Below, piece after piece: positions 1 through 64,000 of a stretch of DNA of 64,000 nucleotides. This DNA comes from an uncultured Candidatus Saccharibacteria bacterium (GTDB lineage Bacteria; Patescibacteriota; Minisyncoccia; Phycocordibacterales; SBAW01). The position numbers and the translations under genes are program-made. The notes under the pieces are model-generated. The model searched no databases, was not told where the DNA came from, and saw only the letters and a list, made by a program, of their open reading frames with translations. The stretch is from NCBI GenBank assembly GCA_964650645.1, contig CAZYUH010000001.1, positions 15,373 through 79,372 of the forward strand, in the 5' to 3' direction. Position 1 is the first letter of the stretch; each line of letters opens with the position of its first letter.

Positions 1-444
1 CAGCATGTCCGGATTTGGGTCTACCGCCCAGACGAGGCCCGCAGGGCCGGCCAGGCGCGCGGCCGCGCGCGTAAAGAAGCCCGCGCCGGCAGCCAAATCG
101 GCCACGCGCGAGCCTTCGCTTATGTGCGCGGCCTCAAGGGTGCGTTGCGGGCTGAGGAACGAGCTCTCCATTCCCCCATTGTATAGGACGTTTTACTCGC
201 CGCGCGCCACTTGCTCCTGCGCGTTGGCATTTGAATAGGCCGCCTCGCGCTGGGCGCGCAAAACTGACGCGCCCCACAGCGAATACGCGAGGATGCAGAG
301 CGCCGCCAATGCGATAGCGCCCGCTGTACCCATGGAATGTGCGGCGCGCTCGCTCATATATGCGTATATACGCACGAGCCGCCTGTTTCTTACATGAAGA
401 AAGGAAAATCCGCACGCGGCGCGTGCGGATCATGATGATTGCTG

Positions 445-891
445 CTACGCCCTTGCACTTGCCGCAACGCCGGATTGGGGCCAGAGAAGCGCCAGCAGCG
501 ACTCTACCGTATCGATGCGGGCCACTTCCGGATGGAAATAGAACGCCGAGCGGTCGTTGCCCTCGCCCACCGCATACACGCGCTTGCGACGCCCGCCGAG
601 CGCGAATGGGGGCGCCAGGCATGAGGCTATCGCGGCGCCGGTTTCTATGTGGTAGCCGATGCCGCCTTCCTTCTGGCACAGCACGATGACGATGTCGGCC
701 TCCATGGCGCCCCGTATCATGCGCTCGGCCGACGCCGGGGTGCACGGGTCGTCCTTGAACGGCTTTTCAAGCGAAATAGTAGTCCAATCAAAGGGGACGA
801 AGTATCCCCGCTTCTCAAGGGCGGCGATAAGCTCCCTGACAGCCCCTTCTTTGCCGACCTTGCCGGCTATGTACACGCGATTGCCTTCCAC
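445..891 (-). CDS. nucleoside 2-deoxyribosyltransferase-like protein (hypothetical)
   Basis: 148 aa ORF with an N-terminal VYIAG...G motif and overall fold-like resemblance to the N-deoxyribosyltransferase family. Hairpin at 408-430 downstream. Confidence 0.35.
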   Translation of the reverse strand: MEGNRVYIAGKVGKEGAVRELIAALEKRGYFVPFDWTTISLEKPFKDDPCTPASAERMIRGAMEADIVIVLCQKEGGIGYHIETGAAIASCLAPPFALGGRRKRVYAVGEGNDRSAFYFHPEVARIDTVESLLALLWPQSGVAASARA

Positions 892-927
892 GGCATCCTC
901 CGCTCGTTGCTTCTGCGTGCAATCCTA

Positions 928-1173
928 CTAGATTTTCGAAAACCGGGCCACGTTCCGCCCCTCCCATTCCACTTCCTGGCGCCACTCTGCAACCGGCCGC
1001 GTAAACAGGGGCGCGGCCGGGTTCTCGTACAAGGGCTCGTATGCGACGACCCACTGCTCGTTGGAATCCAAAGCGATGCCAACCACCTTGTACGGGTCGC
1101 CCTTGTAATGGCGGTACTGCTCCCCTGCCTTGGGCGCGTTTGCGGGAACCTCCGGAACAGGCTGGTGCGACAT
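928..1173 (-). CDS. DUF1653-like small protein
   Basis: 81 aa ORF with YRHYKG..YKV...A..SE...VVAY, the pattern typical of DUF1653. Confidence 0.45.
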   Translation of the reverse strand: MSHQPVPEVPANAPKAGEQYRHYKGDPYKVVGIALDSNEQWVVAYEPLYENPAAPLFTRPVAEWRQEVEWEGRNVARFSKI

Positions 1174-1294
1174 CGCTTAATACTACCAAAGAAAAAGGCC
1201 TGCCAAGGACGTAAAGTCAGTGGCAGGCCCCAGTGCATCGACCTGAGGCATAGATCCAATGCCTATAAAGTATAACGCGGCGGTTCTTGGGCGT

Positions 1295-1705
1295 CTAGTC
1301 AATCTTGCCCTGGCTGGCGAACCAGTCCAGAATCTCGCCGCCCGTAACGGTGGTGCGGTGCTTGTCGGCAGTGGTAAACCACGCCAGCTCGGCGATTTCG
1401 CCGCAAACCCTGGGCTCGCCCTGGCACCGCGCGTCAAAGACCGGCATAACGAGAAGCCTCCCATCAACCATGTCGTGTCCGGGACCGATAAAGGTGTTGA
1501 GGTACCGGATAGTATTGCGCACCAGGAGGACTCCCGTCTCTTCCCACACCTCCCGCATGAGCGCATCGTGGTCGCTCTCGTGCGGCTCGGGCTTGCCGCC
1601 CGCGCAATAGAAGAATACTTTCTGCTTGCGCGAACGGAGAAACAGGACCTTGCGGTCCCTGACGGGCATCCAAGCGTGCTTAATGAACGTATTTGACGGC
1701 ACCAT
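1295..1705 (-). CDS. NUDIX hydrolase
   Basis: 136 aa. Nudix box GGKPEPHESDHDALMREVWEETGV (GX5EX7REVXEEXG). Confidence 0.7.
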   Translation of the reverse strand: MVPSNTFIKHAWMPVRDRKVLFLRSRKQKVFFYCAGGKPEPHESDHDALMREVWEETGVLLVRNTIRYLNTFIGPGHDMVDGRLLVMPVFDARCQGEPRVCGEIAELAWFTTADKHRTTVTGGEILDWFASQGKID

Positions 1706-1767
1706 CTCCTCCTATGGCAAAAACTTCTCCACCCCGAGCCTACCAAAAAGCCGGCCCGCAGGCCAGC
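1647..1767. repeat. Nudix 5' module, copy A (native gene start, 5'UTR, upstream hairpin)
   Basis: cttctccAccccgagcctaccaaaaagccggcccgcaggccagc at 1724-1767 is near-identical to 2551-2594. The coding part is about 70% identical to 2467-2530. Confidence 0.7.
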
Positions 1768-1787
1768 CACGCATTTACATTACGCGC

Positions 1788-2378
1788 TTATTGGCGTTTG
1801 CGCACAATGAAATGGAAGACGTGCCAGTGCTTGGAATCGCCGGCAGCGGTCGCCCCGTCTTTCTCTTCTTCATCGAACGCGAGTACTTCGTAGCCTGCGC
1901 ACAGCTCCTCAGCCGCCTCTTTCGTAAAATGCACCGTCTTGCCGGTGCCTATCCATCCGTCACGGTCGCCGAACAGCTGGCCCGCGAATACTCCGCCCGG
2001 CTTGAGCGCAGCATGTATCCTGCCCCACACGCCCTCGAAGCTTTCCGCACGCATGAACGGGAGCGAGTACTGCGCGTTCACAAGATCGTACGCTTCGGGA
2101 GGAAACTCATACTCTTCCATGCCTGATATGGCGTAGGAGAACCGGTCCTCGGGAAAGGTATCTGCAATCTCTTGCGCGACGGGCTTTTTGTCGAGCGCCA
2201 CGACACACGCGAACCCCTCCGCGAGCAGGTACGCCGACTCGTTTAAGGCACCCGAACCCAAGTCAAGCGCCGCATCGCGCCCGACAAGATGCTGCAAAGC
2301 CCGCACCAAAAGGCCGCGGGTCTTCTTATTCTTTGTCATCTCGGCGTATTTCTTCCAATCAGTTTCCGCGCCGCTCAT
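1788..2378 (-). CDS. class I SAM-dependent methyltransferase
   Basis: 196 aa. Motif I ALDLGSGALNESAYLLAEG and acidic motif II VVALD. Confidence 0.7.
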   Translation of the reverse strand: MSGAETDWKKYAEMTKNKKTRGLLVRALQHLVGRDAALDLGSGALNESAYLLAEGFACVVALDKKPVAQEIADTFPEDRFSYAISGMEEYEFPPEAYDLVNAQYSLPFMRAESFEGVWGRIHAALKPGGVFAGQLFGDRDGWIGTGKTVHFTKEAAEELCAGYEVLAFDEEEKDGATAAGDSKHWHVFHFIVRKRQ

Positions 2379-2466
2379 AGTATTAATTATGCAATTAATT
2401 CAGTAATTATTGCACAACGGATTTTGGATTATTGGGGTGCTTAGCCCCATTTCATTTCCTCAGGAC

Positions 2467-2594
2467 CTTGCGGTCTTGTACGGGCACCCAGGCGAACTTT
2501 ACGACGGTATTGGACGAACTGGGCAGCATGTTGCGCTCCTAAGGCTATGCTTCTCCGCCCCGAGCCTACCAAAAAGCCGGCCCGCAGGCCAGCT
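2467..2594. repeat. Nudix 5' module, copy B (truncated remnant: MLPSSSNTVVKFAWVPVQDRKVLRK*)
   Basis: The minus strand encodes a 25-codon remnant homologous to the Nudix N-terminus MVPSNTFIKHAWMPVRDRKVLFL, preceded by the same upstream 44-mer. Confidence 0.65.
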
Positions 2595-2600
2595 GCAGAA

Positions 2601-3080
2601 TTACGCCACGGATTTTAAATTATTGGTTGTTTGCTCTTGTCTCTGGAGATGGTTTGCCTGTGTTGAAAATTTATAGTTTTTTACCAAATCTTTTTTCACC
2701 ATCATTTTATATTCGAGTTCCAAATCCGCCCACTCTTTGTATTTTTCATCGAGCTCGTCTTTGATGGAAGTGCCGCCAACCTTTGTTTCAATCAATCCCA
2801 GGAACAACGCTTCAGCATTTTTTTCTATAGATTCAACTGCTGCAGCAACGTCATTAGCTGAGCTAAATTTACCATTCCGGGAAGATTGTCCTATCGACGC
2901 AAGCGAGTCTTTGATAGCTTCTGCATGATGAAGCAAGGTAATAAGTTGCTGCCTATACGCCCTGCCTTCTTCTTTGACTTTTTGCCATTGGAAGTAAGCT
3001 GTAAATCCTGCAGCTACAGCGAGCAATAGACCAAAATTGGGAGAAAAAAGATTACCCAAGCCCGAAATTAAATCTGACAT
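2601..3080 (-). CDS. hypothetical membrane-anchored protein (low-GC gene)
   Basis: 159 aa ORF with an N-terminal hydrophobic helix, Lys/Glu-rich. Local GC is far below the window average. Confidence 0.4.
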   Translation of the reverse strand: MSDLISGLGNLFSPNFGLLLAVAAGFTAYFQWQKVKEEGRAYRQQLITLLHHAEAIKDSLASIGQSSRNGKFSSANDVAAAVESIEKNAEALFLGLIETKVGGTSIKDELDEKYKEWADLELEYKMMVKKDLVKNYKFSTQANHLQRQEQTTNNLKSVA

Positions 3081-3096
3081 ATGTCAAAAAATCCTA

Positions 3097-5568
3097 CTAT
3101 AAGCACACGAAGCTTGCGATAGCATCACCGTCGCGGAGCTTCATGACGCGCACGCCCTGGGTGCTGCGCGAGAGGCTCGGGATTTCCTTGAGCTCGGTGC
3201 GGATGACCTGGCCCTTCTTGGAAACGACGACTATCTCGTCCTCGCCGACGCCCTCTTCCTTTGAAACCACCTTGGCGGCGATGAGCGGGCCGGTCTTCGG
3301 CGTGGTGTTTATGGTCTTGATGCCCGAGCCGCCGCGGTTCTGGTTCTTGTACTCGTCAACGCTCGTGGTCTTGCCGTAGCCGTTCTTGGACACCACCAGC
3401 ACCTCCAGGTTCTTCATGCCTTTCTTTATGACGTCGGCGCCCACCAGCGTGTCGCCGGCACCGAGCTTCATGCCGCGCACGCCGCCAGCACCCCGGCCCA
3501 TGGCGCGGATGTCGGACTCCTTAAAGCGGATGCTCTGTCCCTTGGCGGTCGAGAGGAATATCTCGTCGCCCTTCTCAACAAGCAATGCCGCGATGAGCTC
3601 GTCGCCCTTCTGGAGCTTCATGGCGATGAGGCCCGAGCGGCGCACGTCGTGGAAGGCCGTCGCGTCCACCTTCTTGGCGACGCCCTGCTTGGTGATCATG
3701 TACAGGAACTTCTCGCCCTCCTTCTGGAGCTTGCGCATGGGCAATACGCTCGAGACGCGCTCAGCATCGGAAAGCTGGAGGAAGTTGACTATCGCCTTGC
3801 CCTTGGTGGAGCGCTTGCCCTCCGGGATCTCGTAGAACTTCAGCTGGTAGGCCTTGCCCACGTCGGTAAAGAACAGGAGGTCGCTGTGCGTCGAAGTCGT
3901 GAGGAACGTCGTGACGAAGTCCTCTTCTTTCGTATCCAGATCGATGACGCCCACGCCGCCGCGCTTCTGCTTTCTATACTCCTCGGGGTTGGTGCGCTTC
4001 ACGTAGCCGCCCTGGGTCAGGACCAGGACCTGCTCCTCGTCGGCCACCAGGTCCTCGACGTTGATGACGCCGGCGGCGCCCTTCATGACCTTGGTCTGGC
4101 GCTCGTCGCCGAAGCGCTCGGCCAGCGCCACTATCTCGGTCTTGATGAGCGCGAGCATCTTCTTGTCGCTGCCCAAGAGCGCGGTGAGCTCCTTGATGAG
4201 CGCCTGTATCTCGGCGAGCTCGTCCATGATCTTCTGGCGCTCGAGGTTGGCGAGGCGCGAGAGGCGCATCTCGAGGATGGCCTGCGCCTGGAGGTCGCTG
4301 AACTTGAACTTCTTGACGATGTTGGCGTGCGCCTCGGGCACGTCCTTGGACGCGCGTATGGTCTTGATGAGCTCGTCTATTATGTCGAGCGCCTTGGCGA
4401 GGCCCAGCAATATGTGCTCGCGGTCCTGCGCCTTGGTGAGGTCAAACAGCGTGCGGCGGCGCACGACCTCGCGGCGGTGCTTGATGAACTCCTCCAAAAT
4501 TCCCTTAAGCGAGAGGGTCTGCGGCACGCCGTCCACCAGGACCACCATGTTGAAATGGAACGTGTCCTCGAGCGCGGTGTGCTTGTAGAGGTAGTTGAGC
4601 ACCTTCTGCGGGTGCGCGCCTGACTTCAGCTCGATGACCACACGGATGTCCTTGGACGACTCGTCGCGCAGGCCGCGTATGCCCTCTATCTTCTTGTCGC
4701 GCACCAGGTCGGCGATGCGCATGATGAGGTCGGCCTTGTTGACGCGGTACGGTATGGACGTGACGACGATGGAGAAGTCGCCCTTCTTGCCCTCGACTAT
4801 CTCGGCGTTGCCGCGCACCACCACGCCGCCCTTGCCCGTGGTGTAGGCGTGCAAAAGCGCCTTCTTGTCGAACGCGACCGCGCCCGTCGGGAAGTCGGGG
4901 CCGGTGACGAACTCCATGAGGTCCTCCACCGTGGCGTCGGGGTGCTCGATGAGGTGCGTCAAAGCGCCCGACACCTCGCCCAGGTTGTGCGGCGGAATGG
5001 ACGTTGCCATGCCCACGGCGATGCCGAGCGTGCCGTTGAGCAGGATGTTGGGCACGCCCGCGGGGAGGACGGTCGGCTCCTTGAGCGTGCCGTCGTAGTT
5101 GGGGCGCCACTCCACCGTGTCCTTGTCGAGATCGCTCAGGAGCGCCTCGGACATGCGCGACATCTTGGCCTCGGTGTAGCGGTAGGCCGCCGCCGAGTCG
5201 CCGTCGATGGAACCGAAGTTCCCCTGGCCGAGGATGAGCGGGTAGCGCATGGAGAAGTCCTGGGTCATCTTGACCATCGCGTCGTACACCGACTGGTCGC
5301 CGTGCGGGTGGTACTTGCCGAGCACATCTCCGACGATGGTCGCCGACTTGCGGAAGCGCGCGCCGGGGGTGAGCCCCTGGCGGTGCATGATGTAGAGGAT
5401 GCGGCGGTGCACGGGCTTGAGCCCGTCGCGCACGTCGGGCAGGGCGCGGTCGGTGATGACCGACATCGCGTAGTCGATGAAGCTCTCGCGCATCTCGGCG
5501 GAGATATTGCGGCCCACTATGCCCGTGCCGCCCTGCTCTTTGGTCTTGTGCTCGTCCTTGCCTGCCAT
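3097..5568 (-). CDS. gyrA: DNA gyrase subunit A
   Basis: 823 aa with the GyrA N-terminal signature ([21 protein letters not shown]...[18 protein letters not shown]), active-site region and C-terminal beta-pinwheel repeats. Confidence 0.95.
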
Positions 5569-5575
5569 ACGTTAA

Positions 5576-5824
5576 TTAAAAGCCGGTCGTCGAGGCGACG
5601 TACAGCTGGTTGGGCCCGCTGTACCCGCTCTGGACGACGGAGGCGGTAAGCGGCTCGCCAAGGCCGTCCTGCGCCACCTGCGCGCCGCCCCCTCCGAGCC
5701 TGAATCCGAGCGTCGTGATCCACACCGCGAACACCATCGCGGTCACGACGCTCGCGATGCGCATCGCGTGCTGGCGGCGCTCGTGGGGCTCCTTGCTATT
5801 GATATGGTCGAAATACTTCTTCAC
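5576..5824 (-). CDS. small membrane protein (hypothetical)
   Basis: 82 aa with one predicted TM helix; stop lies 8 nt upstream of the gyrA start. Confidence 0.3.
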   Translation of the reverse strand: MKKYFDHINSKEPHERRQHAMRIASVVTAMVFAVWITTLGFRLGGGGAQVAQDGLGEPLTASVVQSGYSGPNQLYVASTTGF

Positions 5825-5831
5825 GGTTGTA

Positions 5832-6452
5832 TTATGCGCCCAAAACGACGACTTCGCACTGCTTGCCGTCCAAATCCTTCTTCTTGACGGTCAGCTTCTC
5901 CTCGGCCTTCGTCCCCTCCGCGCCCGCCTCCTTGAGGAACGCCTTGAGCGACTTGTCGTCGTAGTGCATGGGGATGACGACCTTTGGACTGAGCGCGACC
6001 GCCAACTTGTAGGCCTGGGCATGCTCCAGGACGTCGCCCCCGCCCACCGGCACGAACAGGATGTCTATGTTGTCGAGCTCGGCCTTGGCCGCCGACGGAA
6101 GCTCCGGAGAGCCGAGCGCCCCCATGAAGCACAGGGTCATGTTCTCGAGCGAGATGGAGTAGATGGTGTTTATGGCGGGCTTCTTGTCGTACACGGTAGG
6201 AACGCCGAAGCCGCGCACCGCGACCCCCTTCACCTCGTATTCGCCGGGCCCCGAGATGACGAACGGCTGGCGCTCGCCGAAGCCGGCGTTCTCGGTGCCG
6301 TTGAAGTCCTTGTGATCGAGGGTGACGAAGGCCAGGTCGGCGCCGAACTTGGCCGAAGCGAGCGAGGACTGCTTGTCGGGGGGGTTGATGGCAAGGGTAA
6401 GGTCGCCTTGAGCCACCTTGAAGCACTCGCCTCCCAAGAAGCTGATAACCAT
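5832..6452 (-). CDS. MBL-fold metal-dependent hydrolase (UPF0173-like)
   Basis: 206 aa. The N-terminus (MVISFLGGECFKV...) and overall pattern match the UPF0173 metallo-beta-lactamase superfamily. Confidence 0.65.
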   Translation of the reverse strand: MVISFLGGECFKVAQGDLTLAINPPDKQSSLASAKFGADLAFVTLDHKDFNGTENAGFGERQPFVISGPGEYEVKGVAVRGFGVPTVYDKKPAINTIYSISLENMTLCFMGALGSPELPSAAKAELDNIDILFVPVGGGDVLEHAQAYKLAVALSPKVVIPMHYDDKSLKAFLKEAGAEGTKAEEKLTVKKKDLDGKQCEVVVLGA

Positions 6453-6612
6453 GGCCGAAGTATACCAAAATACGGCCCTTTTGCCATCCTTTCGGGGCCT
6501 TTCCTTTACTATATATATGCGCTATACTGCCCCTCAATAAAGGAACTAGCCTTTATTAGCGGCTCGGGACTAATCTCCGCAGGAGGACCCGACCTACAAC
6601 CACATATATAGT

Positions 6613-7707
6613 ATGGACAATCACCACACAGAGGAGTCTTTGCCTGCATCCGTGATGCAGATGTTCGCCGACCAGATACAGACGCCTCCGGCGCCGGGCG
6701 ACATCATAGAGGGCGCCGTGCTCTCGCTTGACCGCGCCCGCCTGTACGTCGACCTGCCCCCGTTCGGCACCGGCGTCATCTACGGCCGCGAGTATATGAA
6801 CGCGCGCGAGGTCATCAAGCGCACCAACGTGGGCGACAAGATAAGCGCCAAGGTCATCTCGACCGACGCGAAGGACGGCTACATCGAGCTGTCGCTGAAG
6901 GAGGCGCGCCAGGCCGCCGCCTGGGCCGAGGCCGAGGACATGGTCAAGAACAAGACCATGCTCGAGCTTACGGTAAAGGAGGCCAACAAGGGCGGCCTCA
7001 TCATGGAGTGGCAGGGCATCGCCGGCTTCCTCCCCGCCTCCCAGCTCAAGGCCGAGCACTATCCGCGCGTGGCCGACGGCGACAAGGACCGCATCCTCGA
7101 CGAGCTCAGGAAGCTCGTGGGCCAGAAGCTCCCGGTCTCGATAATCGGCGCGCAGCCCAAGGAGGGCAAGCTGATCTTCAGCGAGAAGGGCGCCGACGAC
7201 AAGGAGAAGAAGGAACTCATCGCCAACTACGCCGTGGGCGACGCCGTCTCGGGCGACGTGACCGGCATGGTGGACTTCGGCGTGTTCGTGAAGCTCGAGG
7301 AGGGCCTCGAGGGCCTCGTGCACATCTCGGAGATAGACTGGGGCCTCGTGGACGACCCGCGCCACTTCTTCAAGGTGGGCGACAAGGTGAAGGTGAAGAT
7401 AATCGACATCAAGGACGGCAAGGTGTCCCTCTCCGTCAAGGCGCTCAAGGAGAACCCGTGGGAGGCCGCCAAGGGCCGCTACAGCAAGGGCGACAAGGTG
7501 GAGGGCGTGGTCATCAAGTTCAACAAGCATGGCGCTTTGGCGTCCATAGAGGAGGGCATCGCCGGCCTCGTGCACGTGTCGGAGTTCGGCAGCGAGGAGA
7601 AGCTCCGCGCGGCGCTCGAGCTCGGCAAGCGCTACCCGTTCACCATCTCGCTGTTCGAGCCCAAGGACATGCGCATGGCGCTGAACTTTGGAGAGAAGAA
7701 GGCGTAA
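6613..7707 (+). CDS. rpsA: 30S ribosomal protein S1
   Basis: 364 aa with four S1 repeats (G..V.G.V....DFG.FV.L..G..GLVHISE). Confidence 0.85.
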   Translation: MDNHHTEESLPASVMQMFADQIQTPPAPGDIIEGAVLSLDRARLYVDLPPFGTGVIYGREYMNAREVIKRTNVGDKISAKVISTDAKDGYIELSLKEARQAAAWAEAEDMVKNKTMLELTVKEANKGGLIMEWQGIAGFLPASQLKAEHYPRVADGDKDRILDELRKLVGQKLPVSIIGAQPKEGKLIFSEKGADDKEKKELIANYAVGDAVSGDVTGMVDFGVFVKLEEGLEGLVHISEIDWGLVDDPRHFFKVGDKVKVKIIDIKDGKVSLSVKALKENPWEAAKGRYSKGDKVEGVVIKFNKHGALASIEEGIAGLVHVSEFGSEEKLRAALELGKRYPFTISLFEPKDMRMALNFGEKKA

Positions 7708-7728
7708 TCTTAAAGCGCATAAAACAAA

Positions 7729-7757
7729 GGCCGCTCCCTAGCAGGGAGCGGTTTTTG
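7729..7757 (+). terminator. intrinsic terminator after rpsA
   Basis: CCGCTCCCTagcAGGGAGCGG hairpin followed by TTTTTGC. Confidence 0.6.
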
Positions 7758-8124
7758 CTTCTTCTTTCAGCATGCCGAGCACGGTATCGAGCAGGGTCAG
7801 GTGCGAATCGCCCCGGCTGAAGTACTCCGCGCCGTACTTCTCCTTCAGGTGCTCCCTGGTCACAAGCACGCGGTCCCATTGGGAGACGACGAGAAGCTTG
7901 GCGTCCGGGCCGACGGCCCTGCGCACCGTGCTTAGGAACAAGTGGGACTTATTCTTCTCCCAGTCATCAAGGCCGAAATGCACCGCAAGATCGTACTCAT
8001 CAGGAAACCCGCCGACCTCGTCCCACCGGCAGTCAACGCACGCTATGCCGCGGCTCCTGAGCATATCCCTCAGCTCGTACACGTCGAACCTCGTCGTGCC
8101 TTTCACGATCAGGACTTTCTTCAT
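7738..8124 (-). CDS. hypothetical protein
   Basis: 128 aa from MKKVLIV. AAAGGAG ribosome-binding site 6 nt upstream of this ATG. Confidence 0.4.
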   Translation of the reverse strand: MKKVLIVKGTTRFDVYELRDMLRSRGIACVDCRWDEVGGFPDEYDLAVHFGLDDWEKNKSHLFLSTVRRAVGPDAKLLVVSQWDRVLVTREHLKEKYGAEYFSRGDSHLTLLDTVLGMLKEEAKTAPC

Positions 8125-8237
8125 GGGCATCTCCTTTCTGACCAAACCATACGCCATGCGGCATTCGATAGTCAATGCGAGCCGCTGAGGCCCGCACAAA
8201 GAAAAGAGAAGCCGCCGCGGAGTACCGCGGCGGCTTT

Positions 8238-8558
8238 TTATTCACACGCGAGAACATATCCGTGATTGCGCACATGGAAGATCCTGACGCCTTCCAACGC
8301 GCTCTCAAGCTTTCTTTTCAGCCTGCAGACCAGGGCCACCAGCGTCACGCGCTCCGCTCGGCGCCCCTGCCGGCCGTACAGCGCCGCAATAAGCATTCTG
8401 TTCGTAACGAGCGCGCCCGCGCAGAGCGCGAGCGCTTCGAGCAGCTCCGATTGGCGCCTGGAGAGGCGGACAATCTCGCATCCTTTCTTCCTTATGCAGC
8501 GCAGCTGCGGATACAGCGCGGCGCCGTCCGCAAGACGGATTTCTTCCAACGGCCTCAT
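8238..8558 (-). CDS. stand-alone winged-helix DNA-binding protein (OmpR/PhoB C-terminal type)
   Basis: 106 aa. L..RQSELLEAL......V....L...LYG...........L...V.RLKRKL......I.HVRN.GYVL matches the trans_reg_C domain. No receiver domain. Confidence 0.5.
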   Translation of the reverse strand: MRPLEEIRLADGAALYPQLRCIRKKGCEIVRLSRRQSELLEALALCAGALVTNRMLIAALYGRQGRRAERVTLVALVCRLKRKLESALEGVRIFHVRNHGYVLACE

Positions 8559-8590
8559 GCCAGGACTCCTTCCTTTTCCTGGAACCGCTC

Positions 8591-9121
8591 TTATTTCGCG
8601 TTAGTTTCAGTCATCGCGGCCTGCACGCCGTCCTCCAAAATGAGCTCGAGCGCCTCGGCTACTGTCTTTTTGGCCTTCTTGAGCTTTTCTTGCTCGGGCG
8701 GGCGGAATTTGGCCAGCACGAAGTCGGCAAGCTTCTCCGGCGCGGGGCGCTTGAGCTTTCCGGACGGCGTGGCGCCCGATATGCCGATGCGCACGCGCAC
8801 GTAGTCTTTCGTCTTGAGCGCCTTTTCTATGGATTTGACGCCGTTGTGCCCGCCGGCCGAGGAGCCGAACGACACCTTGACCCGTCCCAGGGGCAAATCA
8901 AGCTCGTCATGCAGCACCACGAGCTTCTCGGCGGCTTTCTTGCTCGTTATGAGCTTCTTTATGGGCCCGCCGGAGTTGTTCATGTACACATTAAGCTCGG
9001 CGATCTTCGCCTTTTTCGGCAGGGAGCCTTTCAATTCGCTTAAGAAGTCCTTGCCGATGTTGTGGCGCGTGCCTTCGTACTCCTTATCGGGATTGCCGAG
9101 GCCCACGAGTATCCAGCTCAT
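8591..9121 (-). CDS. pth: peptidyl-tRNA hydrolase
   Basis: 176 aa. MSWILVGLGNPDKEYEGTRHNIG and HNG motifs. Confidence 0.85.
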   Translation of the reverse strand: MSWILVGLGNPDKEYEGTRHNIGKDFLSELKGSLPKKAKIAELNVYMNNSGGPIKKLITSKKAAEKLVVLHDELDLPLGRVKVSFGSSAGGHNGVKSIEKALKTKDYVRVRIGISGATPSGKLKRPAPEKLADFVLAKFRPPEQEKLKKAKKTVAEALELILEDGVQAAMTETNAK

Positions 9122-9197
9122 GACGATAATGTACCACGGCGCGAGCGGAAACGCGCGAAAAGCTTGCATTGTTTTCCAAGAAGCATACAATGCATGC

Positions 9198-9752
9198 ATG
9201 CCACAGGAGCAGCGTGATTCTTTTTTCACAGAACTCCTGAAATTCGTCGTCGTCGCGGCCGTCATCGTCCTGCCGGTGCGCCTCTTCGTCGCCCAACCGT
9301 TCATCGTGTCCGGCGAAAGCATGTCGCCCACGTTCGAGAACGGCGAATACCTCATCGTCGACGAGCTCACGTACCGCCTCGAGCCGCCCAAGCGCGGCGA
9401 CGTCGTCATATTCCGCTACCCGCGCGACCCGTCGGAGTTCTTCATAAAGCGCATCATCGGCCTGCCGGGAGAGACGGTCGCAATAAAGGACGGCCAGGTT
9501 GAAGTACAGCATGCGGACGGCACCACGGCCGTGCTCGACGAGCCGTACGTCAAGAACCTGGGCAACGGCCGCGACGCCTCCTACGAGGTGGAGCCGGGCA
9601 CCTACTTCGTCATGGGCGACAACCGCCCCGAAAGCTCCGACTCGCGCATCTGGGGGCTCATGCCCGAAAAGAACCTCATCGGGCGCGCCATCGTCCGGCT
9701 CCTGCCCGTCCCCGAGGCCGGCCTCTTCCCCGGAAAAGCGACCTATCAATAA
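9198..9752 (+). CDS. lepB: signal peptidase I
   Basis: 184 aa. SGESMSPTF (Ser box), KRIIGLPGE (Lys box), GDNR..S.DSR motifs. Confidence 0.85.
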   Translation: MPQEQRDSFFTELLKFVVVAAVIVLPVRLFVAQPFIVSGESMSPTFENGEYLIVDELTYRLEPPKRGDVVIFRYPRDPSEFFIKRIIGLPGETVAIKDGQVEVQHADGTTAVLDEPYVKNLGNGRDASYEVEPGTYFVMGDNRPESSDSRIWGLMPEKNLIGRAIVRLLPVPEAGLFPGKATYQ

Positions 9753-9755
9753 GTA

Positions 9756-10889
9756 ATGAGCACATCCCGACTCTCGCCGACAGGATTCCTCAAGCTGTCC
9801 CAGGACGTAGCCTCCTTCTACGGCTTCAGACCCCTGCGCGAGGTGGAGAAGCTGGTGCCCACGTCGGTGCACAAGCGCGCCGCGCATAACTTCGCCTACG
9901 CGTCGGCGTCGCTGGCGCACCGCTCGGCGTCCGGCGACACTGCCATGGCCTATTACGCCAGCGCGAGCCCCCTGCACGTGCCCGCGGCGCTCGCGTCGCG
10001 CGAAATAGGCGAGTTCGGCCTGCAGGTGTCGGGCGCGAAAGAGAGCGTGGGCGAAGTGCTCATACTCAAGGCCGTCGCCACGATACTGTCGGAGTGGGGC
10101 GGCGGCGTGACGCGCGTGCGCATCAACGCCATGGGCGACAAGGACTCCCGCGCGCGCTTCGCGCGCGAGCTCGGCAGCTACCTCAAGCGCCAGGCGCACA
10201 ACCTGCCCGAGGAGTGGCGCGAGCGCGCCCTGCAGGACCCGATGGCCTTCTACATGTGCACGCAGGAGGCGTGCCTCGCGGTCGCCGAGCAGGCGCCGCG
10301 CGCGATGAACTTCCTTTCCGAAAAGAGCCGCTCGCACTTCCGCGAGATGCTCGAGCACCTGGAGCACCTCGGGCTCCCCTACGAGCTCGACGACAGCCTC
10401 GTGGGCGACGAGCGCGAGCCGCGCATCACCTTCGCCATAGACACGCAAGAGGACGCCACCGTCGTGGGCTCCATCGGCGGGCGCTACGACGATCACGTGC
10501 GCCGCATCTCGGGCCGCAAGGACGCCGCCGCCGTGCACGCGAGCCTCTACTTCCGCAAGAAGGGCCTCGCGCCCGGGAGCTTCCAGCTCGACGGCCCGGG
10601 CGCGCGCCCCCGCGTCTACTTCGTCCAGCTGGGCCTGCGGGCCAAGCTGCGCTCGCTTGAAGTGAGCGACATCCTGCGCCAGGCGGGCATCCCCGTCCTG
10701 CAGTCGTTCGACTCCTCCAAATTGAGCCCCCAGCTCTCGGCCGCCTCCGCCGCCGGCGTATCCCACCTCATCATCATGGGCCAGCGCGAGGCCCTGGACG
10801 GCACGGTCATCGTGCGCGCCGCCGACAACAGCGCCCAGACCACCCTGGGGCTGACCCAGCTGCCGCGCTACCTAAAGACCCTCGCCTAG
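9756..10889 (+). CDS. HisRS-like class II aaRS paralogue with degenerate catalytic motifs
   Basis: 377 aa. GGRYDD (HisRS motif) and a C-terminal anticodon-binding-like region (VYFVQLG...LIIMGQRE..DGTV.VR) are present. Equivalents of RGLDYY and GFAMGLERL are GDEREP and VHASLYFRK. Confidence 0.5.
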   Translation: MSTSRLSPTGFLKLSQDVASFYGFRPLREVEKLVPTSVHKRAAHNFAYASASLAHRSASGDTAMAYYASASPLHVPAALASREIGEFGLQVSGAKESVGEVLILKAVATILSEWGGGVTRVRINAMGDKDSRARFARELGSYLKRQAHNLPEEWRERALQDPMAFYMCTQEACLAVAEQAPRAMNFLSEKSRSHFREMLEHLEHLGLPYELDDSLVGDEREPRITFAIDTQEDATVVGSIGGRYDDHVRRISGRKDAAAVHASLYFRKKGLAPGSFQLDGPGARPRVYFVQLGLRAKLRSLEVSDILRQAGIPVLQSFDSSKLSPQLSAASAAGVSHLIIMGQREALDGTVIVRAADNSAQTTLGLTQLPRYLKTLA

Positions 10890-10930
10890 AGGTTGCGGGG
10901 CGCCGGCGCCCGTGGTATATTCTCCCCTAC

Positions 10931-11188
10931 ATGGCAAACAACGCAGAGGTCAAGAAAAACGATAATGAGAACACCATAAGCCTCATCCGCCGCTTCTCCA
11001 AGCGCGTCCAGGGCACGGGGCTCATACAGGCTACCCGCAAGCGCCGCTACTACGCCCGCGCCAAGTCCAAGCTCGTCACCCGCAAGGGCGCGCTCAAGCG
11101 CCTCGCCCGCCGCGAAAAGGTCCAGGAGCTCATCAAGCTCGGCAAGATGGAGGCCCGCGTGCCCGGCCAGCGCTTCCGCCGCAGGTAA
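10931..11188 (+). CDS. rpsU: 30S ribosomal protein S21
   Basis: 85 aa. LIRRFSKRV..G..I...RKRRYY..A..K..T.....LKRLARRE pattern of bS21. Confidence 0.65.
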   Translation: MANNAEVKKNDNENTISLIRRFSKRVQGTGLIQATRKRRYYARAKSKLVTRKGALKRLARREKVQELIKLGKMEARVPGQRFRRR

Positions 11189-11194
11189 CACGCG

Positions 11195-11533
11195 GTGCAG
11201 CGCATCCCCGCCGTTTTCAAGAAGATCCAGGCCGAGATCCTCGGCCCGAACTACGACCTGTCGGTCGTTTTTTTGTCCGATAAGGAGATGCGCCGCGCGA
11301 TGAGGTACCGCTACGAGCGCATCTCGGGCGTGAAGACCTCCAACGTGCTCTCGTTCCCGCTTTCCAAGGAGTCCGGCGAGATACTCATCTGCCCGAGCGC
11401 CGCGGCGCCGTTCACGCCCGCGTACCTCTTTATCCACGGATGCCTGCACCTCAAGGGGCGCGCGCATGGTGCTACAATGGAGCGTGAGGAACACCGGATC
11501 ATGAAGCGATTCGGCCTTCGCGCGCATGAATAA
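11195..11533 (+). CDS. ybeY: rRNA maturation endoribonuclease YbeY
   Basis: 112 aa. HGCLHLKGRAHG (H..LHL.G.DH zinc motif). Confidence 0.8.
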   Translation: MQRIPAVFKKIQAEILGPNYDLSVVFLSDKEMRRAMRYRYERISGVKTSNVLSFPLSKESGEILICPSAAAPFTPAYLFIHGCLHLKGRAHGATMEREEHRIMKRFGLRAHE

Positions 11534-12704
11534 CATCGTCACCGGCATAGACATCGGCACATACCACGTCAAGGTAGTCATCGCCGAGCGCGCCGACGAC
11601 CCGCGCCAGCCGCCGCGCATACTGGGCACCGGCTACGCCGAGTCGCGCGGCGTGCGCCAGGGCTACATCGTGTCCGTCCCCGAAGTGTCGCGCTCGGTGC
11701 AGGCCGCCGTCCTGCAGGCCTCCAAGGCCGCGCGCATCAAGGTGAAGCGCTGCTATCTCTCGGTCGGCGGCGTCGGGCTCGACGAGGCGTTCTCGCGCGG
11801 CGAGACCGTCGTCGAGCGCGGCGACAGCCAGATAACCGAGCGCGACCTGCCGCGCGCCATAAAGGCCTCGGAGCAGGCGCTCCCGCCCGCTACCACGCTC
11901 AACCGCAAGATTCTCCACACCATACCGCTCAGGCTCTCGGTGGACGGCGTGCGCGTCATGGGCCGCTCGGCCTCGGGGCTCAAGGGCGTGCGCCTCGCGG
12001 TCGAGACGCTGTTCATCACCTGCCAGGAGCGCCACGTGCACGACCTCGTTACGGCCGTCGAGGACGCCGGGCTCGAGGTCGAGGACGTGGTGGCGGCGCC
12101 GCTCGCCGCGTCGTTCATCGCGCTCTCGAAGCTCCAGAAGCGCGTGGGCTGCGTGCTCGCCAACATCGGCGCCGAGACGCTTTCCATAATCGTGTTCGAG
12201 GACAACACGCCCACCTCCATAAAGGTGTTCCCCGTCGGCGCGTCCGACATCACCAACGACCTGGCTTTGGGCCTGCGCATCAGCCCCGAAGAGGCCGAGG
12301 GCCTCAAGTCCGGCGCGGTACTCAACTCCTCGTACCCCAAGAAGAAGGTGGAGGACCTCATCGCCCGGCGCGTCCAGGACATGTTCAAGCTCATCGAGGC
12401 GCACCTGAAGAAGATCGGCAAGGACGAGCTCCTGCCCGCGGGCATCATCCTCACGGGCGGCGGCAGCGCCATACATACCGTGGCCGACCTCGCCAAGGCG
12501 GTCCTGCGGCTCCCGTCGCGCATCGCCAGCCTCGCCGAGGGCGCCGCGGCGAAGATGCAGCTGCGCGATTCCTCGTGGGCGGTCGCGTACGGGCTTACCG
12601 TGTGGGGCTTCAGCGAAGGGGGCGAGCTCGAGGTGCGCGAAACGAGCACGTTCATCGAGATGCTCCGGAGCGCATGGAAGTGGTTCAAGAAATTCCTGCC
12701 ATAG
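11526..12704 (+). CDS. ftsA: cell division protein FtsA
   Basis: 392 aa. Actin-like ATPase N-terminus (VTGIDIGTYHVKVVIAE), FtsA domain architecture. Immediately upstream of ftsZ. Confidence 0.85.
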   Translation: MNNIVTGIDIGTYHVKVVIAERADDPRQPPRILGTGYAESRGVRQGYIVSVPEVSRSVQAAVLQASKAARIKVKRCYLSVGGVGLDEAFSRGETVVERGDSQITERDLPRAIKASEQALPPATTLNRKILHTIPLRLSVDGVRVMGRSASGLKGVRLAVETLFITCQERHVHDLVTAVEDAGLEVEDVVAAPLAASFIALSKLQKRVGCVLANIGAETLSIIVFEDNTPTSIKVFPVGASDITNDLALGLRISPEEAEGLKSGAVLNSSYPKKKVEDLIARRVQDMFKLIEAHLKKIGKDELLPAGIILTGGGSAIHTVADLAKAVLRLPSRIASLAEGAAAKMQLRDSSWAVAYGLTVWGFSEGGELEVRETSTFIEMLRSAWKWFKKFLP

Positions 12705-12734
12705 GCCCCGGGCGCATGCCCTTGCCCAGGGTAG

Positions 12735-12763
12735 TTGACATTTAATGCGTTTGGGTGTATAAT
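12735..12763 (+). promoter_or_regulatory. consensus sigma-70 promoter (TTGACA-17-TATAAT)
   Basis: TTGACA at 12735-12740, 17-nt spacer, TATAAT at 12758-12763. The same 20-nt core (tttgggtgtataattaaaaaag) recurs at 52112-52140. Confidence 0.6.
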
Positions 12764-12785
12764 TAAAAAAGTACGAGTACGGGAG

Positions 12786-12813
12786 GAGCATGCCGCTCCT
12801 TCCTTTTTTTATT
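12786..12813 (+). promoter_or_regulatory. leader hairpin plus T7 tract between promoter and ORF (attenuator-like)
   Basis: GGGAGGAGCatgccGCTCCTTCC followed by TTTTTTT, 15 nt before ATG 12830. Confidence 0.4.
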
Positions 12814-12829
12814 CCGCAAAGGGGCAACT

Positions 12830-13310
12830 GATGATTCGATACTGTATCGCCGCGGCAATGGTGCTCGCGGTCGTCTTCTCGACCGTCGCGAACGCCGGCC
12901 ACAAGCCCGCGCCGCAGTCCGCGCGCCGCGCCGCGGCAAAGGCGCTTACGTGGGAGGAGTGCGGGAAGGCGCTTAAGAAAGAATGGGAGACGTATGGCAA
13001 AGCAAAGGGCACGGCCTTCCGCGCCTTTCTCGAGACCCAGAAAAAGGAGCGCGCAAAGCTGTATGCGCGCTACCCGTTCTACCTGGAGGCGCCGGATGCC
13101 GGCGCCGCGGGCGGATCCGCGCAGGACAGCGGATTCATGAGGGCGGCAAAGCGCGCGGCCTATGAAAAGGCCGTACAGGCCGCGTACGACGCCTACGCGA
13201 GCGCCGACCGGGCGGCGCTGGATGCTTACGACGCGGCGGCCGGCAAGCTGGTTGAAGCGTACAACAAAGCGGCTAAAAAAGCCTACACGGCCGCAGAAGC
13301 GGGGCGCTGA
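12830..13310 (+). CDS. small secreted Ala/Lys-rich protein (hypothetical)
   Basis: 160 aa. Signal peptide MIRYCIAAAMVLAVVFSTVANA. GGGG ribosome-binding site upstream. Confidence 0.5.
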
Positions 13311-13499
13311 CCCGCTTCATGGCGCACAAGCGCCGCAGTCCCCTCCGGGACCGCGGCGCTTTTCTTCTGCATGCGCAGTGCGGGCGCGTCCGGAACACCC
13401 CAGCACGGAGCGGGTCGTTTTGTCAAAGTTGCCAAGGCTTTCCCTATTAAGTAGAGTTGTAGGGCTACGGACAAGCGCTAAATCAACCATCTCTAACCT

Positions 13500-14741
13500 A
13501 TGGCACAAGTACATCCCGAAATCGAGGCATTCGCGCGCATCAGGGTCATCGGCGTGGGCGGCTCCGGCAAGAACGCGGTCAACCACATGGTCGAGGAGAA
13601 GGTGCGCGGCGTCGACTTCATCACGATAAACACCGACGCGCAGGACCTGCACCACTCCCTCGCCAAGAAGAAGATCCACATCGGCAAGAACCTCACGCGC
13701 GGCCTGGGCGCCGGCATGAACCCCGAGCTCGGCAAGCGCGCCTCGGAAGAGACCAAGGAGGAGATACAGCAGGCCATAAAGGGCTCCGACATGGTCTTCA
13801 TCGCGGGCGGCATGGGCGGCGGCACCGGCACCGGCGCAGCACCCGTGGTGGCGCGCACTGCCAAGGAGATGGGCGCGCTCACCGTCGCGGTCGTCACCAA
13901 GCCCTTCGCGTTCGAGGGCCAGGCCCGCATGCGCCTCGCCGACGGCGGCCTCGACGAGCTTCGCAAGGAAGTGGACGCGCTCATCGTCATCCCCAACGAC
14001 CGCCTCCTCGCCACGGTAGCGAAGGACACGACGCTCAAGCAGGCCTTCGCGCAGTGCGACGACGTCTTGAAGCAGGCCGTCGAGGGCATCTCCGACCTCA
14101 TCACCAACCCGGGCATCATCAACGTCGACTTCGCCGACGTGCGCGCCGTCATGGAGAACTCCGGGTCGGCGCTCATGGGCATCGGGCTTGCCTCGGGCGA
14201 GAACCGCGCGGCGGTCGCAGCCAAGGCGGCCGTCTCCTCGCCGCTCCTCGAGCTTTCCATAAACGGCGCCAAGGGCGTGCTGTTCGCCATCGCAGGCGGC
14301 GACGACCTGGGCATGCTCGAGGTCCACGAGGCGGCCAAGATAATCACCGAGTCGGTCGACCCGAACGCCAAGATCATCTTCGGCGCGGTGCGCGACGACA
14401 AGCTCAAGAAGGGCGAAGTGCGCGTCACGGTCATCGCGACCGGCTTCCCCGCCCTGGGCGTCCCTCTTGGCGCCTCATCCGCCGCGTCGCAGCGCGGCAC
14501 GCCGCTGTTCACCGCATTCGGCCGCGAGTCCGCCAAGGAGGAGAAGGAGGCCGACGTCCCGCCGCTGGGTGCCGTCGGGAAGATCTTCAACGCGCCGACC
14601 CCTCCCGCCCCGCGCGAGCAGAAGGAAGAGCCCAAGGTAACCCCGCCGTCCGCCCCCGAGCCCATCAAGATAAAAGTGGACGAGGACGACGACGAGTGGG
14701 GCGCGGTACCGAGCTTCCTGCGCCGCCCCAAGATAAAATAA
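13500..14741 (+). CDS. ftsZ: cell division GTPase FtsZ
   Basis: 413 aa. GGGTGTG tubulin signature, NTDAQ, and a C-terminal conserved peptide. Confidence 0.95.
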   Translation: MAQVHPEIEAFARIRVIGVGGSGKNAVNHMVEEKVRGVDFITINTDAQDLHHSLAKKKIHIGKNLTRGLGAGMNPELGKRASEETKEEIQQAIKGSDMVFIAGGMGGGTGTGAAPVVARTAKEMGALTVAVVTKPFAFEGQARMRLADGGLDELRKEVDALIVIPNDRLLATVAKDTTLKQAFAQCDDVLKQAVEGISDLITNPGIINVDFADVRAVMENSGSALMGIGLASGENRAAVAAKAAVSSPLLELSINGAKGVLFAIAGGDDLGMLEVHEAAKIITESVDPNAKIIFGAVRDDKLKKGEVRVTVIATGFPALGVPLGASSAASQRGTPLFTAFGRESAKEEKEADVPPLGAVGKIFNAPTPPAPREQKEEPKVTPPSAPEPIKIKVDEDDDEWGAVPSFLRRPKIK

Positions 14742-14750
14742 GCGAAAATA

Positions 14751-14780
14751 AGGCCCCGCCTAACGGCGGGGCCTTTGTCT
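14751..14780. terminator. bidirectional terminator between ftsZ and the dnaA-like gene
   Basis: AGGCCCCGCCtaacGGCGGGGCCT hairpin with a T-tract. Confidence 0.6.
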
Positions 14781-14785
14781 TGCGC

Positions 14786-15526
14786 CTATCCGGGAAGATT
14801 GAGAAGCTCGCGCTCGAGGGATTCGACCTCCTCCTTTAGCTTAGGGTCGAATTCGACGCGGGCGCAGCGCAGGCTCGCGGGAGGCGCGCCGCTTCCCTCT
14901 CCGACGGCCCGCTCTATCCTCTTTACGCCGTTGAGGACCGAAGCATGGTCCCTGCCGCCGAAGTGCTTCCCGATCTCGAAGAAGGATTTCTTCGTTATCT
15001 TCCGCGCCAGGTACATGCCGACCTGCCGGGGCCCCACGATATCCCTCGTGCGGGCGGACGACTTCAGCACGGACACCGGCACACCGTAACGCCTGGCCAC
15101 GGCGCGCACCACGTCATCGACGCCCGCGCGCTTGGGGAGGCGCGGATAGGTGCACGCGTACGGCTCTTCCCGGGGCGGCGCGGGAGCCGGAGCCGCAACC
15201 GGATCCCGCGCCGGCTTTTCCGCCGGCGCCCGCGCATCCTTCGGCGCGCGCGGCTCGAACCCGACCAGCGGGAGCGCCCGCACGGAAATACCGATGCGGC
15301 GCACGCCCGGCGCTTCGGCCTGGAAGGAGGACAGGATGCAAGCGGCGTACTTCGCCTGTATCCGCCTCTGGAGGAACACAGTCGGCACCGATAGCACGGC
15401 GCTCTCGTCCTGCATGCCGACAAGCTTGAGGCTCATAAGCCAGTTCTCATAGGCGTCCTGGCCGACGCTTTTCCGCAGCCTGTCCTGGATCCTGGACCAG
15501 CGGCCCTGCTCGATGCTATTCATCAA
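14786..15526 (-). CDS. DnaA-like protein with domain I, linker and domain IV only (no AAA+ domain)
   Basis: 246 aa. The N-terminus matches DnaA domain I (W..I...L......YENWL..L.......AVLSVPT.F). A Pro/Ala-rich linker follows. The C-terminus matches DnaA domain IV (IVGPRQVGMYLARKIT..SF.EIGKHFGGRDHASVL). No Walker A/B. Confidence 0.6.
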   Translation of the reverse strand: MMNSIEQGRWSRIQDRLRKSVGQDAYENWLMSLKLVGMQDESAVLSVPTVFLQRRIQAKYAACILSSFQAEAPGVRRIGISVRALPLVGFEPRAPKDARAPAEKPARDPVAAPAPAPPREEPYACTYPRLPKRAGVDDVVRAVARRYGVPVSVLKSSARTRDIVGPRQVGMYLARKITKKSFFEIGKHFGGRDHASVLNGVKRIERAVGEGSGAPPASLRCARVEFDPKLKEEVESLERELLNLPG

Positions 15527-15622
15527 ACGACTCCGTTCTGCTGCTTGGTGGAAGGGCTTCTGCCGCCATAGTACCGTCCGCCTCCCCTAGGCAGCAAGTG
15601 CATAAGACGCTACACTGGGCGT

Positions 15623-16573
15623 ATGTACGACTTGGCAATCATCGGCGGCGGCCCGGCGGGCGTCGCCGCCGGCGTGTACGCCGCGCGCAAGCGCCTCAGG
15701 ACCGTGTTCATCGCCGAAACCTTCGGCGGGCAGTCCACCGACTCCCTGGACATCCAGAACTGGATTGGCACGCCGCACATCCCGGGCCCCGAGCTGGCGA
15801 AAGCGCTCGAAGCGCACCTGCGCGAGTACGCCTCCGACGTCGTGACGCTGAGGGCCGGCGAGCGCGCGGAAAAGGTGGCGCGCTCTGCGAGCGGATTCTC
15901 GATAACGACCGGGAGCGGGAGCTATGAGGCGAAGACGGTGCTCATCGCGACCGGCGGCTCGCGGCGCCGGCTTAACGTGCCCGGCGCGGCCGAGTTCGAG
16001 AACAAGGGCATCGTGTACTGCGCTTCCTGCGACGGCCCCTTGTTCGCCGGGCAGGACACGGTGGTCATAGGCGCGGGCAACGCCGGGTTCGAGACGGCGG
16101 CCCAGCTCCTGGCCTACGCCAAGTCGGTCACCCTGCTTAACCGCCGCGACGCGTTCGACCGCGCCGACGCCAAGACCGTCGAAGCGGTCAGGGCGCACCC
16201 CAACATGGCCATCCTCACCGACACGGTGCCCGTTTCCGTCCACGGCGAGATGTTCGTCAAGAGCCTGAAGGTGAAGAACGCGAAAACAGGCGAAGAGCGC
16301 GACCTCCCGGCGGGCGGCATTTTCGTGGAAATAGGCGCACTGCCCGCGACCGGCCTCGTGCAGGGCCTCGTTGCCATGGACGAGTTCAACCATATAAAAG
16401 TGGACCCGCGCACCCAGCGCGCGTTTTCACCCAACGAAGCGGATGAGCCGTTTTTCGGAGTGTGGGCGGCCGGCGACTGCACCGACGGCCTGTACCACCA
16501 GAACAATATCGCCGCGGGCGACGCCGTGAAGGCGCTCGAGGACATCTACCTTTTCATACAGTCGCGCGGGTAA
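15623..16573 (+). CDS. trxB: thioredoxin-disulfide reductase
   Basis: 316 aa. GGGPAG FAD motif, redox-active CASCDG, GAGNAG NADPH motif. Confidence 0.85.
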   Translation: MYDLAIIGGGPAGVAAGVYAARKRLRTVFIAETFGGQSTDSLDIQNWIGTPHIPGPELAKALEAHLREYASDVVTLRAGERAEKVARSASGFSITTGSGSYEAKTVLIATGGSRRRLNVPGAAEFENKGIVYCASCDGPLFAGQDTVVIGAGNAGFETAAQLLAYAKSVTLLNRRDAFDRADAKTVEAVRAHPNMAILTDTVPVSVHGEMFVKSLKVKNAKTGEERDLPAGGIFVEIGALPATGLVQGLVAMDEFNHIKVDPRTQRAFSPNEADEPFFGVWAAGDCTDGLYHQNNIAAGDAVKALEDIYLFIQSRG

Positions 16574-16574
16574 G

Positions 16575-17939
16575 CTAGCGCGCGGGCACGTCGAATATCG
16601 AGCGCTCAACCTTCTCGCCTGCCAGATGCCGGGCGATGATGCGCCCGCCCAGCGCCGACGGCAGTATGCCCACCCCGTTGCACCCCAGGTTGTACAGCAG
16701 GACCGGGTTCTGCGGCTCGGGCCCCGCCATGCGCACGCCGTTCCTGGTGTAGCCCATGAGCCCGTGCCAGGTGAACGCGTATTCTATCGCGCGGTTCGGG
16801 TCGGGCTCGTACGTCCTGCTCAGGAACTCGTCTATCTCGCCGATGCGCTCGTCGGGCAGGTCCGACTCGCGCGCGTACGGAACGTCCTCGCCGAGCTTCA
16901 CCTCGGGCCCTCCTACCGACACGAGGTTGTGCTGGGAGCCCTTCTCGTACTCGTAAGGGCGGCGCGTAAGGTAGAAGTACGGCTCGAGCTCTGCCGCGGT
17001 GTCGGTCGGGTAATAGCTCATGGCCGCGGGCGGCTTGTCCAGCTTTTCCATGTAGCCCGACATGTATCCTACGTTGCCGCGCACGTTGGCGTGGAAGCGC
17101 CCGTCGAGCTCGAGCCCGTTCTCGTTTATTATCGTGAAATCCTCGAACCCGTTGGTGCACAGCACGACTCGGCGCGCGCTGACGGTGTGCTCGTGCGCGT
17201 CCAGGAGCGCATTGCCGTCGCGCAGGACGATTTTCCCTATGGGCGCATGCTCGTAGAGCGCGAAGCGCTCGGGGTAGGCGCGGTTGAGGTATGCCAGGAC
17301 TTCCTGGCACAACAGCGCGCTGTTTACGCACCCCTTCTGCGATGACAGCGCCGCCACGTACTCGCCTGACGGGGTTTCGAGCGCCGCGAGCACTTCCGCG
17401 CGCGGGACGACCTCGTAAAGACCGGCGTATTTCTCCGGTATGCCGGATAAAAACGGCGCCGTATCCGCGACGCGCAGGCGCTCGAGCGCGAGCCCGGCTT
17501 CGCGGCGCAGGCGGTTGCCCTCCAGATGCGCGAGCACCCTGCGCTCGCCGCTTATCCCCGCGTGGCCCACGAACCGGGAGAGCGGGATGGACAACCCGGC
17601 CTGCGTGTACATCTCGTCCAGAAGCGCCCAGGCATCCTCCTCGACGGCCCTCTGCCCCGCGGCGGCCATTTCCAGGCCGAACTCCCCCACGAGCCCGGCG
17701 AATCCGCGCTCGAAATAGCTCGTAATCTGCCCCGCGTTGTGCCCGGTGGCGCCGTGCGCCATCTTGTGGCGCTCGAACACGGCCACCTTCTTGTCGGTGT
17801 ATTTCAGCGCAAAGAAGGCCGTCGCGATGCCTGCAATGCCCGCGCCCACCACGGCCACGTCGGTCTCGATATCCCCGCGCAGTCTCCTTGAATCGCGGTC
17901 GTGGTCGAGCTGGTAGAGCCAGGGCGAATAGTTCTTCAT
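16575..17939 (-). CDS. FAD-dependent oxidoreductase (DAO family)
   Basis: 454 aa from MKNYSPW. VAVVGAGIAGIATA dinucleotide-binding motif. Upstream in-frame extension looks non-coding. Confidence 0.65.
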   Translation of the reverse strand: MKNYSPWLYQLDHDRDSRRLRGDIETDVAVVGAGIAGIATAFFALKYTDKKVAVFERHKMAHGATGHNAGQITSYFERGFAGLVGEFGLEMAAAGQRAVEEDAWALLDEMYTQAGLSIPLSRFVGHAGISGERRVLAHLEGNRLRREAGLALERLRVADTAPFLSGIPEKYAGLYEVVPRAEVLAALETPSGEYVAALSSQKGCVNSALLCQEVLAYLNRAYPERFALYEHAPIGKIVLRDGNALLDAHEHTVSARRVVLCTNGFEDFTIINENGLELDGRFHANVRGNVGYMSGYMEKLDKPPAAMSYYPTDTAAELEPYFYLTRRPYEYEKGSQHNLVSVGGPEVKLGEDVPYARESDLPDERIGEIDEFLSRTYEPDPNRAIEYAFTWHGLMGYTRNGVRMAGPEPQNPVLLYNLGCNGVGILPSALGGRIIARHLAGEKVERSIFDVPAR

Positions 17940-18346
17940 CGGATTCTCTTGAGCAGGGTAAAGTTGCCGCGGAAGCCCTCGACGCCCGAGGCACCCTCGT
18001 CTATGTCGCCCACGCGCACGACGACCTGGCCCGGCTCCTCGAACACGCCCACTTCGTGGCCGCCGCCGGGGTGCCAGCACACCACCCTGGACGCTTCGTA
18101 TTCGAGGTAATCGCCGGCCTGCACGGCGCACGAGCCGTCATACGTGCCCGCGTCGTGGCTCGTGCCGTCCGCCACCAAGACGACCCTGGTCTGCGGCTTC
18201 GCGGCCGTTCCCCATTCGGTGAAGCGCCACTGGTACGCGCCGTCCCGCGCCGCAGGCGCAGGCGAGCCACCCGCGCCGGCGATGGTCCAGGCCGCCGCGA
18301 GCGCGAATGCGAGCAGTACCGCTATGTCCCAATGCTTCCGTAGCAT
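17936..18346 (-). CDS. small secreted protein (hypothetical)
   Basis: 136 aa with an N-terminal signal peptide. Confidence 0.4.
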   Translation of the reverse strand: MLRKHWDIAVLLAFALAAAWTIAGAGGSPAPAARDGAYQWRFTEWGTAAKPQTRVVLVADGTSHDAGTYDGSCAVQAGDYLEYEASRVVCWHPGGGHEVGVFEEPGQVVVRVGDIDEGASGVEGFRGNFTLLKRIR

Positions 18347-18364
18347 AGGCCCAGTATACCAATG

Positions 18365-19117
18365 TTACAGCCGCTCGATAGACGTGGCCCATATGGTGCC
18401 GTCCGTGTCGTACCGGCTAGCCGGTTCGGGCGGCACGAGCGGGCCCGTCACCCTCACGCGCTCGCCCGTCCGGAAGCCGTCCGTCTGCGCCGCCATGAGC
18501 GCGGTATTTACGGCGTAATGCCCGTCGCTCTGGTCGATGGCGATTCCGAGCGCGCATTCCTCGGTCTGCGGGCCGCCCGTGTCCTTGTGCGGCAGGCATT
18601 CCCAGTACCCGACGACGCTCACCCGCTCGGGCGGCTCATGCATCGCATCCCTGCTCCAGCTTGAGACGAGCCAGGCATTGCCGCGCTTCTCAAGGCCGAT
18701 AGAGACCGGATGCATGGACGCGAACGCGCCGGGCACGTCCGAGTTCGCGACCTCCACGACATTCCCCCGCACCGTAGCGGATACCTCTTTGTAGGACACG
18801 TCGGTTATCTCGATGCGGTCGGGCCACGGGCTGCTGGTTGCGCGCCCGGGCGCGGCGGCAGGGTCTGCCTGCCACTGCGCCAAAAGTTCCGGAGTGACAT
18901 ACGGGCCATACTGCGCCTGCATATCGTTGGCGGCCGTGGGCGAAAGGAGTGACACGTTTTTCATATGCGCGCCCAGCGCGGTTACGACCGAGCGGATAGC
19001 AATGTCTTCGTTGTTCGAGACAGCCGCGTCGGGAGCGGGCCTATCGAGCGCCCCGAGCGCCACTATCGCCGCGAGCGCGAGTACGGCTATTGCGCCGAGC
19101 TTCAATTGCCTTTGCAT
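18365..19117 (-). CDS. secreted protein (hypothetical)
   Basis: 250 aa from MQRQLKLGAIAVLALAA, which is a signal peptide. Confidence 0.45.
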   Translation of the reverse strand: MQRQLKLGAIAVLALAAIVALGALDRPAPDAAVSNNEDIAIRSVVTALGAHMKNVSLLSPTAANDMQAQYGPYVTPELLAQWQADPAAAPGRATSSPWPDRIEITDVSYKEVSATVRGNVVEVANSDVPGAFASMHPVSIGLEKRGNAWLVSSWSRDAMHEPPERVSVVGYWECLPHKDTGGPQTEECALGIAIDQSDGHYAVNTALMAAQTDGFRTGERVRVTGPLVPPEPASRYDTDGTIWATSIERL

Positions 19118-19262
19118 ACGGTAATAGTAACGCTCGAAAGCGCGTTTTGTTACCGCGGCTATGAACACCCCGGCGCGGGAGGCGGAAGCATGGAGCGGCG
19201 GGGCACGGCGAAAGCCGCCCGTGAGGGCGGCTTTCGCCTCGAACCCGCGCGCTCTTTGAGCG

Positions 19263-21290
19263 CTAGTTGCTGATGCTTACCGGGTCCGTGTGGAACTGCG
19301 ACTGCGACTGGTTTATGTCGAGGGTCTGGATGCCCGCGAAGCCGGAGTTCTCGGTCGAGAAGCGGATGCGGTCGATGCCTACCCTGTAGAAGCCGGTCGC
19401 GGAAGGGTCGATGCGCACGCTGACAGTGAAGGTCTCGGTGCGGCCCTCGCGCACGACGTAGTAGTCGGCGTTGCTGGATGCCGCCGTCGAGGTCAGCGAC
19501 GCGGTGACGCCGGCCGAAGCGGTGGGCGCATCGAGGTCGGTCAGGACCACCACGCCCGTGTTCGCGTTCGGCGTATCCGACGATGCGAGCGCCTCGACTG
19601 TCTTCGGAATGTAGACGTCGTTGCCCATCGCGGTCACCTTGAACTTGAGAGTGAAGGTGCCGTAGCTGTCGGACGCGTTCTGCGCCTCGGTAGCGGAAGC
19701 GCTCATCGTCGAGCCCGCCACAGTGATGCCCGCGTCAAGGACGAGCGCCTGCACGTCGCCGCGCGCCGAGCCCGACACGCTGGATGCGTCGCCGGTATCC
19801 TCGCCCTCGGCGTCGATGCCGGCGTCGCTTACCGAGAACGAGAGCGTTTCGCCGCCCGCCGCGTAGCGCCCGTTCTGGCCGAAGAGCTCTACGGACAGCT
19901 CGAACTCGGCGGTCGAGTCGCCGCGCACCACGAGGCCGCGCAGATTCCCGAACTCTATGGTGTTGTCGGCCTTTATCGTGCCCGAGAAGCTCTTGGAGCC
20001 GGTCTTGAGCGTGGCCTTGCGGATAATGGTGCGGATATCCTTAGCCGGGCTGCCGGAGACCGACGAGGTTCCCACCTCGACCGTGATGCCGTTTATCTCC
20101 GCATCGGCGCTGTCGCGGTTGCGCAGCTCGAAGCCGAGCACCGAGAAGGTATCGGAGGTCTTCGACGAATCGACGACCAGCACGCCCGCCTCGGGGCTGT
20201 CGCCCGTCTTGCGCAGGGTCAGGGTGCCGCTCTGCGCCTCATCGAAGCTGAGCGTGACCATGTCGCTGTCGCGGCCCGCGTACTGCTGGATGCCCTTGGC
20301 GTCCACGGCGCGGATGCCCCTGTCGGGTATCGCCACCTTGAAGGACTGCGCGCGGTCGGTCGAGTCTATGGTGTTCTGCGCGTCGGCGCGCACCGAGAGC
20401 TCGGCGCGGCCGCCCTGGCGGATAATCGCGTCGACGGGGATGTCGACCGAGTACGTGCTTCCGCTCTTGTCCCAATCGGACTTGGAGCTCACATCCACGG
20501 AGCCGGCCTTCTTGCCGTCGCTGTACACCGAGAGCCTGTCGATGAACTTCCACGGAAGAGCGCTGGCGGAGCCGCCCGTGCTCTGCGCGGTCATCTCTAT
20601 CGTCACGCGCTGCACCTGGACATCGCCGCCCTTTACGTCGAAGCGAGCAATGGCGATTTCCTTGTTAGAGTCGCCCTCGCGCAGATCGTCGCCCGCAATG
20701 AGGTCGAACGAGCGCAGATCGGCTTCGCCGCCCTTGAGGACGGCCGAGCCGCCTGTATTTCCGCCGTTAGTATTTCCGCCGGTCGTGCCGCAGACCGCTG
20801 CGATAGCGGCGCGGGTGGCCGGACCGACTACGCCGATTGCGGAGACGTTGTTAGCGGCCTGGAACTTGACGACTGCAGCCTGGGTAGCAGGGCCGAAGTA
20901 GGTGGTCTCCATGCCGGGAGAGCCTGCGCCGGATACCGATACGCGGGTGCTTGCGTTAGCGTTGAGGAACTGCTGGAGGGACAGGACGTCCGCGCCAGTG
21001 GAGCCCAACTGAAGGGAGCGGGTAAGGACCGGGCAGGTGCCGCCGGTGGTGGAACCGCCGGTGGAGCCAGTGCCCGTCGTTGCCTGGCCGTTGAGGGCCG
21101 CGGTAACGTTGCTTATCGTAGCCTGGTCAGCACCGAACGATGCGAGCAGGGATACGATTGCCTGGACCTGCGAGGCCGAAAGGCCTGCGGCCTGCGCCGG
21201 GATAATCGCTATCGCTCCCGTGAGCGCGAGCGTGAGCGCTATGCCTCCCGCGAGCGCCGCGAAGCGCTTGGTTGCCTGTATGGTAGTCAT
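19263..21290 (-). CDS. large secreted surface protein with peptidoglycan-binding-like domain
   Basis: About 675 aa. Signal peptide (MTTIQATKRFAALAGGIALTLALTGAIA). PG_binding_1-like segment (ADVLSLQQFLN...YFGPATQAAVVKFQAANN). Long Gly/Ser/Thr-rich beta-rich body. Confidence 0.6.
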   Translation of the reverse strand: MTTIQATKRFAALAGGIALTLALTGAIAIIPAQAAGLSASQVQAIVSLLASFGADQATISNVTAALNGQATTGTGSTGGSTTGGTCPVLTRSLQLGSTGADVLSLQQFLNANASTRVSVSGAGSPGMETTYFGPATQAAVVKFQAANNVSAIGVVGPATRAAIAAVCGTTGGNTNGGNTGGSAVLKGGEADLRSFDLIAGDDLREGDSNKEIAIARFDVKGGDVQVQRVTIEMTAQSTGGSASALPWKFIDRLSVYSDGKKAGSVDVSSKSDWDKSGSTYSVDIPVDAIIRQGGRAELSVRADAQNTIDSTDRAQSFKVAIPDRGIRAVDAKGIQQYAGRDSDMVTLSFDEAQSGTLTLRKTGDSPEAGVLVVDSSKTSDTFSVLGFELRNRDSADAEINGITVEVGTSSVSGSPAKDIRTIIRKATLKTGSKSFSGTIKADNTIEFGNLRGLVVRGDSTAEFELSVELFGQNGRYAAGGETLSFSVSDAGIDAEGEDTGDASSVSGSARGDVQALVLDAGITVAGSTMSASATEAQNASDSYGTFTLKFKVTAMGNDVYIPKTVEALASSDTPNANTGVVVLTDLDAPTASAGVTASLTSTAASSNADYYVVREGRTETFTVSVRIDPSATGFYRVGIDRIRFSTENSGFAGIQTLDINQSQSQFHTDPVSISN

Positions 21291-21444
21291 GATGCTGTTT
21301 CGTAATCTTGTAATCCGCACGCTGATAATGTCGCGGCCCCAAAAGAGGCGGCATACCTACACAGACACGGGGGCCGGGAATGCTTTACACCCCCCTTCCC
21401 CCGCGCCTGTACCTGTAAAGAAAAGGGCGGTAGTGTATCCCTAT

Positions 21445-21957
21445 ATGCAGAGGCACGAGGCCCTTTCGAAAGCCTTCGAAGCGGCGCACATAGAGCTCAT
21501 CGAGCCCCTATTCCGCTATTTCTTCTTCCGGCTCAACGACCGCGACAAGGCCAAGGAGCTGGCACAGGAGACCTTCACGCGGGCGTGGGACTATGCGCGC
21601 AAGGGCGGGCAGATACAGGCCATGAAGCCGTTCCTGTACACGACCGCAAGCAACCTCTTCAAGAACGAATTGCGCGGCCGCAAGCCGGTCGTATCGCTCG
21701 ACCTCCTCATGGAGGAGGGAGCGTTCGAGTTCCAAAGCGACGGCATGTCGCCCGAAGAGGGCGCCGAGGCCAAGCTCGCCATGCGCCGGCTCGAGAACCT
21801 GCCGGGCGACTACCGCGAAGCGCTCATGCTGCGGTACGTCGACGGGCTTTCCCTGCGGGAAATCGGCGAGGCGATGGGCAAGAGCGAGGGGGCGGCGGGG
21901 GTGCAGGTGCACAGGGCGCTGGAGAAGCTAAGGAAGCACTACAAAGACCATGAATGA
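21445..21957 (+). CDS. ECF-type RNA polymerase sigma factor
   Basis: 170 aa. Sigma-70 region 2 (ETFTRAWDYARK..F..P-FLYT.ASN) and region 4 (REALMLRYVDGLSLREIGEAMGKSEGAAGVQVHRAL). Confidence 0.8.
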   Translation: MQRHEALSKAFEAAHIELIEPLFRYFFFRLNDRDKAKELAQETFTRAWDYARKGGQIQAMKPFLYTTASNLFKNELRGRKPVVSLDLLMEEGAFEFQSDGMSPEEGAEAKLAMRRLENLPGDYREALMLRYVDGLSLREIGEAMGKSEGAAGVQVHRALEKLRKHYKDHE

Positions 21958-22903
21958 CAAGAACGACAACATACCACCGCCGGCGCGATTGTCGGACAGC
22001 GAGCGCGCGGACATGCTGCGCGGGTTCCTGCGGTACGCGAACGCCCATCCGGCGCGGGAGCCGCGCGCCGCTCGCTCGCCCTATTTCTTCCGGCTTCTGC
22101 ATTCTCCGGCCGCGTATTCCCTGCTCATCTTCCTCATGCTCGGAGGCACGGCCTACGCGGCCGAGGGCTCCCTACCCCGGGATTTCCTGTATCCCGTAAA
22201 GACCGGCGTCATCGAGCCCATTGCCGTCCAGCTGGCGCCCCTGGCGGGCGTTGAGCAGGACGATGCGCATATCGCCCTTGTCGAGCGGCGGCTCGACGAG
22301 GCGGAAACGCTTCTTGACCGGAAGAAGCTCGATGGCGCCTCGGTTGCGGTACTTTCCGAGAAGATAACCGAGTCCTCCTCAAAGGTACGCAAAATCGCCT
22401 CGGACGCGGCGAAGGAAGGGAACATCTCCGACGCGCTCGACGCCAGCTCGGACCTGGAAACCCTGCTTGAAGGCCACAAGGAAGTCCTGTCGTCGGCGGC
22501 CGACGACGCTGCCGCCTCATCGACCGTCCTGGACGGGCTCATTGATACCGTCGAAGAGCAGGGCGAGCAGGCCGAGGACACCAGCGAGGATATCGAACAG
22601 CAGTTCGAGGATGCGCCCGCCGAAGCGTCCGCGCAGTACGCGGCAGCGCTCATGGACGCGGCCTCCTCCTCCATCCGCGCGCTAGAAGCGAGGCTCGCCG
22701 AACGCGCGCGCGCCGCCGGCGAGGACGAGGACGCGCGCGCGCAGGCCGCCGCCCTGCTTAAAGAGGCGAACGGGCGCTACCAAAGCGGCATTGAAAGCGC
22801 GGCGCGGCGCGGCGCTTCCCTGCCCGACTGGAGGGAGGCGCAGAGCGCCGCCGAAAAGGGCCTCATACTCATCGAGTCGAGCGAGGACGCGGAGAGGCCC
22901 TAG
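21950..22903 (+). CDS. membrane-anchored putative anti-sigma factor (DUF5667-like)
   Basis: 317 aa. Start overlaps the sigma gene stop. One TM helix (AYSLLIFLMLGGTAYAA). Acidic, Ala-rich extracytoplasmic part. Confidence 0.45.
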   Translation: MNDKNDNIPPPARLSDSERADMLRGFLRYANAHPAREPRAARSPYFFRLLHSPAAYSLLIFLMLGGTAYAAEGSLPRDFLYPVKTGVIEPIAVQLAPLAGVEQDDAHIALVERRLDEAETLLDRKKLDGASVAVLSEKITESSSKVRKIASDAAKEGNISDALDASSDLETLLEGHKEVLSSAADDAAASSTVLDGLIDTVEEQGEQAEDTSEDIEQQFEDAPAEASAQYAAALMDAASSSIRALEARLAERARAAGEDEDARAQAAALLKEANGRYQSGIESAARRGASLPDWREAQSAAEKGLILIESSEDAERP

Positions 22904-22974
22904 GCCCTGGCCCGCGCGGGGTACACAAACTTCCCGCCCCGTGCTACAACAAGAGCGGAACAACGGAGAGGCCC

Positions 22975-23277
22975 ATGATAGTTGACGACGAGGACTTCGA
23001 AGAGCACCGCAGGCAGAACCGCATGCGAACCGGCAAGCGCGGCAACGACCCTTTCGCCGCAAGCTTTGCGCGGCCCGCCCGGCGGCGGCACAAGAAAGGC
23101 CTTACGAAACAGCAGATAGAGGAGAAAACGGAAAAAGCGCGAGTTTTCTTGGGAAAAAGGGTCATTGCAGGAGGACGCGTCGGGGACGCCGTCCAAATCA
23201 ATGAAAGAGGAGGCCTCGTAGTGCGGCATCCGACCTCGAACGCGGTCTACGACCCCGATTTCGTCAAGCCCGCCTAA
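22975..23277 (+). CDS. hypothetical small basic protein
   Basis: 100 aa. GGAG ribosome-binding site 6 nt upstream. Terminator follows. Confidence 0.4.
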   Translation: MIVDDEDFEEHRRQNRMRTGKRGNDPFAASFARPARRRHKKGLTKQQIEEKTEKARVFLGKRVIAGGRVGDAVQINERGGLVVRHPTSNAVYDPDFVKPA

Positions 23278-23283
23278 CCCCCG

Positions 23284-23320
23284 CCCGCCAGCGCCGCACG
23301 GCCTGGCGGGTATTTTTATT
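23284..23320 (+). terminator. intrinsic terminator
   Basis: CCCGCCAGcgccgcacggCCTGGCGGG hairpin followed by TATTTTTATT. Confidence 0.6.
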
Positions 23321-23489
23321 GTCTGCCGCGCGCTCGAGTGCCAGCCCGGGGATATTTTGGAGTACCGGGGGTAGCGGCTTTCGATAGTCCGACCCAAGTG
23401 GGAGAAAATTGGAACCAGCTTATAGGAGAGCTTAACGGCTGGCTCCTCTTTGGGCGGGACCTAGAGGATCAACAGAACTAGTACTGCCA

Positions 23490-24233
23490 TTAGGGATTAG
23501 AAACGGGGTTAAGGGTGGCTTTTATGTCCCCCTCTGCCTTCTCAAACCGAGCAAGCACCTCCTTACAGTACGGATTGTATTTGTATACATCGCGGAACAG
23601 CGCGTCGTCATGCGCCACACTTTCTACCGCGTCCATCAAAAAACCAAAAGAAACTGTATCCACAGCTGTACGCTCAAATCTTCCCTTTTTGACCGTTTGC
23701 CCCACCAAGTGGGTCAGGAACAAAGTTTCGGCTACCAAGCGGTCATGGTCGTCTGTTGTAAGTTCCAAAACTTTTAACTCTGCTTGTCGTAAAAAGTTTA
23801 ATACGCCGCCCATACTATCTTCAGACAAAGACGAGTGACACACGACTATGCGCAAGTCTTTAAGCGAGTTGCCATGCTTGGCATAACTATACGGGCCAAA
23901 CATCGGATGAGTCGCAATGTAGTTTGGAACTCCTTTTTCTTTCAATACCGAAACTGTGTGAGTTTTTACCGTAGCAACATCACAAACAATAGTATTCGCC
24001 CCTAGCAGCTGGAGTGCTTTTTCTATCGTCTCCTCAAAAGCAGATATAGGTACGCACACCAATAACAGGTCGGTTTTGCACACGTCCTCAAACGCGAAAA
24101 AGTCTTTACCGTCTGCCTCTTTGCGAGACGAGAATACTTTCAGAGGGACATGCGGAAATCGCTCTCTTGCAAGCGAAAAAAGAAACTGCCCGAAGTCGCC
24201 AAACCCAATAATGCCAATACTTTTTACTTCCAT
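23490..24233 (-). CDS. prephenate dehydrogenase-like (TyrA family), low-GC
   Basis: 247 aa from MEVKS. IGIIGFGDFGQ NAD-binding motif; PDH-like catalytic region (HPMFGP). Local GC is markedly lower than flanks. Confidence 0.65.
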   Translation of the reverse strand: MEVKSIGIIGFGDFGQFLFSLARERFPHVPLKVFSSRKEADGKDFFAFEDVCKTDLLLVCVPISAFEETIEKALQLLGANTIVCDVATVKTHTVSVLKEKGVPNYIATHPMFGPYSYAKHGNSLKDLRIVVCHSSLSEDSMGGVLNFLRQAELKVLELTTDDHDRLVAETLFLTHLVGQTVKKGRFERTAVDTVSFGFLMDAVESVAHDDALFRDVYKYNPYCKEVLARFEKAEGDIKATLNPVSNP

Positions 24234-24344
24234 ACCTTCATCATGAACCCATTGCACCTAGAATGGAACACCTTGGAAAATACCGTACTACACTGGAAAT
24301 GGGGCCAGACCCAAACATAATACAACTTTTGTGTTCTAGTATTT

Positions 24345-24582
24345 CAGCCCATCAGCCTGGCCCACAGATAATCCAATCGCCGTCACGATTGGATTTCCGC
24401 AGGCCCCGCCTCGGCTGTTTTGCGTGCTCGCAAAACATGCCTCCGGCCGTCAGCCTGGTCACAAGTCGAATTCTGCCGTCGCAGAATCCGCTCGCGACCC
24501 CGCCTCGCGGCCCTGCCAGTGCAGGGCAACGCTGCGGCCGTCACCAGTACGCAAAAACGCGCAGCAGTGCGCGTTTTCGGTC
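24345..24582 (-). repeat. tRNA-trailer conserved multi-hairpin element (copy downstream of tRNA-Glu)
   Basis: On the minus strand: GAAAACGCGCActgcTGCGCGTTTTTGC, then GCAGCGTTGCC-CTGCactgGCAG-GGCCGCGAGG, then GGAGGCATGTTTTGCGagcaCGCAAAAC. Confidence 0.65.
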
Positions 24583-24656
24583 TGGTGACCCCACCGGGAA
24601 TCGAACCCGGATTGACGGCTTGAAAAGCCGGTGTCCTAACCGTTAGACGATGGGGC
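24583..24656 (-). tRNA. tRNA-Glu (anticodon TTC)
   Basis: Cloverleaf by hand. Acceptor GGCCCCA/TGGGGTC, T-loop GGTTCGATTCC, anticodon loop TTTTCAA. 3' CCA encoded. Confidence 0.85.
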
Positions 24657-24692
24657 CGTAGGCCCAGGCTCAAAGCCTTTCAAGCCTGGACT

Positions 24693-24782
24693 CGGCGGAG
24701 GAGGTGAGATTCGAACTCACGGTAGGGTTGCCCCTACGCCACATTTCGAGTGTGGTGCCTTCGACCACTCAGCCACTCCTCC
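24693..24782 (-). tRNA. tRNA-Ser (anticodon CGA)
   Basis: About 90 nt. Acceptor GGAGGAG/CTCCTCC, long variable arm, anticodon loop CTCGAAA, T-loop GTTCGAATC. Confidence 0.85.
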
Positions 24783-24890
24783 GTATGCGCACGAGAACAG
24801 ACGAAAAATACCATTTTTACGCCTTTTAGGCAAAAAGAAAGGCGGTCCCGGCATACGCCGAAACCGCCTGCAAGCGCTGGGGCGCTCGCG

Positions 24891-25631
24891 TCACTCCGCA
24901 GCCCGGTACTCCGGATTGCGCCACACGTGCCAGCGGCCCTCCTCGGCAAACCCGAGCCGCTCGGCCGTCCGGTCGTAGGTCTCCAGGATCCTCTCCTCGA
25001 TCACCTCCTTCACCTGCGCGCTGGAGGGCGGGAGCGTCACGCGGCACCTCGCAGAGGTCATCAGCCGCACCTCCTTGAGATTCGACGCGCGCGCCGCTTC
25101 CTGGGACGCCGCGACGAGCATCCTCGGCCATTTCATGTACAGGGAGCGGTGGAGCCGCACCTTCTTCGCGCCCTGCAATTGGCGTATGAAAAGGCAGCCG
25201 TCCTCGATCCACCCCGACATCATGAGCATCTGCTGGTCCTCATGGCACACGATCCAGGTTACCGGAGCGTCCGAGTGGATGTCGCAGCGCGGCCAGAAGG
25301 GCCGGACCCCGCGGCTCTCCCCCCTCAGGGGCTTCGCCGCGACAATGACACCGGTCACCCACTTATGGGAGAACTGCCGCCGTATCGCCTCGCGCACGGA
25401 GCGCACTTGGTCCCAATGCCGCACAGCGAGCGCGTAGCGCGCGAGGTACAGCGGCCAGGTCAGGTATCTCCGGACCCTCGTGCGGAGGGCATTCCATCCC
25501 AGGACCGCCCTCAGGCGCCCCGCGAGGCTTTTCATCCAGCCCGGGCATTTCCGGACCCGCCTGCGAGCAGGCTCCAGGCCCGGAGTGGCTTCCAGCCGCT
25601 CCGAAAGTCCTGCCGTTTCTGCATATTCCAT
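24891..25631 (-). CDS. hypothetical protein
   Basis: 246 aa from MEYAETAGL. No confidently recognisable family. Confidence 0.45.
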   Translation of the reverse strand: MEYAETAGLSERLEATPGLEPARRRVRKCPGWMKSLAGRLRAVLGWNALRTRVRRYLTWPLYLARYALAVRHWDQVRSVREAIRRQFSHKWVTGVIVAAKPLRGESRGVRPFWPRCDIHSDAPVTWIVCHEDQQMLMMSGWIEDGCLFIRQLQGAKKVRLHRSLYMKWPRMLVAASQEAARASNLKEVRLMTSARCRVTLPPSSAQVKEVIEERILETYDRTAERLGFAEEGRWHVWRNPEYRAAE

Positions 25632-25742
25632 GAACACTCCCTTGTTAGGTTCCTTTTTATCTATACCACAATAATGCAAAAAAGCATAGTACCTGGGGGG
25701 CGGTTTGCTATACTGGAATCATTACCCGCTAGCCGAACACAT

Positions 25743-26162
25743 ATGAACCGAGTCGTGCATTTCGAGATAATGGCCGATGACCTGGACAGGGCACAGAAGT
25801 TCTACGAGTCGGCCTTCGGCTGGACGTTCCAGGCCATGGGCGAGGCGTACGGCGGCTACCGCGTCATCGTGACCGGCCCCGGCCCCGACGACATGGCCAA
25901 GGGCGTCAGGATGGAGGACGTCGGCATAAACGGCGGGCTCATGAAGCGCAACGCTCCCCTGCCCGCGGACGGCCAGAGCCCCAACGCCTACACGGCGATA
26001 ATCAGCGTCGCTAATATTGACGAGGCGATGGCGAAGATCGACGCGGCGGGCGGCAGGCCCCAGACCGAGAAAATGGACGTGGCCGGCGTCGGGAAGGTCC
26101 GCTACTACAAGGACACCGAGGGCAACATCTTCGGCATTATCGAGCCGGCCCCGATGGCCTGA
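25743..26162 (+). CDS. VOC/glyoxalase-family protein
   Basis: 139 aa. VHFEI..DDLDRAQKFYESAFGW...G.....I.V.......G and second-half YFKDTEGNIFGI pattern of paired beta-alpha-beta-beta-beta modules. Confidence 0.65.
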   Translation: MNRVVHFEIMADDLDRAQKFYESAFGWTFQAMGEAYGGYRVIVTGPGPDDMAKGVRMEDVGINGGLMKRNAPLPADGQSPNAYTAIISVANIDEAMAKIDAAGGRPQTEKMDVAGVGKVRYYKDTEGNIFGIIEPAPMA

Positions 26163-26206
26163 GCTGACAATCGGCTGGTTTTTTGCTATTCTAACCGCGT
26201 TTGGAT

Positions 26207-26279
26207 GCGCGGTTAGCTCAGTTGGTAGAGCATCCCCTTGACGTGGGGAGGGTCATAGGTTCGAGTCCTATACCGCGCA
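26207..26279 (+). tRNA. tRNA-Val (anticodon GAC)
   Basis: GCGCGGT/ACCGCGC acceptor, D-arm AGCTCAGTTGGTAGAGC, anticodon loop TTGACGT, T-loop GGTTCGAGTCC. Confidence 0.9.
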
Positions 26280-26500
26280 CAGCAGGCAGAACAATCCCGC
26301 TTGAGCGGGATTTTCTGCACTGTGCGGACCGCAGCGATGTTTTGCACTTGCAAAACCGCGCGACGGGATCGCGAAACCATTTTGCGGCGGCAAAAACGGC
26401 ATTTGTGACCACAAGGTCGAAAAAGCAAACCGCTTTGCTTTTTCGCACACGTGTGCGAGCCGGAGCGTTGCCGCGCACCGGCGCGGCTGCGAGGCAGGGA
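26280..26500 (+). repeat. tRNA-trailer conserved multi-hairpin element (copy downstream of tRNA-Val; modules 1 and 2)
   Basis: Shares GCAGCGATGTTTTGCActtGCAAAACCGCGcgacgggaTCGCG with the Phe and Glu trailers. Shares AAAAGCAAAccgcTTTGCTTTTT...GGAGCGTTGCC-hairpin-GGCTGCGAGG with the Arg and Glu trailers. Confidence 0.7.
26294..26319 (+). terminator. intrinsic terminator directly after tRNA-Val (first part of the trailer element)
   Basis: ATCCCGCttgaGCGGGAT hairpin followed by TTTCTGC. Confidence 0.55.
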
Positions 26501-26697
26501 CAAAAGCAAACGTCGATGCCTCTCTGCAGCAGACCCTGGGTGGATATACAGCAATGCGCGCAGCGGAGCGCTAACGCCTGACAGGTACTTTTAGGCGTGG
26601 CTTGCGTAAAAATTATACCGTGGCATTATATCCATTGGAAAAGGGGCCATGGAGGTTTCCTTTAATCCAAAGTTCTTTAACAAAAAAGGAGATTGGC

Positions 26698-27072
26698 GTG
26701 GTCCAGACAGCTGAAATGAGCTCTCTTTCGCGAGAACTCGGGCGTTTCCTTGTAGTGGCGCAGGCGCACAAGCGGGAAACAGGCAAGCAAGCATTCATGC
26801 CCGCTTGTCCCGTGGACACCGAATGGCATCGACTCCTTGAACAGCCGGACGAGTACAACGAGTTCTGCCAGAATACGGTAGGACACACTATCCGTCACGA
26901 ACACGCCCAAGGCAAGGGCGAGGTCGACTGGACAAGAACCTACGAGAAGCTCTACGGCTCATTACCAGAAGTCTGGTTCCGGGACACCAGAGACGCTCTC
27001 AACAGGTCCCAGCGGCAGACCTATCTCGATACCGGGGTATTCTACGCTTCATGGGACTGCACCCCCCTCTAG
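26698..27072 (+). CDS. hypothetical protein (first gene of the low-GC island)
   Basis: 124 aa from a GTG start 6 nt after AAGGAG. No recognisable domain. Confidence 0.35.
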   Translation: MVQTAEMSSLSRELGRFLVVAQAHKRETGKQAFMPACPVDTEWHRLLEQPDEYNEFCQNTVGHTIRHEHAQGKGEVDWTRTYEKLYGSLPEVWFRDTRDALNRSQRQTYLDTGVFYASWDCTPL

Positions 27073-27141
27073 CAACAGGGCGGAGTTGAGACAAAGTCTT
27101 GATTCCGCCCTTTCTTCTATTCAAAAGAAAAGGAGAATAAC

Positions 27142-27948
27142 ATGGAAGACAGGCGAAATACCACAAATCAAGAGAATGATTCGTCACCTCTCCTGACCGT
27201 CCTTACATTCGGAGACAACTTGGCACCGGACATAGAAGGATTCCGCAATTACGTGGCAGAAGTTTCCTCAAACTTCTGCCCGTATGTCGAACCCTCTGCA
27301 ACGAAAGAATGCACGACCTATACCATCGTGCATTCCGACACCACAGACAAAGAAACGGCCGAGAAAATCGTTTTCGCAAGCGGATACGCCCTCTCTGAAC
27401 TGTTACGCAGAAAGAGATCGCTTCTATCGTTAAAGCAGCATGCGCCGCTTCTTTGCGAAAACGCCATCTTCCTATTTCCCCACATCGAGGATGCCTTGGG
27501 TAAGGAATTGCTCGGATGGCCTCACTGGGTGCTTAAATGCCGATACACCCAGCTTGGAGTGCTCTTTGGAAAGTTCTGGAAGAATGCTCAGGAGACAGCT
27601 AAAGACCGGCGAAATCTTCCTGTTCCGCCCTGCCACTTCATCTCCGTGCGGGAGAGTGTGCGGACGCGGGATCCGATATTCTTTGAACAGGCCGAATGGC
27701 TTCGTACTGATCTTGAGTCATCGAATGACGTTGGGCAAAACGCCTTTGGCGATATGTCCGGCACTGAAGATGTTTCTCACGCCCTCAAGGTGTTCTGCGA
27801 CGAGCCGACGCGTTTGAATTTCGAGCACGTACATGCTACGCTGCTCTCGAATAGTTTCTACGCACGAGCAAAAGAGTCGGCAGCCAGAGAACTTGAAGAT
27901 CAAAAACGCCGCAACGCAAGCAAAAAAAGGAGAACCGTATGCAATTAA
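27142..27948 (+). CDS. hypothetical protein
   Basis: 268 aa. AAGGAG ribosome-binding site 8 nt upstream. Overlaps the downstream kinase-like gene by 10 nt. Confidence 0.5.
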   Translation: MEDRRNTTNQENDSSPLLTVLTFGDNLAPDIEGFRNYVAEVSSNFCPYVEPSATKECTTYTIVHSDTTDKETAEKIVFASGYALSELLRRKRSLLSLKQHAPLLCENAIFLFPHIEDALGKELLGWPHWVLKCRYTQLGVLFGKFWKNAQETAKDRRNLPVPPCHFISVRESVRTRDPIFFEQAEWLRTDLESSNDVGQNAFGDMSGTEDVSHALKVFCDEPTRLNFEHVHATLLSNSFYARAKESAARELEDQKRRNASKKRRTVCN

Positions 27949-28832
27949 ACAAAGAAACGCAAAAACTTCTTGCTGAAATCGGACTCGAATACATTGAGAC
28001 GATTTTAGACCGACGGGGCACGCTTGCTCTGCGGGTTTTGAAAAGCAAAAGCGGAAAGCGCGCAGTACTCAAATTGCAGAGCGAAGATGGAAGCGAAGAA
28101 GCCCGCCATAAAGCCAAGCTTCTCGTACGAGAAGCGGAGATGCTTTCACAGGCCCCTGAACTTACCAACCATCTCTATGTTGGCCATGGCGAGAGTCAAG
28201 GGAAGTACTGGCTGCTTCTTCGTGAAGTTGGAGGAGAAAAAATCCATCAAGCTGCAAAGCAGATACAAGAGACCGTCACAGACCAAAAGAAGAGGATTTC
28301 GCAACTCGTAGAACTCCTCCTCAAAGTCTCCAGTTTCTACGATGCACTCTACCATGGCGGTTATCTCCATGGCGACGTGCAACCAGGTCACACCTATCTG
28401 GAGCACAACAAGGCCACCATCATTGACTGGGGTCTTGCAAGAAAAGTGGATGAGCGAAATCCTTTATACAGAGGCGGATTCGTTTACTTTGTAGCTCCTG
28501 AAATTGCGGCAGGAATGCATTCCGGTAAATCACCGATAGCGTACTCTCCGCATGCGGAAGTGTACGCCATAGGCGCAACATTGTATATGCTATACACGGG
28601 ACATCTCGCGCTCGACTTCGGGGTTCCCCAAGCCCAGTTGCGAGAAATCCCGATGAAGCAGAAACTTCAGCATGTCGTGGAGAATCGCATCTCCTCGTTC
28701 GAAGAAGTGGGCGCAGATTCACATCCGCCGCTTGAAGCGCTTATGCGGAAAAGCCTTTCGACTAATCCCGCAGAGCGTTTCGATAACCCATCATCTCTTC
28801 ACCAGCACCTTCGTGAGTTAGGGAGCTTATAA
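27939..28832 (+). CDS. atypical protein kinase-like protein (Hanks/ELK superfamily)
   Basis: 297 aa. VLKL (VAIK-like Lys), EAEML (alphaC Glu), YLHGDVQPGHTYL catalytic loop, IIDWGLARK (DFG-like), VAPE motif. Strong AGGAG ribosome-binding site. Confidence 0.55.
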   Translation: MQLNKETQKLLAEIGLEYIETILDRRGTLALRVLKSKSGKRAVLKLQSEDGSEEARHKAKLLVREAEMLSQAPELTNHLYVGHGESQGKYWLLLREVGGEKIHQAAKQIQETVTDQKKRISQLVELLLKVSSFYDALYHGGYLHGDVQPGHTYLEHNKATIIDWGLARKVDERNPLYRGGFVYFVAPEIAAGMHSGKSPIAYSPHAEVYAIGATLYMLYTGHLALDFGVPQAQLREIPMKQKLQHVVENRISSFEEVGADSHPPLEALMRKSLSTNPAERFDNPSSLHQHLRELGSL

Positions 28833-28855
28833 TCTCCATACTCATATAAAAAATT

Positions 28856-28889
28856 AAAAGGGCAACACATATTGTGTTGCCCTTTTTTC
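28856..28889. terminator. bidirectional terminator between the convergent kinase and HAD genes
   Basis: AAAAGGGCAACACatatTGTGTTGCCCTTTTTT. Confidence 0.65.
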
Positions 28890-29616
28890 ATTTTGCGAGT
28901 AGTTCATCTTCGATAAACTTCGCTATATCTTGCGCTGCATAGTCGCACCATTCGGGTGCGATCTCATATTCTTCATCGGTGTGCAAATCCACGAAACCGG
29001 ATTCACTCAAACCATTACCAACAAGCACCGTACAGAATCCCACCTCCTTGGCAGTCTTCAAGCTGGAAGGGATATCGTCAAACATCCAAATATCCTCCGG
29101 CGGGACATCGAGCCGTTTGATTGTGGCGGCATACACTTCCCGGTGCGGTTTACGGATAAAATTGTTATCTTCGACCGTAAACACGTTGGCAATGTGATCC
29201 TGTAGTCCCAAATGAGAGAGCCCTCGAAGCACGAAAGAGCGATTCGAGTTCGAAAAGACATAGAGTGGCACCCTGCGCGCCAGATGCTCAAGAGCTCTTC
29301 GAAGATTCGGTTTCGGAAACATCATACTAACATCGAGGCTGCCGTAGAGTTCTTCGTAAAACTCAAAAGGATCAACTTTGTGATGTTCCTGCAAGCCAAG
29401 GATGCTTGAGCGGTATTCCGTGCGATACTGGTGCAAAAGCTTTTGAACATCCTTTTCAGGGAGATTCAGCCTTTTCTGCGCGCACATGCGAAATCGCTGT
29501 TTAATCTGACTCTCGATACCAGCACTCGACGGATACAGCGTTCCGTCAAAGTCAAAAATGATTATCTTTGCTTCCCGCTTCAACCTTGACCACTCTTCAG
29601 GTATATTGCCGCTCAT
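28888..29616 (-). CDS. HAD-superfamily hydrolase (pyrimidine 5'-nucleotidase-like)
   Basis: 242 aa. Motif I IIFDFDGTLY, motif II VFSNS, Lys motif, motif IV MFDDIPSS. Confidence 0.7.
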   Translation of the reverse strand: MSGNIPEEWSRLKREAKIIIFDFDGTLYPSSAGIESQIKQRFRMCAQKRLNLPEKDVQKLLHQYRTEYRSSILGLQEHHKVDPFEFYEELYGSLDVSMMFPKPNLRRALEHLARRVPLYVFSNSNRSFVLRGLSHLGLQDHIANVFTVEDNNFIRKPHREVYAATIKRLDVPPEDIWMFDDIPSSLKTAKEVGFCTVLVGNGLSESGFVDLHTDEEYEIAPEWCDYAAQDIAKFIEDELLAK

Positions 29617-29828
29617 TTTCTAACCTCGTCTTTTCAGTTTCGGGTTATCAAAAAACATCTTTTACTGTAAAATATTCTACCCTGATTTTCATAATAAGCA
29701 ATGCGCGTCTAAAAGCACCTGCCGCACACCCCTTCCACATCCTCCAATATCCGCAATATTGTAAACGAACCTCTAACCACACAAAGACAAAAGAAGAAAA
29801 AGCGCCGGCCCTTGGGCCGGCGCTGCTT

Positions 29829-31013
29829 TTACCCGGGTACGAGGTCCCCGTTTATCTGCTTTACGACCTCCAGGACCGACTCGGCGTCGGTCTTGCCGCC
29901 CTTCACCGCCTCGTCGGCGATGATGACGACGCGGGGGTGGGTCATGCCGAACATGTAGAACAGGTACCACCCCTTGCGCCCCTCAACGGGCACGAGCCTG
30001 CGCACTATGGCCGCAAGCGACTGCCCCGCGAAGTCCTGCCCCCTTTTGCTCCCCACCAGGTAGTCGGTAAGCACCGACCCGCCCGCGAGTATGAAGAACC
30101 CGCGGTTGCCGCCGAAAAGGCCGGCGCGCAGGTCGGGCATACGGTCGCCCGCCGAGAGTGTCGTAAACTCCTCGGTCGGAATGCCGGTCGCATGCGCCAC
30201 GCGCCGGAGCACGTGGTTGAACGCCCCCTCCTTGGTAAGCCGCTTATGCGGCACCAGGTAGAGCTGGTAGCGGCCCTTAACCGGATTACTCTCGTCAATG
30301 AACTCGATAGAGCGGGCAATCCGGGCAAGCGACGCCTCCTTCGTGCAGGCGCGGTAGCGGCGTATCCGCTCGCGCACCAGCTTCTTCCACTCGCACCCGT
30401 CTACGCCGGGCTTGGCGGTTATCTCGAAGCGGCATTCGACCTCCTGGACGTCAGCGAGGCCGTTCTTGTAATTGTCGGGTTCCTCAAGATGCGAGAAGCC
30501 GCCGCGTATCAGATTGTCCGCATCCACGTACTCGAGCAGGAGCCGGACGGAGCGCTTCCAATGCTCCCGCTCCACTTCGTAGCGAGCATAGTACTCCTTG
30601 TCCGGGTAATACGCGCCGTTGCGCCGTATCCATATCCCTTCCCCGATGCTGTGTATCGCATCAGGGTCGGCCAGATGGGCGTATTTGCGCATGGTAGAGA
30701 GCGGCCGGCACACGCGCCTGCCGTTCTCCGTAGAGCATTTCGGCTCGAGCCGGGAAAACCCGGCCTTCCGCGACGCGGCGAGCGCGCCCTCGCTCATGCA
30801 GAGCTCGGGCGTGCGCGCCGTTGTCAGGACGTATCCGCCGTGCGTCTCAAGAATCTCCCGTATTTCGCGCCGGGCCCCAAGCTCCGCATCGGACGGGTAG
30901 TCCGAATACGAGGAAAGAGTCCCGTCTATATCCAGCAAAGAAATAAGCCTGCTCCTTCCCGCTTTTTCCGCAAGATCAGTATGAGCGTATGCACATTCGC
31001 CTCGTGCAAGCAT
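29829..31013 (-). CDS. hypothetical protein with N-terminal HAD-like DxDGT motif
   Basis: 394 aa from MLARGE. AAGGA ribosome-binding site. LLDIDGTLS motif. The upstream in-frame extension is antisense to tsaD and probably non-coding. Confidence 0.45.
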   Translation of the reverse strand: MLARGECAYAHTDLAEKAGRSRLISLLDIDGTLSSYSDYPSDAELGARREIREILETHGGYVLTTARTPELCMSEGALAASRKAGFSRLEPKCSTENGRRVCRPLSTMRKYAHLADPDAIHSIGEGIWIRRNGAYYPDKEYYARYEVEREHWKRSVRLLLEYVDADNLIRGGFSHLEEPDNYKNGLADVQEVECRFEITAKPGVDGCEWKKLVRERIRRYRACTKEASLARIARSIEFIDESNPVKGRYQLYLVPHKRLTKEGAFNHVLRRVAHATGIPTEEFTTLSAGDRMPDLRAGLFGGNRGFFILAGGSVLTDYLVGSKRGQDFAGQSLAAIVRRLVPVEGRKGWYLFYMFGMTHPRVVIIADEAVKGGKTDAESVLEVVKQINGDLVPG

Positions 31014-31155
31014 CCTTAGTTCCCCCGTAAGGTACGTGCAGCCCCCATAGGCTGCCCCACAGGCGAGCCTACACCCGAATGCCTGATAAATCCATGAAGA
31101 CGCCAGGCACCCGATACGCCATTGAAATCCGCGCTTTTTGCCGTATTCTTGCGCT

Positions 31156-32235
31156 ATGCGCCTGCTTGCGATAGAAACCTCCTGCGACGAGACCGGCATC
31201 GCCCTTTTGGAAGGCCGGAATGCGGGCGACACGCTCGAAATCACGACCGTTAAAGCGGCTCTTTTGTCGCAGGCGAACCTGCACGCCGAATACGGCGGCG
31301 TATTCCCCACGCTCGCCAAGCGCGAGCACACAAAGAACCTGCCAGCGCTGTTTGAAGGGTTCAAGGGCGAGCGGTTCGACGCCGTCGCCGTAACGCACGG
31401 CCCCGGGCTTGAGCCCGCGCTCTGGACCGGCATCGAGTTCGCGAAAGCGCTCGCAAAGGAGCGCGGCGTGCCGCTCCTGCCCGTCAACCATATGGAGGGG
31501 CACATCATATCCTCGCTTGCGGAGCGCACCGGCGACGTCGCGCGCATGCGCGGCGTGCAGTTCCCGGTGCTTGCCCTGCTTGTCTCGGGCGGCCACACCG
31601 AGTTCGCGCTCAGCCGCGCGTGGTTTGAGTACGAGCTGCTGGGCCGCACGCTCGATGACGCCGTGGGCGAGGCGTTCGACAAGGTGGCGCGCATGCTCAA
31701 CCTGCCGTACCCGGGCGGGCCCGAGATATCGAAGCTTGCCGCAACCGCCCGCCAGAGTGGAGTGATATATCAATCCACTGCGCCAAAACTGCCGCGCCCG
31801 ATGCTTCATACCGACTCCTGCGACGTCTCGTTCTCGGGGCTCAAGACCGCCGTGCTGTACGCCCTGCGCGATTTGGGCGGCATCCAAGCGCTTTCAGGCG
31901 AGCAGGCGGCGGCGGTCGCCGCCGAGTTCGAGGACGCGGTCGCCGAGGTGCTGGTGGCCAAGTCGCGCCGCGCATTGAATGAGTCAGGCGCGAAGACGTT
32001 CGTCATCGGCGGCGGCGTGGCGGCCAACCGCTACCTGCGCGAAGAATTGCAGAAAATGGTCCTCGACGAGTTCCCCGACGTCGACTTCAGGCTCCCGCAC
32101 CTCTCCATTACCGGCGACAACGCGGTCATGATCGGCGAAGCAGCCATGGCGCACCTTCTTTTAAACGATTGGCAGCTCGATTCATCAAGGTTCAACCTTG
32201 ATATTAAGGCGCAAGGCAGCCTTTCTCTTGCCTAA
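31156..32235 (+). CDS. tsaD: tRNA N6-adenosine threonylcarbamoyltransferase
   Basis: About 360 aa. LAIETSCDETG, HMEGH, and Kae1/TsaD family pattern throughout. Confidence 0.9.
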   Translation: MRLLAIETSCDETGIALLEGRNAGDTLEITTVKAALLSQANLHAEYGGVFPTLAKREHTKNLPALFEGFKGERFDAVAVTHGPGLEPALWTGIEFAKALAKERGVPLLPVNHMEGHIISSLAERTGDVARMRGVQFPVLALLVSGGHTEFALSRAWFEYELLGRTLDDAVGEAFDKVARMLNLPYPGGPEISKLAATARQSGVIYQSTAPKLPRPMLHTDSCDVSFSGLKTAVLYALRDLGGIQALSGEQAAAVAAEFEDAVAEVLVAKSRRALNESGAKTFVIGGGVAANRYLREELQKMVLDEFPDVDFRLPHLSITGDNAVMIGEAAMAHLLLNDWQLDSSRFNLDIKAQGSLSLA

Positions 32236-32258
32236 AAAGTGTTGTAAAGTAAGGCCGT

Positions 32259-34415
32259 ATGGCAGTGCCGGACAAATTCTTAAAGCCCTACGACGCGCAG
32301 GGCGCCGAGGATTCCATATATAAGGAATGGGAGGAATCGGGCTACTTCAACCCCGACAACCTTCCCCCCGTAGACGGCCACGAGCGCACCGAGCCGTTTT
32401 CAATCGTCCTGCCGCCGCCCAACGTTACCGGCACGCTCCACCTAGGCCACGCCTCGATGCTCGCCATAGAGGATATCCTGGTGCGCTTCAAGCGCATGCA
32501 GGGCTACAAGGCGCTCTGGCTGCCCGGCACCGACTCGGCCGCGATAGCCACGCAGAGCAAGGTCGAGAAGGAAGTGCAGAAAGCCGAGGGCAAATCGCGC
32601 CACGACCTGGGCCGCGAAGAGCTGTTAAAGCGCATTGACGCTTTCGCGAAAGGGAGCGAGAGCACCATCATCAATCAGGTAAAGCGCATGGGCTCGAGCC
32701 TCGACTGGAGCCGCTACGCCTACACGCTCGACGAGAAGCGCTACGCCGCGGTCATGGAGGCGTTTTGCGCCATGCACGAAGCGGGGCTCATCTACCGCGG
32801 CACGCGCATCGTCAACTGGGACCCGAAGGGCCAGACGACCATTTCAGACGACGAGATAGTGCACGAGGAGCGCACCGCGAAGCTCGTCACGTTCAAGTAC
32901 TCGAAGGACTTCCCCATCCCGGTGGCGACGACGCGCCTTGAGACGAAAGTCGGCGACGTCGCGGTCGCGGTGCACCCCGACGACGCGCGCTACAAGGAGT
33001 TCGTGGGGCGCGAGTACGACGCGGTCTTCTGCGGCGTGCCCGTGCATATACAGGTCGTTGCCGACAAGGATGTGGACCCGGCATTCGGCACGGGCGCCTT
33101 GGGCGTCACCCCGGCTCACTCCGCGGCCGACTGGGACATAGCCGAGCGCCACGGCATTGCGCGCAGGCCGCAGGTTATAAACGAGTACGCCAAGATGACC
33201 GTCGAGGGGCCGCTCAATGGGAAGAAGGTCTTGGAGGCGCGCGCGACAGTGCTCGAGTGGCTCAAGGCCGAGGGGCTTTTTATAGAGGAGAAAGACGTCC
33301 AGCAGAACGTCTCGACCGCCGAGCGCACCGGCGGCATTATCGAGCCCCTGCCCAAGCTCCAGTGGTTCATCGACGTCAACGCACCCGTAGCCGCGCGCGG
33401 CGGCCGCTCGCTCAAGGAGATAATGCGCGGCGCGGTGTCCTCGGGCGACATAGCCATCACGCCCGCGCATTTCGAGAAGATATACATGCACTGGATAGAC
33501 AATCTGCGCGACTGGTGCATCTCGCGCCAAATCTGGTTCGGGCACCGCATCCCCGTCTGGTACAAGGACGGCGAGATGAAAGTGCAGGCGCAAAGCCCCG
33601 GCGAAGGGTGGGAGCAGGACCCGGACACGCTCGACACATGGTTTTCTTCCGGACTCTGGACGTTTTCCACGCTCGGCTGGCCCGAAGAAACCGCCGACCT
33701 CAAGACGTACCACCCCACCTCGGTCCTGGAGACCGGGTACGACATACTCTTCTTCTGGGTGGCGCGCATGGTGCTTATGAGCGGATTCTTCTTGGGCGAT
33801 GTTCCCTTCAAGAACGTGTACCTCCACGGGCTGGTGCGCGACGGCCAGGGGCGCAAGATGTCCAAGAGCCTCGGCAACATCATCGACCCCTTGGACATGA
33901 TAGCCAAGTACGGCGCCGACGCGGTGCGGCTTTCGCTCATTATGGGCGCGGCGCCCGGCAACGACATACGCCTCGACGAGAACCGCATCCGCGGCTACAA
34001 GAACTTCGCCAACAAGGTGTGGAACATCGCGCGCTTCGTGCTTGAGAGCGCAGAGGCCGCAGGCGCCGACACCAACTCATCCATTGCGCCCGAGGACGAG
34101 CATGTTGTAACAGAGGCGCGCACGGCCGCAGCGGCGGTTGCCAAGCACATAAACAGCTTCAGGCTCGACTTGGCCGCCGACGCCGCCTACCAGTTCATCT
34201 GGAGCCGCTTCGCCGACCAGATACTCGAAGAGAGCAAGCCTCTCATAAAAGGCGCCGATTCCGCGCGCGCCGCATCGCGCGCGCAGGCGCTCCTCCAGGC
34301 GCTCGGCATCATCCTCAAGACGCTCCACCCGTTCATGCCGTTCGTCACCGAGGAAATCTGGAAAGACATGCCCGGCCGCCGCGGCCTCCTCATGGTCGAG
34401 CAGTGGCCCGCATAG
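32259..34415 (+). CDS. valS: class I aminoacyl-tRNA synthetase, valyl-tRNA synthetase-like
   Basis: 718 aa. PPPNVTGTLHLGHA (HIGH region), KMSKSLGN. ValRS-like editing/insertion layout, shorter than canonical with no C-terminal coiled coil. Confidence 0.7.
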   Translation: MAVPDKFLKPYDAQGAEDSIYKEWEESGYFNPDNLPPVDGHERTEPFSIVLPPPNVTGTLHLGHASMLAIEDILVRFKRMQGYKALWLPGTDSAAIATQSKVEKEVQKAEGKSRHDLGREELLKRIDAFAKGSESTIINQVKRMGSSLDWSRYAYTLDEKRYAAVMEAFCAMHEAGLIYRGTRIVNWDPKGQTTISDDEIVHEERTAKLVTFKYSKDFPIPVATTRLETKVGDVAVAVHPDDARYKEFVGREYDAVFCGVPVHIQVVADKDVDPAFGTGALGVTPAHSAADWDIAERHGIARRPQVINEYAKMTVEGPLNGKKVLEARATVLEWLKAEGLFIEEKDVQQNVSTAERTGGIIEPLPKLQWFIDVNAPVAARGGRSLKEIMRGAVSSGDIAITPAHFEKIYMHWIDNLRDWCISRQIWFGHRIPVWYKDGEMKVQAQSPGEGWEQDPDTLDTWFSSGLWTFSTLGWPEETADLKTYHPTSVLETGYDILFFWVARMVLMSGFFLGDVPFKNVYLHGLVRDGQGRKMSKSLGNIIDPLDMIAKYGADAVRLSLIMGAAPGNDIRLDENRIRGYKNFANKVWNIARFVLESAEAAGADTNSSIAPEDEHVVTEARTAAAAVAKHINSFRLDLAADAAYQFIWSRFADQILEESKPLIKGADSARAASRAQALLQALGIILKTLHPFMPFVTEEIWKDMPGRRGLLMVEQWPA

Positions 34416-34463
34416 GCGGTTCTGCACAGGCCCTTGGCGCGCGGCGCGTGCTACAATCTCGGC

Positions 34464-35150
34464 ATGTCCGGAGCGGTCTTTCTCATCGCGGCACTGGGAG
34501 GCCTGCTCCCGGCGCTCTTGTGGCTCGCCTTCTGGCTCATGGAAGACCGTTGCGAGCCGGAGCCTAAGCGCTACCTGTTCTTCTGCTTTTTGGCGGGCAT
34601 GGCGGCCGTGCCGCTCGTCCTGCCGCTTGAAACGGCCGCCGACATCTACCTGGACGGCTCCCAGCTCCTGCTCGCATGGGCCGTCATAGAGGAGCTTCTG
34701 AAGTTCGGCGCGGCCTACCTGGCGGCGTTGCGCTTCCGCGTGTTCGACGAGCCGCTCGACGGCGTTATTTACCTTGTCACGGCGGCGCTCGGCTTCTCGG
34801 CGCTCGAGAACGCGCTTTTCCTTGTAGACCCGGCGAGCGCGGGCGACGCCCTGCGCATGCTGGTCATGGGCGACCTGCGCTTTATCGGCGCGTCGCTCCT
34901 GCACGTCCTCGCGTCGGCCACCATCGGCATCAGCCTCGCGCTCTCGTTCCACCAGAGCGCCGCCAAGCGGCGCCTTGCGGCCGCGATAGGAGTTATCCTC
35001 GCCGTTTCATTGCATGCGCTCTTCAATTTACTTATACTTACTAGCGGCAGCGGGAAAATATTTCTCGTCTTCCTCGCTCTCTGGCTCGGCATCGTGGCCC
35101 TTCTTTTCGCGATTGAACAGGTCAAGCAGCCGGCGCGGGACTACTGTTAA
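34464..35150 (+). CDS. PrsW-family intramembrane protease-like protein
   Basis: About 228 aa polytopic membrane protein. EELLKFGAAY (EExxK) and FxxxH-like LHVLASATIG motifs. Confidence 0.55.
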   Translation: MSGAVFLIAALGGLLPALLWLAFWLMEDRCEPEPKRYLFFCFLAGMAAVPLVLPLETAADIYLDGSQLLLAWAVIEELLKFGAAYLAALRFRVFDEPLDGVIYLVTAALGFSALENALFLVDPASAGDALRMLVMGDLRFIGASLLHVLASATIGISLALSFHQSAAKRRLAAAIGVILAVSLHALFNLLILTSGSGKIFLVFLALWLGIVALLFAIEQVKQPARDYC

Positions 35151-35177
35151 TCGCTAATACGCATCCAAGCATCATTT

Positions 35178-35693
35178 ATGGCACGAGACAGGCGATCCTT
35201 GTTCGAGTGGCTCACGGGAAGCCAGGGCGAAAGCGACTATTCCTTCGACGAGCTCGAGCAGGGCGGCTCCTCGTACTCCCCCGTGACCGTGCGCGCGAAC
35301 AAGCACGTGCCCATACACCACGCGGAACAGCCCGCCTTCATGGCGGAGCCCCAGGAGGAGCCCGCCGGCGAGCTCGCGGTGGACGTCTATCAGACTCCCA
35401 CCCATATAATCATCAAGGCCATGATAGCCGGCGTGAAGCCAGACGATTTGGACGTGTCCATTACCCGCGACATGGTGACCATCCGCGGCAAGCGCGAACG
35501 CCACACCGAGGGCAATGCGGGCGACTTCTTCTTCCAGGAGCTGTACTGGGGCGCGTTCAGCCGCACCATCGTCCTGCCGCAGGAGGTTGAGATTGAGGAG
35601 GCCGAGGCTTCCGAGAAGCACGGCCTGCTTACCGTGCGCCTCCCCAAGCTCGACAAGGGCCGCCAAGCCAAGCTCAAGGTCAAATCGAACTAA
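35178..35693 (+). CDS. Hsp20/alpha-crystallin small heat-shock protein
   Basis: 171 aa. ELAVDVYQT...I.A...G.....DV.I....V.I.G.R....E......E...G.F.R...LP alpha-crystallin domain. Confidence 0.85.
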   Translation: MARDRRSLFEWLTGSQGESDYSFDELEQGGSSYSPVTVRANKHVPIHHAEQPAFMAEPQEEPAGELAVDVYQTPTHIIIKAMIAGVKPDDLDVSITRDMVTIRGKRERHTEGNAGDFFFQELYWGAFSRTIVLPQEVEIEEAEASEKHGLLTVRLPKLDKGRQAKLKVKSN

Positions 35694-35694
35694 G

Positions 35695-35722
35695 GAGAAT
35701 CCCGCCGGAAGGCGGGATTCTC
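35695..35722 (+). terminator. hairpin after hsp20
   Basis: GAGAATCCCGCCggaaGGCGGGATTCTC perfect 12-bp stem; weak U-tract. Confidence 0.45.
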
Positions 35723-35759
35723 AATCCCTTTATGCTCCCCTGCCACGGCTGGGCGGTTT

Positions 35760-35902
35760 TTTTGCTTTCTTGATCACAACTCAAGATTTGCCGTCGCAAA
35801 TCTTGGTCGCGATCCCGGCTCGCGGTTTTGCCATTGCAAAACATCGCTCCGCCTCACAAGATCGCAGAAAACCCGCCACATGGCGGGTTTTCTGTCTCCT
35901 TG
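35760..35902 (-). repeat. tRNA-trailer conserved multi-hairpin element (copy downstream of tRNA-Phe)
   Basis: On the minus strand: GAAAACCCGCCatgtGGCGGGTTTTCTGC terminator, then GGAGCGATGTTTTGCAatgGCAAAACCGCGAgccgggaTCGCG, then GATTTGCgacgGCAAATC. Confidence 0.7.
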
Positions 35903-35975
35903 TGCTTGGGGCCGGGCTCGAACCGGCGACATCTTCCTCTTCAGGGAAGCGCTCTACCAACTGAGCTACCCAAGC
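35903..35975 (-). tRNA. tRNA-Phe (anticodon GAA)
   Basis: GCTTGGG/CCCAAGC acceptor, D-arm AGCTCAGTTGGTAGAGC, anticodon loop CTGAAGA, T-loop GGTTCGAGCCC. Confidence 0.9.
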
Positions 35976-36018
35976 AATGAGGCCAGTTTAGCAAAATACG
36001 GGGCTTTAAGCCACTCCC

Positions 36019-36309
36019 CTACGGCCTCGTCGAAGTCCCGAAATACTGCCCGAAGAAGCCGCTTACCTGCTGCTGGAAGTCCTGCGCCGAGCCGTAGGCG
36101 TCCGCAACCTGCCTGACATACGGCTGGACGTACGTGTAGTAGGAATAGGCCGACACGCCGAGCACGAGGAGCCACCACACGACGCTCGCAAGGGTGTGCA
36201 TGCGCTGGCTGCGGCGCATGGAGCGCACCATCTTGTTGGTGTCGGCATTAAGGGCGGCCTGGCGCCTCACCAGCTCCTTGAGCTCCTGCATGTCCAGATC
36301 GTTCTCCAT
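36019..36309 (-). CDS. small membrane protein (hypothetical)
   Basis: 96 aa with one TM helix (LASVVWWLLVLGVSAYSYYTYV). Confidence 0.35.
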   Translation of the reverse strand: MENDLDMQELKELVRRQAALNADTNKMVRSMRRSQRMHTLASVVWWLLVLGVSAYSYYTYVQPYVRQVADAYGSAQDFQQQVSGFFGQYFGTSTRP

Positions 36310-36332
36310 AAGCGTATGCTACCACGGCCGCG

Positions 36333-36485
36333 CTAGAGCCCCAGGAGCGCCGCGGCGGCCTGCGCCTTCTGCATGTAAAACCCGTGGATGCCGCTCCAGT
36401 ACCACCCGGTAGCCGCAAGCGCGAGGCACAGCCCCAGCGTAAGGTGCCACAAGGGCGCTTTCTTGCGTTTTTGAGTCTTCTTCAT
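36333..36485 (-). CDS. candidate 50-aa membrane peptide (below ORF-track cutoff)
   Basis: MKKTQKRKKAPLWHLTLGLCLALAATGWYWSGIHGFYMQKAQAAAALLGL read by hand from the minus strand; tandem with the previous ORF. Confidence 0.25.
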   Translation of the reverse strand: MKKTQKRKKAPLWHLTLGLCLALAATGWYWSGIHGFYMQKAQAAAALLGL

Positions 36486-36509
36486 GTACCAAGTATACTA
36501 CCCAAGTGC

Positions 36510-36581
36510 GCCCTCGTAGCTCAATGGATAGAGCTACTCCGTCCTAAGGAGAAGATGTGGGTTCGATTCCTGCCGAGGGCA
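36510..36581 (+). tRNA. tRNA-Arg (anticodon CCT)
   Basis: GCCCTCG/CGAGGGC acceptor, D-arm AGCTCAATGGATAGAGC, anticodon loop GTCCTAA, T-loop GGTTCGATTCC. Confidence 0.85.
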
Positions 36582-36589
36582 CAAGATAG

Positions 36590-36665
36590 GAAAAGCAAAC
36601 TGCTTTGCTTTTTCGCGTACTTGTGCCGGGCGGAGCGTTGGCGTGCACTTGCACGGCCCGCGACC
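36590..36665 (+). repeat. tRNA-trailer element (module 2 copy downstream of tRNA-Arg)
   Basis: AAAAGCAAActgcTTTGCTTTTTcgcgtacttgtgccgGGCGGAGCGTTGGcGTGCacttGCACgg; about 80% identical to Val-trailer module 2. Confidence 0.65.
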
Positions 36666-36672
36666 GCCACAC

Positions 36673-36912
36673 CTACGCCTCGACCCCGAGCTTTGCCGCC
36701 ACCTTTGCGCGGTCGAAGCCGACCATGAGCTCGTCGCCTATCTGGATGACCGGCACGCCCAGCTGGCCGGTGAGCTGTATCATCTCCTCGCGCTTGGCTG
36801 CATCAGTAGAGACGTCGTAGCCGGTGTACTGCACGTTCTTCTCAGCAAAGAATTCCTTGGCCATCGTGCAGAAATGGCAGGTCGGGGTGGTGTAGATGGT
36901 TACGTTTTTCAT
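36673..36912 (-). CDS. glutaredoxin/NrdH-like redoxin
   Basis: 79 aa. CHFC active site near the N-terminus, thioredoxin fold pattern (VP.I.IGD). Confidence 0.75.
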   Translation of the reverse strand: MKNVTIYTTPTCHFCTMAKEFFAEKNVQYTGYDVSTDAAKREEMIQLTGQLGVPVIQIGDELMVGFDRAKVAAKLGVEA

Positions 36913-36948
36913 AAATGTAGTATATCATCCTAACTGTCAGGTCAACAA

Positions 36949-37019
36949 GCGGGATTAGTTCAGTGGCAGAACGAGTGCTTCCCAAGCATTAGGCGCGAGT
37001 CCGATTCTCGCATCCCGCA
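36949..37019 (+). tRNA. tRNA-Gly (anticodon CCC)
   Basis: GCGGGAT/ATCCCGC acceptor, anticodon loop TTCCCAA. T-loop reads TCCGATT (C at position 55 instead of the usual T), so slightly atypical. Confidence 0.7.
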
Positions 37020-37023
37020 CCCT

Positions 37024-37416
37024 TTACCACACGAAGAGCGCCCGGAATATCTTTTGGAATATGTTGGGCTCCTTGGGAGCGCTCGGCGTCGTGGACGCCT
37101 CGCGCCGTATGATGTCAATCTGCCCCTCCCCGGGGCGGGCCACGCCGTAGCGCTCGCGCACGCCCGCCTCTATCCCCCGGCTTGAAACAAGGGCCGCAGC
37201 CGAGGCGCCGACCTGGCTCACCTGGCTTTTCAGGGCCTCCAGCTCGGCCTGCGCGGCCGCGTCGGCCTCGCTGGCGGCGGCGAACTTCCCGTACATGCCC
37301 CACGCGCCCTTTGCCGCGAAGAACGCCACCACCGCCAGCAAGAGCACGCCCAGGACGCCGAGCCCCACCCGGGTAATGTCCTGCCGCCCCGCCCGCCTGC
37401 GCCGGTAATCCCGCAT
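37024..37416 (-). CDS. septum-formation initiator-like protein (FtsB/DivIC-like)
   Basis: 130 aa from MRDYRRRR. Basic N-terminus, one TM helix, coiled-coil (AAQAELEALKSQVSQ). Upstream in-frame extension unlikely to be coding. Confidence 0.4.
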   Translation of the reverse strand: MRDYRRRRAGRQDITRVGLGVLGVLLLAVVAFFAAKGAWGMYGKFAAASEADAAAQAELEALKSQVSQVGASAAALVSSRGIEAGVRERYGVARPGEGQIDIIRREASTTPSAPKEPNIFQKIFRALFVW

Positions 37417-37611
37417 ACCCCCATTGTAGCGCGGTTTCCGCTTCAACTTTCGCCCGAAATGCCCTACAATACGGGCATGTACGGAAAACACCACAACAAG
37501 GTCGTCAAAGTAGGCACCTACGTGCTCGCGAGCGTCGTCATCCTCTCGATGGTCGTCTCGTACTTTGCGGGAACCTTCTAGCCAGGCGCTTCTCCCCGCC
37601 GTCAAGCCGGA

Positions 37612-39396
37612 CTAGTCCGATTTGACCATCTTCAGGAAGACATCCTCGGGGATATTGACCCTCCCGCGCTCCTTCATCTTTGATTTCCCCTTCTTCTGCT
37701 TCTCGCGCAGCTTCATCTTGCGCGTTATGTCGCCGCCGTACATGTGCTGGGTCACGTCCTTGCTCATGGCCGAAAGGGTCTTTGACGATAGGATGCGCCC
37801 GGTAGCGACGCCCTGGATTTTCGTGGCGAACATCTGGCGCGGCAGGATTTTATACAGCTTCTCGACCGCCGCCACGGCCTCCTCGTAGGCGCGGTGCGTT
37901 GCCACGATGCGCGTGAACGCCGGCACCGGCTCGTCGGCCACCAATATATCGAGCCTCGTCACCTCAGCGGGCCGCAGTTCCCCTATCTCGTAGGAAATGG
38001 AGGCGTAGCCCGAGGTCGCGGACTTCACCTTGTCGAAGAAGTTGCGCATGAGCTCGCGCAGAGGCATCACCACCTTCACCATCATGCGGTCCTCGCTGAA
38101 GCGGTCGGTGGACTGCACCGCGGCCTCGTGCTCGTACAGGAGCGGAAGGAGCGAGCCCAGGTAGTCCGAGGGCACCAGGATCTCGGCTTCGACGTAGGGC
38201 TCCCACACGCGCGCCGCGTCGCCGTGGTCGGGAAACAGCGGCGGCGAGTACACGACGACGCGCGCGCCGGCTTTCGTCTCCACCTCGTAGGTAATGGTGG
38301 GCGTCGTGACGATGAGCGATATGTTGGACTCGCGGCGCAGGCGCTCGGTGATTATTTCCAAATGGAGCATGCCCAGAAGCCCGCAGCGGAAGCCGCGGCC
38401 CAGCACCCCGGAAGACTCCTCCTCGAACGAGAGCGACGAGTCGGAAAGCCGCAGGCGCCCCAGGGCCTGCTTGAGGCCGGTGAAGTCGTCCTGGCTCTCG
38501 GGGTAGACTGAAGCCCACACGACGGGCCGGGGCTCCGCGTAGCCTTCGAGCGGCGCCTGCCTGCTGCCGCGCGGGCGCACCGTGTCGCCGACGCGCGCGA
38601 AGCCCGACTCCTTGATGCCGGTCACGACGTAGCCGATGGCGCCCGCGGCGAGCTCTTCCACGGGGGCCGGCTGGGGCGAGAACACCCCCACTTCGAGGGC
38701 TAGGAACGTGCGGCCGCTGGCGGCGAACTCGAGCGCGTCGCCCTTCTTAATCGAGCCCGCGAAGTTGCGCAGGAAGACGATGACGCCCTGGTGGTCGGAG
38801 TACTTGAAGTCGAAGATGAGCCCTTTGGGCTCCTTCTCGGGCAGTTCCTTGGGCGGCGGCACGCGCTCTATAACGGCCGCCAAAAGCGCCTCGACGCCCT
38901 CGCCGGTCTTTCCCGAGCACAGGTGTATGTCTTTGGCCTCGACGCCCAGGAGCTTCATGACCTGCTCCTGCACGTCCTCCAGGCGCGCCAGGGGCGAGTC
39001 TATTTTCGAGAGCGCGGGCACGATGACGAGCCCCAATTGCTGGGCGGCGCGCAGGACGGTGAGCGTCTGCGCCTGCACGCCCTGGGTCGCGTCCACGAGC
39101 AGTATGGCGCCCTCGACGGCCGTGAGCGCGCGCGACACCTCGTAGGAGAAGTCGATGTGCCCGGGCGTGTCGATGAGGTTGAGCGCGTACGATTCGCCGC
39201 CGACCGCGTACTTCATGCGCACCGGCTGCATCTTTATGGTGATGCCGCGCTCGCGCTCGAGGTCCATGCTGTCGAGCACCTGGTCGCGCATGCGCCGGGG
39301 CTCGATGGTCTTCGTGGCCTCAAGGAACCTGTCGGCAAGCGTGGACTTGCCGTGGTCGATGTGGGCGATTATGGAAAAGTTTCGTATATGCTTCAC
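37612..39396 (-). CDS. lepA: elongation factor 4
   Basis: 594 aa. IRNFSIIAHIDHGKSTLADR G1 motif; LepA-specific C-terminal domain. Confidence 0.95.
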   Translation of the reverse strand: MKHIRNFSIIAHIDHGKSTLADRFLEATKTIEPRRMRDQVLDSMDLERERGITIKMQPVRMKYAVGGESYALNLIDTPGHIDFSYEVSRALTAVEGAILLVDATQGVQAQTLTVLRAAQQLGLVIVPALSKIDSPLARLEDVQEQVMKLLGVEAKDIHLCSGKTGEGVEALLAAVIERVPPPKELPEKEPKGLIFDFKYSDHQGVIVFLRNFAGSIKKGDALEFAASGRTFLALEVGVFSPQPAPVEELAAGAIGYVVTGIKESGFARVGDTVRPRGSRQAPLEGYAEPRPVVWASVYPESQDDFTGLKQALGRLRLSDSSLSFEEESSGVLGRGFRCGLLGMLHLEIITERLRRESNISLIVTTPTITYEVETKAGARVVVYSPPLFPDHGDAARVWEPYVEAEILVPSDYLGSLLPLLYEHEAAVQSTDRFSEDRMMVKVVMPLRELMRNFFDKVKSATSGYASISYEIGELRPAEVTRLDILVADEPVPAFTRIVATHRAYEEAVAAVEKLYKILPRQMFATKIQGVATGRILSSKTLSAMSKDVTQHMYGGDITRKMKLREKQKKGKSKMKERGRVNIPEDVFLKMVKSD

Positions 39397-39428
39397 GGGG
39401 AGAATGTAGCATTTTTAGGGCCTGATAA

Positions 39429-41102
39429 CTAGCCTGACACGTCGGTCGGCTCGAGCGCCACGCGGGGCACGCGGCCGAGCCGGCTCTTGAGCGCGGCGTA
39501 CGCCTCCCGTATCTCGGGGTTCTTCAGGAGCACCAGGACCGCGCACGCGGCGCCGAGGCCGGCTATGCCGCCCGCTACCCCCTGCGCCAAGACGCCCGTG
39601 GCGGTGTTGATGTCCACCGCCCGCCCCATGCCGGTAAGGGTGAGGTACGCAGCGGCGCCGCCCAGTATCGCGGACGCCAGGGACTCGAACGTGAGCCTCC
39701 AGAGCGGCGCGAGCGCGATCTTGAAGTCGCGCGCGAGGCACCAGAAGCCCGCAATGAAGCCCGCCCACGACCCCAGCGCCATAGCGAGCGCGAGCATGAG
39801 CACCGTCGTGCCGCCCAGGTCGGCGACGCGCAGCATCTCTTCAAGGACGTCGCGCCACAGGTAGTTGCCGTGGAACACGGCGATGAACAGGAGCGCGGCC
39901 GCCACGGTCGTGCCGACCGTCACGAGGCCGAAGTAGAACGGCTTGCGGGTGTTGCCCGCCGCGTAGTACGCGCGGGCGATGAGCATGGACACCGACTGTG
40001 CGAGGAGGGAGAGGATGAACAGCGCCAGCGCCGCCGCAGTGAGCCTGGTGGCGCCCCAGTCGAACGCGCCCGCGCCCAGTATGGTGCGTACCAGCTGGGC
40101 GCGCAGGACGATGATGAGCGCGGTCGCCGGTATGGCCCAGAAGAACACGTGCCTGAGCGCCACTTCCAGGTGCCGCGCGAACGCGCCCGCGTTCCCGCCC
40201 GCGTAAAGCTTGGAGAGCGTCGGGAACGCCGCGACCGAGTAGGACACGCCGATGATGGCGAGCGGCACCGCCTGCAGGTTCCAGCCGAACATGAACACGG
40301 CTATGGAGCCCGGCGCCATGAACGATGCGAGCGCGGTCAGTATGACGAGCGATATCTGCCCCGCGCCCAGGGAGAGCGTGCGCGGCACTGAAAGCGCGAG
40401 CACGCGGCCAAGCTCGCGCAGGGACTCCCGGGCGGGCATGGGCGCCTGGGGCTTCTCGCGCATGAAGAACGGGAGCTGTACCAGCATGTGCAGGGCCGCG
40501 CCCAGCACGACGCCCCACCCGAGCCCCGCGATGCCCCAGAGCGGGTACAGGAGCAAAATGCCCGCGATGATGCCCACATTGTACAGGAGCGGCGATATCG
40601 AGTAGAGGAAAAAGCGGTGCCGTATCTGCGTGAGGTTCGCGAGGATGTTCGACGCGCCCAGGAATATAGGCTGGAGGAGGAGTATGCGGGTGAGCGTCAC
40701 CAGGTCGGGATTGTCGAGGCCGGGCGCGATGAGCTTGAGGAGCCACGGCGCCGCGGCGAACGCCGCGAGCGATATGGCGCCCATCCCGACGAAGAAGCAC
40801 AGGAGCGTCTGGCGCAGGAACGACACCATTTTCCCCTCGTCGCTCTCGGCCAGCCGCGACAGCACGGGCAGGAGCGCGTACAGCGACAGGAGCGACGCCA
40901 CGCCCGCGAAGAGGAGGTCGGGGATGCGAAAGGCCGCGTAGTACACGTCGAGCGTGTGCCCCGCGCCGAACTGCGCCGCGAAGAGCCTGTCGCGCACCAG
41001 CGCGAGCGACTGCGAGAGCAGGGCGAAGGCCGCCAGCACGTATGCCGCCTGGTGCATGCCGCGCACCTCCCGGCCGATGACGGTTAGAAATTGCCGTACC
41101 AC
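39429..41102 (-). CDS. murJ: lipid II flippase MurJ
   Basis: 557 aa with about 14 TM segments. MurJ/MviN N-terminal pattern (LVRDRLFAAQFGAG...DVYYAAFRIPDLL). Confidence 0.85.
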   Translation of the reverse strand: MVRQFLTVIGREVRGMHQAAYVLAAFALLSQSLALVRDRLFAAQFGAGHTLDVYYAAFRIPDLLFAGVASLLSLYALLPVLSRLAESDEGKMVSFLRQTLLCFFVGMGAISLAAFAAAPWLLKLIAPGLDNPDLVTLTRILLLQPIFLGASNILANLTQIRHRFFLYSISPLLYNVGIIAGILLLYPLWGIAGLGWGVVLGAALHMLVQLPFFMREKPQAPMPARESLRELGRVLALSVPRTLSLGAGQISLVILTALASFMAPGSIAVFMFGWNLQAVPLAIIGVSYSVAAFPTLSKLYAGGNAGAFARHLEVALRHVFFWAIPATALIIVLRAQLVRTILGAGAFDWGATRLTAAALALFILSLLAQSVSMLIARAYYAAGNTRKPFYFGLVTVGTTVAAALLFIAVFHGNYLWRDVLEEMLRVADLGGTTVLMLALAMALGSWAGFIAGFWCLARDFKIALAPLWRLTFESLASAILGGAAAYLTLTGMGRAVDINTATGVLAQGVAGGIAGLGAACAVLVLLKNPEIREAYAALKSRLGRVPRVALEPTDVSG

Positions 41103-41174
41103 CCCGGTATTTTACCTTATTTTGCAAACTAAAACGCCGCCCGGGATGCCGGGCGGCGTTCCGCGCCTGAGCGC

Positions 41175-43517
41175 TTACTGCTCTATGGGAGCCGAGGGGC
41201 GGCTGGTTACGTCCTGCGCCGCCGAGGGCGCTATGCCGTCGAGCGCCGGCTTGCCCGCCTGCATGTTGGCGATGATGAGCTGGAGCTCCTGGTTGTCCGG
41301 ATTGGCGCGGGCCAGATCGTTGAAGAGCTGGGCGGCCTCCACCTGGCGGTTCTGCGCGTAGTAGCTCAGGCCCAGGAAGTACTTGGCGTTCGCGTAGTCG
41401 CTCTGGAGCTTAATCGCCTGCTCCAGCGCCGGGATGGCGTTTGCGGTGTCGCCGCCGGCGTAGTACAGGAGGCCGAGCTGGAACCATATGGGCGCGACGC
41501 CCGGGGCCGACTGCACCGCGGCCTGCGCCGCCTGCACTGCGGCGTTAAGGTCATTGTTGGCAACATTGAGCTGGACGAGGAAGAGTATCGCGTCGGTGTA
41601 GTTGGGCTTCTGGGTGAGCGAGGCGCGCAGGTAGCCCTCGGTCGCGACGGCGTCGCCCTGGCGGGCCGCGAGGCGCGCGAGCGCGAGCGTGATGGCCGGG
41701 TTGTTCGGGTTGCGCGCCATCGCCGCCTGGTAGGTGGTGCTCGCCTGGTCGTAGGCGCCCGTCACGTTAAGCCCTGCCAGGAAGTCGTAGACCTGGCCCA
41801 TGAGGAAGAACGGGCGGTAGTCGGCCGCATTGAGGCCCGCGGCCTGCTGGCCCGCGGCCAGCGTGGTCTGCAGCGCCTCCTGGAACTCCTGCTGGAGCGC
41901 GTTCTGGTCGCCGTCGGTCACCTGCGCCAGCGAGGCGAGCTTCGAGCCGCCCGCGCTTATCTGCATGCGCAGGGTGTCGCCCGTCGCCTCGATGCCGACC
42001 GCCTTGTCGGCGAGCGCGAGCGCGTCGTCCACCTCGCCCTTCTGGAGCGCTATGGCCGCCTTGCCCACGTACGTCTCGGCGAGCGCGCGACGGGATATGG
42101 TCGCGGACATGGCGAGCGACGCGAGGACAAGCACGGCGCCGAGCGCGAGGGCGCCCATGCGCACGAAGCGCGACGGCATCTCATCGGGAGCGTGCGCCGC
42201 CCTGCCCTGCCTCCACAGGAAGCCGAACGCTGCGCCGGCCATGACAAGCGCCAGGAGTATGAGGTTCTGGCTCGGAACGTAGAAGGCCATGGCCGCCAAA
42301 AGAAGGAGGCTTCCGAAGCCAAGCGCGAGCCCCAGCGCCCTGTCCTCGCGGTTAAGTACCGACATGCGCATGAGCCGTATGACGGCGGCGATAACGAGGA
42401 GGAACGGCAGGACCCACGCGAGCGCGCCGAGGACGCCCACGGTGCCCAGCGCCGTGGTAAGCGTCGAGAATCCGACATTGAAGTCGAGGCTCCAGAACGC
42501 CGACTGGTTGACCTCGGCCGGCTTCTGCGCGAGCCACACTTCGCCGAAGGTATTGGGGCCGACGCCCACTATGGCGCGGGTGAAGCTGCCTTCCCGCACG
42601 GCGGTCAGCGCCTGCGAAGTGGTCTGGTAGGACGGGCGCACCTCGAGCGACGAGACCGGGAAGACCGACGTGAGGCTCGTGTTGAAGAACGGCCCCCACA
42701 TCATGAAGACGATGGAGAGGACGGCGGTCGCTGCGGCGTACCACGGCACGCGCGAGACGAGGCCGCGCTCTGCATGATGCCCCTCGGCATCATCAGCCCT
42801 GCCCTTTATGAACGAGAATACGCCCATGAAGAGCGCGCCGACCAGCAAGAGCGCCCACGCCAGCGAGAAGTTGACGAACGCCAGGAGCGCGACGCACAGG
42901 ACGCCGAGCACGATGGCGCCGGCGCGCATGGCGCGGGACGGACGGCGCATCTCAAGCTCGACGAGAATGAAGAGCCCGAGGATGCCCGCGAGGAGCCCGA
43001 GATCGTTCCATTTGCCCACAAGGTTGACGGAGCGGTCGGCGAACGTGCCGCCCGGAAGGGACGGGCCGAATATGATTGCGATACACTGGAAGAGCGCCGC
43101 CGCCGCAATGGACCAGAACAGGGTGGTGTACAGGAGGCGCGCGGCGCGCTGGGTGCGGAAGAACATCGAGCTGAGCATGAAGGCCATAGCCGCCAGCGAG
43201 GCGAATATCACCGTGTCCCACTCGATGGCGTAGCCGCTCCAGGCGACCGAGCCGTCCAGGGACGCCATGGCCGAGACGACGTACGCCGCAGGCAGAAGAA
43301 GGACGGCGAGCGTGAGCTTGACGCCCGGCGAGCGCAGGAATTCGCGCATGCCGCCGCCGGCGACGAAGAGCACTGCGGCGCCCAAAAGGAGCACGGAAAA
43401 CGCGGCGACCTTCGCTAATTGGAACGGGAACCACGCGGCCGGAATGACGAGCACCAGGGCAAGAACGATACCTGCCAGGAACAAGCCCCGCGACCACGCA
43501 TGGAGTCGTGAGTACAT
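41175..43517 (-). CDS. polytopic membrane protein (O-antigen ligase/polymerase-like) fused to C-terminal TPR repeats
   Basis: About 780 aa from MYSRLHAW. More than 10 TM helices in the N-terminal two-thirds, then about six tetratricopeptide repeats (AxxxYxxA...NP patterns). Confidence 0.6.
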   Translation of the reverse strand: MYSRLHAWSRGLFLAGIVLALVLVIPAAWFPFQLAKVAAFSVLLLGAAVLFVAGGGMREFLRSPGVKLTLAVLLLPAAYVVSAMASLDGSVAWSGYAIEWDTVIFASLAAMAFMLSSMFFRTQRAARLLYTTLFWSIAAAALFQCIAIIFGPSLPGGTFADRSVNLVGKWNDLGLLAGILGLFILVELEMRRPSRAMRAGAIVLGVLCVALLAFVNFSLAWALLLVGALFMGVFSFIKGRADDAEGHHAERGLVSRVPWYAAATAVLSIVFMMWGPFFNTSLTSVFPVSSLEVRPSYQTTSQALTAVREGSFTRAIVGVGPNTFGEVWLAQKPAEVNQSAFWSLDFNVGFSTLTTALGTVGVLGALAWVLPFLLVIAAVIRLMRMSVLNREDRALGLALGFGSLLLLAAMAFYVPSQNLILLALVMAGAAFGFLWRQGRAAHAPDEMPSRFVRMGALALGAVLVLASLAMSATISRRALAETYVGKAAIALQKGEVDDALALADKAVGIEATGDTLRMQISAGGSKLASLAQVTDGDQNALQQEFQEALQTTLAAGQQAAGLNAADYRPFFLMGQVYDFLAGLNVTGAYDQASTTYQAAMARNPNNPAITLALARLAARQGDAVATEGYLRASLTQKPNYTDAILFLVQLNVANNDLNAAVQAAQAAVQSAPGVAPIWFQLGLLYYAGGDTANAIPALEQAIKLQSDYANAKYFLGLSYYAQNRQVEAAQLFNDLARANPDNQELQLIIANMQAGKPALDGIAPSAAQDVTSRPSAPIEQ

Positions 43518-43630
43518 GACTATATATGCTTTAAGAAGCGCACGATGCGCTCCCCTGTTAATGCGAACCTTTTTAACTATACCCCTCGTTCCCGCGCGCA
43601 AAAGGCGCTATGGGGACAATCAAGGAAGGC

Positions 43631-43657
43631 AAAAACCCCGCTTTAGGCGGGGTTTTT
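43631..43657 (-). terminator. terminator after rnpB
   Basis: AAAAACCCCGCtttaGGCGGGGTTTTT. Confidence 0.6.
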
Positions 43658-43950
43658 ACGTCTGCGCGCGCGTCTGTAAGCCGGGTTCTGTCGTGGACAA
43701 TAATTTATCTGGGCCCATGGTCGCCCATGGGCTCGAGCGGCACTCCCGATCGCTCGGGCACGGCCTTGCATCCGGGTAAGGATTTAGCCGTTTCACCTCC
43801 ACCAAAGGAGCTCGTCTCTGTTCGCACCTCTTTTGCCCGCAGGAGCAAATGACAGGGGTTACCTGCTACCCTTTTAACCGATTGCTCGGTAGATGCCCGG
43901 ACTTTCCTCCCGACCCGTTTGGGGCCGAGCTATTGCCTAACGCGCTGGAC
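43655..43950 (-). ncRNA. rnpB: RNase P RNA (bacterial type, reduced)
   Basis: The minus strand carries the universally conserved P4 halves GGAAAGUCCGGGC (complement of 43895-43907) and ACAGAACCCGGCUUA (complement of 43677-43691), with GGUGAAACGG in between. Ends are approximate. Confidence 0.7.
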
Positions 43951-44433
43951 CTATTGTACCACGATTTTTACCCCTTCGGCAATGTCATGCCTGCGCGCCC
44001 AGCCGCCCGGCACTTCAAGCACGTAGCGCGCGGGCGTGGGCGGCGCGAACGCCTCTGGGTAGGACTCGGGCCGCGCGTCGTGCGCTATATGGACAACGGT
44101 CCCGTCCGCCGCAACCCACAGCATATCGAGCGGAATGAGCGTGTCTTTCATCCAAAAAGCCCACAAGCCGTCGGCATCGAAGATAAACCACATCCCCTTT
44201 CCCTCCTCCAGGCTCGCGCGGCCGCTAAGCCCGCGCTCGCGCAGGACGGGCGTGTCGGCAACCTCCGCGAGCACGGTCGTCGTGCCTGCGAGCAGCGTGG
44301 CGGTCTTGTATGCGGTGTCCATGGGAGCGGCAGGCGGCCGGAGCGTCGGATGATAATAAAATGCCGCAATAGCGGCGCCAACGGCAACGGCTGCCGCAAG
44401 CGCTCCAACTGCGATATTCCTAAGGGGTGGCAT
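43951..44433 (-). CDS. DUF192 (COG1430)-family protein
   Basis: 160 aa from MPPLRN. Signal/TM segment, then GMWFIFDAD....WMKDTLIPLDMLWV.ADG.VV.I.....P.......P...ARYVLEV.GG. Confidence 0.55.
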   Translation of the reverse strand: MPPLRNIAVGALAAAVAVGAAIAAFYYHPTLRPPAAPMDTAYKTATLLAGTTTVLAEVADTPVLRERGLSGRASLEEGKGMWFIFDADGLWAFWMKDTLIPLDMLWVAADGTVVHIAHDARPESYPEAFAPPTPARYVLEVPGGWARRHDIAEGVKIVVQ

Positions 44434-44506
44434 GAGCGGCGCTAAAGCTAAAACGGGACAGGCTGAGCCTGTCCCGTCATAGTACCCCCGGCGGAGCAAA
44501 AAGTAA

Positions 44507-44761
44507 TTACGAGAGATGCTTGGAGACGAGCTTGGTCATCTCGAACATGTTGACGGTCTTCTTGCCGTCGAACACCGCCTTGAGCTTGTCGTCAGCATTG
44601 ATGTTGCGCTTGTTCTTCGGGTCCTGGAGATCGTGCTTCTTGATGTAGGCCCAGAGCGCCTTAACGACCTCGGAGCGGGGCATGGGGCCCTTGCCTACCA
44701 CCTCCGCCAAGTCATCGCTGACCTGCATCGGCTTCATGAATGCTGAGTTTTCTTTTGCCAT
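44507..44761 (-). CDS. SWIB/MDM2 domain protein
   Basis: 84 aa. VS..LA.V.G....PR.EVVK.LW.YIKKH.LQDP.NKR.I..D.KLK.VF pattern of the DM2/SWIB domain. Confidence 0.7.
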   Translation of the reverse strand: MAKENSAFMKPMQVSDDLAEVVGKGPMPRSEVVKALWAYIKKHDLQDPKNKRNINADDKLKAVFDGKKTVNMFEMTKLVSKHLS

Positions 44762-44861
44762 AGCGTAAAGTTACTTATTAAAACAGCCGGGGCTGCTTGT
44801 CCATAAGCCTAGCACCCCCCGCTATAGAGCGCTAGAGGGGGTGTGGAGAGAGCGGGACCCC

Positions 44862-45932
44862 CTATATTCCCCCGCCTGAAGCCTCGCGCGCCCTGAGCGA
44901 AGAGTAGATTTCCAAAAGAGCGAGGCAGAGGCTGAGCGCGAGCGGTCCCAGGAAGAAGCCCAGCGGCCCGAAGAAGGAAAGCCCGCCGAGCACAGCGAGG
45001 AACACCACCAGCGGATGCAGCTGCAAGCCGCGCCCTATGAGCCGGGGGCCCAGCAGATTATCCACCAGCCCCACGGCCGCAACGCCCCACGCAAGAAGCC
45101 CCGCCGCCGCGAGCACGCTCCCGGTAAAGAACAGGTACAGCATGGCGGGCACGAGGACAAGCGACGTCCCGACAGCGGGAACAAGCGCGGCTACGGCCGC
45201 CACGCTGCCCCACAGCGCCGCGTTGGGAATCCCGAAAACAGCGAATCCGATGCCCGTAAGGACGCCCTGGACGAGCCCTATGGTCAGGCTGCCCTTGACG
45301 GAGGCGGACACGGCCGCCTCCAGCCGCGAGGCGATCATCTCGTCGTCGCGGTCGGCAAGGGGGCTCGTTTCGACAAGATAGGCCTTGAGCCGTCCGCCGT
45401 CCTTGAGAAGGAAATAGAAAGCGGTAACGAAGACGAACGTGCTCAGGAGTATCGCGGCCAGGCTCGAGAAGATAGACCCGAGATGCGAGGCAAGGACGCC
45501 GAGCGCCTGCTGCGCGTACCGGCTTACAGAAAGACCCGCTTCTGCATGGAAAGGGAGCTTCGCCTGCACCGCGCCCACTGCCCCCTGAAGGAGCTCGACC
45601 AGGCCGCCAGTCCCCGGCCCCGCAAGGGACGCGTACAATTGGGTCGCTTCCTTGAAGATCTGCGCCCCCAAAAGCCCCATAGGCAGCAGGAGGAGGACTA
45701 TCGCGGCAAGGGTGGTAGCGAGCGCCGCCAGGCTTTCGCGCCCGCCGAAAAGCCGCGAAAGGCGCTTGCGCACCGGCTGGAAGAGGTAGGCGAACACGGC
45801 CGCCAGTATAAGGGGCGTCAGGAAGGGCTTGAGTATGAAGTACACGACGACCAGCGACGCCGCGAGGCAGAAGAGCAGGAAGTAGTTCGAGTAGTGGTCG
45901 TGGCGCATGGCGGAATCAAGAAGCGTATGCAA
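44862..45932 (-). CDS. AI-2E family transporter (PerM-like permease)
   Basis: 356 aa with 8 TM helices; AI-2E-like distribution including a conserved Gly-rich C-terminal membrane region. Confidence 0.55.
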   Translation of the reverse strand: MHTLLDSAMRHDHYSNYFLLFCLAASLVVVYFILKPFLTPLILAAVFAYLFQPVRKRLSRLFGGRESLAALATTLAAIVLLLLPMGLLGAQIFKEATQLYASLAGPGTGGLVELLQGAVGAVQAKLPFHAEAGLSVSRYAQQALGVLASHLGSIFSSLAAILLSTFVFVTAFYFLLKDGGRLKAYLVETSPLADRDDEMIASRLEAAVSASVKGSLTIGLVQGVLTGIGFAVFGIPNAALWGSVAAVAALVPAVGTSLVLVPAMLYLFFTGSVLAAAGLLAWGVAAVGLVDNLLGPRLIGRGLQLHPLVVFLAVLGGLSFFGPLGFFLGPLALSLCLALLEIYSSLRAREASGGGI

Positions 45933-46207
45933 AAGCGGGAAATAGAGCCCGGCGCCGGGGCAGCAAAGCGCCGTAACGGTATCTTAGCAGAATTTTGGGG
46001 GATAAAGCATTCGGATTCCTTTGCTAAATTTGACACCTATTTGAAATTATTGACAAATAATAACCTATTTGCTATACCTCGGATAGAGGGGACATTGGAA
46101 CAGGATGGTGAGGCGAGCGGATTGCGGCTTATGCGGACAGGCCTCAGCCCGCTCGTCTCGCTAAGAGACAAGCCGTAACCGAGCGGCTTCGGTAACAGGC
46201 AAAAAGG

Positions 46208-46918
46208 ATGATTTTGATGCTGGAATCATTGAACGCCTCCGCATCGACGATTGCACGCAACCTTGGAATCAGGCGTTTCTTAACGAAGCCGTCGGGTTAC
46301 GAGCTGGCCCGCAGCATCCTCGGCAAGGATTTCATCACGCCCGAGGACGTCATGAGGTCGCGCAAGGGCGTCGTCTACACGGAGGAACAGCTCTCGCGAC
46401 TCGTCAGCACCGTACCCTCGCGAAAGGTGCTCAAGTGGTGCTACGACAACGAGCACATGCTCGTCGCCGGACCGAGCCGCCCCCTGTCGCTTCTCGAGAT
46501 CCGCGATCTCAAAAGCGACGACTTCTTTGCGAACAAAGGAGGCCGATATGGGGGCGGAGCGTTCGCTAGCACCGACAAGGCTTGCCCTGGCTGGACAACA
46601 ATCCGCAAGAGGCCGCTTCCATGGTCGCACTCAAAGGGCTGGGAGGCGCAGCAGGCCCTTCTGTCCAAAGCGGAAGAGGTTCCCAATGTCGCCGAAGCGG
46701 CATGGGGCGTGACAACCTTCAGGGCCGTCCGCGACACCCACCTGCTCACGGGCGTCTATGTCCGGACGTCGAGCGTGGAATCGGACGGGTTCCATGTTCA
46801 TATCGGCGATTTCGGTCGCGGCGACGGAGGCCTGTGCGTTTGCTACCAAAAGGACAGCTACTGCTACGAACACCTTGGGATAATCTCCAGCCTGAAGCGG
46901 AAGCTCCTTGCGGCCTAA
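46208..46918 (+). CDS. hypothetical protein (lower-GC)
   Basis: 236 aa, Cys/His-containing C-terminal part (CVCYQKDSYCYEHLG). AT-rich region with TTGACA-like boxes upstream at 46030-46100. Confidence 0.4.
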   Translation: MILMLESLNASASTIARNLGIRRFLTKPSGYELARSILGKDFITPEDVMRSRKGVVYTEEQLSRLVSTVPSRKVLKWCYDNEHMLVAGPSRPLSLLEIRDLKSDDFFANKGGRYGGGAFASTDKACPGWTTIRKRPLPWSHSKGWEAQQALLSKAEEVPNVAEAAWGVTTFRAVRDTHLLTGVYVRTSSVESDGFHVHIGDFGRGDGGLCVCYQKDSYCYEHLGIISSLKRKLLAA

Positions 46919-47056
46919 GGCTTGACCCTCGACAATCCGGGCCTCCGCGCGAATTTATTCGCCGGAGGCTCTTTCTTTTTGTAAAAAACTGTCCCGGGCG
47001 CGGTTTTCTTCCGCCAGCAAAAGGCGCCCCGGACGCCCATGCTTTTGTTTGTACGG

Positions 47057-47141
47057 CGGAGGCGGTGAGATTCGAACTCACGGTAGGTTGCCCTACGCCG
47101 CCTTTCCAAGGCGGTGCACTAGACCGCTATGCGACGCCTCC
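47057..47141 (-). tRNA. tRNA-Ser (anticodon GGA)
   Basis: GGAGGCG/CGCCTCC acceptor, long variable arm, anticodon loop TTGGAAA, T-loop GTTCGAATC. Confidence 0.85.
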
Positions 47142-47215
47142 AATGCCTGCTAAAAATACCGCTTTTCCGGACAAAAAGAAAGGCCGGGTCCCGTGCGGGG
47201 ACCCGGCTTGCAATC

Positions 47216-47485
47216 TTACGAGCGGTGCGGTTGCGCCTTTTCAGGCGGCCTTACGAAGAGCGCTTCAAGCGCGTCCTTCGGCCCAACGGGCCTTTCAGGG
47301 AATTTTTCCGCCACCTTCTCGTGGCGATTAGTCCGATACTGCCGAACCACTCCCTGATGAATTTCTTTTCCGCCTTTGCGCTTCGTAACGACGACTGCCT
47401 TCATTTCTTGCCCCACGGGTGCATGGACCACCGGCACTGCGCCGGGTCTAAACTCAACTATATCATACTTGACACTTAAAGTCAA
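47216..47485 (-). CDS. hypothetical small protein
   Basis: 89 aa ORF between tRNA-Ser and htpX; no recognisable family. Confidence 0.3.
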   Translation of the reverse strand: MTLSVKYDIVEFRPGAVPVVHAPVGQEMKAVVVTKRKGGKEIHQGVVRQYRTNRHEKVAEKFPERPVGPKDALEALFVRPPEKAQPHRS

Positions 47486-47495
47486 GCATGTCGGA

Positions 47496-48386
47496 TTAGG
47501 GCTTAAGTAAAGCCTTAATGCGGTCCTCTATGGGCGGATGGGTCATGAAGAGCTTGCTGAGGCCCGACATGGCCGCCTTGGGGCCGAAGGGGTTTGAAAT
47601 GTAGAGGTGCGCGGTGGCGTTGTTGGCGCGCCGCATAGGCTGGCTATAGCCGCCTATTTTCTGCAGGGCGCTTGCCAGGCCCTCGGGGTAGCGGGTCAAA
47701 AGGGCGCCCGAGGCGTCAGCCAGGAACTCGCGCTTGCGCGATATGGCGAGCTGGATGAGCGTCGCGACTATGGGCGAAAGTATGATGAACGCCACCGCCA
47801 CCAGCATGAGTACGGGGTTCTTGTTCTCGCGGTCGCGACCTCCCCCGCCGAAGAGGCTCGCGCGCAGGAAGAAGTCCGAGACGAGCGTCACGAAGCCCAC
47901 CAGCACCACGGCGACGGTCGACACCAGCATGTCGCGGTTGCCGATGTGGCTTAATTCGTGCGCCAGCACGCCCTCAAGCTCGGCGCGGTCCATCATGCCC
48001 AAAAGGCCCGTGGTAACCGCCACGGCCGCATGCTCCTTATTGCGCCCGGTAGCGAAGGCATTGGGCGCCGGGTCTTCAATGACGTACACTTTCGGCTTGG
48101 GCAGGCCGGCCGTAATGGCGAGATTCTCGATAATGTTATTGAGGTCGGGGTACTCCGACTCGCTCGCGGGCCGGGCCCCGGACATGGCAATGACCACCTT
48201 ATCGGAATTCCAGTAGGCGAATATGTTGGTCGCGACGGAGAATATGACCGCGAAGAAGAGGATGCCCGGATTGTCAAAGTAGTACGAGACGCCCCAGCCG
48301 ATAGCGACGACCACGGCGAAGAAGACCGACATGAGCACCCACGTCTTAGCGATGTTCGATTCCTGGTGCGTATAGAGCGTTGCCAT
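47496..48386 (-). CDS. htpX: zinc metalloprotease HtpX (M48)
   Basis: 296 aa. Four TM helices, HELSHIGNRD (HExxH), downstream Glu motif. Confidence 0.85.
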   Translation of the reverse strand: MATLYTHQESNIAKTWVLMSVFFAVVVAIGWGVSYYFDNPGILFFAVIFSVATNIFAYWNSDKVVIAMSGARPASESEYPDLNNIIENLAITAGLPKPKVYVIEDPAPNAFATGRNKEHAAVAVTTGLLGMMDRAELEGVLAHELSHIGNRDMLVSTVAVVLVGFVTLVSDFFLRASLFGGGGRDRENKNPVLMLVAVAFIILSPIVATLIQLAISRKREFLADASGALLTRYPEGLASALQKIGGYSQPMRRANNATAHLYISNPFGPKAAMSGLSKLFMTHPPIEDRIKALLKP

Positions 48387-48404
48387 GAGGATTTAAGAAT
48401 ACCG

Positions 48405-48445
48405 TTTTTATGCAAAAACAAAAGGGCGGCCTTGGCAGGCCGCCC
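48405..48445 (-). terminator. intrinsic terminator downstream of the MazG-like gene
   Basis: Minus strand GGGCGGCCtgccaaGGCCGCCC followed by TTTTGTTTTTGC. Confidence 0.55.
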
Positions 48446-48453
48446 GTTTCTGC

Positions 48454-48781
48454 TCACACATGGTCAACGCGCTCAAGGAAAACGCGCTCGCTGAACCCTC
48501 CCATCTCAGCGCGCCTCCTTTCCTGGAAGGTCCTGACCTCGGCCATGGAAAGGCAGTGGGCCTCAAGGAAGGCGTCGAACGCCTCAAGCACGTCGGCGGC
48601 TTCGCTGATTATTTCGCCGCAATCCCTCGCGCCGGCGAGCTCCCCCGCTTCTTCGGCGACCTTCTGCGTGTAGCCTCCGCGAACTCGGCATCGCCGAGGA
48701 CGCGGGTTACGGGCACCTCGCCGTTGGCCCGTATCTTGCCTGGAATACCGTCGCGTACCAGCTTAGGCACGAAAGCCATAC
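48454..48781 (-). pseudogene. MazG-like nucleoside triphosphate pyrophosphohydrolase, interrupted by a -1 frameshift near 48660
   Basis: Frame A reads MAFVPKLVRDGIPGKIRANGEVPVTRVLGDAEFAEA, then stops after about 20 junk codons. A frame 1 nt out continues YTQKVAEEAGELAGARDCGEIISEAADVLEAFDAFLEAH...ERVDHV to the stop at 48454. Together they form a typical MazG-like protein of about 108 aa. Confidence 0.5.
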
Positions 48782-48817
48782 CTGCCTCCTGTGGGGTTTA
48801 TCCAAAAGCACTCTACG

Positions 48818-49327
48818 CTAGGTGCCGGGCTTCTTCAACCGCTCCTCTACCATCCCAATCTCGTGGTCGATGCCCTGTATCAGCTCGTACGCATGCACCT
48901 CGTCGGCCCTTACCCAGGCGAACTCCGTCGCGTCGGCGTCCAGGACGACATCCCCGCTCTCGTACTTGCAGAAAAAGCTCAGCACTATCGCCGGCACGCC
49001 GTCGGGGCGGATGAACGTGAGATCCAAAAGGTACCGCACGTCGCTTACTTCCAGGCCCACCTCCTCGCGTATCTCGCGCCTGAGCGTGTTCTCGACCGCG
49101 CCGTACCACTGCGGGCTCTCGGAGTTGGCGTACGTCGCCTCGCCGTCCATGTAGTCGCGAGTCTCCAGCCCGCCGCCGGGCACGGTCCACTTATTGGGCC
49201 AGGCCTTCTTGGTGGGCGCGCGCTTGGTAATGAGGTAGCGCAGGGAGCCGTCCCCGTCCTTCTTCCAGACGATGCCGGTGATCGCTATGCGGTGGAGGTC
49301 CGTATGGACGGGCATTGGCGCCGCCAT
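48818..49327 (-). CDS. NUDIX hydrolase
   Basis: 169 aa. GGGLETRDYMDGEATYANSESPQWYGAVENTLRREIREEVGL Nudix box. Confidence 0.75.
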   Translation of the reverse strand: MAAPMPVHTDLHRIAITGIVWKKDGDGSLRYLITKRAPTKKAWPNKWTVPGGGLETRDYMDGEATYANSESPQWYGAVENTLRREIREEVGLEVSDVRYLLDLTFIRPDGVPAIVLSFFCKYESGDVVLDADATEFAWVRADEVHAYELIQGIDHEIGMVEERLKKPGT

Positions 49328-49330
49328 ACG

Positions 49331-49894
49331 CTAGGCGAAGGAAACCTTGACCGGCTCTTTCGCGGCGGCATCGGCCTCGCTAAGCTCGAAGAACTCGCGC
49401 GGCTCGAAGCGGAACATGCCGGCGATGACGTTGCCCGGAAAGGACTCGATGGACGTGTTGAGGTCGCGCACGTTGGTGTTGTAGAAGCGGCGCGCGGCCT
49501 GGATCTTGTTCTCGGTGTCCGAGAGCTCGCGCTGGAGCTCGATGAAGCTGGCGTTCGCCTTGAGGTCCGGATACGCCTCGGAGACCGCGAAGAGCGACTT
49601 GAGCGTATCGGAGAGCATGTTCTCCGCGCGGCCGCGGTCCTCGATGGAGTTCGCATCCATCGCGGCGGCGCGCGCGGCGGTCACCTTCTCGAGCGTGCCG
49701 GCCTCGTGCGTCGCGTAGCCCTTGACCGTCTCGACGAGGTTCGGGATGAGATCGTAGCGGCGCTTGAGCTGGACGTCGATGTCGGCCCACGCCTCCTTGG
49801 CGCGCTGAACGAGCCGCACGAAGCGGTTGTACGCGGCAATGGCCCAGATTACGAGTAGTACGGCGAGCCCCAGCACTATGTAGCCTGTATACAT
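49331..49894 (-). CDS. LemA family protein
   Basis: 187 aa from MYTGYIV. N-terminal TM helix, LemA pattern (AAYNRFV..Q....AW.DIDVQLKRR.DLIPNLVETVKGYA.HE...L..V..AR). Confidence 0.8.
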   Translation of the reverse strand: MYTGYIVLGLAVLLVIWAIAAYNRFVRLVQRAKEAWADIDVQLKRRYDLIPNLVETVKGYATHEAGTLEKVTAARAAAMDANSIEDRGRAENMLSDTLKSLFAVSEAYPDLKANASFIELQRELSDTENKIQAARRFYNTNVRDLNTSIESFPGNVIAGMFRFEPREFFELSEADAAAKEPVKVSFA

Positions 49895-49952
49895 GCGCTC
49901 ATTGTAGCAGGTCTGGCAGGATTGCAAGGGCCGTCCGCGCCCGCGCGGGCGC

Positions 49953-49995
49953 GGCAAAAAAGCGGCCCGGGACTCGTCCCGGGCCGCTTTTGCTT
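49953..49995. terminator. bidirectional terminator downstream of groEL
   Basis: AAAAAAGCGGCCCGGGActcGTCCCGGGCCGCTTTTGC. Confidence 0.65.
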
Positions 49996-50006
49996 CGGTT
50001 TTTTAG

Positions 50007-51671
<1,665 letters not shown>

Positions 51672-51688
51672 TCAGTAAGGATGCGGGA

Positions 51689-52072
51689 TTAAAATACGAA
51701 CGTGATGCTGTCCTCGCGGATGAGGTAGTACTCGGTGCCGTTTATCTTCACCTCGTCGTAGCCGTACTTGGAGAACATGATGCGGTCGCCCTCCTTGACG
51801 CCCACCGGCACGAGCTCGTTATCGTTCCCGCGCTTGCCGGGGCCCACGGCCACGACCACACCCTGCTCGGGCTTTTCCTTCGCCTGGTCGGGAATGATGA
51901 GGCCGAACGAGGTCTTCTCTTCGGCGGCCTGCGGCTTAACGAGCACGCGGTCGCCGTAGGGTGTGCCGAGCGCGCTCCTTACGGGGGCCGGCGCGGCGGC
52001 CTTGCGTGCGGGGTTCGATGCTTTCTTCTGAGCCTTTGCGGCGGGCTTCTTCGCCTTTTTAGCTTTCTTCAT
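51689..52072 (-). CDS. groES: co-chaperonin GroES with a Lys/Ala-rich N-terminal extension
   Basis: Cpn10 core (PYGDRVLVKP...GLIIPD.A.EKP..G.VVAVG.G...) preceded by about 35 aa MKKAKKAKKPAAKAQKKASNPARKAAAPAP. Confidence 0.85.
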   Translation of the reverse strand: MKKAKKAKKPAAKAQKKASNPARKAAAPAPVRSALGTPYGDRVLVKPQAAEEKTSFGLIIPDQAKEKPEQGVVVAVGPGKRGNDNELVPVGVKEGDRIMFSKYGYDEVKINGTEYYLIREDSITFVF

Positions 52073-52111
52073 ACAGGACATATAGTAGACGAAACGGCGC
52101 GTTTGGTGCAC

Positions 52112-52140
52112 TTGACACTATATATATTTGGGTGTATAAT
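52112..52140 (+). promoter_or_regulatory. consensus sigma-70 promoter (TTGACA-17-TATAAT), second copy
   Basis: TTGACA 52112-52117, 17-nt spacer, TATAAT 52135-52140. Core tttgggtgtataattaaaaaag identical to 12751-12772. Confidence 0.6.
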
Positions 52141-52188
52141 TAAAAAAGGACTGCACCGCCGGATTTTCGGCATAAAAAAGAGGCCCTC

Positions 52189-52521
52189 ATGCGGTATCCG
52201 TTCTTAGTTGCGATTGCGCTCGTTTTTGTTCCGGCCGCCGCTTTCGCGGCGGTCATGCCCGACCGCACCATTTCGGACAAGCGACCGGACGTGATGCCGC
52301 GCGTCCCCAAGCTCACGCCGGAAAAGCGGCGCGTGGAACCGCCGCCGCTTGAAGACGCCCTGAGCGGCAGAGGCGCGCCGAGCGCGAAGCCCGACCCGGC
52401 GGATGCCGCGCGCGCCTGCGCCGCGATTGCAGGCCGGCACCCGTGGACGCTTTCGAGCACGCTGTCTTCAAAAGGGTTCGTTCTTGAATGCAGCGTACGC
52501 CTTGAAAAGCCGGACAAATAG
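52189..52521 (+). CDS. small secreted protein (hypothetical)
   Basis: 110 aa. Signal peptide MRYPFLVAIALVFVPAAAFAA. GAGG ribosome-binding site. Confidence 0.45.
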   Translation: MRYPFLVAIALVFVPAAAFAAVMPDRTISDKRPDVMPRVPKLTPEKRRVEPPPLEDALSGRGAPSAKPDPADAARACAAIAGRHPWTLSSTLSSKGFVLECSVRLEKPDK

Positions 52522-52625
52522 CGCCGCGCCCGCCTATGCAGGCCCCGCCGCCGCCCCTTGAAGGGGCGGCGGCTTTTCCTTTGGGCCCGTTGCGGGGCTT
52601 TTTTTATGTGGTACTATGCGTACCA

Positions 52626-52853
52626 ATGACTCTCGCAGGGATACTTCCCTATATCCAGCTGGTGCTGTCGGTGCTGCTCATTGCCAGCATCCTCCTCCAG
52701 CAGACGGGCGCCAGCCTCGGCGGCGCTTTCGGCGGCGACAACTTCTCCGCGGCGTACCACACCCGCCGCGGCAGCGAGCTGTTCCTCTACTGGGCGAGCA
52801 TAGTCATCGGGGTCCTGTTCGCAGGAACCTCGCTCCTCATCCTCGCACTCTAA
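52626..52853 (+). CDS. secG: preprotein translocase subunit SecG
   Basis: 75 aa. Two TM helices flanking LLQQTGASLGGAFGG. Confidence 0.7.
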   Translation: MTLAGILPYIQLVLSVLLIASILLQQTGASLGGAFGGDNFSAAYHTRRGSELFLYWASIVIGVLFAGTSLLILAL

Positions 52854-52859
52854 ACTACC

Positions 52860-54587
52860 GTGAACTTTCCCAGGCTCCGCCTGCCGCTTCTCGATAAAGC
52901 GCAGCATACGCTCGATTCCTTCACCGCCTCGGGCCGGGCGCTCTTCCTCTTCTTCGCGGCGCTGTGCGCGGCCTCGACCATCGGCCTCGTGTACGTCCTC
53001 AACGCCTCGCTGCTCGTCGCGGCGCCCGCGCGCGGCGGCTCGCTTACGGAAGGCCTCCTGGGCAGCCCGCGCTTCATAAACCCCGTCCTGGCGCTCTCAG
53101 ACGCCGACCGCGACCTCACCGCGCTCGCCTACTCGGGCCTCCTGCGCGCGACGCCCGACGGCGGCTACGAGCCCGACCTCGCGAGCGGCTACACCGTCTC
53201 GGACGACGGGCGCGTCTACACTTTCACCATGCGCGACGGCGCCACCTTCCACGACGGCACGCCCGTCACGGCCGAGGACGTCGCCTACACCGTGCAGAAG
53301 ATACAGGACCCAGCGCTCAAGTCGCCCCTGCGCGCCAATTGGGACGGCGTCATCGCCGAAGCCCCCGACGCGCGTACGGTGCGCTTCACGCTCAAGGCGC
53401 CCTACGCCCCGTTCATAAAGAACCTCACGCTGGGCATCCTGCCGCACGCGCTGTGGGGCGGCGCGTCCGACGAGGAGTTCTCGTTCAGCGAGCTCAATTC
53501 CTCGCCCGTGGGCTCGGGCCCCTACCGCGTGGAAAAGGTCACCCGCACCGCCTCGGGCATCCCCTCGTCCTACCAGCTCAAGCCCTTCGCGGGCTACGCT
53601 TTGGGACAGCCGTACCTCTCGCTCACCCTGCGCTTCTACCAGAACGAGGACGACCTGGTGCAGGCGCTCAAGGAGGGCGACATAGACGCGGCGAGCGGCC
53701 TCTCTCCCGAGAAGCTCGCCGGGCTCAAGGGCGCCGACATCGCCACGGCCCCCGTCAACCGCGTGTTCGGCGTCTTCTTCAACCAGAACCAGTCCGAGCT
53801 CCTGCGCCAGAAGCCCGTGCGGGAGGCGCTCGACGCGGCCATAGACCGCGAGGACCTCGTCAGCAAGGTCCTGGGCGGCTACGGCACGCCGCTGTCGGGC
53901 CCCGTGCCGCCGTCCGCCCTGCCGCAGGCGGAAGGGTCGAGCACGCCCAAGGGCCTGGAGGCCGCGCGCGAGATGCTGGCGCAGGACGGCTGGGAAATGG
54001 GCGAGAACGGCGTACTAATGAAGGAAGGCTCGGGCCCCGGCGCCGAGGCACAGGCGCTCTCGTTCGATTTGGCGACCGCCAACGTGCCCGAGCTGCGCGC
54101 GGCGGCGCAATACCTGCATGACGAGTGGGCGAAACTCGGCGTGCAGGCCAACGTGAAGGTGTTCGAGGCGGGCGACCTCTCGCAGAACGTCATACGCCCG
54201 CGCCACTACGACGCGCTCCTCTTCGGCGAGGTCATCGGCCGCGAGCTCGACCTGTTCGCCTTCTGGCACTCGAGCCAGCGCAACGACCCGGGCCTCAACG
54301 TGGCGGGCTACGCGAACGCCGACGCCGACCGCGCCCTGGAAGAGCTGCGCCAGACGTCCGAGCCCGCCCGCCGGGCCGCGCTGTACAGGGAGTTCTCCGA
54401 CGAGCTCGCCGCAGACGTCCCCGCCGTATTTCTCTACGCGCCGGATTTCGTGTATAGTATCCCTAACGACATTCAGGGACTCGACCTAGGCCTTATAGAA
54501 ACGCCGAGCGACCGCTTTTCGAGCGTCACTCAGTGGCATCGCGAAGTGGACTATGTCTGGCCGTTGTTCGCAGCCCGCAGGAAATAA
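52860..54587 (+). CDS. ABC transporter substrate-binding protein, family 5 (peptide/nickel type)
   Basis: 575 aa. SBP_bac_5-like organisation. Confidence 0.65.
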   Translation: MNFPRLRLPLLDKAQHTLDSFTASGRALFLFFAALCAASTIGLVYVLNASLLVAAPARGGSLTEGLLGSPRFINPVLALSDADRDLTALAYSGLLRATPDGGYEPDLASGYTVSDDGRVYTFTMRDGATFHDGTPVTAEDVAYTVQKIQDPALKSPLRANWDGVIAEAPDARTVRFTLKAPYAPFIKNLTLGILPHALWGGASDEEFSFSELNSSPVGSGPYRVEKVTRTASGIPSSYQLKPFAGYALGQPYLSLTLRFYQNEDDLVQALKEGDIDAASGLSPEKLAGLKGADIATAPVNRVFGVFFNQNQSELLRQKPVREALDAAIDREDLVSKVLGGYGTPLSGPVPPSALPQAEGSSTPKGLEAAREMLAQDGWEMGENGVLMKEGSGPGAEAQALSFDLATANVPELRAAAQYLHDEWAKLGVQANVKVFEAGDLSQNVIRPRHYDALLFGEVIGRELDLFAFWHSSQRNDPGLNVAGYANADADRALEELRQTSEPARRAALYREFSDELAADVPAVFLYAPDFVYSIPNDIQGLDLGLIETPSDRFSSVTQWHREVDYVWPLFAARRK

Positions 54588-54665
54588 CCGAGGAGCGCGT
54601 CCGGCCGGGAGCACCCCTATTTGCTCGAACCGTTTAAACAATAGCGATAACTTAGCTTAACAAGC

Positions 54666-56603
54666 ATGGAAGAAAAGAAACACGCGGGCTCTGCCCGCCA
54701 GGCGCGCTCCGGGCAGCCGCAAGGAGGCAGCAGCCGGTCCGCGCGCGGATCCCAGGGCGCGGCGCGCGGCGCGGGAAACGGGCGCGGGCGCGGCGGCTCC
54801 AACCGCTCGGGCGGAAGCCGCGGGCGCGGGCGCCTGCGCCAGGGCGGCCCCAAGCCGCACCAGCCGCACCCCGTGCGCCCCGAGCTGGTCCAGACCAGCA
54901 GCGGCGACGAGAAGCCCATTCCGCCGCTCGCCCCCGGCAACATCCGCATCATCCCGCTGGGCGGCGTCGAGGAGATCGGCCGCAACATGACCATGGTCGA
55001 GTTCGGCGACGATATCGTCATCATCGACTGCGGCTTCCAGTTCCGCGAGGACGACACGCCGGGCATCGACTACATCCTGCCCAACACCAAGTACCTCGAG
55101 GAGCGCCGGGACAAGATCCGCGGCATGTTCATCACGCACGGCCACCTCGACCACATCGGCGGCATTCCCTACATAATCGACCGCATCGGCTACCCGCCGG
55201 TCTACACCCGCGAGCTCACGTCCGTCATGATCCGCAAGCGCCAGGAGGAGTTCCCCAACCTCAAGCCCCTCACCATCCACGAGGTCGAGAAGGACGACAC
55301 CATCAGGGTCGGCGGCATCCGCGTGCGCTTCTTCTCCGTGTACCACACCATCCCCGACTCCATGGGCATCGTCATCGAGACGCCCTACGGCGACCTCGTA
55401 TTCACCGGCGACCTCAGGCTCGACCACGTGGACGGCGTGCCGACCGAGCAGGAGGAGAAGGAATTCTCGTGGTTCGCGGACCGCAAGGTGCTCTTTTTGG
55501 CCGCGGACTCGACCAACGTCGAGCGCCCCGGCTTCTCCCTCCCCGAGCGCGTCGTCCGCAAGAACCTCGACGAGATCATCGCCACGACCCCGGGCCGCCT
55601 CATCATCGGCACGTTCTCCTCGCAGCTCGAGCGCCTCATGCGCATGATCGAGCAGGCCGAGCGCGTCGGGCGCAAGATCCTCATCGAGGGACGCTCAATG
55701 AAGGTCAACATCGAGATAGTGAAGCACCTCGGCCTCCTGAAGGTGGACGAGAAGACCTTCATAGACGCCGCCCAGCTCGAGCACATTCCCGACAGCAAGG
55801 TGGCGGTGCTTGCCACGGGCGCGCAGGGCGACGAGTTCGCCGCGCTCATGCGCATCGCCATGAAGACGCACAAGAACGTCAAGATCAAGAAGGGCGACAC
55901 CATCGTGCTCTCCTCCTCCGTCGTCCCGGGCAACGAGCGCTCAGTGCAGAAGCTCAAGGACAACCTCTCGCGCCAGGGCGCCAAGATAATCCACCGCGAC
56001 ACCATGGACGTGCACGCCTCCGGCCACGCCAACCGCGACGAGACCTTCTGGATCCACCAGAAGATAAACCCCAAGTTCTTCATGCCCCTGCACGGCTACC
56101 ACTACATGCTGCGCGTGCACGCCGACATCGCCAAGGCCCGCGGCCTCCAGGACGACGAGATAGTGATCCCCGACAACGGCTCGATAATCGAGATACAGGA
56201 CGAGGGCAGCAAGATCGTGCGCCTCAAGGAATCGGCTCCCAATTCCCTGCGCCTCGTGGACGGCTTCGCCATCGGCGACATCCAGGAGGTGGTCATCCGC
56301 GACCGCACGGTGCTGGCGCAGGAGGGCATGTTCGTCATCATCGCGACCGTCAACCCCAAGACCGGCAAGCTGCGCAAGAGCCCCGACATCATTTCCCGCG
56401 GCTTCGTGTACCTGCGCGAAAACCAGGACCTCCTCAACCAGGCGCGCATCCTCGTCAAGAAGTCCATTGAGGACGCGGCGAAGGGCCAGCAGCCGGTCAA
56501 CTTCGATTTCGTGAAGAACCAGGTGACCGACAGCCTCGCGCGCTTCCTCTTCGAGAAGACCAACAAGCGCCCCATCGTCATCCCGGTAGTGCTCGGCGTC
56601 TAG
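54666..56603 (+). CDS. rnj: ribonuclease J with RGG-rich N-terminal extension
   Basis: 645 aa. Residues 1-85 are low-complexity Arg/Gly/Ser-rich. The remainder has the metallo-beta-lactamase HGHLDHIGG, beta-CASP and C-terminal RNase J domains. Confidence 0.85.
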   Translation: MEEKKHAGSARQARSGQPQGGSSRSARGSQGAARGAGNGRGRGGSNRSGGSRGRGRLRQGGPKPHQPHPVRPELVQTSSGDEKPIPPLAPGNIRIIPLGGVEEIGRNMTMVEFGDDIVIIDCGFQFREDDTPGIDYILPNTKYLEERRDKIRGMFITHGHLDHIGGIPYIIDRIGYPPVYTRELTSVMIRKRQEEFPNLKPLTIHEVEKDDTIRVGGIRVRFFSVYHTIPDSMGIVIETPYGDLVFTGDLRLDHVDGVPTEQEEKEFSWFADRKVLFLAADSTNVERPGFSLPERVVRKNLDEIIATTPGRLIIGTFSSQLERLMRMIEQAERVGRKILIEGRSMKVNIEIVKHLGLLKVDEKTFIDAAQLEHIPDSKVAVLATGAQGDEFAALMRIAMKTHKNVKIKKGDTIVLSSSVVPGNERSVQKLKDNLSRQGAKIIHRDTMDVHASGHANRDETFWIHQKINPKFFMPLHGYHYMLRVHADIAKARGLQDDEIVIPDNGSIIEIQDEGSKIVRLKESAPNSLRLVDGFAIGDIQEVVIRDRTVLAQEGMFVIIATVNPKTGKLRKSPDIISRGFVYLRENQDLLNQARILVKKSIEDAAKGQQPVNFDFVKNQVTDSLARFLFEKTNKRPIVIPVVLGV

Positions 56604-56675
56604 CCGCGCCTTGCGGCAAAGCGCCCCTTGCTGTAGGGTAATGCCGGACAATCGGCCAGCAAAGGAGCAGACCAT

Positions 56676-56954
56676 ATGGCCAGGAAGGCTAAGAAGGCCA
56701 AGCGCGCGTTCAGTCAAGAGCACCGCGCCGCGCTGAAGAAGGCCGCGTTGCGGCGCGGCAGGAAAAGCAAGGCGGCCGCGGCGGAAAGCCCCGGCGCGCG
56801 CAAGAAGCCAAAAATCGTCCGCTCCCACGAAGGGATCCGCATACTGGTGCGCCAGGGCGGCGGCAAGGACATCGTGCAGGGCAATGCCGAGGAGATCATA
56901 CGGGCAGTGCGGGCGGTCAAAGAGATGTGCAGAACGTTCGGAGGGCGCAAATGA
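56676..56954 (+). CDS. small basic protein (hypothetical)
   Basis: 92 aa; Lys/Arg/Ala-rich N-terminal half. Confidence 0.3.
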   Translation: MARKAKKAKRAFSQEHRAALKKAALRRGRKSKAAAAESPGARKKPKIVRSHEGIRILVRQGGGKDIVQGNAEEIIRAVRAVKEMCRTFGGRK

Positions 56955-57173
56955 GCGGCGTTGGCACGGCGGTTCTCATAATCGCGTTCTGGGCGGGCTC
57001 CGGCGTGAGCACCCAGCAGGTCCCCTTCAAGAACCACAAGGCATGCGAGCGGGAGAAGAACTCCAGGCTGGACGAGCTGTCCCGTGAGTTCGTGGAGAAG
57101 AGCAGCAGCGGGCAGATGGTCGTCAGCGGAACCTGCTTCGACCTTAGATGAGGGGGCGGGACGAGCAAGCGGG

Positions 57174-57199
57174 GGCGCGGCGCATGCCGCGCCCTTTTT
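57174..57199. terminator. bidirectional terminator
   Basis: GGCGCGGCgcatGCCGCGCC followed by CTTTTTC. Confidence 0.6.
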
Positions 57200-57903
57200 C
57201 ATTTCGAATCGAGCGCCTTCGCTATCTCCTTCTCGCTTGCCCCGCGCGCCAGAAGCTCGCGGAGCTTTTTTGCGCGCTTCTGCCTGGCGCTCCCCTCGAA
57301 TGCGCTCTGCTTCTTGTAGTGCGCGCTCTTCTGGTTGAGCCGCACGCCCTGGCGCTTGAGGTGGCTTCCGTAATCCATGAGCGCCGCGTAGAACTCGCGC
57401 GGCTCCATCTTCGACTCCTTAAGCGCCCGCCCGACCAGCGGCAGGAGCTCGCGGTCATCTATTCCGGTCTTTTGCAAAGCACCGGAATAGATATGGTGGA
57501 AGAACACGGTGCGGATGTTTGTTTCTATGAACACGACGGGCTCGTTGTAGGCGAACGCGCGCACGGCCGCGGCGGTGTAGGGCCCCACGCCCGGCAGCTT
57601 CCCTTCCCATCCGTCTTTTGAAATGATCTTCGCGGCCTCCCACAGGTACTTGCCGCGGCGGTTGTAGCCCAGGCCCTGCCAGGCCTTCAAGACGCGCGAG
57701 AGCGGCGCCATGGCAAGCACGCGCGCTGAAGGAAACTGCCGCATCCACCGCTCGTAGTACGGGATGACGCGCTCGACCTGCGTCTGCTGGAGCATCACCT
57801 CGCTCACTAAAATTTTGTACGGGTCATGCGTGGCGCGCCACGGAAGGTGCGCGCGGGCGCCCGTCTTATAGAATTTCTTAAGCTCGCGCAGGAGTTCCGG
57901 CAC
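57199..57903 (-). CDS. HhH-GPD DNA glycosylase (MutY/Nth-like N-terminal domain, no Fe-S cysteine cluster)
   Basis: About 234 aa. LPWR..HDPYKILVSEVMLQQTQV..V...Y..W...FP, HhH-GPD region LPGVGPYTAAAV. Proposed GTG start at 57903 because the RRM gene terminator (57915-57946) lies inside the longer ATG-initiated ORF. No CxxxxxxCxxCxxxxxC motif. Confidence 0.55.
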   Translation of the reverse strand: MPELLRELKKFYKTGARAHLPWRATHDPYKILVSEVMLQQTQVERVIPYYERWMRQFPSARVLAMAPLSRVLKAWQGLGYNRRGKYLWEAAKIISKDGWEGKLPGVGPYTAAAVRAFAYNEPVVFIETNIRTVFFHHIYSGALQKTGIDDRELLPLVGRALKESKMEPREFYAALMDYGSHLKRQGVRLNQKSAHYKKQSAFEGSARQKRAKKLRELLARGASEKEIAKALDSK

Positions 57904-57914
57904 CCGCGCATGAT

Positions 57915-57946
57915 ACCAAAAATCCCCGGCCTTTTGGGCCGGGGAT
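57915..57946 (-). terminator. intrinsic terminator after the RRM gene
   Basis: Minus strand ATCCCCGGCCcaaaaGGCCGGGGAT followed by TTTTTGG. Confidence 0.6.
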
Positions 57947-57961
57947 CCTTGCTGACCTGAC

Positions 57962-58213
57962 TTACGCCTTGGGGCGTGCGTCGGAAACCGTGAGCATGCG
58001 ACCGCCGAAGTCCTTGCCATTCCACATGTCGATGGCCTTGTCCGCGTCCGGGTCGTTGGCCATCTCCACGAAGCCGAAGCCCCGGGAGCGGCCGGTCTCG
58101 CGATCGGTCACGATGGATGCGGATGCGACCTCGCCCGCCTGGGCGAACGCATCGCGCAACTCATCACCTGTCGTGCGGTACGGAAGACCGCCGACAAAGA
58201 GTTTGCGTGCCAT
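57962..58213 (-). CDS. RRM-type RNA-binding protein
   Basis: 83 aa. RNP-2 LFVGGL and RNP-1 RGFGFVEM. Confidence 0.8.
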   Translation of the reverse strand: MARKLFVGGLPYRTTGDELRDAFAQAGEVASASIVTDRETGRSRGFGFVEMANDPDADKAIDMWNGKDFGGRMLTVSDARPKA

Positions 58214-58317
58214 GATTCTACGAAAACAACTTTTTGCTAATTGTCCTTCGTAAGGCGACCCTCCTGCCGCCGAACTGGCACATGGAGAAACTTACTACGA
58301 ACGCCTTTACTGTAGCA

Positions 58318-59022
58318 CTAGAAGGCGGGACGCGCAATGACCACCAGCCGCTTGTCGAAGGTGCGCTCCTCCTCTATCCATTCGCCGTCGCAGGTAATGA
58401 GCACGAGCTGGGAGGGGCCCGTGGTTGAGAAAATCTCCGCCAAGGGCGCGCGGTCGGTGTCGTACAGGTCCGTTTTCGCGACCTCGTACACCAGCGTGCG
58501 GCCGTCTGCGTCCGAAACGGTCACGTAGTCGCCCGGGCGTATCTGCGAGAGGTGCTGGAAGACGCCTGCCTTGGTGAGCCCGTTGTTAACGTGCCCGTCG
58601 AACACGGCGCTTCCCTTCTCCCCGGGCTTCGAGCCCTCGCTCCACCACCCTACGTTCATGAAATCGGCGGGCGTGCCCATGGTGCCGTCGGCCTTGCGGC
58701 CGACCTCCTCCACCTTGGCGCTGATGCCGAGCGACGGCACCTTGAGGACCGCCGGCACGAGCGCGCCGGTCGTGCTGGCCGAGGCTTCCGGCACGAGCGC
58801 CGGAGCGGGCGCCTCGTTTTTCGGGCGCATGAGCGCGCCCGCGGGCGCGAACGCATCGAACAGCGCGCCATCTCCCGCGGCCTTGCCCGCCACGCGCGCG
58901 GTGACGTCGGCGAGGCCGTACAGCACCACGAAAATGCCTGCCGCCAGGGCGGCGTAGCGCAGGGCGCGGGCCGCGCGCGACTCCGGCTTAGCGGGTGACG
59001 ATAGCGAAAGCTTTCCGTGCAT
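58318..59022 (-). CDS. sortase-family transpeptidase
   Basis: 234 aa from MHGKLS. TM anchor, catalytic His region VFDGHVN, TLxTC motif LVLITCDG, conserved Arg (ERTFDKRLVV). Confidence 0.7.
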   Translation of the reverse strand: MHGKLSLSSPAKPESRAARALRYAALAAGIFVVLYGLADVTARVAGKAAGDGALFDAFAPAGALMRPKNEAPAPALVPEASASTTGALVPAVLKVPSLGISAKVEEVGRKADGTMGTPADFMNVGWWSEGSKPGEKGSAVFDGHVNNGLTKAGVFQHLSQIRPGDYVTVSDADGRTLVYEVAKTDLYDTDRAPLAEIFSTTGPSQLVLITCDGEWIEEERTFDKRLVVIARPAF

Positions 59023-59539
59023 GCGGGTAGAGCGCGATGGCGGCGCCCAGCATGAGCACCACGGCGAACGCGAGCGAGGCGAGCGTCTGCGGCGCGAAGC
59101 CGGTGTTGGGAAGGAGGGGGTACAGGACCGAGGTAAGCGTGACGTTGGGGCCGGGGCCGTACGCGCCGGGACCGGGGCCCAGATCGGGGAACGCGGTCGG
59201 CGCGAACGCCTCGCCGTAGCCCGGGGCGGCGACGACATTCACATAGCAGGTCGAGCGCAGGGACCCGTACACGACGTCCACTTGCGCGGGGCCCACCCGG
59301 GTAAACGGGGTCACGAAGACCGGACCCGCATCGACTATAGAATAATCATCTGCCACCCACTGGAACGGACCCTGGACATTGGAGACGACCGTAAAGCGCC
59401 CCGCGTTGCCGACCGAAACGACCGGATAAGCGGAAGCACAGGACACGTGCAGGGCGTCTGCCGGGTAGGTCCTGGCGATACCGAAGGCGGGAATAAGCAC
59501 CAAGGCGGCGCCAAAGAGAGCTCCGAGGATGTTCTTCAT
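58988..59539 (-). CDS. secreted protein with C-terminal LPNTG sorting signal (sortase substrate)
   Basis: 183 aa. Signal peptide. C-terminus LPNTG, then a hydrophobic stretch (LASLAFAVVLMLGAAIAL), then a basic tail (YPHARKAFAIVTR). 3' end overlaps the sortase start by 35 nt. Confidence 0.6.
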   Translation of the reverse strand: MKNILGALFGAALVLIPAFGIARTYPADALHVSCASAYPVVSVGNAGRFTVVSNVQGPFQWVADDYSIVDAGPVFVTPFTRVGPAQVDVVYGSLRSTCYVNVVAAPGYGEAFAPTAFPDLGPGPGAYGPGPNVTLTSVLYPLLPNTGFAPQTLASLAFAVVLMLGAAIALYPHARKAFAIVTR

Positions 59540-59597
59540 AGCGGGCCAATCCTACCACCATTGGCGGGAATTTCAACAGGATTCCTAGCGTCCGCTA

Positions 59598-59801
59598 GAA
59601 GCCCGCCGGCAACGCCACGGAGCCCAGAAAGGCGGGTAGGAGGAGCGGGAGGATGAGGAGCGGCAGGAGCAGGGCGCCCGCGGTTATCCAAAAGCCCCAC
59701 AGCAGGTACTTGCGCACCTTCTCGCTCGACTGGTACGCCTGGTCTATCTTCCCTTCCAGCGCTGCAAGCTGTATCTCGATGCGGTCCAATTGCTCGTTCA
59801 T
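59598..59801 (-). CDS. small membrane protein (hypothetical)
   Basis: 67 aa from MNEQLD. Coiled-coil N-terminal half, then a Leu/Pro-rich TM segment. Confidence 0.3.
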
Positions 59802-59820
59802 ACGGTTAGTATACTCCGGC

Positions 59821-60573
59821 CTATCCGTGCCCCAAGAGCGCCTTGAGGAGGAACATGAGCACGGCGCCCAGCGCGAACCACGCGAGGTGCGCCGCGTAGT
59901 GCGACGAGCTTTTCGCGTCCCGTACCGAGTGCGGAATGAGGTCGCCGAGCACCACGGCCAGGAAGGCGCCGGCGGAAAGCCCGAGCAGCACCGGCTCGAG
60001 CGACTCGAAGGCATCAAGGAAGAAGTAGCCTCCCATCGCGCCAATAAGCACCGTGCTTGATACGACGAAGCTCCATTTGAGCGCCTTCCCAACGGGATAC
60101 CCCGCCGCGCGCAAAACGAAGAATTCCGACGTCTCCTGGAGAAGCTCGTGCACGAACACGCTCAATGCGGCCGCAAGGCCGAGCGCCGGGCTCACGGCGA
60201 ACGACGCGGCAAGCAGTATGCCGTCCCCGGCATTATGGAAGGCGTCGCTCATGAGCACGCGGCGCGGGTCAATGGGGTGGCTGTGCGCATGGCCCTTCTC
60301 GGGATGGTCGTGGAGCCCCGGCAGGAGCTTGAAGAGCGTCCATATGCCTATTGCCCCGAGGAAGATATACAGGAGTCCTTGCGAGAGCGACGGCGCGTGC
60401 TCGAGCGTCTCGGTCGCGAGCCCGTACGCGATGATGATGAATACGCCGGAAGAAAAGCTCACCAGGTATCCCATATTGCGCTCGAAGAACCTGCCCGCTC
60501 CGTTCGATATGAAAAAGACGCCCACGAGCGACGCGAGCATGATAGCCGCGCACGAAATAAGCAGTAATGTCAT
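59821..60573 (-). CDS. ZIP-family zinc transporter (ZupT-like)
   Basis: About 250 aa from MTLLLIS. Eight TM helices. HELLQE and His-rich loop (HDHPEKGHAHSHP). Confidence 0.75.
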   Translation of the reverse strand: MTLLLISCAAIMLASLVGVFFISNGAGRFFERNMGYLVSFSSGVFIIIAYGLATETLEHAPSLSQGLLYIFLGAIGIWTLFKLLPGLHDHPEKGHAHSHPIDPRRVLMSDAFHNAGDGILLAASFAVSPALGLAAALSVFVHELLQETSEFFVLRAAGYPVGKALKWSFVVSSTVLIGAMGGYFFLDAFESLEPVLLGLSAGAFLAVVLGDLIPHSVRDAKSSSHYAAHLAWFALGAVLMFLLKALLGHG

Positions 60574-60593
60574 AAAAAAATAATCCTCAGTAA

Positions 60594-60902
60594 TTAGCAC
60601 GCTCGGCACGACGGGCTGAATCCGCAGTCGGTGCACACCAGATGGTGGTGGTGCGGGCGGCGCGCGTACTCGTAGCGCGCCACGCCCTCCTTCATCCCCC
60701 GCCGCAAGAGCCCCGCGCCCGCAAGCGCTTCGAGCGCGCGATACAAGGTCGCCGGATTAAGGTGCGGCAGGAGCGCCTCGAGCTCGGCGACCGCCAAGGG
60801 GCGGCGCGCGCGCTCGAGCGCGGCGAGGAGCGCCAGGCGGCCGGGGGTTGCTCTCGAGCCTGCCGCGCGCAATTCTTCCCTGCAGTCGTGCGCCATGCCC
60901 AT
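60594..60902 (-). CDS. Fur-family metalloregulator, likely Zur
   Basis: 102 aa. Winged-helix N-terminus (RAT.GRLALLAAL......L.V.EL), HHHHLVCTDCG and C-terminal CRAC. Sits immediately upstream of the ZIP transporter. Confidence 0.7.
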   Translation of the reverse strand: MGMAHDCREELRAAGSRATPGRLALLAALERARRPLAVAELEALLPHLNPATLYRALEALAGAGLLRRGMKEGVARYEYARRPHHHHLVCTDCGFSPSCRAC

Positions 60903-61055
60903 AGCGTACTACAAACGCGAATGAGTTGCAAATAATGACGCCCTCGCTTATACTAACGCAAGACATTCGCGTTTACGATGATGCCGGCGCGCGGCGGGGG
61001 ATATATATCCCGTCGCGCGCCGGCACTATCGCCGGCTCGCACATTAGGAGTTTCT

Positions 61056-61310
61056 ATGCCCTCTCCCTGCGGCGGATGCCCGCCTTGCTGCCCCAAATGC
61101 ACGTTCAGTCCGACGCCGGCCGCACAACCCGCGCGCGCGGTCGAGCTCGTATCGAAAGAAGACTACGGCTGCGTACGCCCCGACGGCGGCGCGGTAGTGC
61201 TCGCCGGCGGCGTGCTCGGCATGATGCGCGCGGGCAGCTTCCACCCCGTCACGCAAGACGGAGCGGCGTTCCTCCACGAAAGCGGAAACCGTCTGGCAGA
61301 GCACTGCTAA
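61056..61310 (+). CDS. candidate Cys-rich small protein
   Basis: 84 aa. AGGAG ribosome-binding site 5 nt upstream. N-terminus MPSPCGGCPPCCPKC has five Cys in 11 residues. Confidence 0.3.
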   Translation: MPSPCGGCPPCCPKCTFSPTPAAQPARAVELVSKEDYGCVRPDGGAVVLAGGVLGMMRAGSFHPVTQDGAAFLHESGNRLAEHC

Positions 61311-61365
61311 TGCCTCCCGCCCCGGCACGCCGGGGCGGGTTTTATACGCTTACGCACCCCATTGC

Positions 61366-61713
61366 ATGAAAGATTACCTGATGCTCATCGCGGCGATATC
61401 TACCGCCGCTCTCATATGGCGCGCGCTCCTTCTGGACCACCCCGCGCTCCTTAGCGCGGTCGAGCGCGTTCCTTTTGTAGGCGGCGCCCTGCGGTGCGGG
61501 TTCTGCAGCACGCTGTGGCTCTCGCTTGCCGGCACCTGCGCCTATAACCCCTTTGCGGCCGACTTCGCAGGACTGCCGCAGCCCGCGGCACTGCTTGTAT
61601 CGTGGCTTATTGTCGGCGCAGGCGCACTCTTTTTGCGCAACGCGACAGCCTGCCTCATCGAGGCAAACGGCGCGCTAACGCACCTGCATCGCTCCTCGCA
61701 CGAGAGCCTCTAA
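61366..61713 (+). CDS. DUF1360-like small membrane protein
   Basis: 115 aa with two TM helices. CGFCSTLW motif resembling DUF1360. Confidence 0.4.
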   Translation: MKDYLMLIAAISTAALIWRALLLDHPALLSAVERVPFVGGALRCGFCSTLWLSLAGTCAYNPFAADFAGLPQPAALLVSWLIVGAGALFLRNATACLIEANGALTHLHRSSHESL

Positions 61714-62840
61714 TGCGAGTGTGAATGCGAGTGCCCGTGCGCGAGCGAGGCGCGGGTGGGACGGCCGTGGAGCATCCACACCGCGACAGCGGTCGTTATG
61801 GGCACCGCCAGCACGAGGCCCGTCGAGCCCACGAGCGTGCGGAGTATCTCGGTCGCGAACATCTCCTGGTTTATGGTAACGAGCGGGCCCTGCGTTGCCG
61901 TGAGCTTGAACAAGAGAAGGAGCGGCAGGTACGCGCCCACGTAGGCTATGGCGAGCGTGTTTACCAGCGCGCCGATGTGCTCCCGCCCCACGCGCATGAC
62001 GCGCATGAACACGTGCCTGCGCGTGGCGTCCCTGTTCATGGCCCACAGCTCCTCGACCGCAATCGCCTGGCCTATGGCCGCGTCGTAGAGGATGCCCAAG
62101 AGGCCTATGACCAGGCCGCCCAAGAGGAGCCCGACGAAGTCTATCGACCCGTTGGTATCGAAGTTGAGGTACGCCGCCTCCTCGCTCCCGAAGCCCGTGA
62201 GCCGCGCGGAATGCACGGCTGCGTATGCCAGAAGCCCGGTCACGACGACCGTCGCCAGCATGCCCACCACGGCGGCGCTCGTGGTGCGGTTGAACCCGTG
62301 GGTGATGTAGGAGCCCGCCAGTATGATGGTGCCGGCGACGCCGATGGCAAGAAGCAGGGGCGACACGCCAGCGAGTATGCCCGGCAAAAGGACGTACGCG
62401 ATGAGCGCGATGCTCGCCGCGAGCGAGATGAGGCCGCGCAGGCCCTGCAGGCCGCCGAAGGCGAACAGGCACGCGAGGAAGACCGCGGTAAAGAAGAGCA
62501 GGGCGTTCAGGCGGTACGGCGCGGAGACCGCGTAGCGGTCGGTGCCGTCGAGCGCATTGACGGTATGTATCGCGTAAAAGGGCTCCCCTTCCTTCAAGGC
62601 GAGGTAATCGTTCTCTATAGTGAGCACCTGCCCGGCGTCCGCGCCTTCAAGTATCCGCGCCTGCAGGACCTGGTGGATGCTTTCAGTGCCGGTCCCTTCT
62701 ATGGCCCGCGTGCCTTCCGACACGACGCTGACCACCTCTGCTTTTACTATGGTGACGGTATCGGCCACCAGCTCCTGGGCATGCGCATGCGCCGAAGGGA
62801 GGGCCAGGAACAGGAGCGCGGCGCACGCGAGTGCTTTCAT
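61710..62840 (-). CDS. YibE/F-family membrane protein with His-rich C-terminus
   Basis: 376 aa. Signal peptide, periplasmic N-terminal domain, about 7 TM helices, ends HGHSHSHSH. Confidence 0.6.
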   Translation of the reverse strand: MKALACAALLFLALPSAHAHAQELVADTVTIVKAEVVSVVSEGTRAIEGTGTESIHQVLQARILEGADAGQVLTIENDYLALKEGEPFYAIHTVNALDGTDRYAVSAPYRLNALLFFTAVFLACLFAFGGLQGLRGLISLAASIALIAYVLLPGILAGVSPLLLAIGVAGTIILAGSYITHGFNRTTSAAVVGMLATVVVTGLLAYAAVHSARLTGFGSEEAAYLNFDTNGSIDFVGLLLGGLVIGLLGILYDAAIGQAIAVEELWAMNRDATRRHVFMRVMRVGREHIGALVNTLAIAYVGAYLPLLLLFKLTATQGPLVTINQEMFATEILRTLVGSTGLVLAVPITTAVAVWMLHGRPTRASLAHGHSHSHSH

Positions 62841-62906
62841 ATGCTGAAAATTCTACACCAAGCGGCATTCACCCGCCATTCATTCCGGGGCGGGCATACT
62901 GCGGGC

Positions 62907-63554
62907 ATGACTGCGAAAAAGAAACTGAGGAAAAAGGCCGGCGCGCGCGCCTCGGGCCGCACGGCGCGGACGGCGGCGAAAAAATCGGGCGCAACGGGCA
63001 GGAAAGCCGCCGCGAGCCGGCAGTACAAGGACCTCAACGAGCTTCTCGTCCTGAAGCTCCAGAGCCTGTATGACATCGAGTCAGAGCTTATCAAGGCCCT
63101 GCCCAAGCTCGCTCGCGCCGCCGCCAGCTACGAGCTGAAAGAGGCGTTCGAAATCCACCTGCACGAAACGAAGGGCCAGGCCGCGCGCCTTGAGGAGGCG
63201 ATGCGCCTCTTGGGCGTCCGTCCCGCGAAAGAGAAAGTCAGCGGCATCCGCGGCATCGCAGAAGACGGCGCCTGGGTCGCCGGGCACACGAACGCGAAGA
63301 CCCGCGACGCCGCGCTCATCGCCGCCGCGCAGTACGCCGAGCACTACGAAATAGCGGGCTACGCCGCGGCGCGCGAATGGGCCGCGATGATGGACCACCA
63401 GGCGGTAGCGGACCTTTTGGACGCCACCCTTCTTGAAGAGCAGGCCGCAAGCGACAAGCTCGCCGAGCTCGCGCACACCGGCATCAACCAGAAAGCGGGC
63501 GGCATATCAATGGAAGAGGACGAGCCCGCGGAGATTGATACGGTCGTGATGTAG
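62907..63554 (+). CDS. ferritin-like DUF892 protein (YciE/YciF family)
   Basis: 215 aa from MTAKKK. Basic N-terminal tail, then the DUF892 pattern (LYDIESELIKALPKLARAA....LKEAFEIHL.ET..Q..RLEEA). Confidence 0.65.
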   Translation: MTAKKKLRKKAGARASGRTARTAAKKSGATGRKAAASRQYKDLNELLVLKLQSLYDIESELIKALPKLARAAASYELKEAFEIHLHETKGQAARLEEAMRLLGVRPAKEKVSGIRGIAEDGAWVAGHTNAKTRDAALIAAAQYAEHYEIAGYAAAREWAAMMDHQAVADLLDATLLEEQAASDKLAELAHTGINQKAGGISMEEDEPAEIDTVVM

Positions 63555-64000
63555 CTAGAGGTCGGGCTCCACGAGGCCCAGCTTGACGAGGCGCGCGTGT
63601 ATCGAGCCCTTCTGCCGTCCGAACTCCTTCACCAGGACCGATACGCTCGCCCCCTCCCCGAACATCCCGGCAAGCTTCTCGTCGTCCTCGGCGCTCCACG
63701 GCCGGTAGGCGTTGGGGTATTTCTGGCGCAATTTCTCCAGCTTTGAAAGCCCATCGCCCCCTTTGCTTCCCTTGGGGGCGTTCGGGTCGGGCTCGCGGCC
63801 GCCCGATGCCTGTATGAAATTCTTGTGCAATCGCGAAAGCTCTTCGGGCGGGATGTTCCCGAAGACGTCCCCGGCCGACGCGGACGCCGCGCGGAACGCC
63901 TGGTCGCGCGCCAATATGTCCGGATGCACCGCGAGCGCCCGCTCATTGAAGCCCAGCAGGTGAAGGCCTTCGAGCGTGCGCACGCGCGAAAGCGCCACGT
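63555..64000 (-). CDS. C-terminal fragment of a PIF1/RecD-like helicase (gene continues beyond window)
   Basis: ALSRVRTLEGLHLLGFN is typical of the helicase C-terminus, followed by a small HTH-like tail. No start codon in the window. Confidence 0.45.
   Translation of the reverse strand, partial: VALSRVRTLEGLHLLGFNERALAVHPDILARDQAFRAASASAGDVFGNIPPEELSRLHKNFIQASGGREPDPNAPKGSKGGDGLSKLEKLRQKYPNAYRPWSAEDDEKLAGMFGEGASVSVLVKEFGRQKGSIHARLVKLGLVEPDL

Follow-up and report, generated by a model that had tools for sequence, protein, structure and literature searches.

REP/BIME (REPIN), ERIC, BOX, RUP and Correia elements are structured intergenic repeats; they can act as terminators, stabilisers or RNase targets and are gained and lost among relatives. 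Integrative elements that target tRNA and tmRNA genes produce att duplications, including those of the T-loop and 3'-end sublocations. tRNA-like processing handles occur in MALAT1 mascRNA, viral TLS and the tRNA-like domain of tmRNA, and class C group II introns (>600 nt) insert after intrinsic terminators, with EBS-IBS pairing. In Escherichia coli, the terminator behind leuX is described as being removed by PNPase or RNase P (PMC2811032), and those behind proK, proL and proM by RNase E (PMC5291269).

The 64-kb stretch of DNA analysed here (the window) contains six homologous units, all located downstream of the genes for tRNA-Glu, Val, Phe and Arg and none elsewhere. An HMM of the units recovered exactly six copies (E = 1e-13 to 6e-33) and no further match below E = 0.07 in the window; a covariance model (CM) run with filters off returned the same six, and a degenerate core motif matched three times (0.17 expected). 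In a repeat search the Val and Arg trailers were similar over 78 nt (81%), Glu and Phe over 81 nt (72%), Glu and Arg over 100 nt (76%) and Val and Phe over 65 nt (82%). The trailer homology across different tRNAs proposed in an initial annotation of this DNA is real, being recovered by the repeat finder and both models, and the tRNA gene positions given there agree with ARAGORN. Three of the trailers folded far more stably than shuffled sequences (z = -6.1, -11.1 and -7.5).

The gene for tRNA-Glu(UUC) (24583-24657, minus strand; ARAGORN, Rfam tRNA) encodes its CCA and is the last gene of a Ser(CGA)-Glu pair (tRNA-Ser-CGA at 24694-24782, minus strand; ARAGORN). Its trailer hairpin (24540-24589, minus strand), with a minimum-free-energy fold of about 22 bp and support from the own-versus-other complementarity test, pairs GTCACCAG (24582-24589), made up of host end and trailer start, with the locus-specific complement CTGGTGAC (24540-24547); the two arms are separated by a GC stem-loop, whose loop is CUGC, and a short U-tract. 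Unit 1 (24454-24540, minus strand; CM 98.3 bits), a member of the alignments, is a full 87-nt core with hairpin A and the long hairpin B. Unit 2 (24357-24449, minus strand; CM 49.7 bits, nhmmer E = 1e-13) is a divergent tandem core that adjoins unit 1 without a terminator-like hairpin and has TTTTGCG/CGCAAAA as stem 1. Behind tRNA-Val(GAC) (26207-26280, plus strand; ARAGORN, Rfam tRNA), the trailer hairpin (26276-26326, plus strand), supported by folding and the same complementarity test, pairs CGCACAG (26276-26282) with CTGTGCG (26320-26326) around the inner stem-loop ATCCCGC-TTGA-GCGGGAT (26294-26311), and is followed by a full core (unit 1; 26326-26413, plus strand; CM 70 bits). What had been annotated as a separate second module is a second, truncated unit of the same element (unit 2; 26418-26504, plus strand; CM 40.5 bits, 81% repeat with the Arg trailer), comprising its own hairpin CGAAAAAGCAAA-CCGC-TTTGCTTTTTCG (26418-26445), the palindrome CGCACACGTGTGCG (26444-26457) and hairpin A alone (26457-26504). 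In its complement segment the match to the tRNA-Val end CGCACA is retained; unit 1 would have been placed between tRNA-Val and unit 2, an order of insertion that we infer from the sequence.

The top-scoring copy in the window is the full core behind tRNA-Phe(GAA) (35902-35975, minus strand; ARAGORN, Rfam tRNA), at 35769-35855 on the minus strand (CM 99.2 bits); the trailer hairpin (35855-35904, minus strand; fold versus shuffles) pairs CACAAG (35899-35904) with CTTGTG (35855-35860) around AAAACCCGCC-ATGT-GGCGGGTTTT. Behind tRNA-Arg(CCU) (36510-36582, plus strand; ARAGORN, Rfam tRNA), the trailer hairpin (36578-36627, plus strand; own-versus-other complementarity test) pairs GGCACAAG (36578-36585) with CTTGTGCC (36620-36627) around AAAAGCAAA-CTGC-TTTGCTTTT. 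The Arg unit (36627-36671, plus strand; CM 22.5 bits, nhmmer E = 6e-21 for the whole trailer) is truncated to hairpin A, and its end abuts the stop of a convergent ORF (36673-36912, minus strand); tRNA-Gly lies at 36949-37021 (plus strand; ARAGORN). A weaker relative annotated downstream of tRNA-Ser-GGA (47055-47141, minus strand; ARAGORN) was not detected by HMM or CM in the window. The site (46991-47015, minus strand), seen by eye, is an uncertain, possible degenerate remnant, in which AAAACCGCGCCCGGGAC resembles the core part AAAACCGCGAGCCGGGGTC over 17 nt alone (46991-47007) and GGCGGA (47010-47015) is the complement of TCCGCC, the end of the tRNA.

The 87-nt core consists of two hairpins, A and the long B. 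Paired cells make up 95.7% of its alignment (76% in shuffles, 35-40% in slid controls), and compensatory double changes occur at 23 of the 32 core pairs. The stem compensations listed in the initial annotation are real: across 61 copies, 11 to 23 sequences carry double changes at each pair of the stem GTTTTGCA/TGCAAAAC. Column 4:38 is G-C in 92 copies and C-G in 55 (switch p = 6e-31). Covariation thus bears out that the element is structured and that compensatory change, and not drift, maintains it. Which strand folds is clear for the core: G.U far exceeds A.C (127 versus 18, with G.U the commonest pair at two positions), so it is the tRNA-sense strand. The junction and loop nucleotides that never vary are GSC-GS-AGCG-WUG, CCGCGAG and the GACG loop. 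The second hairpin had been mis-drawn: the CGCGA-loop-TCGCG pairing shows zero compensatory changes, is no better than shuffles and was rejected, and TCGCGAG pairs with CTTGTGA in a long third hairpin with strong covariation. A suggested micro-ORF was likewise rejected, as its start codon position varies between A and T (ATG or TTG) across copies.

At least 37 Adlerbacteria-like Patescibacteria MAGs carry the element, as do 115 of 120 metagenome contigs; the carriers are a group of tiny uncultured bacteria, and the element itself is conserved, folded and non-coding. Roughly 90% of copies sit immediately behind the 3' end of a tRNA or tmRNA or behind another copy, and without exception their strand is that of the host. 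Of the 80 CM hits at genome loci, 44 are immediately behind a tRNA, another 15 take a long form behind a tRNA or tmRNA, and 10 are in tandem behind another core; an independent metagenome sample gave 135 copies, of which 103 stand behind a tRNA or tmRNA, nine are tandem and nine lie at contig edges. The core usually starts 42-48 nt past the host end, which is also the main distance in the metagenome sample. Linkage to tRNA 3' ends is thus far above chance in both sets; together with the covariation, this is not the picture of copies dispersed without either. The association is wider than tRNA, to which it had been confined, since six tmRNA hosts were found and copies also lie behind rpsI (the ribosomal protein S9 gene) and behind a further structured RNA. 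More than 15 tRNA species serve as hosts, tRNA-Ser, Thr and Gly almost never; because only a minority to about half of the tRNA genes carry the element, it cannot be a general requirement for tRNA maturation. No protein gene family is recurrently associated with the copies, and no Rfam family matches the element, nor thereby any described tRNA-linked one.

The trailer hairpin is a GC-rich stem-loop whose tetraloop is conserved as CUGC or UUGA (about 100 of 156 copies), together with a U-tract of 4-5 nt. Its stem is extended by the last 3-11 nt of the host plus the trailer start on one side and by a locus-specific Watson-Crick complement on the other, giving a near-perfect hairpin of about 25 bp that encloses the host 3' end; in the short form just 2-4 host-specific base pairs reach into the acceptor stem. 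The longest Watson-Crick run averages 8.43 nt with the own host and 5.15 nt with other hosts (0 of 10000 permutations), and tRNAs without a core have no such complement (4.33 versus 4.36). In tmRNA copies the segment is the Watson-Crick complement of the 3' strand (GGAGACG) and not a copy of the 5' strand (GGGGATG); behind rpsI it tracks a synonymous AAA/AAG codon change, and in a tRNA-Phe ortholog (L137) CACATGT/ACATGTG is a compensated change relative to CACAAG/CTTGTG in the window. The share of G.U pairs is 1.8% in the trailer hairpin versus 6.5% in the core, a scarcity that fits copying at the DNA level or a DNA palindrome as well as selection on RNA. In the hairpin plus U-tract terminator proposed here earlier, the U-tract is short and paired with an upstream A-tract, and a consensus terminator scan of the tRNA strand did not call the trailer hairpins. 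With the U-tract and the core just 12-15 nt apart there is no space for a promoter, so that transcription of the core would require read-through of the trailer hairpin.

A guide-like complement beside a conserved structured core with invariant junction nucleotides, at a fixed distance from the host end, might recall a self-cleaving ribozyme or an intron or ribozyme fragment, with the complement guiding a cut at the host 3' end. This is very improbable: no Rfam ribozyme or intron family matched even at E = 10, the putative cleavage site lies inside a perfect helix without an internal loop, no pseudoknot or loop-loop covariation was found, and an intron of group I or group II would be far larger than the core.

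Many copies finish, behind the core, with a direct repeat of the host 3' end that can pair with the same complement and so close the core; both the complement and this copy are new and absent from the initial annotation. In the long form, seen after tmRNA, Met, Asp, His and Pro, the host-end copy yields an acceptor/T-stem mimic and matches its own host over 9.17 nt versus 5.66 nt for others (1 of 10000 permutations); single runs reach 20/20. Values for the short form are 5.97 and 5.09 nt (3 of 10000 permutations), and its closing helix is weak (4.7 versus 4.0); all window copies are of this form. An unlikely alternative builds on the acceptor/T-stem mimic: a free-standing small RNA on a tRNA-like scaffold, whose core RNase P and the tRNA 3' enzymes would release as an abundant and stable RNA acting in trans, in the way that mascRNA and tRNA-scaffolded RNAs arise. 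Long-form copies do recreate the host acceptor and T stems around the core (L043, 20/20 nt; L041, 18/18; L113, 15/15), these enzymes are common to precisely the RNAs that act as hosts, tRNA and tmRNA, and the conserved loops suggest a partner. The common short form closes only weakly, however, the T-loop is lost because the core replaces it, the acceptor part of the host-end copy has decayed in several tmRNA copies while the complement still fits the real gene, and rpsI-linked copies have no tRNA-like feature.

At tRNA-Phe, Arg, Val and Glu, orthologous sites carry the element in some genomes and lack it in others, and tandem, truncated and displaced copies occur; it is partly shown that the family is gained, lost, tandem-duplicated and displaced at 3' ends in the manner of a REP- or MITE-type repeat. 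tRNA and tmRNA are also the classic targets of site-specific recombination, the direct repeats begin in the T-loop or at the 3' end, and older units are displaced downstream in three loci (L051, L094, L091), as expected if the copies were scars or miniature derivatives of integrative elements, with the host-end copy as attR and the tandem units as accretion. Such an origin is very unlikely, given that no integrase lies beside any copy, no neighbouring gene family recurs, viral contigs held no real copies, the hosts (more than 15 tRNA species and rpsI) cannot be reconciled with att recognition by sequence, the interior consists of a covarying RNA-like core instead of heterogeneous island remnants, and an inverted host copy is foreign to att sites. 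The recombination hot-spot seeding islands, also suggested initially, finds no counterpart, as neither genomic islands nor integrases lie beside the copies.

A weightier but still doubtful alternative is a DNA repeat like REP/REPIN or MITE, non-autonomous and purely selfish, in which a trans-acting enzyme recognises the hairpins as single-stranded or cruciform DNA, hence their conservation, and gene 3' ends are the only sites tolerated in a compact genome, a replacement terminator being supplied. Consistent with it are the copy number (at least 5-7 sampled per genome of about 0.6-1 Mb), the arrays and filled or empty sites just described, flanking direct host copies that resemble a target duplication, the near-perfect trailer palindrome almost without G.U, and the nearest relative of 54 of the 61 cores, which lies in another genome behind a different host gene. 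Against it, neither the surroundings of the copies nor the window show a recurrent family of transposase, RAYT, integrase or reverse transcriptase, constant terminal inverted repeats are absent (the core-flanking repeats are host-derived), strand-specific G.U and invariant loops of the core resemble functional RNAs, and orientation follows the host transcript without exception. Moreover, tmRNA-, Asp- and rpsI-linked copies are kept over several genera with compensatory changes, and copies within a genome are barely more alike than those between genomes, which speaks against a recent burst.

The preferred reading, to which we give a probability of only about 0.42, is that of a 3'-end RNA module, transcribed together with its host, which has spread in the manner of a repeat element and whose function is inferred. 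The family would represent modular, strand-specific, structured non-coding 3' extensions of tRNA, tmRNA and a few other highly expressed genes, probably with a role in transcript finishing or insulation. Part of the transcripts would end at the weak U-tract; in read-through transcripts the host 3' end would be zipped into the long duplex, which a double-strand-specific endonuclease, most likely RNase III, might cut, freeing the host RNA for trimming and CCA addition. The core could bind a factor or block exonucleases and thereby insulate neighbouring genes, and the downstream host-end copy may rival the real host end for the complement and so, by a conformational switch, release the latter. 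Perfect host-end copies of 17-20 nt imply a copying mechanism, which a 3'-end RNA module does not by itself supply.

With REP/BIME (REPIN), ERIC, BOX, RUP and Correia elements, the element shares its short, multi-copy, non-coding, modular nature, its hairpins, the location just past genes, co-transcription and gain or loss among relatives. It differs from these repeats in that a constant palindrome or terminal inverted repeat is missing and association with a RAYT or transposase was not seen. It also begins precisely where stable-RNA genes end, includes a complement specific to the host and, in many cases, a host-end copy, and has a core with RNA-type strand asymmetry and invariant loops. Integrative elements share the tRNA and tmRNA hosts, serial accretion downstream and the direct repeat of the gene 3' part from the T-loop or acceptor end, whereas the element is 130-250 nt long, lacks an integrase, uses many tRNA species and rpsI, adds an inverted host-end copy and has a conserved, covarying interior. 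Like class C group II introns it lies just past a terminator-like hairpin and has an internal segment that pairs with upstream host sequence, but it measures 87-130 nt, matches no Rfam intron and lacks domain V, a 3' exon and a reverse transcriptase. Similar to E. coli leuX and proK/L/M, as far as these are described in the two reports cited above, a hairpin stands right behind the tRNA and endonucleolytic removal is needed for a mature 3' end; the E. coli hairpin, as depicted there, excludes the acceptor strand, is not followed by a conserved structured core and does not belong to a repeated family. As in tRNA-like handles, finally, long-form copies recreate the acceptor and T stems exactly as the host has them; in the element, however, the 87-nt core takes the place of the T-loop, and the mimic, optional and absent from the window copies, reproduces whatever gene is upstream.

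The window holds seven tRNA genes and one RNase P RNA gene (ARAGORN and Rfam). Sequences following tRNA-Glu, tRNA-Val, tRNA-Phe and tRNA-Arg had been described as homologous in the initial annotation, and a repeat finder confirmed this at 72-82% identity over 65-100 nt. A hidden Markov model (HMM) of the repeat units found six copies of the element in the 64 kb and nothing else, and the same six were returned by the unfiltered covariance model (CM), which delimits three full cores at 35769-35855 (-), 24454-24540 (-) and 26326-26413 (+), a divergent tandem core at 24357-24449 (-) and two truncated cores at 26457-26504 (+) and 36627-36671 (+). As the four loci make up a small fraction of the window, their co-location with tRNA 3' ends would not be expected by chance. 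The trailer of tRNA-Ser(GGA), listed earlier as a weaker relative, was detected by neither the HMM nor the CM; what remains there is a 17-nt resemblance to the core. The trailers of the window fold far better than shuffled sequence (z between -6 and -11). Genes around the copies are ordinary chromosomal ones (GyrA, S1, FtsZ, TsaD, a class I aminoacyl-tRNA synthetase, Hsp20, LepA and MurJ), and no integrase or transposase was found among the scanned window genes surrounding the copies.

Several other features of the window were recorded. The RNase P RNA (bacterial class A; 43661-43948 (-)) scored 112 bits (gathering score 100), is 288 nt long versus 367 model positions and looks like a reduced form; the element does not occur downstream of it. 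Between the tRNA-Val and tRNA-Phe loci, adjoining ORFs at 27142-28832 (+) encode DUF6875 and a eukaryote-type protein kinase domain, for which no link to the element was found. A 246-aa ORF at 14786-15526 (-) combines DnaA N-terminal and C-terminal helix-turn-helix domains, with no AAA+ ATPase domain by Pfam. At 1643-1778 and 2461-2604, direct repeats occur as two pairs (55-56 nt, 77-89% identity, 818-826 nt apart). They adjoin two neighbouring ORFs on the minus strand (1788-2378, which encodes a methyltransferase domain, and 2601-3080, with no Pfam hit), an arrangement which suggests a local tandem duplication.

The fold of the core was derived from 61 distinct aligned copies (alignments A2 and A3) with RNAalifold and manual completion. 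The core comprises two hairpins with variable stems in 87 nt. Hairpin A reads GSC, GS-A, GCG and WU, then a 7-bp stem with an A-N-Y-K loop, then CGC, GA and GSC. Hairpin B has a 19-bp stem in which GGUCGCGAG pairs with CUUGUGACC, with one bulged A, a variable upper stem and a GACG loop. The share of paired cells was 95.7%, compared with 76% in column shuffles and 35-40% with slid partners. Changes on both sides were seen in 23 of the 32 pairs (362 cells), and a basal-helix pair of hairpin A changes from G-C to C-G (92 versus 55 copies). G.U predominates at two pairs of hairpin B and outnumbers A.C by 127 to 18 overall, an excess which assigns the fold to the tRNA-sense strand. The core is a strand-specific, covarying structure of RNA type. 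The CGCGA/TCGCG hairpin proposed earlier had no compensatory pairs, equalling shuffles, and is replaced by the long hairpin B, in which the changes on its 3' side are compensated. A suggested micro-ORF was likewise abandoned: in the aligned copies its start codon reads either ATG or TTG, the first base being A or T, and substitutions follow pairing and not codons. Its Shine-Dalgarno spacing of 2 nt had already been pointed out in the initial annotation.

That the element is a ribozyme is considered highly improbable. Models of class C group II introns, group I introns and known ribozymes gave no hits, the size of the element does not fit, and its fold lacks a pseudoknot; the Rfam models of intron catalytic cores (Intron_gpI, group-II-D1D4, domain V) gave no hits on the element; and an HDV-like topology could not be mapped onto the helices, which are nested. 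Judged by eye only, the sequence of hairpin A misfits the tandem sheared G.A pairs of a K-turn. No association indicating loop-loop (kissing) pairing was found between the CUGC/UUGA loop and the other loops.

Between the core and its host (the gene whose 3' end precedes the copy) lies a GC stem-loop with a covarying stem and, in about 100 of 156 copies, a CUGC or UUGA tetraloop, followed by a U-tract of 4-5 nt which is paired with an A-tract. In an intrinsic (Rho-independent) terminator, a U-rich tract of roughly 5-8 nt comes immediately after a GC-rich hairpin; a simple terminator scan did not call the hairpins of the element on the tRNA strand. Covarying structure downstream of the U-tract implies substantial read-through. 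Because the gap from U-tract to core is only 12-15 nt, the core would be transcribed by read-through alone, so that the hairpin would be at most a leaky terminator.

The segment after the U-tract, termed the complement, is complementary to the first trailer nucleotides, the discriminator and the last 2-6 nt of the acceptor 3' strand, in each case those of the copy's own host. The host end and complement are GTCACCAG and CTGGTGAC for tRNA-Glu, CGCACAG and CTGTGCG for tRNA-Val, GGCACAAG and CTTGTGCC for tRNA-Arg, and CCCGCACAAG and CTTGTGCGGG for tRNA-Ile in L001, a locus outside the window. The longest Watson-Crick run averaged 8.43 nt for own hosts and 5.15 nt for others, and 0 of 10000 permutations reached the own-host value. 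With the host end included, the hairpin has about 25 bp and is almost perfect (G.U 1.8% of pairs); in the predicted fold of tRNA-Glu plus trailer the long hairpin displaces the terminal part of the acceptor stem. By Watson-Crick pairing the complement matches the host 3' strand; a copy of the host 5' acceptor strand was ruled out by an A opposite U70 where the tmRNA 5' strand has G. It tracks the synonymous AAA/AAG difference at the ribosomal protein S9 gene (rpsI), and at tRNA-Phe the pairing is CACAAG/CTTGTG in the window versus CACATGT/ACATGTG in the ortholog in locus L137. Regarding tRNAs lacking a core at the same loci, no complement of the own 3' end was present (4.33 versus 4.36), so the complement is a feature of the element, and a general trait of tRNA terminators in the clade is ruled out. 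The CCA end is encoded in tRNA-Glu (24583-24585), and tRNA-Val, tRNA-Phe and tRNA-Arg have CAG, CAA and CAA past the discriminator; throughout the clade, C nearly always occupies position 74, with or without the element.

When one genome per species was scanned with a degenerate pattern of the core, at least 116 stretches matched; 57 of the 116 stretches listed held true copies by HMM and CM, and the rest were chance matches in GC-rich genomes. The true copies came from at least 37 species-level MAGs labelled Candidatus Adlerbacteria, Paceibacterota, Kaiserbacteria, Nomurabacteria or Saccharibacteria, the last label being apparently wrong. The window is syntenic with several element loci at 66-82% nucleotide identity, which places it in the same clade. 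Regarding the 80 core hits in the 8-kb genome loci, 44 of the short form (the common layout, including all window copies) and 15 of the long form (with a second hairpin) followed a tRNA or tmRNA, 10 stood in tandem after another core, three were displaced and eight had no called host, four of the latter lying at locus edges with a tRNA 3' end visible. Regarding the 135 core hits on 115 of 120 metagenome contigs, whose source sites include Hainich groundwater and Rifle, 101 followed a tRNA, two a tmRNA and nine another core in tandem, whereas nine lay at contig edges and 14 elsewhere; in this sample the core usually starts 42-48 nt past the host end. Copies always have the orientation of their host.

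The hosts comprise at least 17 tRNA species, tmRNA and rpsI, with near-identical cores at different hosts. Six copies seemingly without a tRNA have tmRNA as host, and the host tRNAs of two further copies were missed by ARAGORN because a group I intron lies inside the gene. In locus L174 such an intron occupies 7193-7460 (+) (Rfam, 74.8 bits), the element follows the 3' exon, and the same 3' exon occurs in L055; in agreement with this, group I introns have recently been reported from tRNA genes of Patescibacteria (PMC13011429). The rpsI gene (protein end ...KARKRKQWSKR, then stop) is the host of five copies (L098 2981-3068; L144, L175, L190 and L232), at least five genomes or contigs having the element directly after the S9 stop codon, and the last codons lie inside the hairpin. 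Four copies follow a structured, GC-rich, multi-hairpin RNA-like region (L150 about 1190-1450 (-); L070 1-100; L182 about 800-960; L204 about 2500-2730) ending ...(A)ATAGGTTCTAGC...CTCA or similar; for that of L150, Rfam gave no match and blastn found nothing related in the fetched loci. The position of the element is thus fixed at the 3' ends of tRNA, tmRNA, rpsI and one further RNA. That the units are small RNAs on a tRNA scaffold is considered unlikely.

A scan of viral contigs gave three chance-level matches (CM at most 28 bits, no tRNAs) and no real copy, and a phage or plasmid origin was rejected on this basis. Clustering of 918 neighbouring ORFs yielded only syntenic housekeeping families and no associated protein gene. 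At L028 2057-2175 (-), a LOOT RNA (Rfam RF03000, 71 bits) closely follows the tmRNA-linked element and shares its strand; it was unseen at the other five tmRNA loci. Partial forms occur at L009 (about 1795-1850), L040 (tRNA-Val UAC) and L010 (tRNA-Arg CCG); some consist of the conserved CUGC hairpin and host complement without a core, and one is the start of a long form (complement, second hairpin, CAGGAATCGAAAGG) with the core missing. They could be deletion derivatives or precursors.

Besides the host-specific complement, many units have a direct repeat of the host 3' end behind hairpin B. This host-end copy measures 5-20 nt, varies between loci and in some cases is missing or has decayed. 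In the long form the match averaged 9.17 nt with the own host versus 5.66 nt with others (1 of 10000 permutations as high), and in the short form 5.97 nt versus 5.09 nt (3 of 10000). The longest host-end copies were found in L043 (20/20 nt), L041 (18/18) and L113 (15/15). Long-form hosts are tmRNA, tRNA-Met, tRNA-Asp, tRNA-His, tRNA-Pro, some tRNA-Glu and tRNA-Arg(CCG) and the intron-bearing tRNA. Here the host gene is followed by the hairpin, a complement to the acceptor 3' strand, another hairpin whose loop is again CUGC/UUGA, a complement to the T-stem 3' strand and T-loop, the core, and finally the host copy, which starts midway through the T-loop and extends past the discriminator. Together with the host-end copy, the two complements can form a mimic of the acceptor and T stems, with the core replacing the T-loop. 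In L051 and L094 a long-form unit and its host-end copy are followed by a short-form unit, as if that copy were treated like a tRNA end. At several tmRNA loci the host-end copy has decayed and the complement still fits the real gene; in the second Val unit of the window the complement segment still fits the tRNA-Val end, and in the window copies, all short-form, the closing stem is weak. At rpsI the host-end copy repeats the last codons, largely with the same synonymous change as the complement. As the complement can pair with either the real host end or the downstream copy, two alternative conformations are suggested.

Such direct repeats also characterize the scars of elements integrating into tRNA or tmRNA genes, in which the 3' part of the gene is repeated, an integrase and cargo lie between the repeats, and one target is used per lineage. 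The element shares the direct repeat, whereas its host-end copy follows directly after the core, with no integrase, cargo or recurrent neighbouring family, and its targets are many instead of one. An origin as integrase scars is regarded as very unlikely.

Occupancy varies among related genomes. At the tRNA-Phe site the element is present in the window and L137, and absent in L050 and L094; at the tRNA-Arg(CCU) site the window has a truncated unit, whereas L137 has a plain 19-bp hairpin; and the tRNA-Val, tRNA-Glu and tRNA-Lys sites vary as well. Placements after tmRNA, tRNA-Asp and rpsI recur across several genera. The element has been gained, lost and duplicated in tandem. For 54 of the 61 cores the nearest relative is in another genome and sits at a different host. 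Similarity was 0.693 within versus 0.685 between genomes overall, and 0.52 versus 0.48 at variable columns; same-genome copies are scarcely more alike than cross-genome ones, and a recent intragenomic burst or concerted evolution was rejected. The element is an old, constrained family with turnover and no recent burst. The block of tRNA-Phe and element (window 35769-35975, L137 5272-5480) is inverted relative to Hsp20, the two genes being convergent in the window and co-directional in L137, with the element on the tRNA strand in both.

The preferred reading, at a probability of roughly 40%, takes the element to be a 3'-end module co-transcribed with its host. When transcription reads through, the host end would be pulled into a long duplex fit for a double-strand-specific endonuclease such as RNase III; the core would be a protein-binding or exonuclease-blocking domain; the downstream host-end copy would offer an alternative partner and so free the host end; and the family may have spread like a REP- or MITE-type repeat. 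The main rival, less probable than the 3'-end module, regards the element as selfish DNA, a repeat with hairpins that would be used by an enzyme acting in trans. The long hairpin is nearly free of G.U and there are perfect host copies; both favour some copying step at the DNA level, which is explained by neither of the two readings. A bolder and rather unlikely proposal is that the element is a base-pair-programmed 3'-end device, with the core as conserved RNA scaffold and a locus-specific guide taken from the host's 3' end, the guide directing either an endonuclease that makes the 3' ends of tRNAs, tmRNA and some mRNAs in these reduced genomes or templated self-insertion at RNA-gene 3' ends. 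If true, this would be a new kind of guide-plus-scaffold system, one that derives the guide from the gene next to it.

In Patescibacteria, whose genomes are very small and whose repertoire of RNA-processing enzymes is reduced, tRNA maturation is poorly known. The element takes a measurable share of intergenic space, has a well-supported structure and is attached to tRNA, tmRNA and rpsI. Should it act in 3'-end formation, it would represent a new cis-acting route to tRNA and tmRNA maturation; as a selfish repeat, it would adapt itself to the end of each host gene and would need some copying mechanism. The covariance model of the core (CM R1) gives annotators a means to recognise a recurrent feature that is currently unannotated, and host end, hairpin and core are defined substrates for experimenters.

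Compared with Rfam 15, no family matched the element at gathering score and none overlapped the cores at E = 10, where weak sub-threshold chance hits touch the hairpins alone; the gathering-score hits of the window are the tRNAs and the RNase P RNA. Full-text literature searches found no description of a tRNA-trailer element in Patescibacteria, and a paper on tRNA introns in Patescibacteria mentions neither trailers, terminators nor repeats. The RAYT family did not recur near the copies in the 8-kb loci or in the scanned part of the window. REP/BIME (REPIN) sequences are imperfect palindromes of 20-40 nt with constant sequence, usually in inverted pairs and with a cognate RAYT (IS200/IS605-like) gene, whereas the conserved part of the element is an 87-nt two-hairpin core with variable stems and its long palindrome is partly host-derived. 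MITEs have constant terminal inverted repeats and a flanking target-site duplication; in contrast, the inverted repeats flanking the core copy each host's 3' end and differ between loci, and the variable host-end copy after the core could represent such a duplication. A tRNA-like structure has an acceptor stem, a T arm with T-loop and a free 3' NCCA; the long form mimics the stems, but has the core in place of the T-loop. We know of, and found, no counterpart to a host-derived complement and copy around a conserved scaffold. With neither constant palindrome or terminal repeats, integrase or cargo, a single target, an intron or ribozyme core nor a T-loop, the element is rated as a variant form of structured terminator-associated repeat, resembling structured intergenic repeats in copy number, placement after genes and modularity, and tRNA-targeting integrative elements in its hosts and direct repeats.

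Follow-up and report, generated by a model that had tools for sequence, protein, structure and literature searches.

The window analysed here is a 64,000-nt stretch of DNA from an uncultured Candidatus Saccharibacteria bacterium, a tiny symbiotic member of the CPR. It contains an inserted low-GC island of ~3.35 kb (26430..29775, no strand assigned), recognised by its composition and by its absence from the syntenic sites of two relatives (L044 and L045). The host gene adjoining the insertion point is tRNA-Val(GAC), located at 26207..26280 on the plus strand (ARAGORN; Rfam tRNA, 69 bits). The island carries four open reading frames, the same and with the same coordinates as in an earlier sequence-only reading of this DNA. 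Three of them are co-directional on the plus strand and encode a small protein of 124 aa (p124, 26698..27072), a protein of 268 aa (p268, 27142..27948), and an atypical ePK-like kinase of 297 aa (27939..28832). The fourth, convergent with them on the minus strand, encodes a HAD-IA phosphatase of 242 aa (28888..29616). The 10-nt overlap of the p268 and kinase genes was confirmed, as were the AGGAG ribosome-binding sites, which lie 6–7 nt 5' of all three co-directional starts. The start codon of p124 is GTG.

A strong stem-loop with a U-rich tract, resembling an attenuator or terminator, lies just 3' of the p124 stop codon (27077..27111, plus strand). Its folding energy is -33.8 kcal/mol (z -7.4), and it was also picked up by the terminator scan. 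A hairpin of unrelated sequence was present at the equivalent position in eight of the nine other loci folded; six of these clearly beat their shuffles, two (L021 and L025) were marginal, and the ninth locus (L019) had only a weak 8-bp stem. Where the kinase and HAD genes converge, the terminator scan detected a further hairpin (28856..28886), a perfect 14-bp palindrome with T-runs on both sides, which is classed as a bidirectional terminator.

Composition and borders of the island

The sequence-only reading had described a sharp drop in GC at this place and had proposed checks of codon positions and of synteny in related genomes. Over positions 26581-29800, the GC content is 0.488 vs. 0.63 in the rest of the window; this is the lowest-GC 3.2-kb stretch of the window, ~3.6 sd under the mean of 3.2-kb segments. 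The GC3 values of the p124, p268, kinase, and HAD genes are 0.67, 0.55, 0.50, and 0.52, respectively, compared to 0.82 in the flanking 369-aa gene and 0.80 in tsaD. Both L044 and L045 keep the synteny of glyoxalase, tRNA-Val, a 394-aa gene, TsaD, and IleRS without the cassette, and their TsaD proteins are 82–83% identical to that of the window. Since the same tRNA-Val/TsaD neighbourhood occurs without the segment in two relatives, the segment is a true insertion. With the support of these syntenic empty sites, the earlier claim stands: the island beside tRNA-Val is accessory and was acquired horizontally.

Its limits, previously put at 26580 and 29650, are moved by the empty-site comparison to ~26430 and ~29775. 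The left junction (26405..26429), where the homology to the empty site ends, carries one copy, the left one, of an imperfect ~24-nt duplication (GTGACCACAAGGTCGAAAAAGCAAA); its position comes from a local alignment with the empty site of L045 (8616-8642). At the right junction (29776..29800), which carries the right copy (ACCACACAAAGACAAAAGAAGAAAAAG), the homology restarts. One ~24-nt segment of the empty site is overlapped by the left and the right junction alike, hence the duplication. A repeat of the tRNA 3' end was searched for at the island and not found, as the earlier reading had it; yet the junctions are not free of repeats. That reading was also correct in reporting no integrase, since there is none among the island ORFs. 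As a tRNA-associated island, the locus shows an atypical composition and an empty site, no integrase, and a repeat which is only ~24 nt long, imperfect, and non-tRNA.

The encoded proteins

Both proteins encoded upstream of the kinase had been thought to match nothing recognisable, which turned out not to be the case. p124 belongs to the UCP032817-like family (PF27765) according to the precomputed annotation of the collection. It was delimited by its ORF and ribosome-binding site, ends in SWDCTPL, and is the proposed substrate or scaffold of the cassette. Among its relatives (112 clusters were found), W119, D120, C121, and P123 are invariant, and the W-D-C-x-P motif is intact in 124 of 124 occurrences. 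The only invariant hydroxyl residues are Y82 and Y109, with no invariant Ser or Thr; the invariant His, Met, and Cys residues could bind metal. The AF2 model is a compact, confidently folded domain (pLDDT 94.8) within which WDCTP forms strand 116-123; no fold match for this model was found in the PDB. When considered as a RiPP core, the motif forms 2–4 tandem units ([AML][SEA]WDC[TS]P[GA]F) in 10 of the 112 clusters, and the p124 of the window has a single copy, packed by AF2 into the domain.

By profile match and order of motifs, p268 belongs, as a divergent member, to the cytochrome P422 family (DUF6875). It matches PF21780 with 28.1 bits (cut-off 24.5, E 2.6e-6), residues 44-188 corresponding to 24-161 of the 178 profile positions. 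DUF6875 was the sole family matched (E<=0.01) by 35 of 40 members of the p268 subfamily, which comprises 222 clusters (50% identity) among 1.84 billion. The sampled members score 17–31 bits on the PF21780 model, and because the match is weak, p268 is placed at the periphery of the family. Cytochrome P422s, which bind b-type heme and have a CO-difference Soret band at 422 nm, are Cys-ligated enzymes that clamp the indole of Trp over the heme and either hydroxylate the Trp or make a C-S bond to the indole; all those characterised use free Trp or Trp-derived small molecules (bioRxiv 10.64898/2025.12.11.692455). Their heme-binding region is RxGxVCP, with C58 as the axial Cys ligand in Mc170, and their substrate-binding motifs are, in order, Dx2(Q/H)x3K, MxGxF, and Rx(M/L)x3Dx2F (bioRxiv 10.64898/2025.12.11.692455).

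In the 40 sequences of the p268 subfamily, with identity down to ~20%, C46, K132, G143, F145, and R170 are invariant, and P47, H128, D177, and F180 are at least 90% conserved. These most conserved positions coincide with the heme ligand and the Trp-binding residues published for P422s. C46 and P47 stand in the N-terminal SSNFCPY, where R, G, and V of RxGxVCP are not conserved. The substrate-binding motifs come in the P422 order as H128-x3-K132, L141-F-G143-K-F145, and R170...D177-x2-F180, with spacings of 4, 9, 4, and 25 vs. 4, 9, 4, and 27 in Mc170. Deviations are Leu for Met, a missing leading Asp in SBR2, and an R170-D177 distance of seven residues instead of six in SBR1; an additional invariant motif is C105-E-N107. 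The weak match, the unconserved parts of RxGxVCP and Dx2(Q/H), and the longer R170-D177 distance count against a P422 identity. From the residues listed above, we infer that p268, like the characterised P422s, is a heme enzyme with a Cys ligand.

The core protein-kinase motifs reported for the 297-aa product are all present. It matches PF00069 (Pkinase) with 48.3 bits (cut-off 31.7), its best solved relatives are TTK, B-Raf, PknE, and StkP, and K45, E65, D146, D163, A186-P-E188, and R280 are invariant among its relatives. It was also justly called atypical, combining an ePK fold, APE, and the subdomain XI Arg with an APH-like HGDVQPxH loop. The catalytic loop, HGDVQPGH in the window and HADVQPTN in Streptomyces, departs from HRDxKxxN by the changes of Arg to Gly/Ala, Lys to Gln, and Asn to His (His in the CPR copies). 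The Gly-rich GxGxxG loop is absent, with an invariant R25-R26 in its place. A weak APH Pfam match (19.3 bits) covers the catalytic loop, and the best NCBIfam match is LanL (44 bits). The C-lobe helices and APE are of the ePK type, typical of protein or peptide substrates.

The convergent gene had been read as HAD nucleotidase-like, which agrees with its intact DFDGT motif I and its matches to Pfam Hydrolase (82.9 bits) and HAD_2 (71.1 bits). Among solved structures, XMP phosphatase 7ef6 and yeast SDT1/SSM1 come closest to it. It resembles the SDT1/SSM1 pyrimidine 5'-nucleotidases and plant XMP phosphatase in having intact HAD motifs and matching TIGR01993, the pyrimidine 5'-nucleotidase equivalog, over its full length with 134.4 bits. 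Unlike them, it stays under the cut-off of 142.9, and its genetic linkage is to a kinase/P422 cassette and not to genes of nucleotide metabolism.

These properties could suit a small-molecule pathway in which p268 hydroxylates free Trp or an indole derivative, the kinase O-phosphorylates the product as in the PsiH/PsiK pair, the HAD protein recycles it, and p124 is an accessory redox partner, carrier, or regulator. p268 keeps the carboxylate-anchoring His/Lys pair of P422s acting on free Trp and its derivatives, the HGD loop and weak APH match of the kinase recall APH-family small-molecule kinases, the HAD protein is closest to small-molecule NMP phosphatases, and p124 is compact with its potential metal-binding residues. 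However, tandem WDCxP repeats would be odd for a redox partner or carrier, the kinase is overall an ePK with APE and C-lobe helices for protein or peptide substrates, and the hairpin after p124 implies that p124 is needed in excess. There are also no Trp-metabolism genes nearby, in contrast to canonical P422 neighbourhoods. We consider this pathway quite unlikely.

Distribution and natural variants

In every locus examined (~20 distinct loci), p124 was next to p268 or fused to it, and the kinase usually followed the pair. CPR loci with different flanks were found in Yanofsky-, Nomura-, Kerfeld-, and Moraniibacteria and in two lineages of Saccharibacteria, in addition to further metagenome loci. 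The Streptomyces locus contains p124, a p268-like protein (the homologue there has 209 aa), the kinase, and a GNAT, and the L046 locus contains HAD, p124, a p268-like protein, and the kinase. Natural fusions link p124 to p268 (P0279) and a p268-like part to the kinase (P0260). The unit made up of p124, the P422-like p268, and the kinase is conserved across CPR, Streptomyces, and other bacteria. The HAD gene is also part of the module, as had been supposed: it adjoins the cassette wherever a CPR locus is covered by enough sequence, as well as in L046, and is convergent, co-directional with overlapping start and stop, or upstream. The HAD-kinase start/stop overlap in L022 points to translational coupling.

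Several loci are natural variants. In L003 and L006, p124 and two thirds of p268 are gone but the kinase and HAD genes are retained; the S. sparsogenes locus L030 keeps p124 and p268 without the kinase. L043 likewise has no kinase, and ABC-2 transporter genes follow its p124. These losses bear on a toxin-antitoxin function, in which the kinase would be a toxin neutralised by an upstream protein or by HAD. Kinase toxins such as HipA exist, the operon is compact, its genes overlap and lie on a mobile island, and kinase and phosphatase could work against each other. Nevertheless, the loss of either the p124/p268 part or the kinase argues against strict addiction, an indirect argument as a deletion may take the promoter too. 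The system also has four genes with strongly conserved, enzyme-like active-site residues, and no toxin or antitoxin family was matched by any of the four proteins in Pfam and NCBIfam scans. A toxin-antitoxin function is very improbable.

The genomic surroundings of some copies can be read in favour of defence. Several non-CPR copies lie among restriction and mobile-element genes: L046/L047 among GmrSD, HsdM, N6_N4 methyltransferase, ImmA/IrrE, Replic_Relax, and a large serine recombinase, and P0057 next to an NmeDI-type endonuclease and a helicase. L031 adjoins a weak SIR2_2-like match and a SWI2/SNF2 helicase. An anti-phage or conflict system would use the kinase as effector or transducer, p124 and p268 to sense or make a signal, and the nucleotidase-like HAD to reset it or to deplete nucleotides, the whole being defence cargo. 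It would fit the accessory nature of the island, its presence/absence polymorphism, and its horizontal spread between phyla, and the kinase domain matches the HMMs of PD-T4-6, Stk2, and MADS MAD6 (E 1e-15 to 1e-11). These matches, however, are to the generic kinase domain, and p124, p268, and HAD are missing from those systems and from PADLOC; in a scan of PADLOC-DB v2.0.0, the families of p124 and p268, like the HAD protein of the window, gave only chance-level matches (E 0.002-0.01). The cassette was not found on IMG/VR viral contigs, its neighbours in CPR loci are ordinary housekeeping genes, and defence would leave unexplained the tandem WDCxP repeats and the conserved Trp-clamp and heme-ligand residues. 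The earlier suggestion of a phage-defence or toxin-antitoxin system thus received no direct support, and defence, although it keeps some weight, seems unlikely.

A possible self-modifying cassette and its known relatives

The explanation that we tentatively prefer, with slightly less than even confidence, is a mobile four-gene cassette in which the heme enzyme would modify the WDC motif of p124 and the kinase and HAD would add and remove phosphate. The substrate of p268 would be the invariant Trp-Asp-Cys-x-Pro at the C-terminus of p124 instead of free Trp. Oxidation may yield hydroxy-Trp at Trp119 and/or a thioether crosslink between Trp119 and Cys121 (i, i+2), and the invariant Asp120 may provide the carboxylate bound by the His128/Lys132 pair in free-Trp P422s. 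The kinase, with its ePK fold and APH-like HGD loop without the Lys of Ser/Thr kinases, could phosphorylate the modified motif or the protein. The absence of an invariant Ser or Thr in p124, where only Y82 and Y109 are available, fits an unusual acceptor. The phosphate would either turn the new hydroxyl into a leaving group, by the logic of LanL-type lanthipeptide kinases, or switch the product, and HAD would presumably take it off. The hairpin after p124 may let p124 exceed the enzymes in amount.

The role of p124 as a substrate is favoured by the WDCxP motif intact in all occurrences, the tandem repeats, the hairpin, and the ABC-2 transporter genes of L043. The single motif of the window copy, the similarity of HAD to nucleotide monophosphatases, which are small-molecule enzymes, and the packed WDCTP strand, unlike a floppy RiPP core, count against the self-modifying cassette as a whole. 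In view of this packing, p124 as an enzyme subunit or a metal/cofactor protein would also fit. Further points against the proposed cassette are that neither protease nor exporter was found in the window cassette and CPR loci, the ABC-2 transporter genes being confined to L043, and that no redox partner (ferredoxin and reductase) is encoded nearby. To our knowledge, CPR bacteria also generally lack heme synthesis.

Among known systems, the cassette can be compared with RiPPs that are crosslinked by a heme enzyme (P450), for example biarylitides and atropitides, and with RiPP precursors containing several cores. It resembles them by a small gene beside a putative heme-thiolate oxidase, by a short aromatic motif with candidate crosslink partners at i and i+2 (W-D-C), by an attenuator hairpin 3' of the first gene, and by the tandem core units of some p124 relatives, which recall multi-core precursors. 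It differs in an enzyme of the P422 type instead of a P450, in a p124 "leader" that is a 110-residue folded domain with the core strand packed in the AF2 model, and in having a kinase and a phosphatase but no protease or exporter. With the kinase domains of class III/IV lanthipeptide synthetases (LanKC/LanL) it shares an ePK-like kinase encoded with a peptide-modifying system, here a proposed one, and the suggested analogy is hydroxyl phosphorylation for Cys-thiol attack. The LanL score of 44 bits is nevertheless far under the cut-off of 650, the kinase stands alone without lyase or cyclase domains, its loop is HGDVQPxH vs. HRDxKPxN, and the WDCxP motif has no conserved Ser/Thr.

Compared to the P422s Mc170, Ba855, Ss890, and ThnD, the p268 group stands apart as a small sister clade. 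Its members always come paired or fused with the WDCxP protein, usually also with the kinase, whereas canonical P422s accompany Trp-metabolism or NRPS genes; the group has an extra invariant C105-E-N107, and neither RxGxV before Cys nor the Asp of Dx2(Q/H) is conserved in it. It also occurs in CPR, which is absent from the published P422 hosts (bioRxiv 10.64898/2025.12.11.692455). The likeness lies in a Pfam match above the cut-off, a size of ~200-270 aa, and Cys-Pro near the N-terminus, then (H/Q)x3K, (M/L)xGxF, and R...Dx2F with nearly the same spacing. Taken together, the four genes resemble a protein- or peptide-modifying system not yet described.

The low-GC insertion beside tRNA-Val

The segment 26581–29800 had a GC content of 48.8% compared to the window average of 62.6% and was the lowest-GC 3.2-kb segment of the window, about 3.6 standard deviations below the mean. 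Third-position GC (GC3) of its four genes was 0.67, 0.55, 0.50, and 0.52 vs. 0.82 and 0.80 for the neighbouring 369-aa gene and tsaD, respectively. The gene for tRNA-Val(GAC) (26207–26280) is followed by three co-directional genes on the plus strand, encoding a 124-aa protein, p124 (26698–27072, GTG start), a 268-aa protein, p268 (27142–27948), and a 297-aa atypical kinase (27939–28832). A gene for a 242-aa HAD-IA phosphatase (28888–29616, minus strand) is convergent with the kinase gene, and the two are separated by a perfect palindrome of 14 bp that is flanked by T-runs on both ends (28856–28886). AGGAG was found 6–7 nt upstream of all three co-directional starts, and the p268 and kinase genes overlap by 10 nt. 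The GC drop, the four reading frames, the overlap and the ribosome-binding sites were all described correctly in the sequence-only reading. The four-gene anatomy of this cassette is secure.

TsaD of the window placed the host among Parcubacteria, with Candidatus Adlerbacteria (70%) as the best named relative. Two related metagenomic genomes, L044 and L045 (TsaD identity 83% and 82%), share with the window a neighbourhood of glyoxalase, tRNA-Val, a 394-aa unknown gene, TsaD, IleRS, PrsW, and HSP20. In both, nothing separates tRNA-Val from the 394-aa gene, and tblastn gave no match to any of the four cassette proteins within 10 kb; the comparison of synteny suggested along with the original island claim thus revealed the tRNA-Val site without the cassette. 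Homology to the empty site of L045 stops at about 26429 and restarts at 29776; therefore, the island spans approximately 26430–29775 (3.35 kb), and the borders first drawn at 26580–29650 have to be moved. The low-GC segment is a true insertion. A stretch of ~24 nt of the L045 empty site is shared by both junctions, forming a short imperfect duplication. Neither an integrase in the island nor a direct repeat of the tRNA 3' end was found, as already noted from the sequence. The search for viral origin yielded no relatives in IMG/VR and just generic kinase and HAD matches in PHROGs.

The spacer between tRNA-Val and the p124 gene (26281–26697, ~400 nt) contains several perfect hairpins, e.g., at 26418–26445 (CGAAAAAGCAAA/TTTGCTTTTTCG) and 26295–26312. 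Approximately 150 nt of it, up to about 26429, are host sequence, also present at the empty site. No riboswitch or sRNA was detected in the 400-nt leader or the rest of the island, tRNA being the sole Rfam match above the threshold. In L044, tRNA-Val (8532–8605) is inverted relative to the window and L045, and in this lineage the tRNA-Val region is therefore regarded as especially prone to rearrangement. The host gene adjoining the island (29829–30938, minus strand) encodes a conserved 369–394-aa protein without a Pfam match and is syntenic beside tsaD in all related genomes examined.

Two other low-GC patches were observed in the window. The second patch (23350–24400, ~45% GC) lies beside tRNA-Glu and tRNA-Ser and contains a 255-aa dehydrogenase-like ORF (23490–24257, minus strand) whose N-terminus bears a GxGxxG NAD-binding motif. 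The closely related strain L007 did not align to the window across 23373–24294, and this patch may therefore be another strain-variable insertion. The third patch (2001–3080, ~46–49% GC) adjoins gyrA and contains a 159-aa ORF (2601–3080, minus strand).

Distribution and variants of the cassette

Exact-protein look-ups retrieved at least 23 near-identical contigs, all from one strain cluster. More distant copies, in which p268 is 36–78% identical, retain all four genes in unrelated genomic surroundings. Such copies were found in Candidatus Yanofskybacteria, Nomurabacteria, Kerfeldbacteria, Moraniibacteriota, two Saccharibacteria lineages, and further metagenome contigs. Loci were scanned with alignment A1, the broad alignment A6 being too divergent. 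The HAD gene is convergent in the window and in L017, L019, L021, and L023, co-directional after the kinase gene in L022 (with start/stop overlap), L025, and L026, and co-directional upstream of p124 in L046/L047; it is a regular fourth member of the cassette in CPR bacteria. In Streptomyces species, p124 (138 aa) is accompanied by a p268-like protein of 209 aa, the kinase, and a GNAT acetyltransferase, but not by HAD. The 25%-GC contig L043 carries just p124 and a divergently oriented p268-like gene, with ABC-2 transporter genes after p124. Two natural fusions were detected. In P0279, p124 (ending TSWDCVP) is joined by a linker to a p268-like domain, and in P0260, a kinase is fused to the C-terminal portion of a p268-like protein. 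According to these loci and fusions, the constant core consists of p124 and p268, with the kinase as the usual third member. The linkage of p124 and p268 is obligate, fusion included, and the cassette is inserted and mobile.

A deletion variant was found in two metagenome samples (L003, 3245/3246; L006, 41/42). It lacks 26372–27659, position 26371 being joined to 27660 at a CGGGATC microhomology. Along with p124 and the p124 leader, p268 codons 1–173 are missing, but the kinase and HAD are retained. A toxin-antitoxin module, as suggested in the sequence-only reading, is contradicted by the existence of variants that lost either half of the cassette and seems highly improbable.

The same reading proposed phage defence. 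Some copies outside CPR are indeed located among GmrSD, type I restriction-modification, serine recombinase, ImmA/IrrE, and NmeDI-type endonuclease genes; the neighbours of one copy are a helicase and a protein with weak likeness to SIR2_2. Against a defence or conflict system, the p124 and p268 families and the HAD of the window had no significant PADLOC match, and the PADLOC matches of the kinase were to the generic kinase domain only. We regard this explanation as unlikely, though not negligible.

Decayed copies of the actinomycete version were observed in two strains of Streptomyces sparsogenes. In ATCC 25498 (L027, 6233–8394), a NUDIX gene abuts a 61-aa p124 remnant, a 141-aa p268 fragment is missing its Cys-Pro region, and a stop codon interrupts the extended kinase frame. 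In the other strain (L030), p124 and p268 are intact and the kinase is absent. NUDIX genes near L016, L017, and L027 were inconsistent in position and were taken as coincidence rather than part of the cassette.

Properties of the four proteins

The p124 family had no matching model in the Pfam copy searched; the precomputed annotations of the protein collection place p124 in PF27765 (UCP032817-like). The family comprises 112 clusters from CPR, Streptomyces, and other bacteria. Its invariant residues include D40, W43, H44, H67, W78, Y82, W93, F94, and Y109 as well as the C-terminal W119-D120-C121-x-P123. All 124 occurrences of the WDCxP motif fit [AML][SEA]WDC[TS...]P, and 10 of the 112 clusters contain 2–4 tandem copies; for example, the unit 'SG(K/Q)(L/M)I(A/M)SWDCTP' occurs four times in P0057, while P0075, P0078, and P0081 have three tandem units each. 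AF2 folds p124 into a compact domain (pLDDT 94.8), with the YASWDCTP strand paired to strand 67–75; Foldseek found no fold match for it in PDB. A supposed likeness of the p124 N-terminus to GRDP/DUF1399 was dropped, as nine members gave no Pfam match even at E<=10.

The p124 stop codon is followed by a stem-loop with a U-tract (27077–27111; dG −33.8, z −7.4). Hairpins of unrelated sequence follow the p124-family stop in eight of nine other loci folded. They clearly exceeded shuffled sequences in six (L022, L023, L024, L026, L033, and L034) and were marginal in L021 and L025; L019 had a weak 8-bp stem only. Such an arrangement probably provides abundant expression of the first gene, the enzymes being reached by read-through.

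The p268 protein matched Pfam DUF6875 with 28.1 bits (cut-off 24.5). This family was renamed cytochrome P422 in a December 2025 preprint, where its members are described as Cys-ligated b-heme enzymes hydroxylating L-Trp at N1, C6, or C7, with ThnD making an intramolecular indole C–S bond by N-hydroxylation and then thiol addition (bioRxiv 10.64898/2025.12.11.692455). C7 hydroxylation is attributed to another member, ZigI, in a second paper. The crystal structure of Mc170 provided the heme-binding motif RxGxVCP and the substrate-binding motifs Dx2(Q/H)x3K, MxGxF, and Rx(M/L)x3Dx2F (bioRxiv 10.64898/2025.12.11.692455). Across 40 aligned sequences from the p268 subfamily (identity down to ~20%), C46, N107, K132, G143, F145, and R170 were invariant, and P47, H128, W129, D177, F180, and F181 were at least 90% conserved. 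All of these except N107 and W129 fall on published heme-ligand or Trp-binding motif positions, whose order is preserved and whose spacing is nearly unchanged, and the P422 active-site residues thus appear to be conserved. A CEN motif (C105-E106-N107), with N107 invariant and C105 nearly so, lies outside the published motifs.

An exhaustive HMM search recovered 222 p268-family clusters at 50% identity among 1.84 billion. Sampled members matched DUF6875 with 17–31 bits, and 35 of the 40 subfamily sequences matched this family and no other; therefore, p268 was assigned to a small P422 sister clade. Its AF2 model (pLDDT 81) had no fold match by Foldseek in a PDB copy lacking P422 structures, and profile search against solved structures gave no relative. 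The initial description of p124 and p268 as unknown proteins is revised, both having a family assignment.

The kinase matched Pkinase with 48 bits, its nearest solved proteins being TTK, B-Raf, PknE, and StkP. K45, E65, D146, D163, APE, and R280 are invariant, and an invariant Arg-Arg replaces the Gly-rich loop. The catalytic loop, HGDVQPxH (HADVQPTN in Streptomyces), lacks the Ser/Thr-kinase Lys and resembles that of APH-type small-molecule kinases. The core motifs and APH-like loop were fairly described before, but the overall fold is Hanks-type. HAD scored 134 bits against the pyrimidine 5'-nucleotidase model (cut-off 142.9), has intact motifs, and is closest to XMP phosphatase and yeast SDT1 among solved proteins. 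Judging from these residues, both enzymes are predicted to be catalytically intact. Ser/Thr of SWDCTP was rejected as the kinase target, both flanking positions being variable (S/E/A before W; T/S/V/G/D/I after C).

Putative function and relation to known P422 enzymes

We propose that p268 acts on Trp119 of the p124 WDC motif and not on free Trp, the invariant Asp120 being the candidate carboxylate bound by H128/K132. The products would be hydroxy-Trp and/or a Trp-Cys thioether, the latter modelled on the N-hydroxylation and thiol addition of ThnD. No Ser or Thr is invariant in p124 and the kinase loop is unusual, so the phospho-acceptor may be the new hydroxyl or a Tyr; HAD would reverse this phosphorylation. 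The chain from oxidation to phosphorylation and its reversal is tentative, and we rate it somewhat short of an even chance. Several points argue against this model: AF2 builds the WDCxP motif into the p124 fold, genes for a protease, an exporter, or a redox partner are absent from the cassette, HAD resembles a nucleotidase, and CPR bacteria are not generally known to synthesise heme. A small-molecule pathway using free Trp, with p124 as an accessory, would agree with known P422 biochemistry and with a kinase loop and HAD reminiscent of small-molecule enzymes; the repeated WDCxP motif does not fit it, and we consider it improbable.

A bolder version of Trp119 modification would be an unrecognised class of modification of ribosomally made peptides or proteins. 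Oxidation of the Trp in repeated WDCxP motifs by a heme-thiolate P422-type enzyme would be followed by phosphorylation of the new hydroxyl by the ePK-like kinase and displacement by the neighbouring Cys thiol, giving a tryptathionine-like Trp-Cys (i, i+2) crosslink, with HAD proofreading or resetting the state. Phospho-hydroxy-Trp or a CTQ-like redox group would be alternative products. Horizontal transfer between CPR phyla and actinomycetes would have brought a heme-dependent tailoring pathway to minimal-genome symbionts. This whole scheme is speculative, and its probability is low.

The cassette points to a P422 sister clade whose target appears to be a dedicated small protein and which is linked genetically to both a kinase and a phosphatase, an arrangement absent from the P422 preprint. 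If the Trp119 model is right, heme oxidation combined with phosphorylation would be a new enzyme logic for Trp/Cys modification of ribosomal products, and a tailoring module dependent on heme would be exchanged by CPR (Patescibacteria), which are not generally known to possess heme synthesis or much secondary metabolism. Streptomyces being a tractable host, its homologues allow this hypothesis to be tested directly.

No description of the cassette was found by full-text literature search, and the P422 preprint does not mention kinases, phosphatases, or Patescibacteria (bioRxiv 10.64898/2025.12.11.692455). P422 enzymes, first described in late 2025, are free-tryptophan hydroxylases and C–S bond formers (bioRxiv 10.64898/2025.12.11.692455). 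What appears to be new here is a P422 enzyme in a putatively protein-directed, kinase-coupled context, which, if confirmed, would be a bacterial counterpart of tryptathionine-type chemistry.
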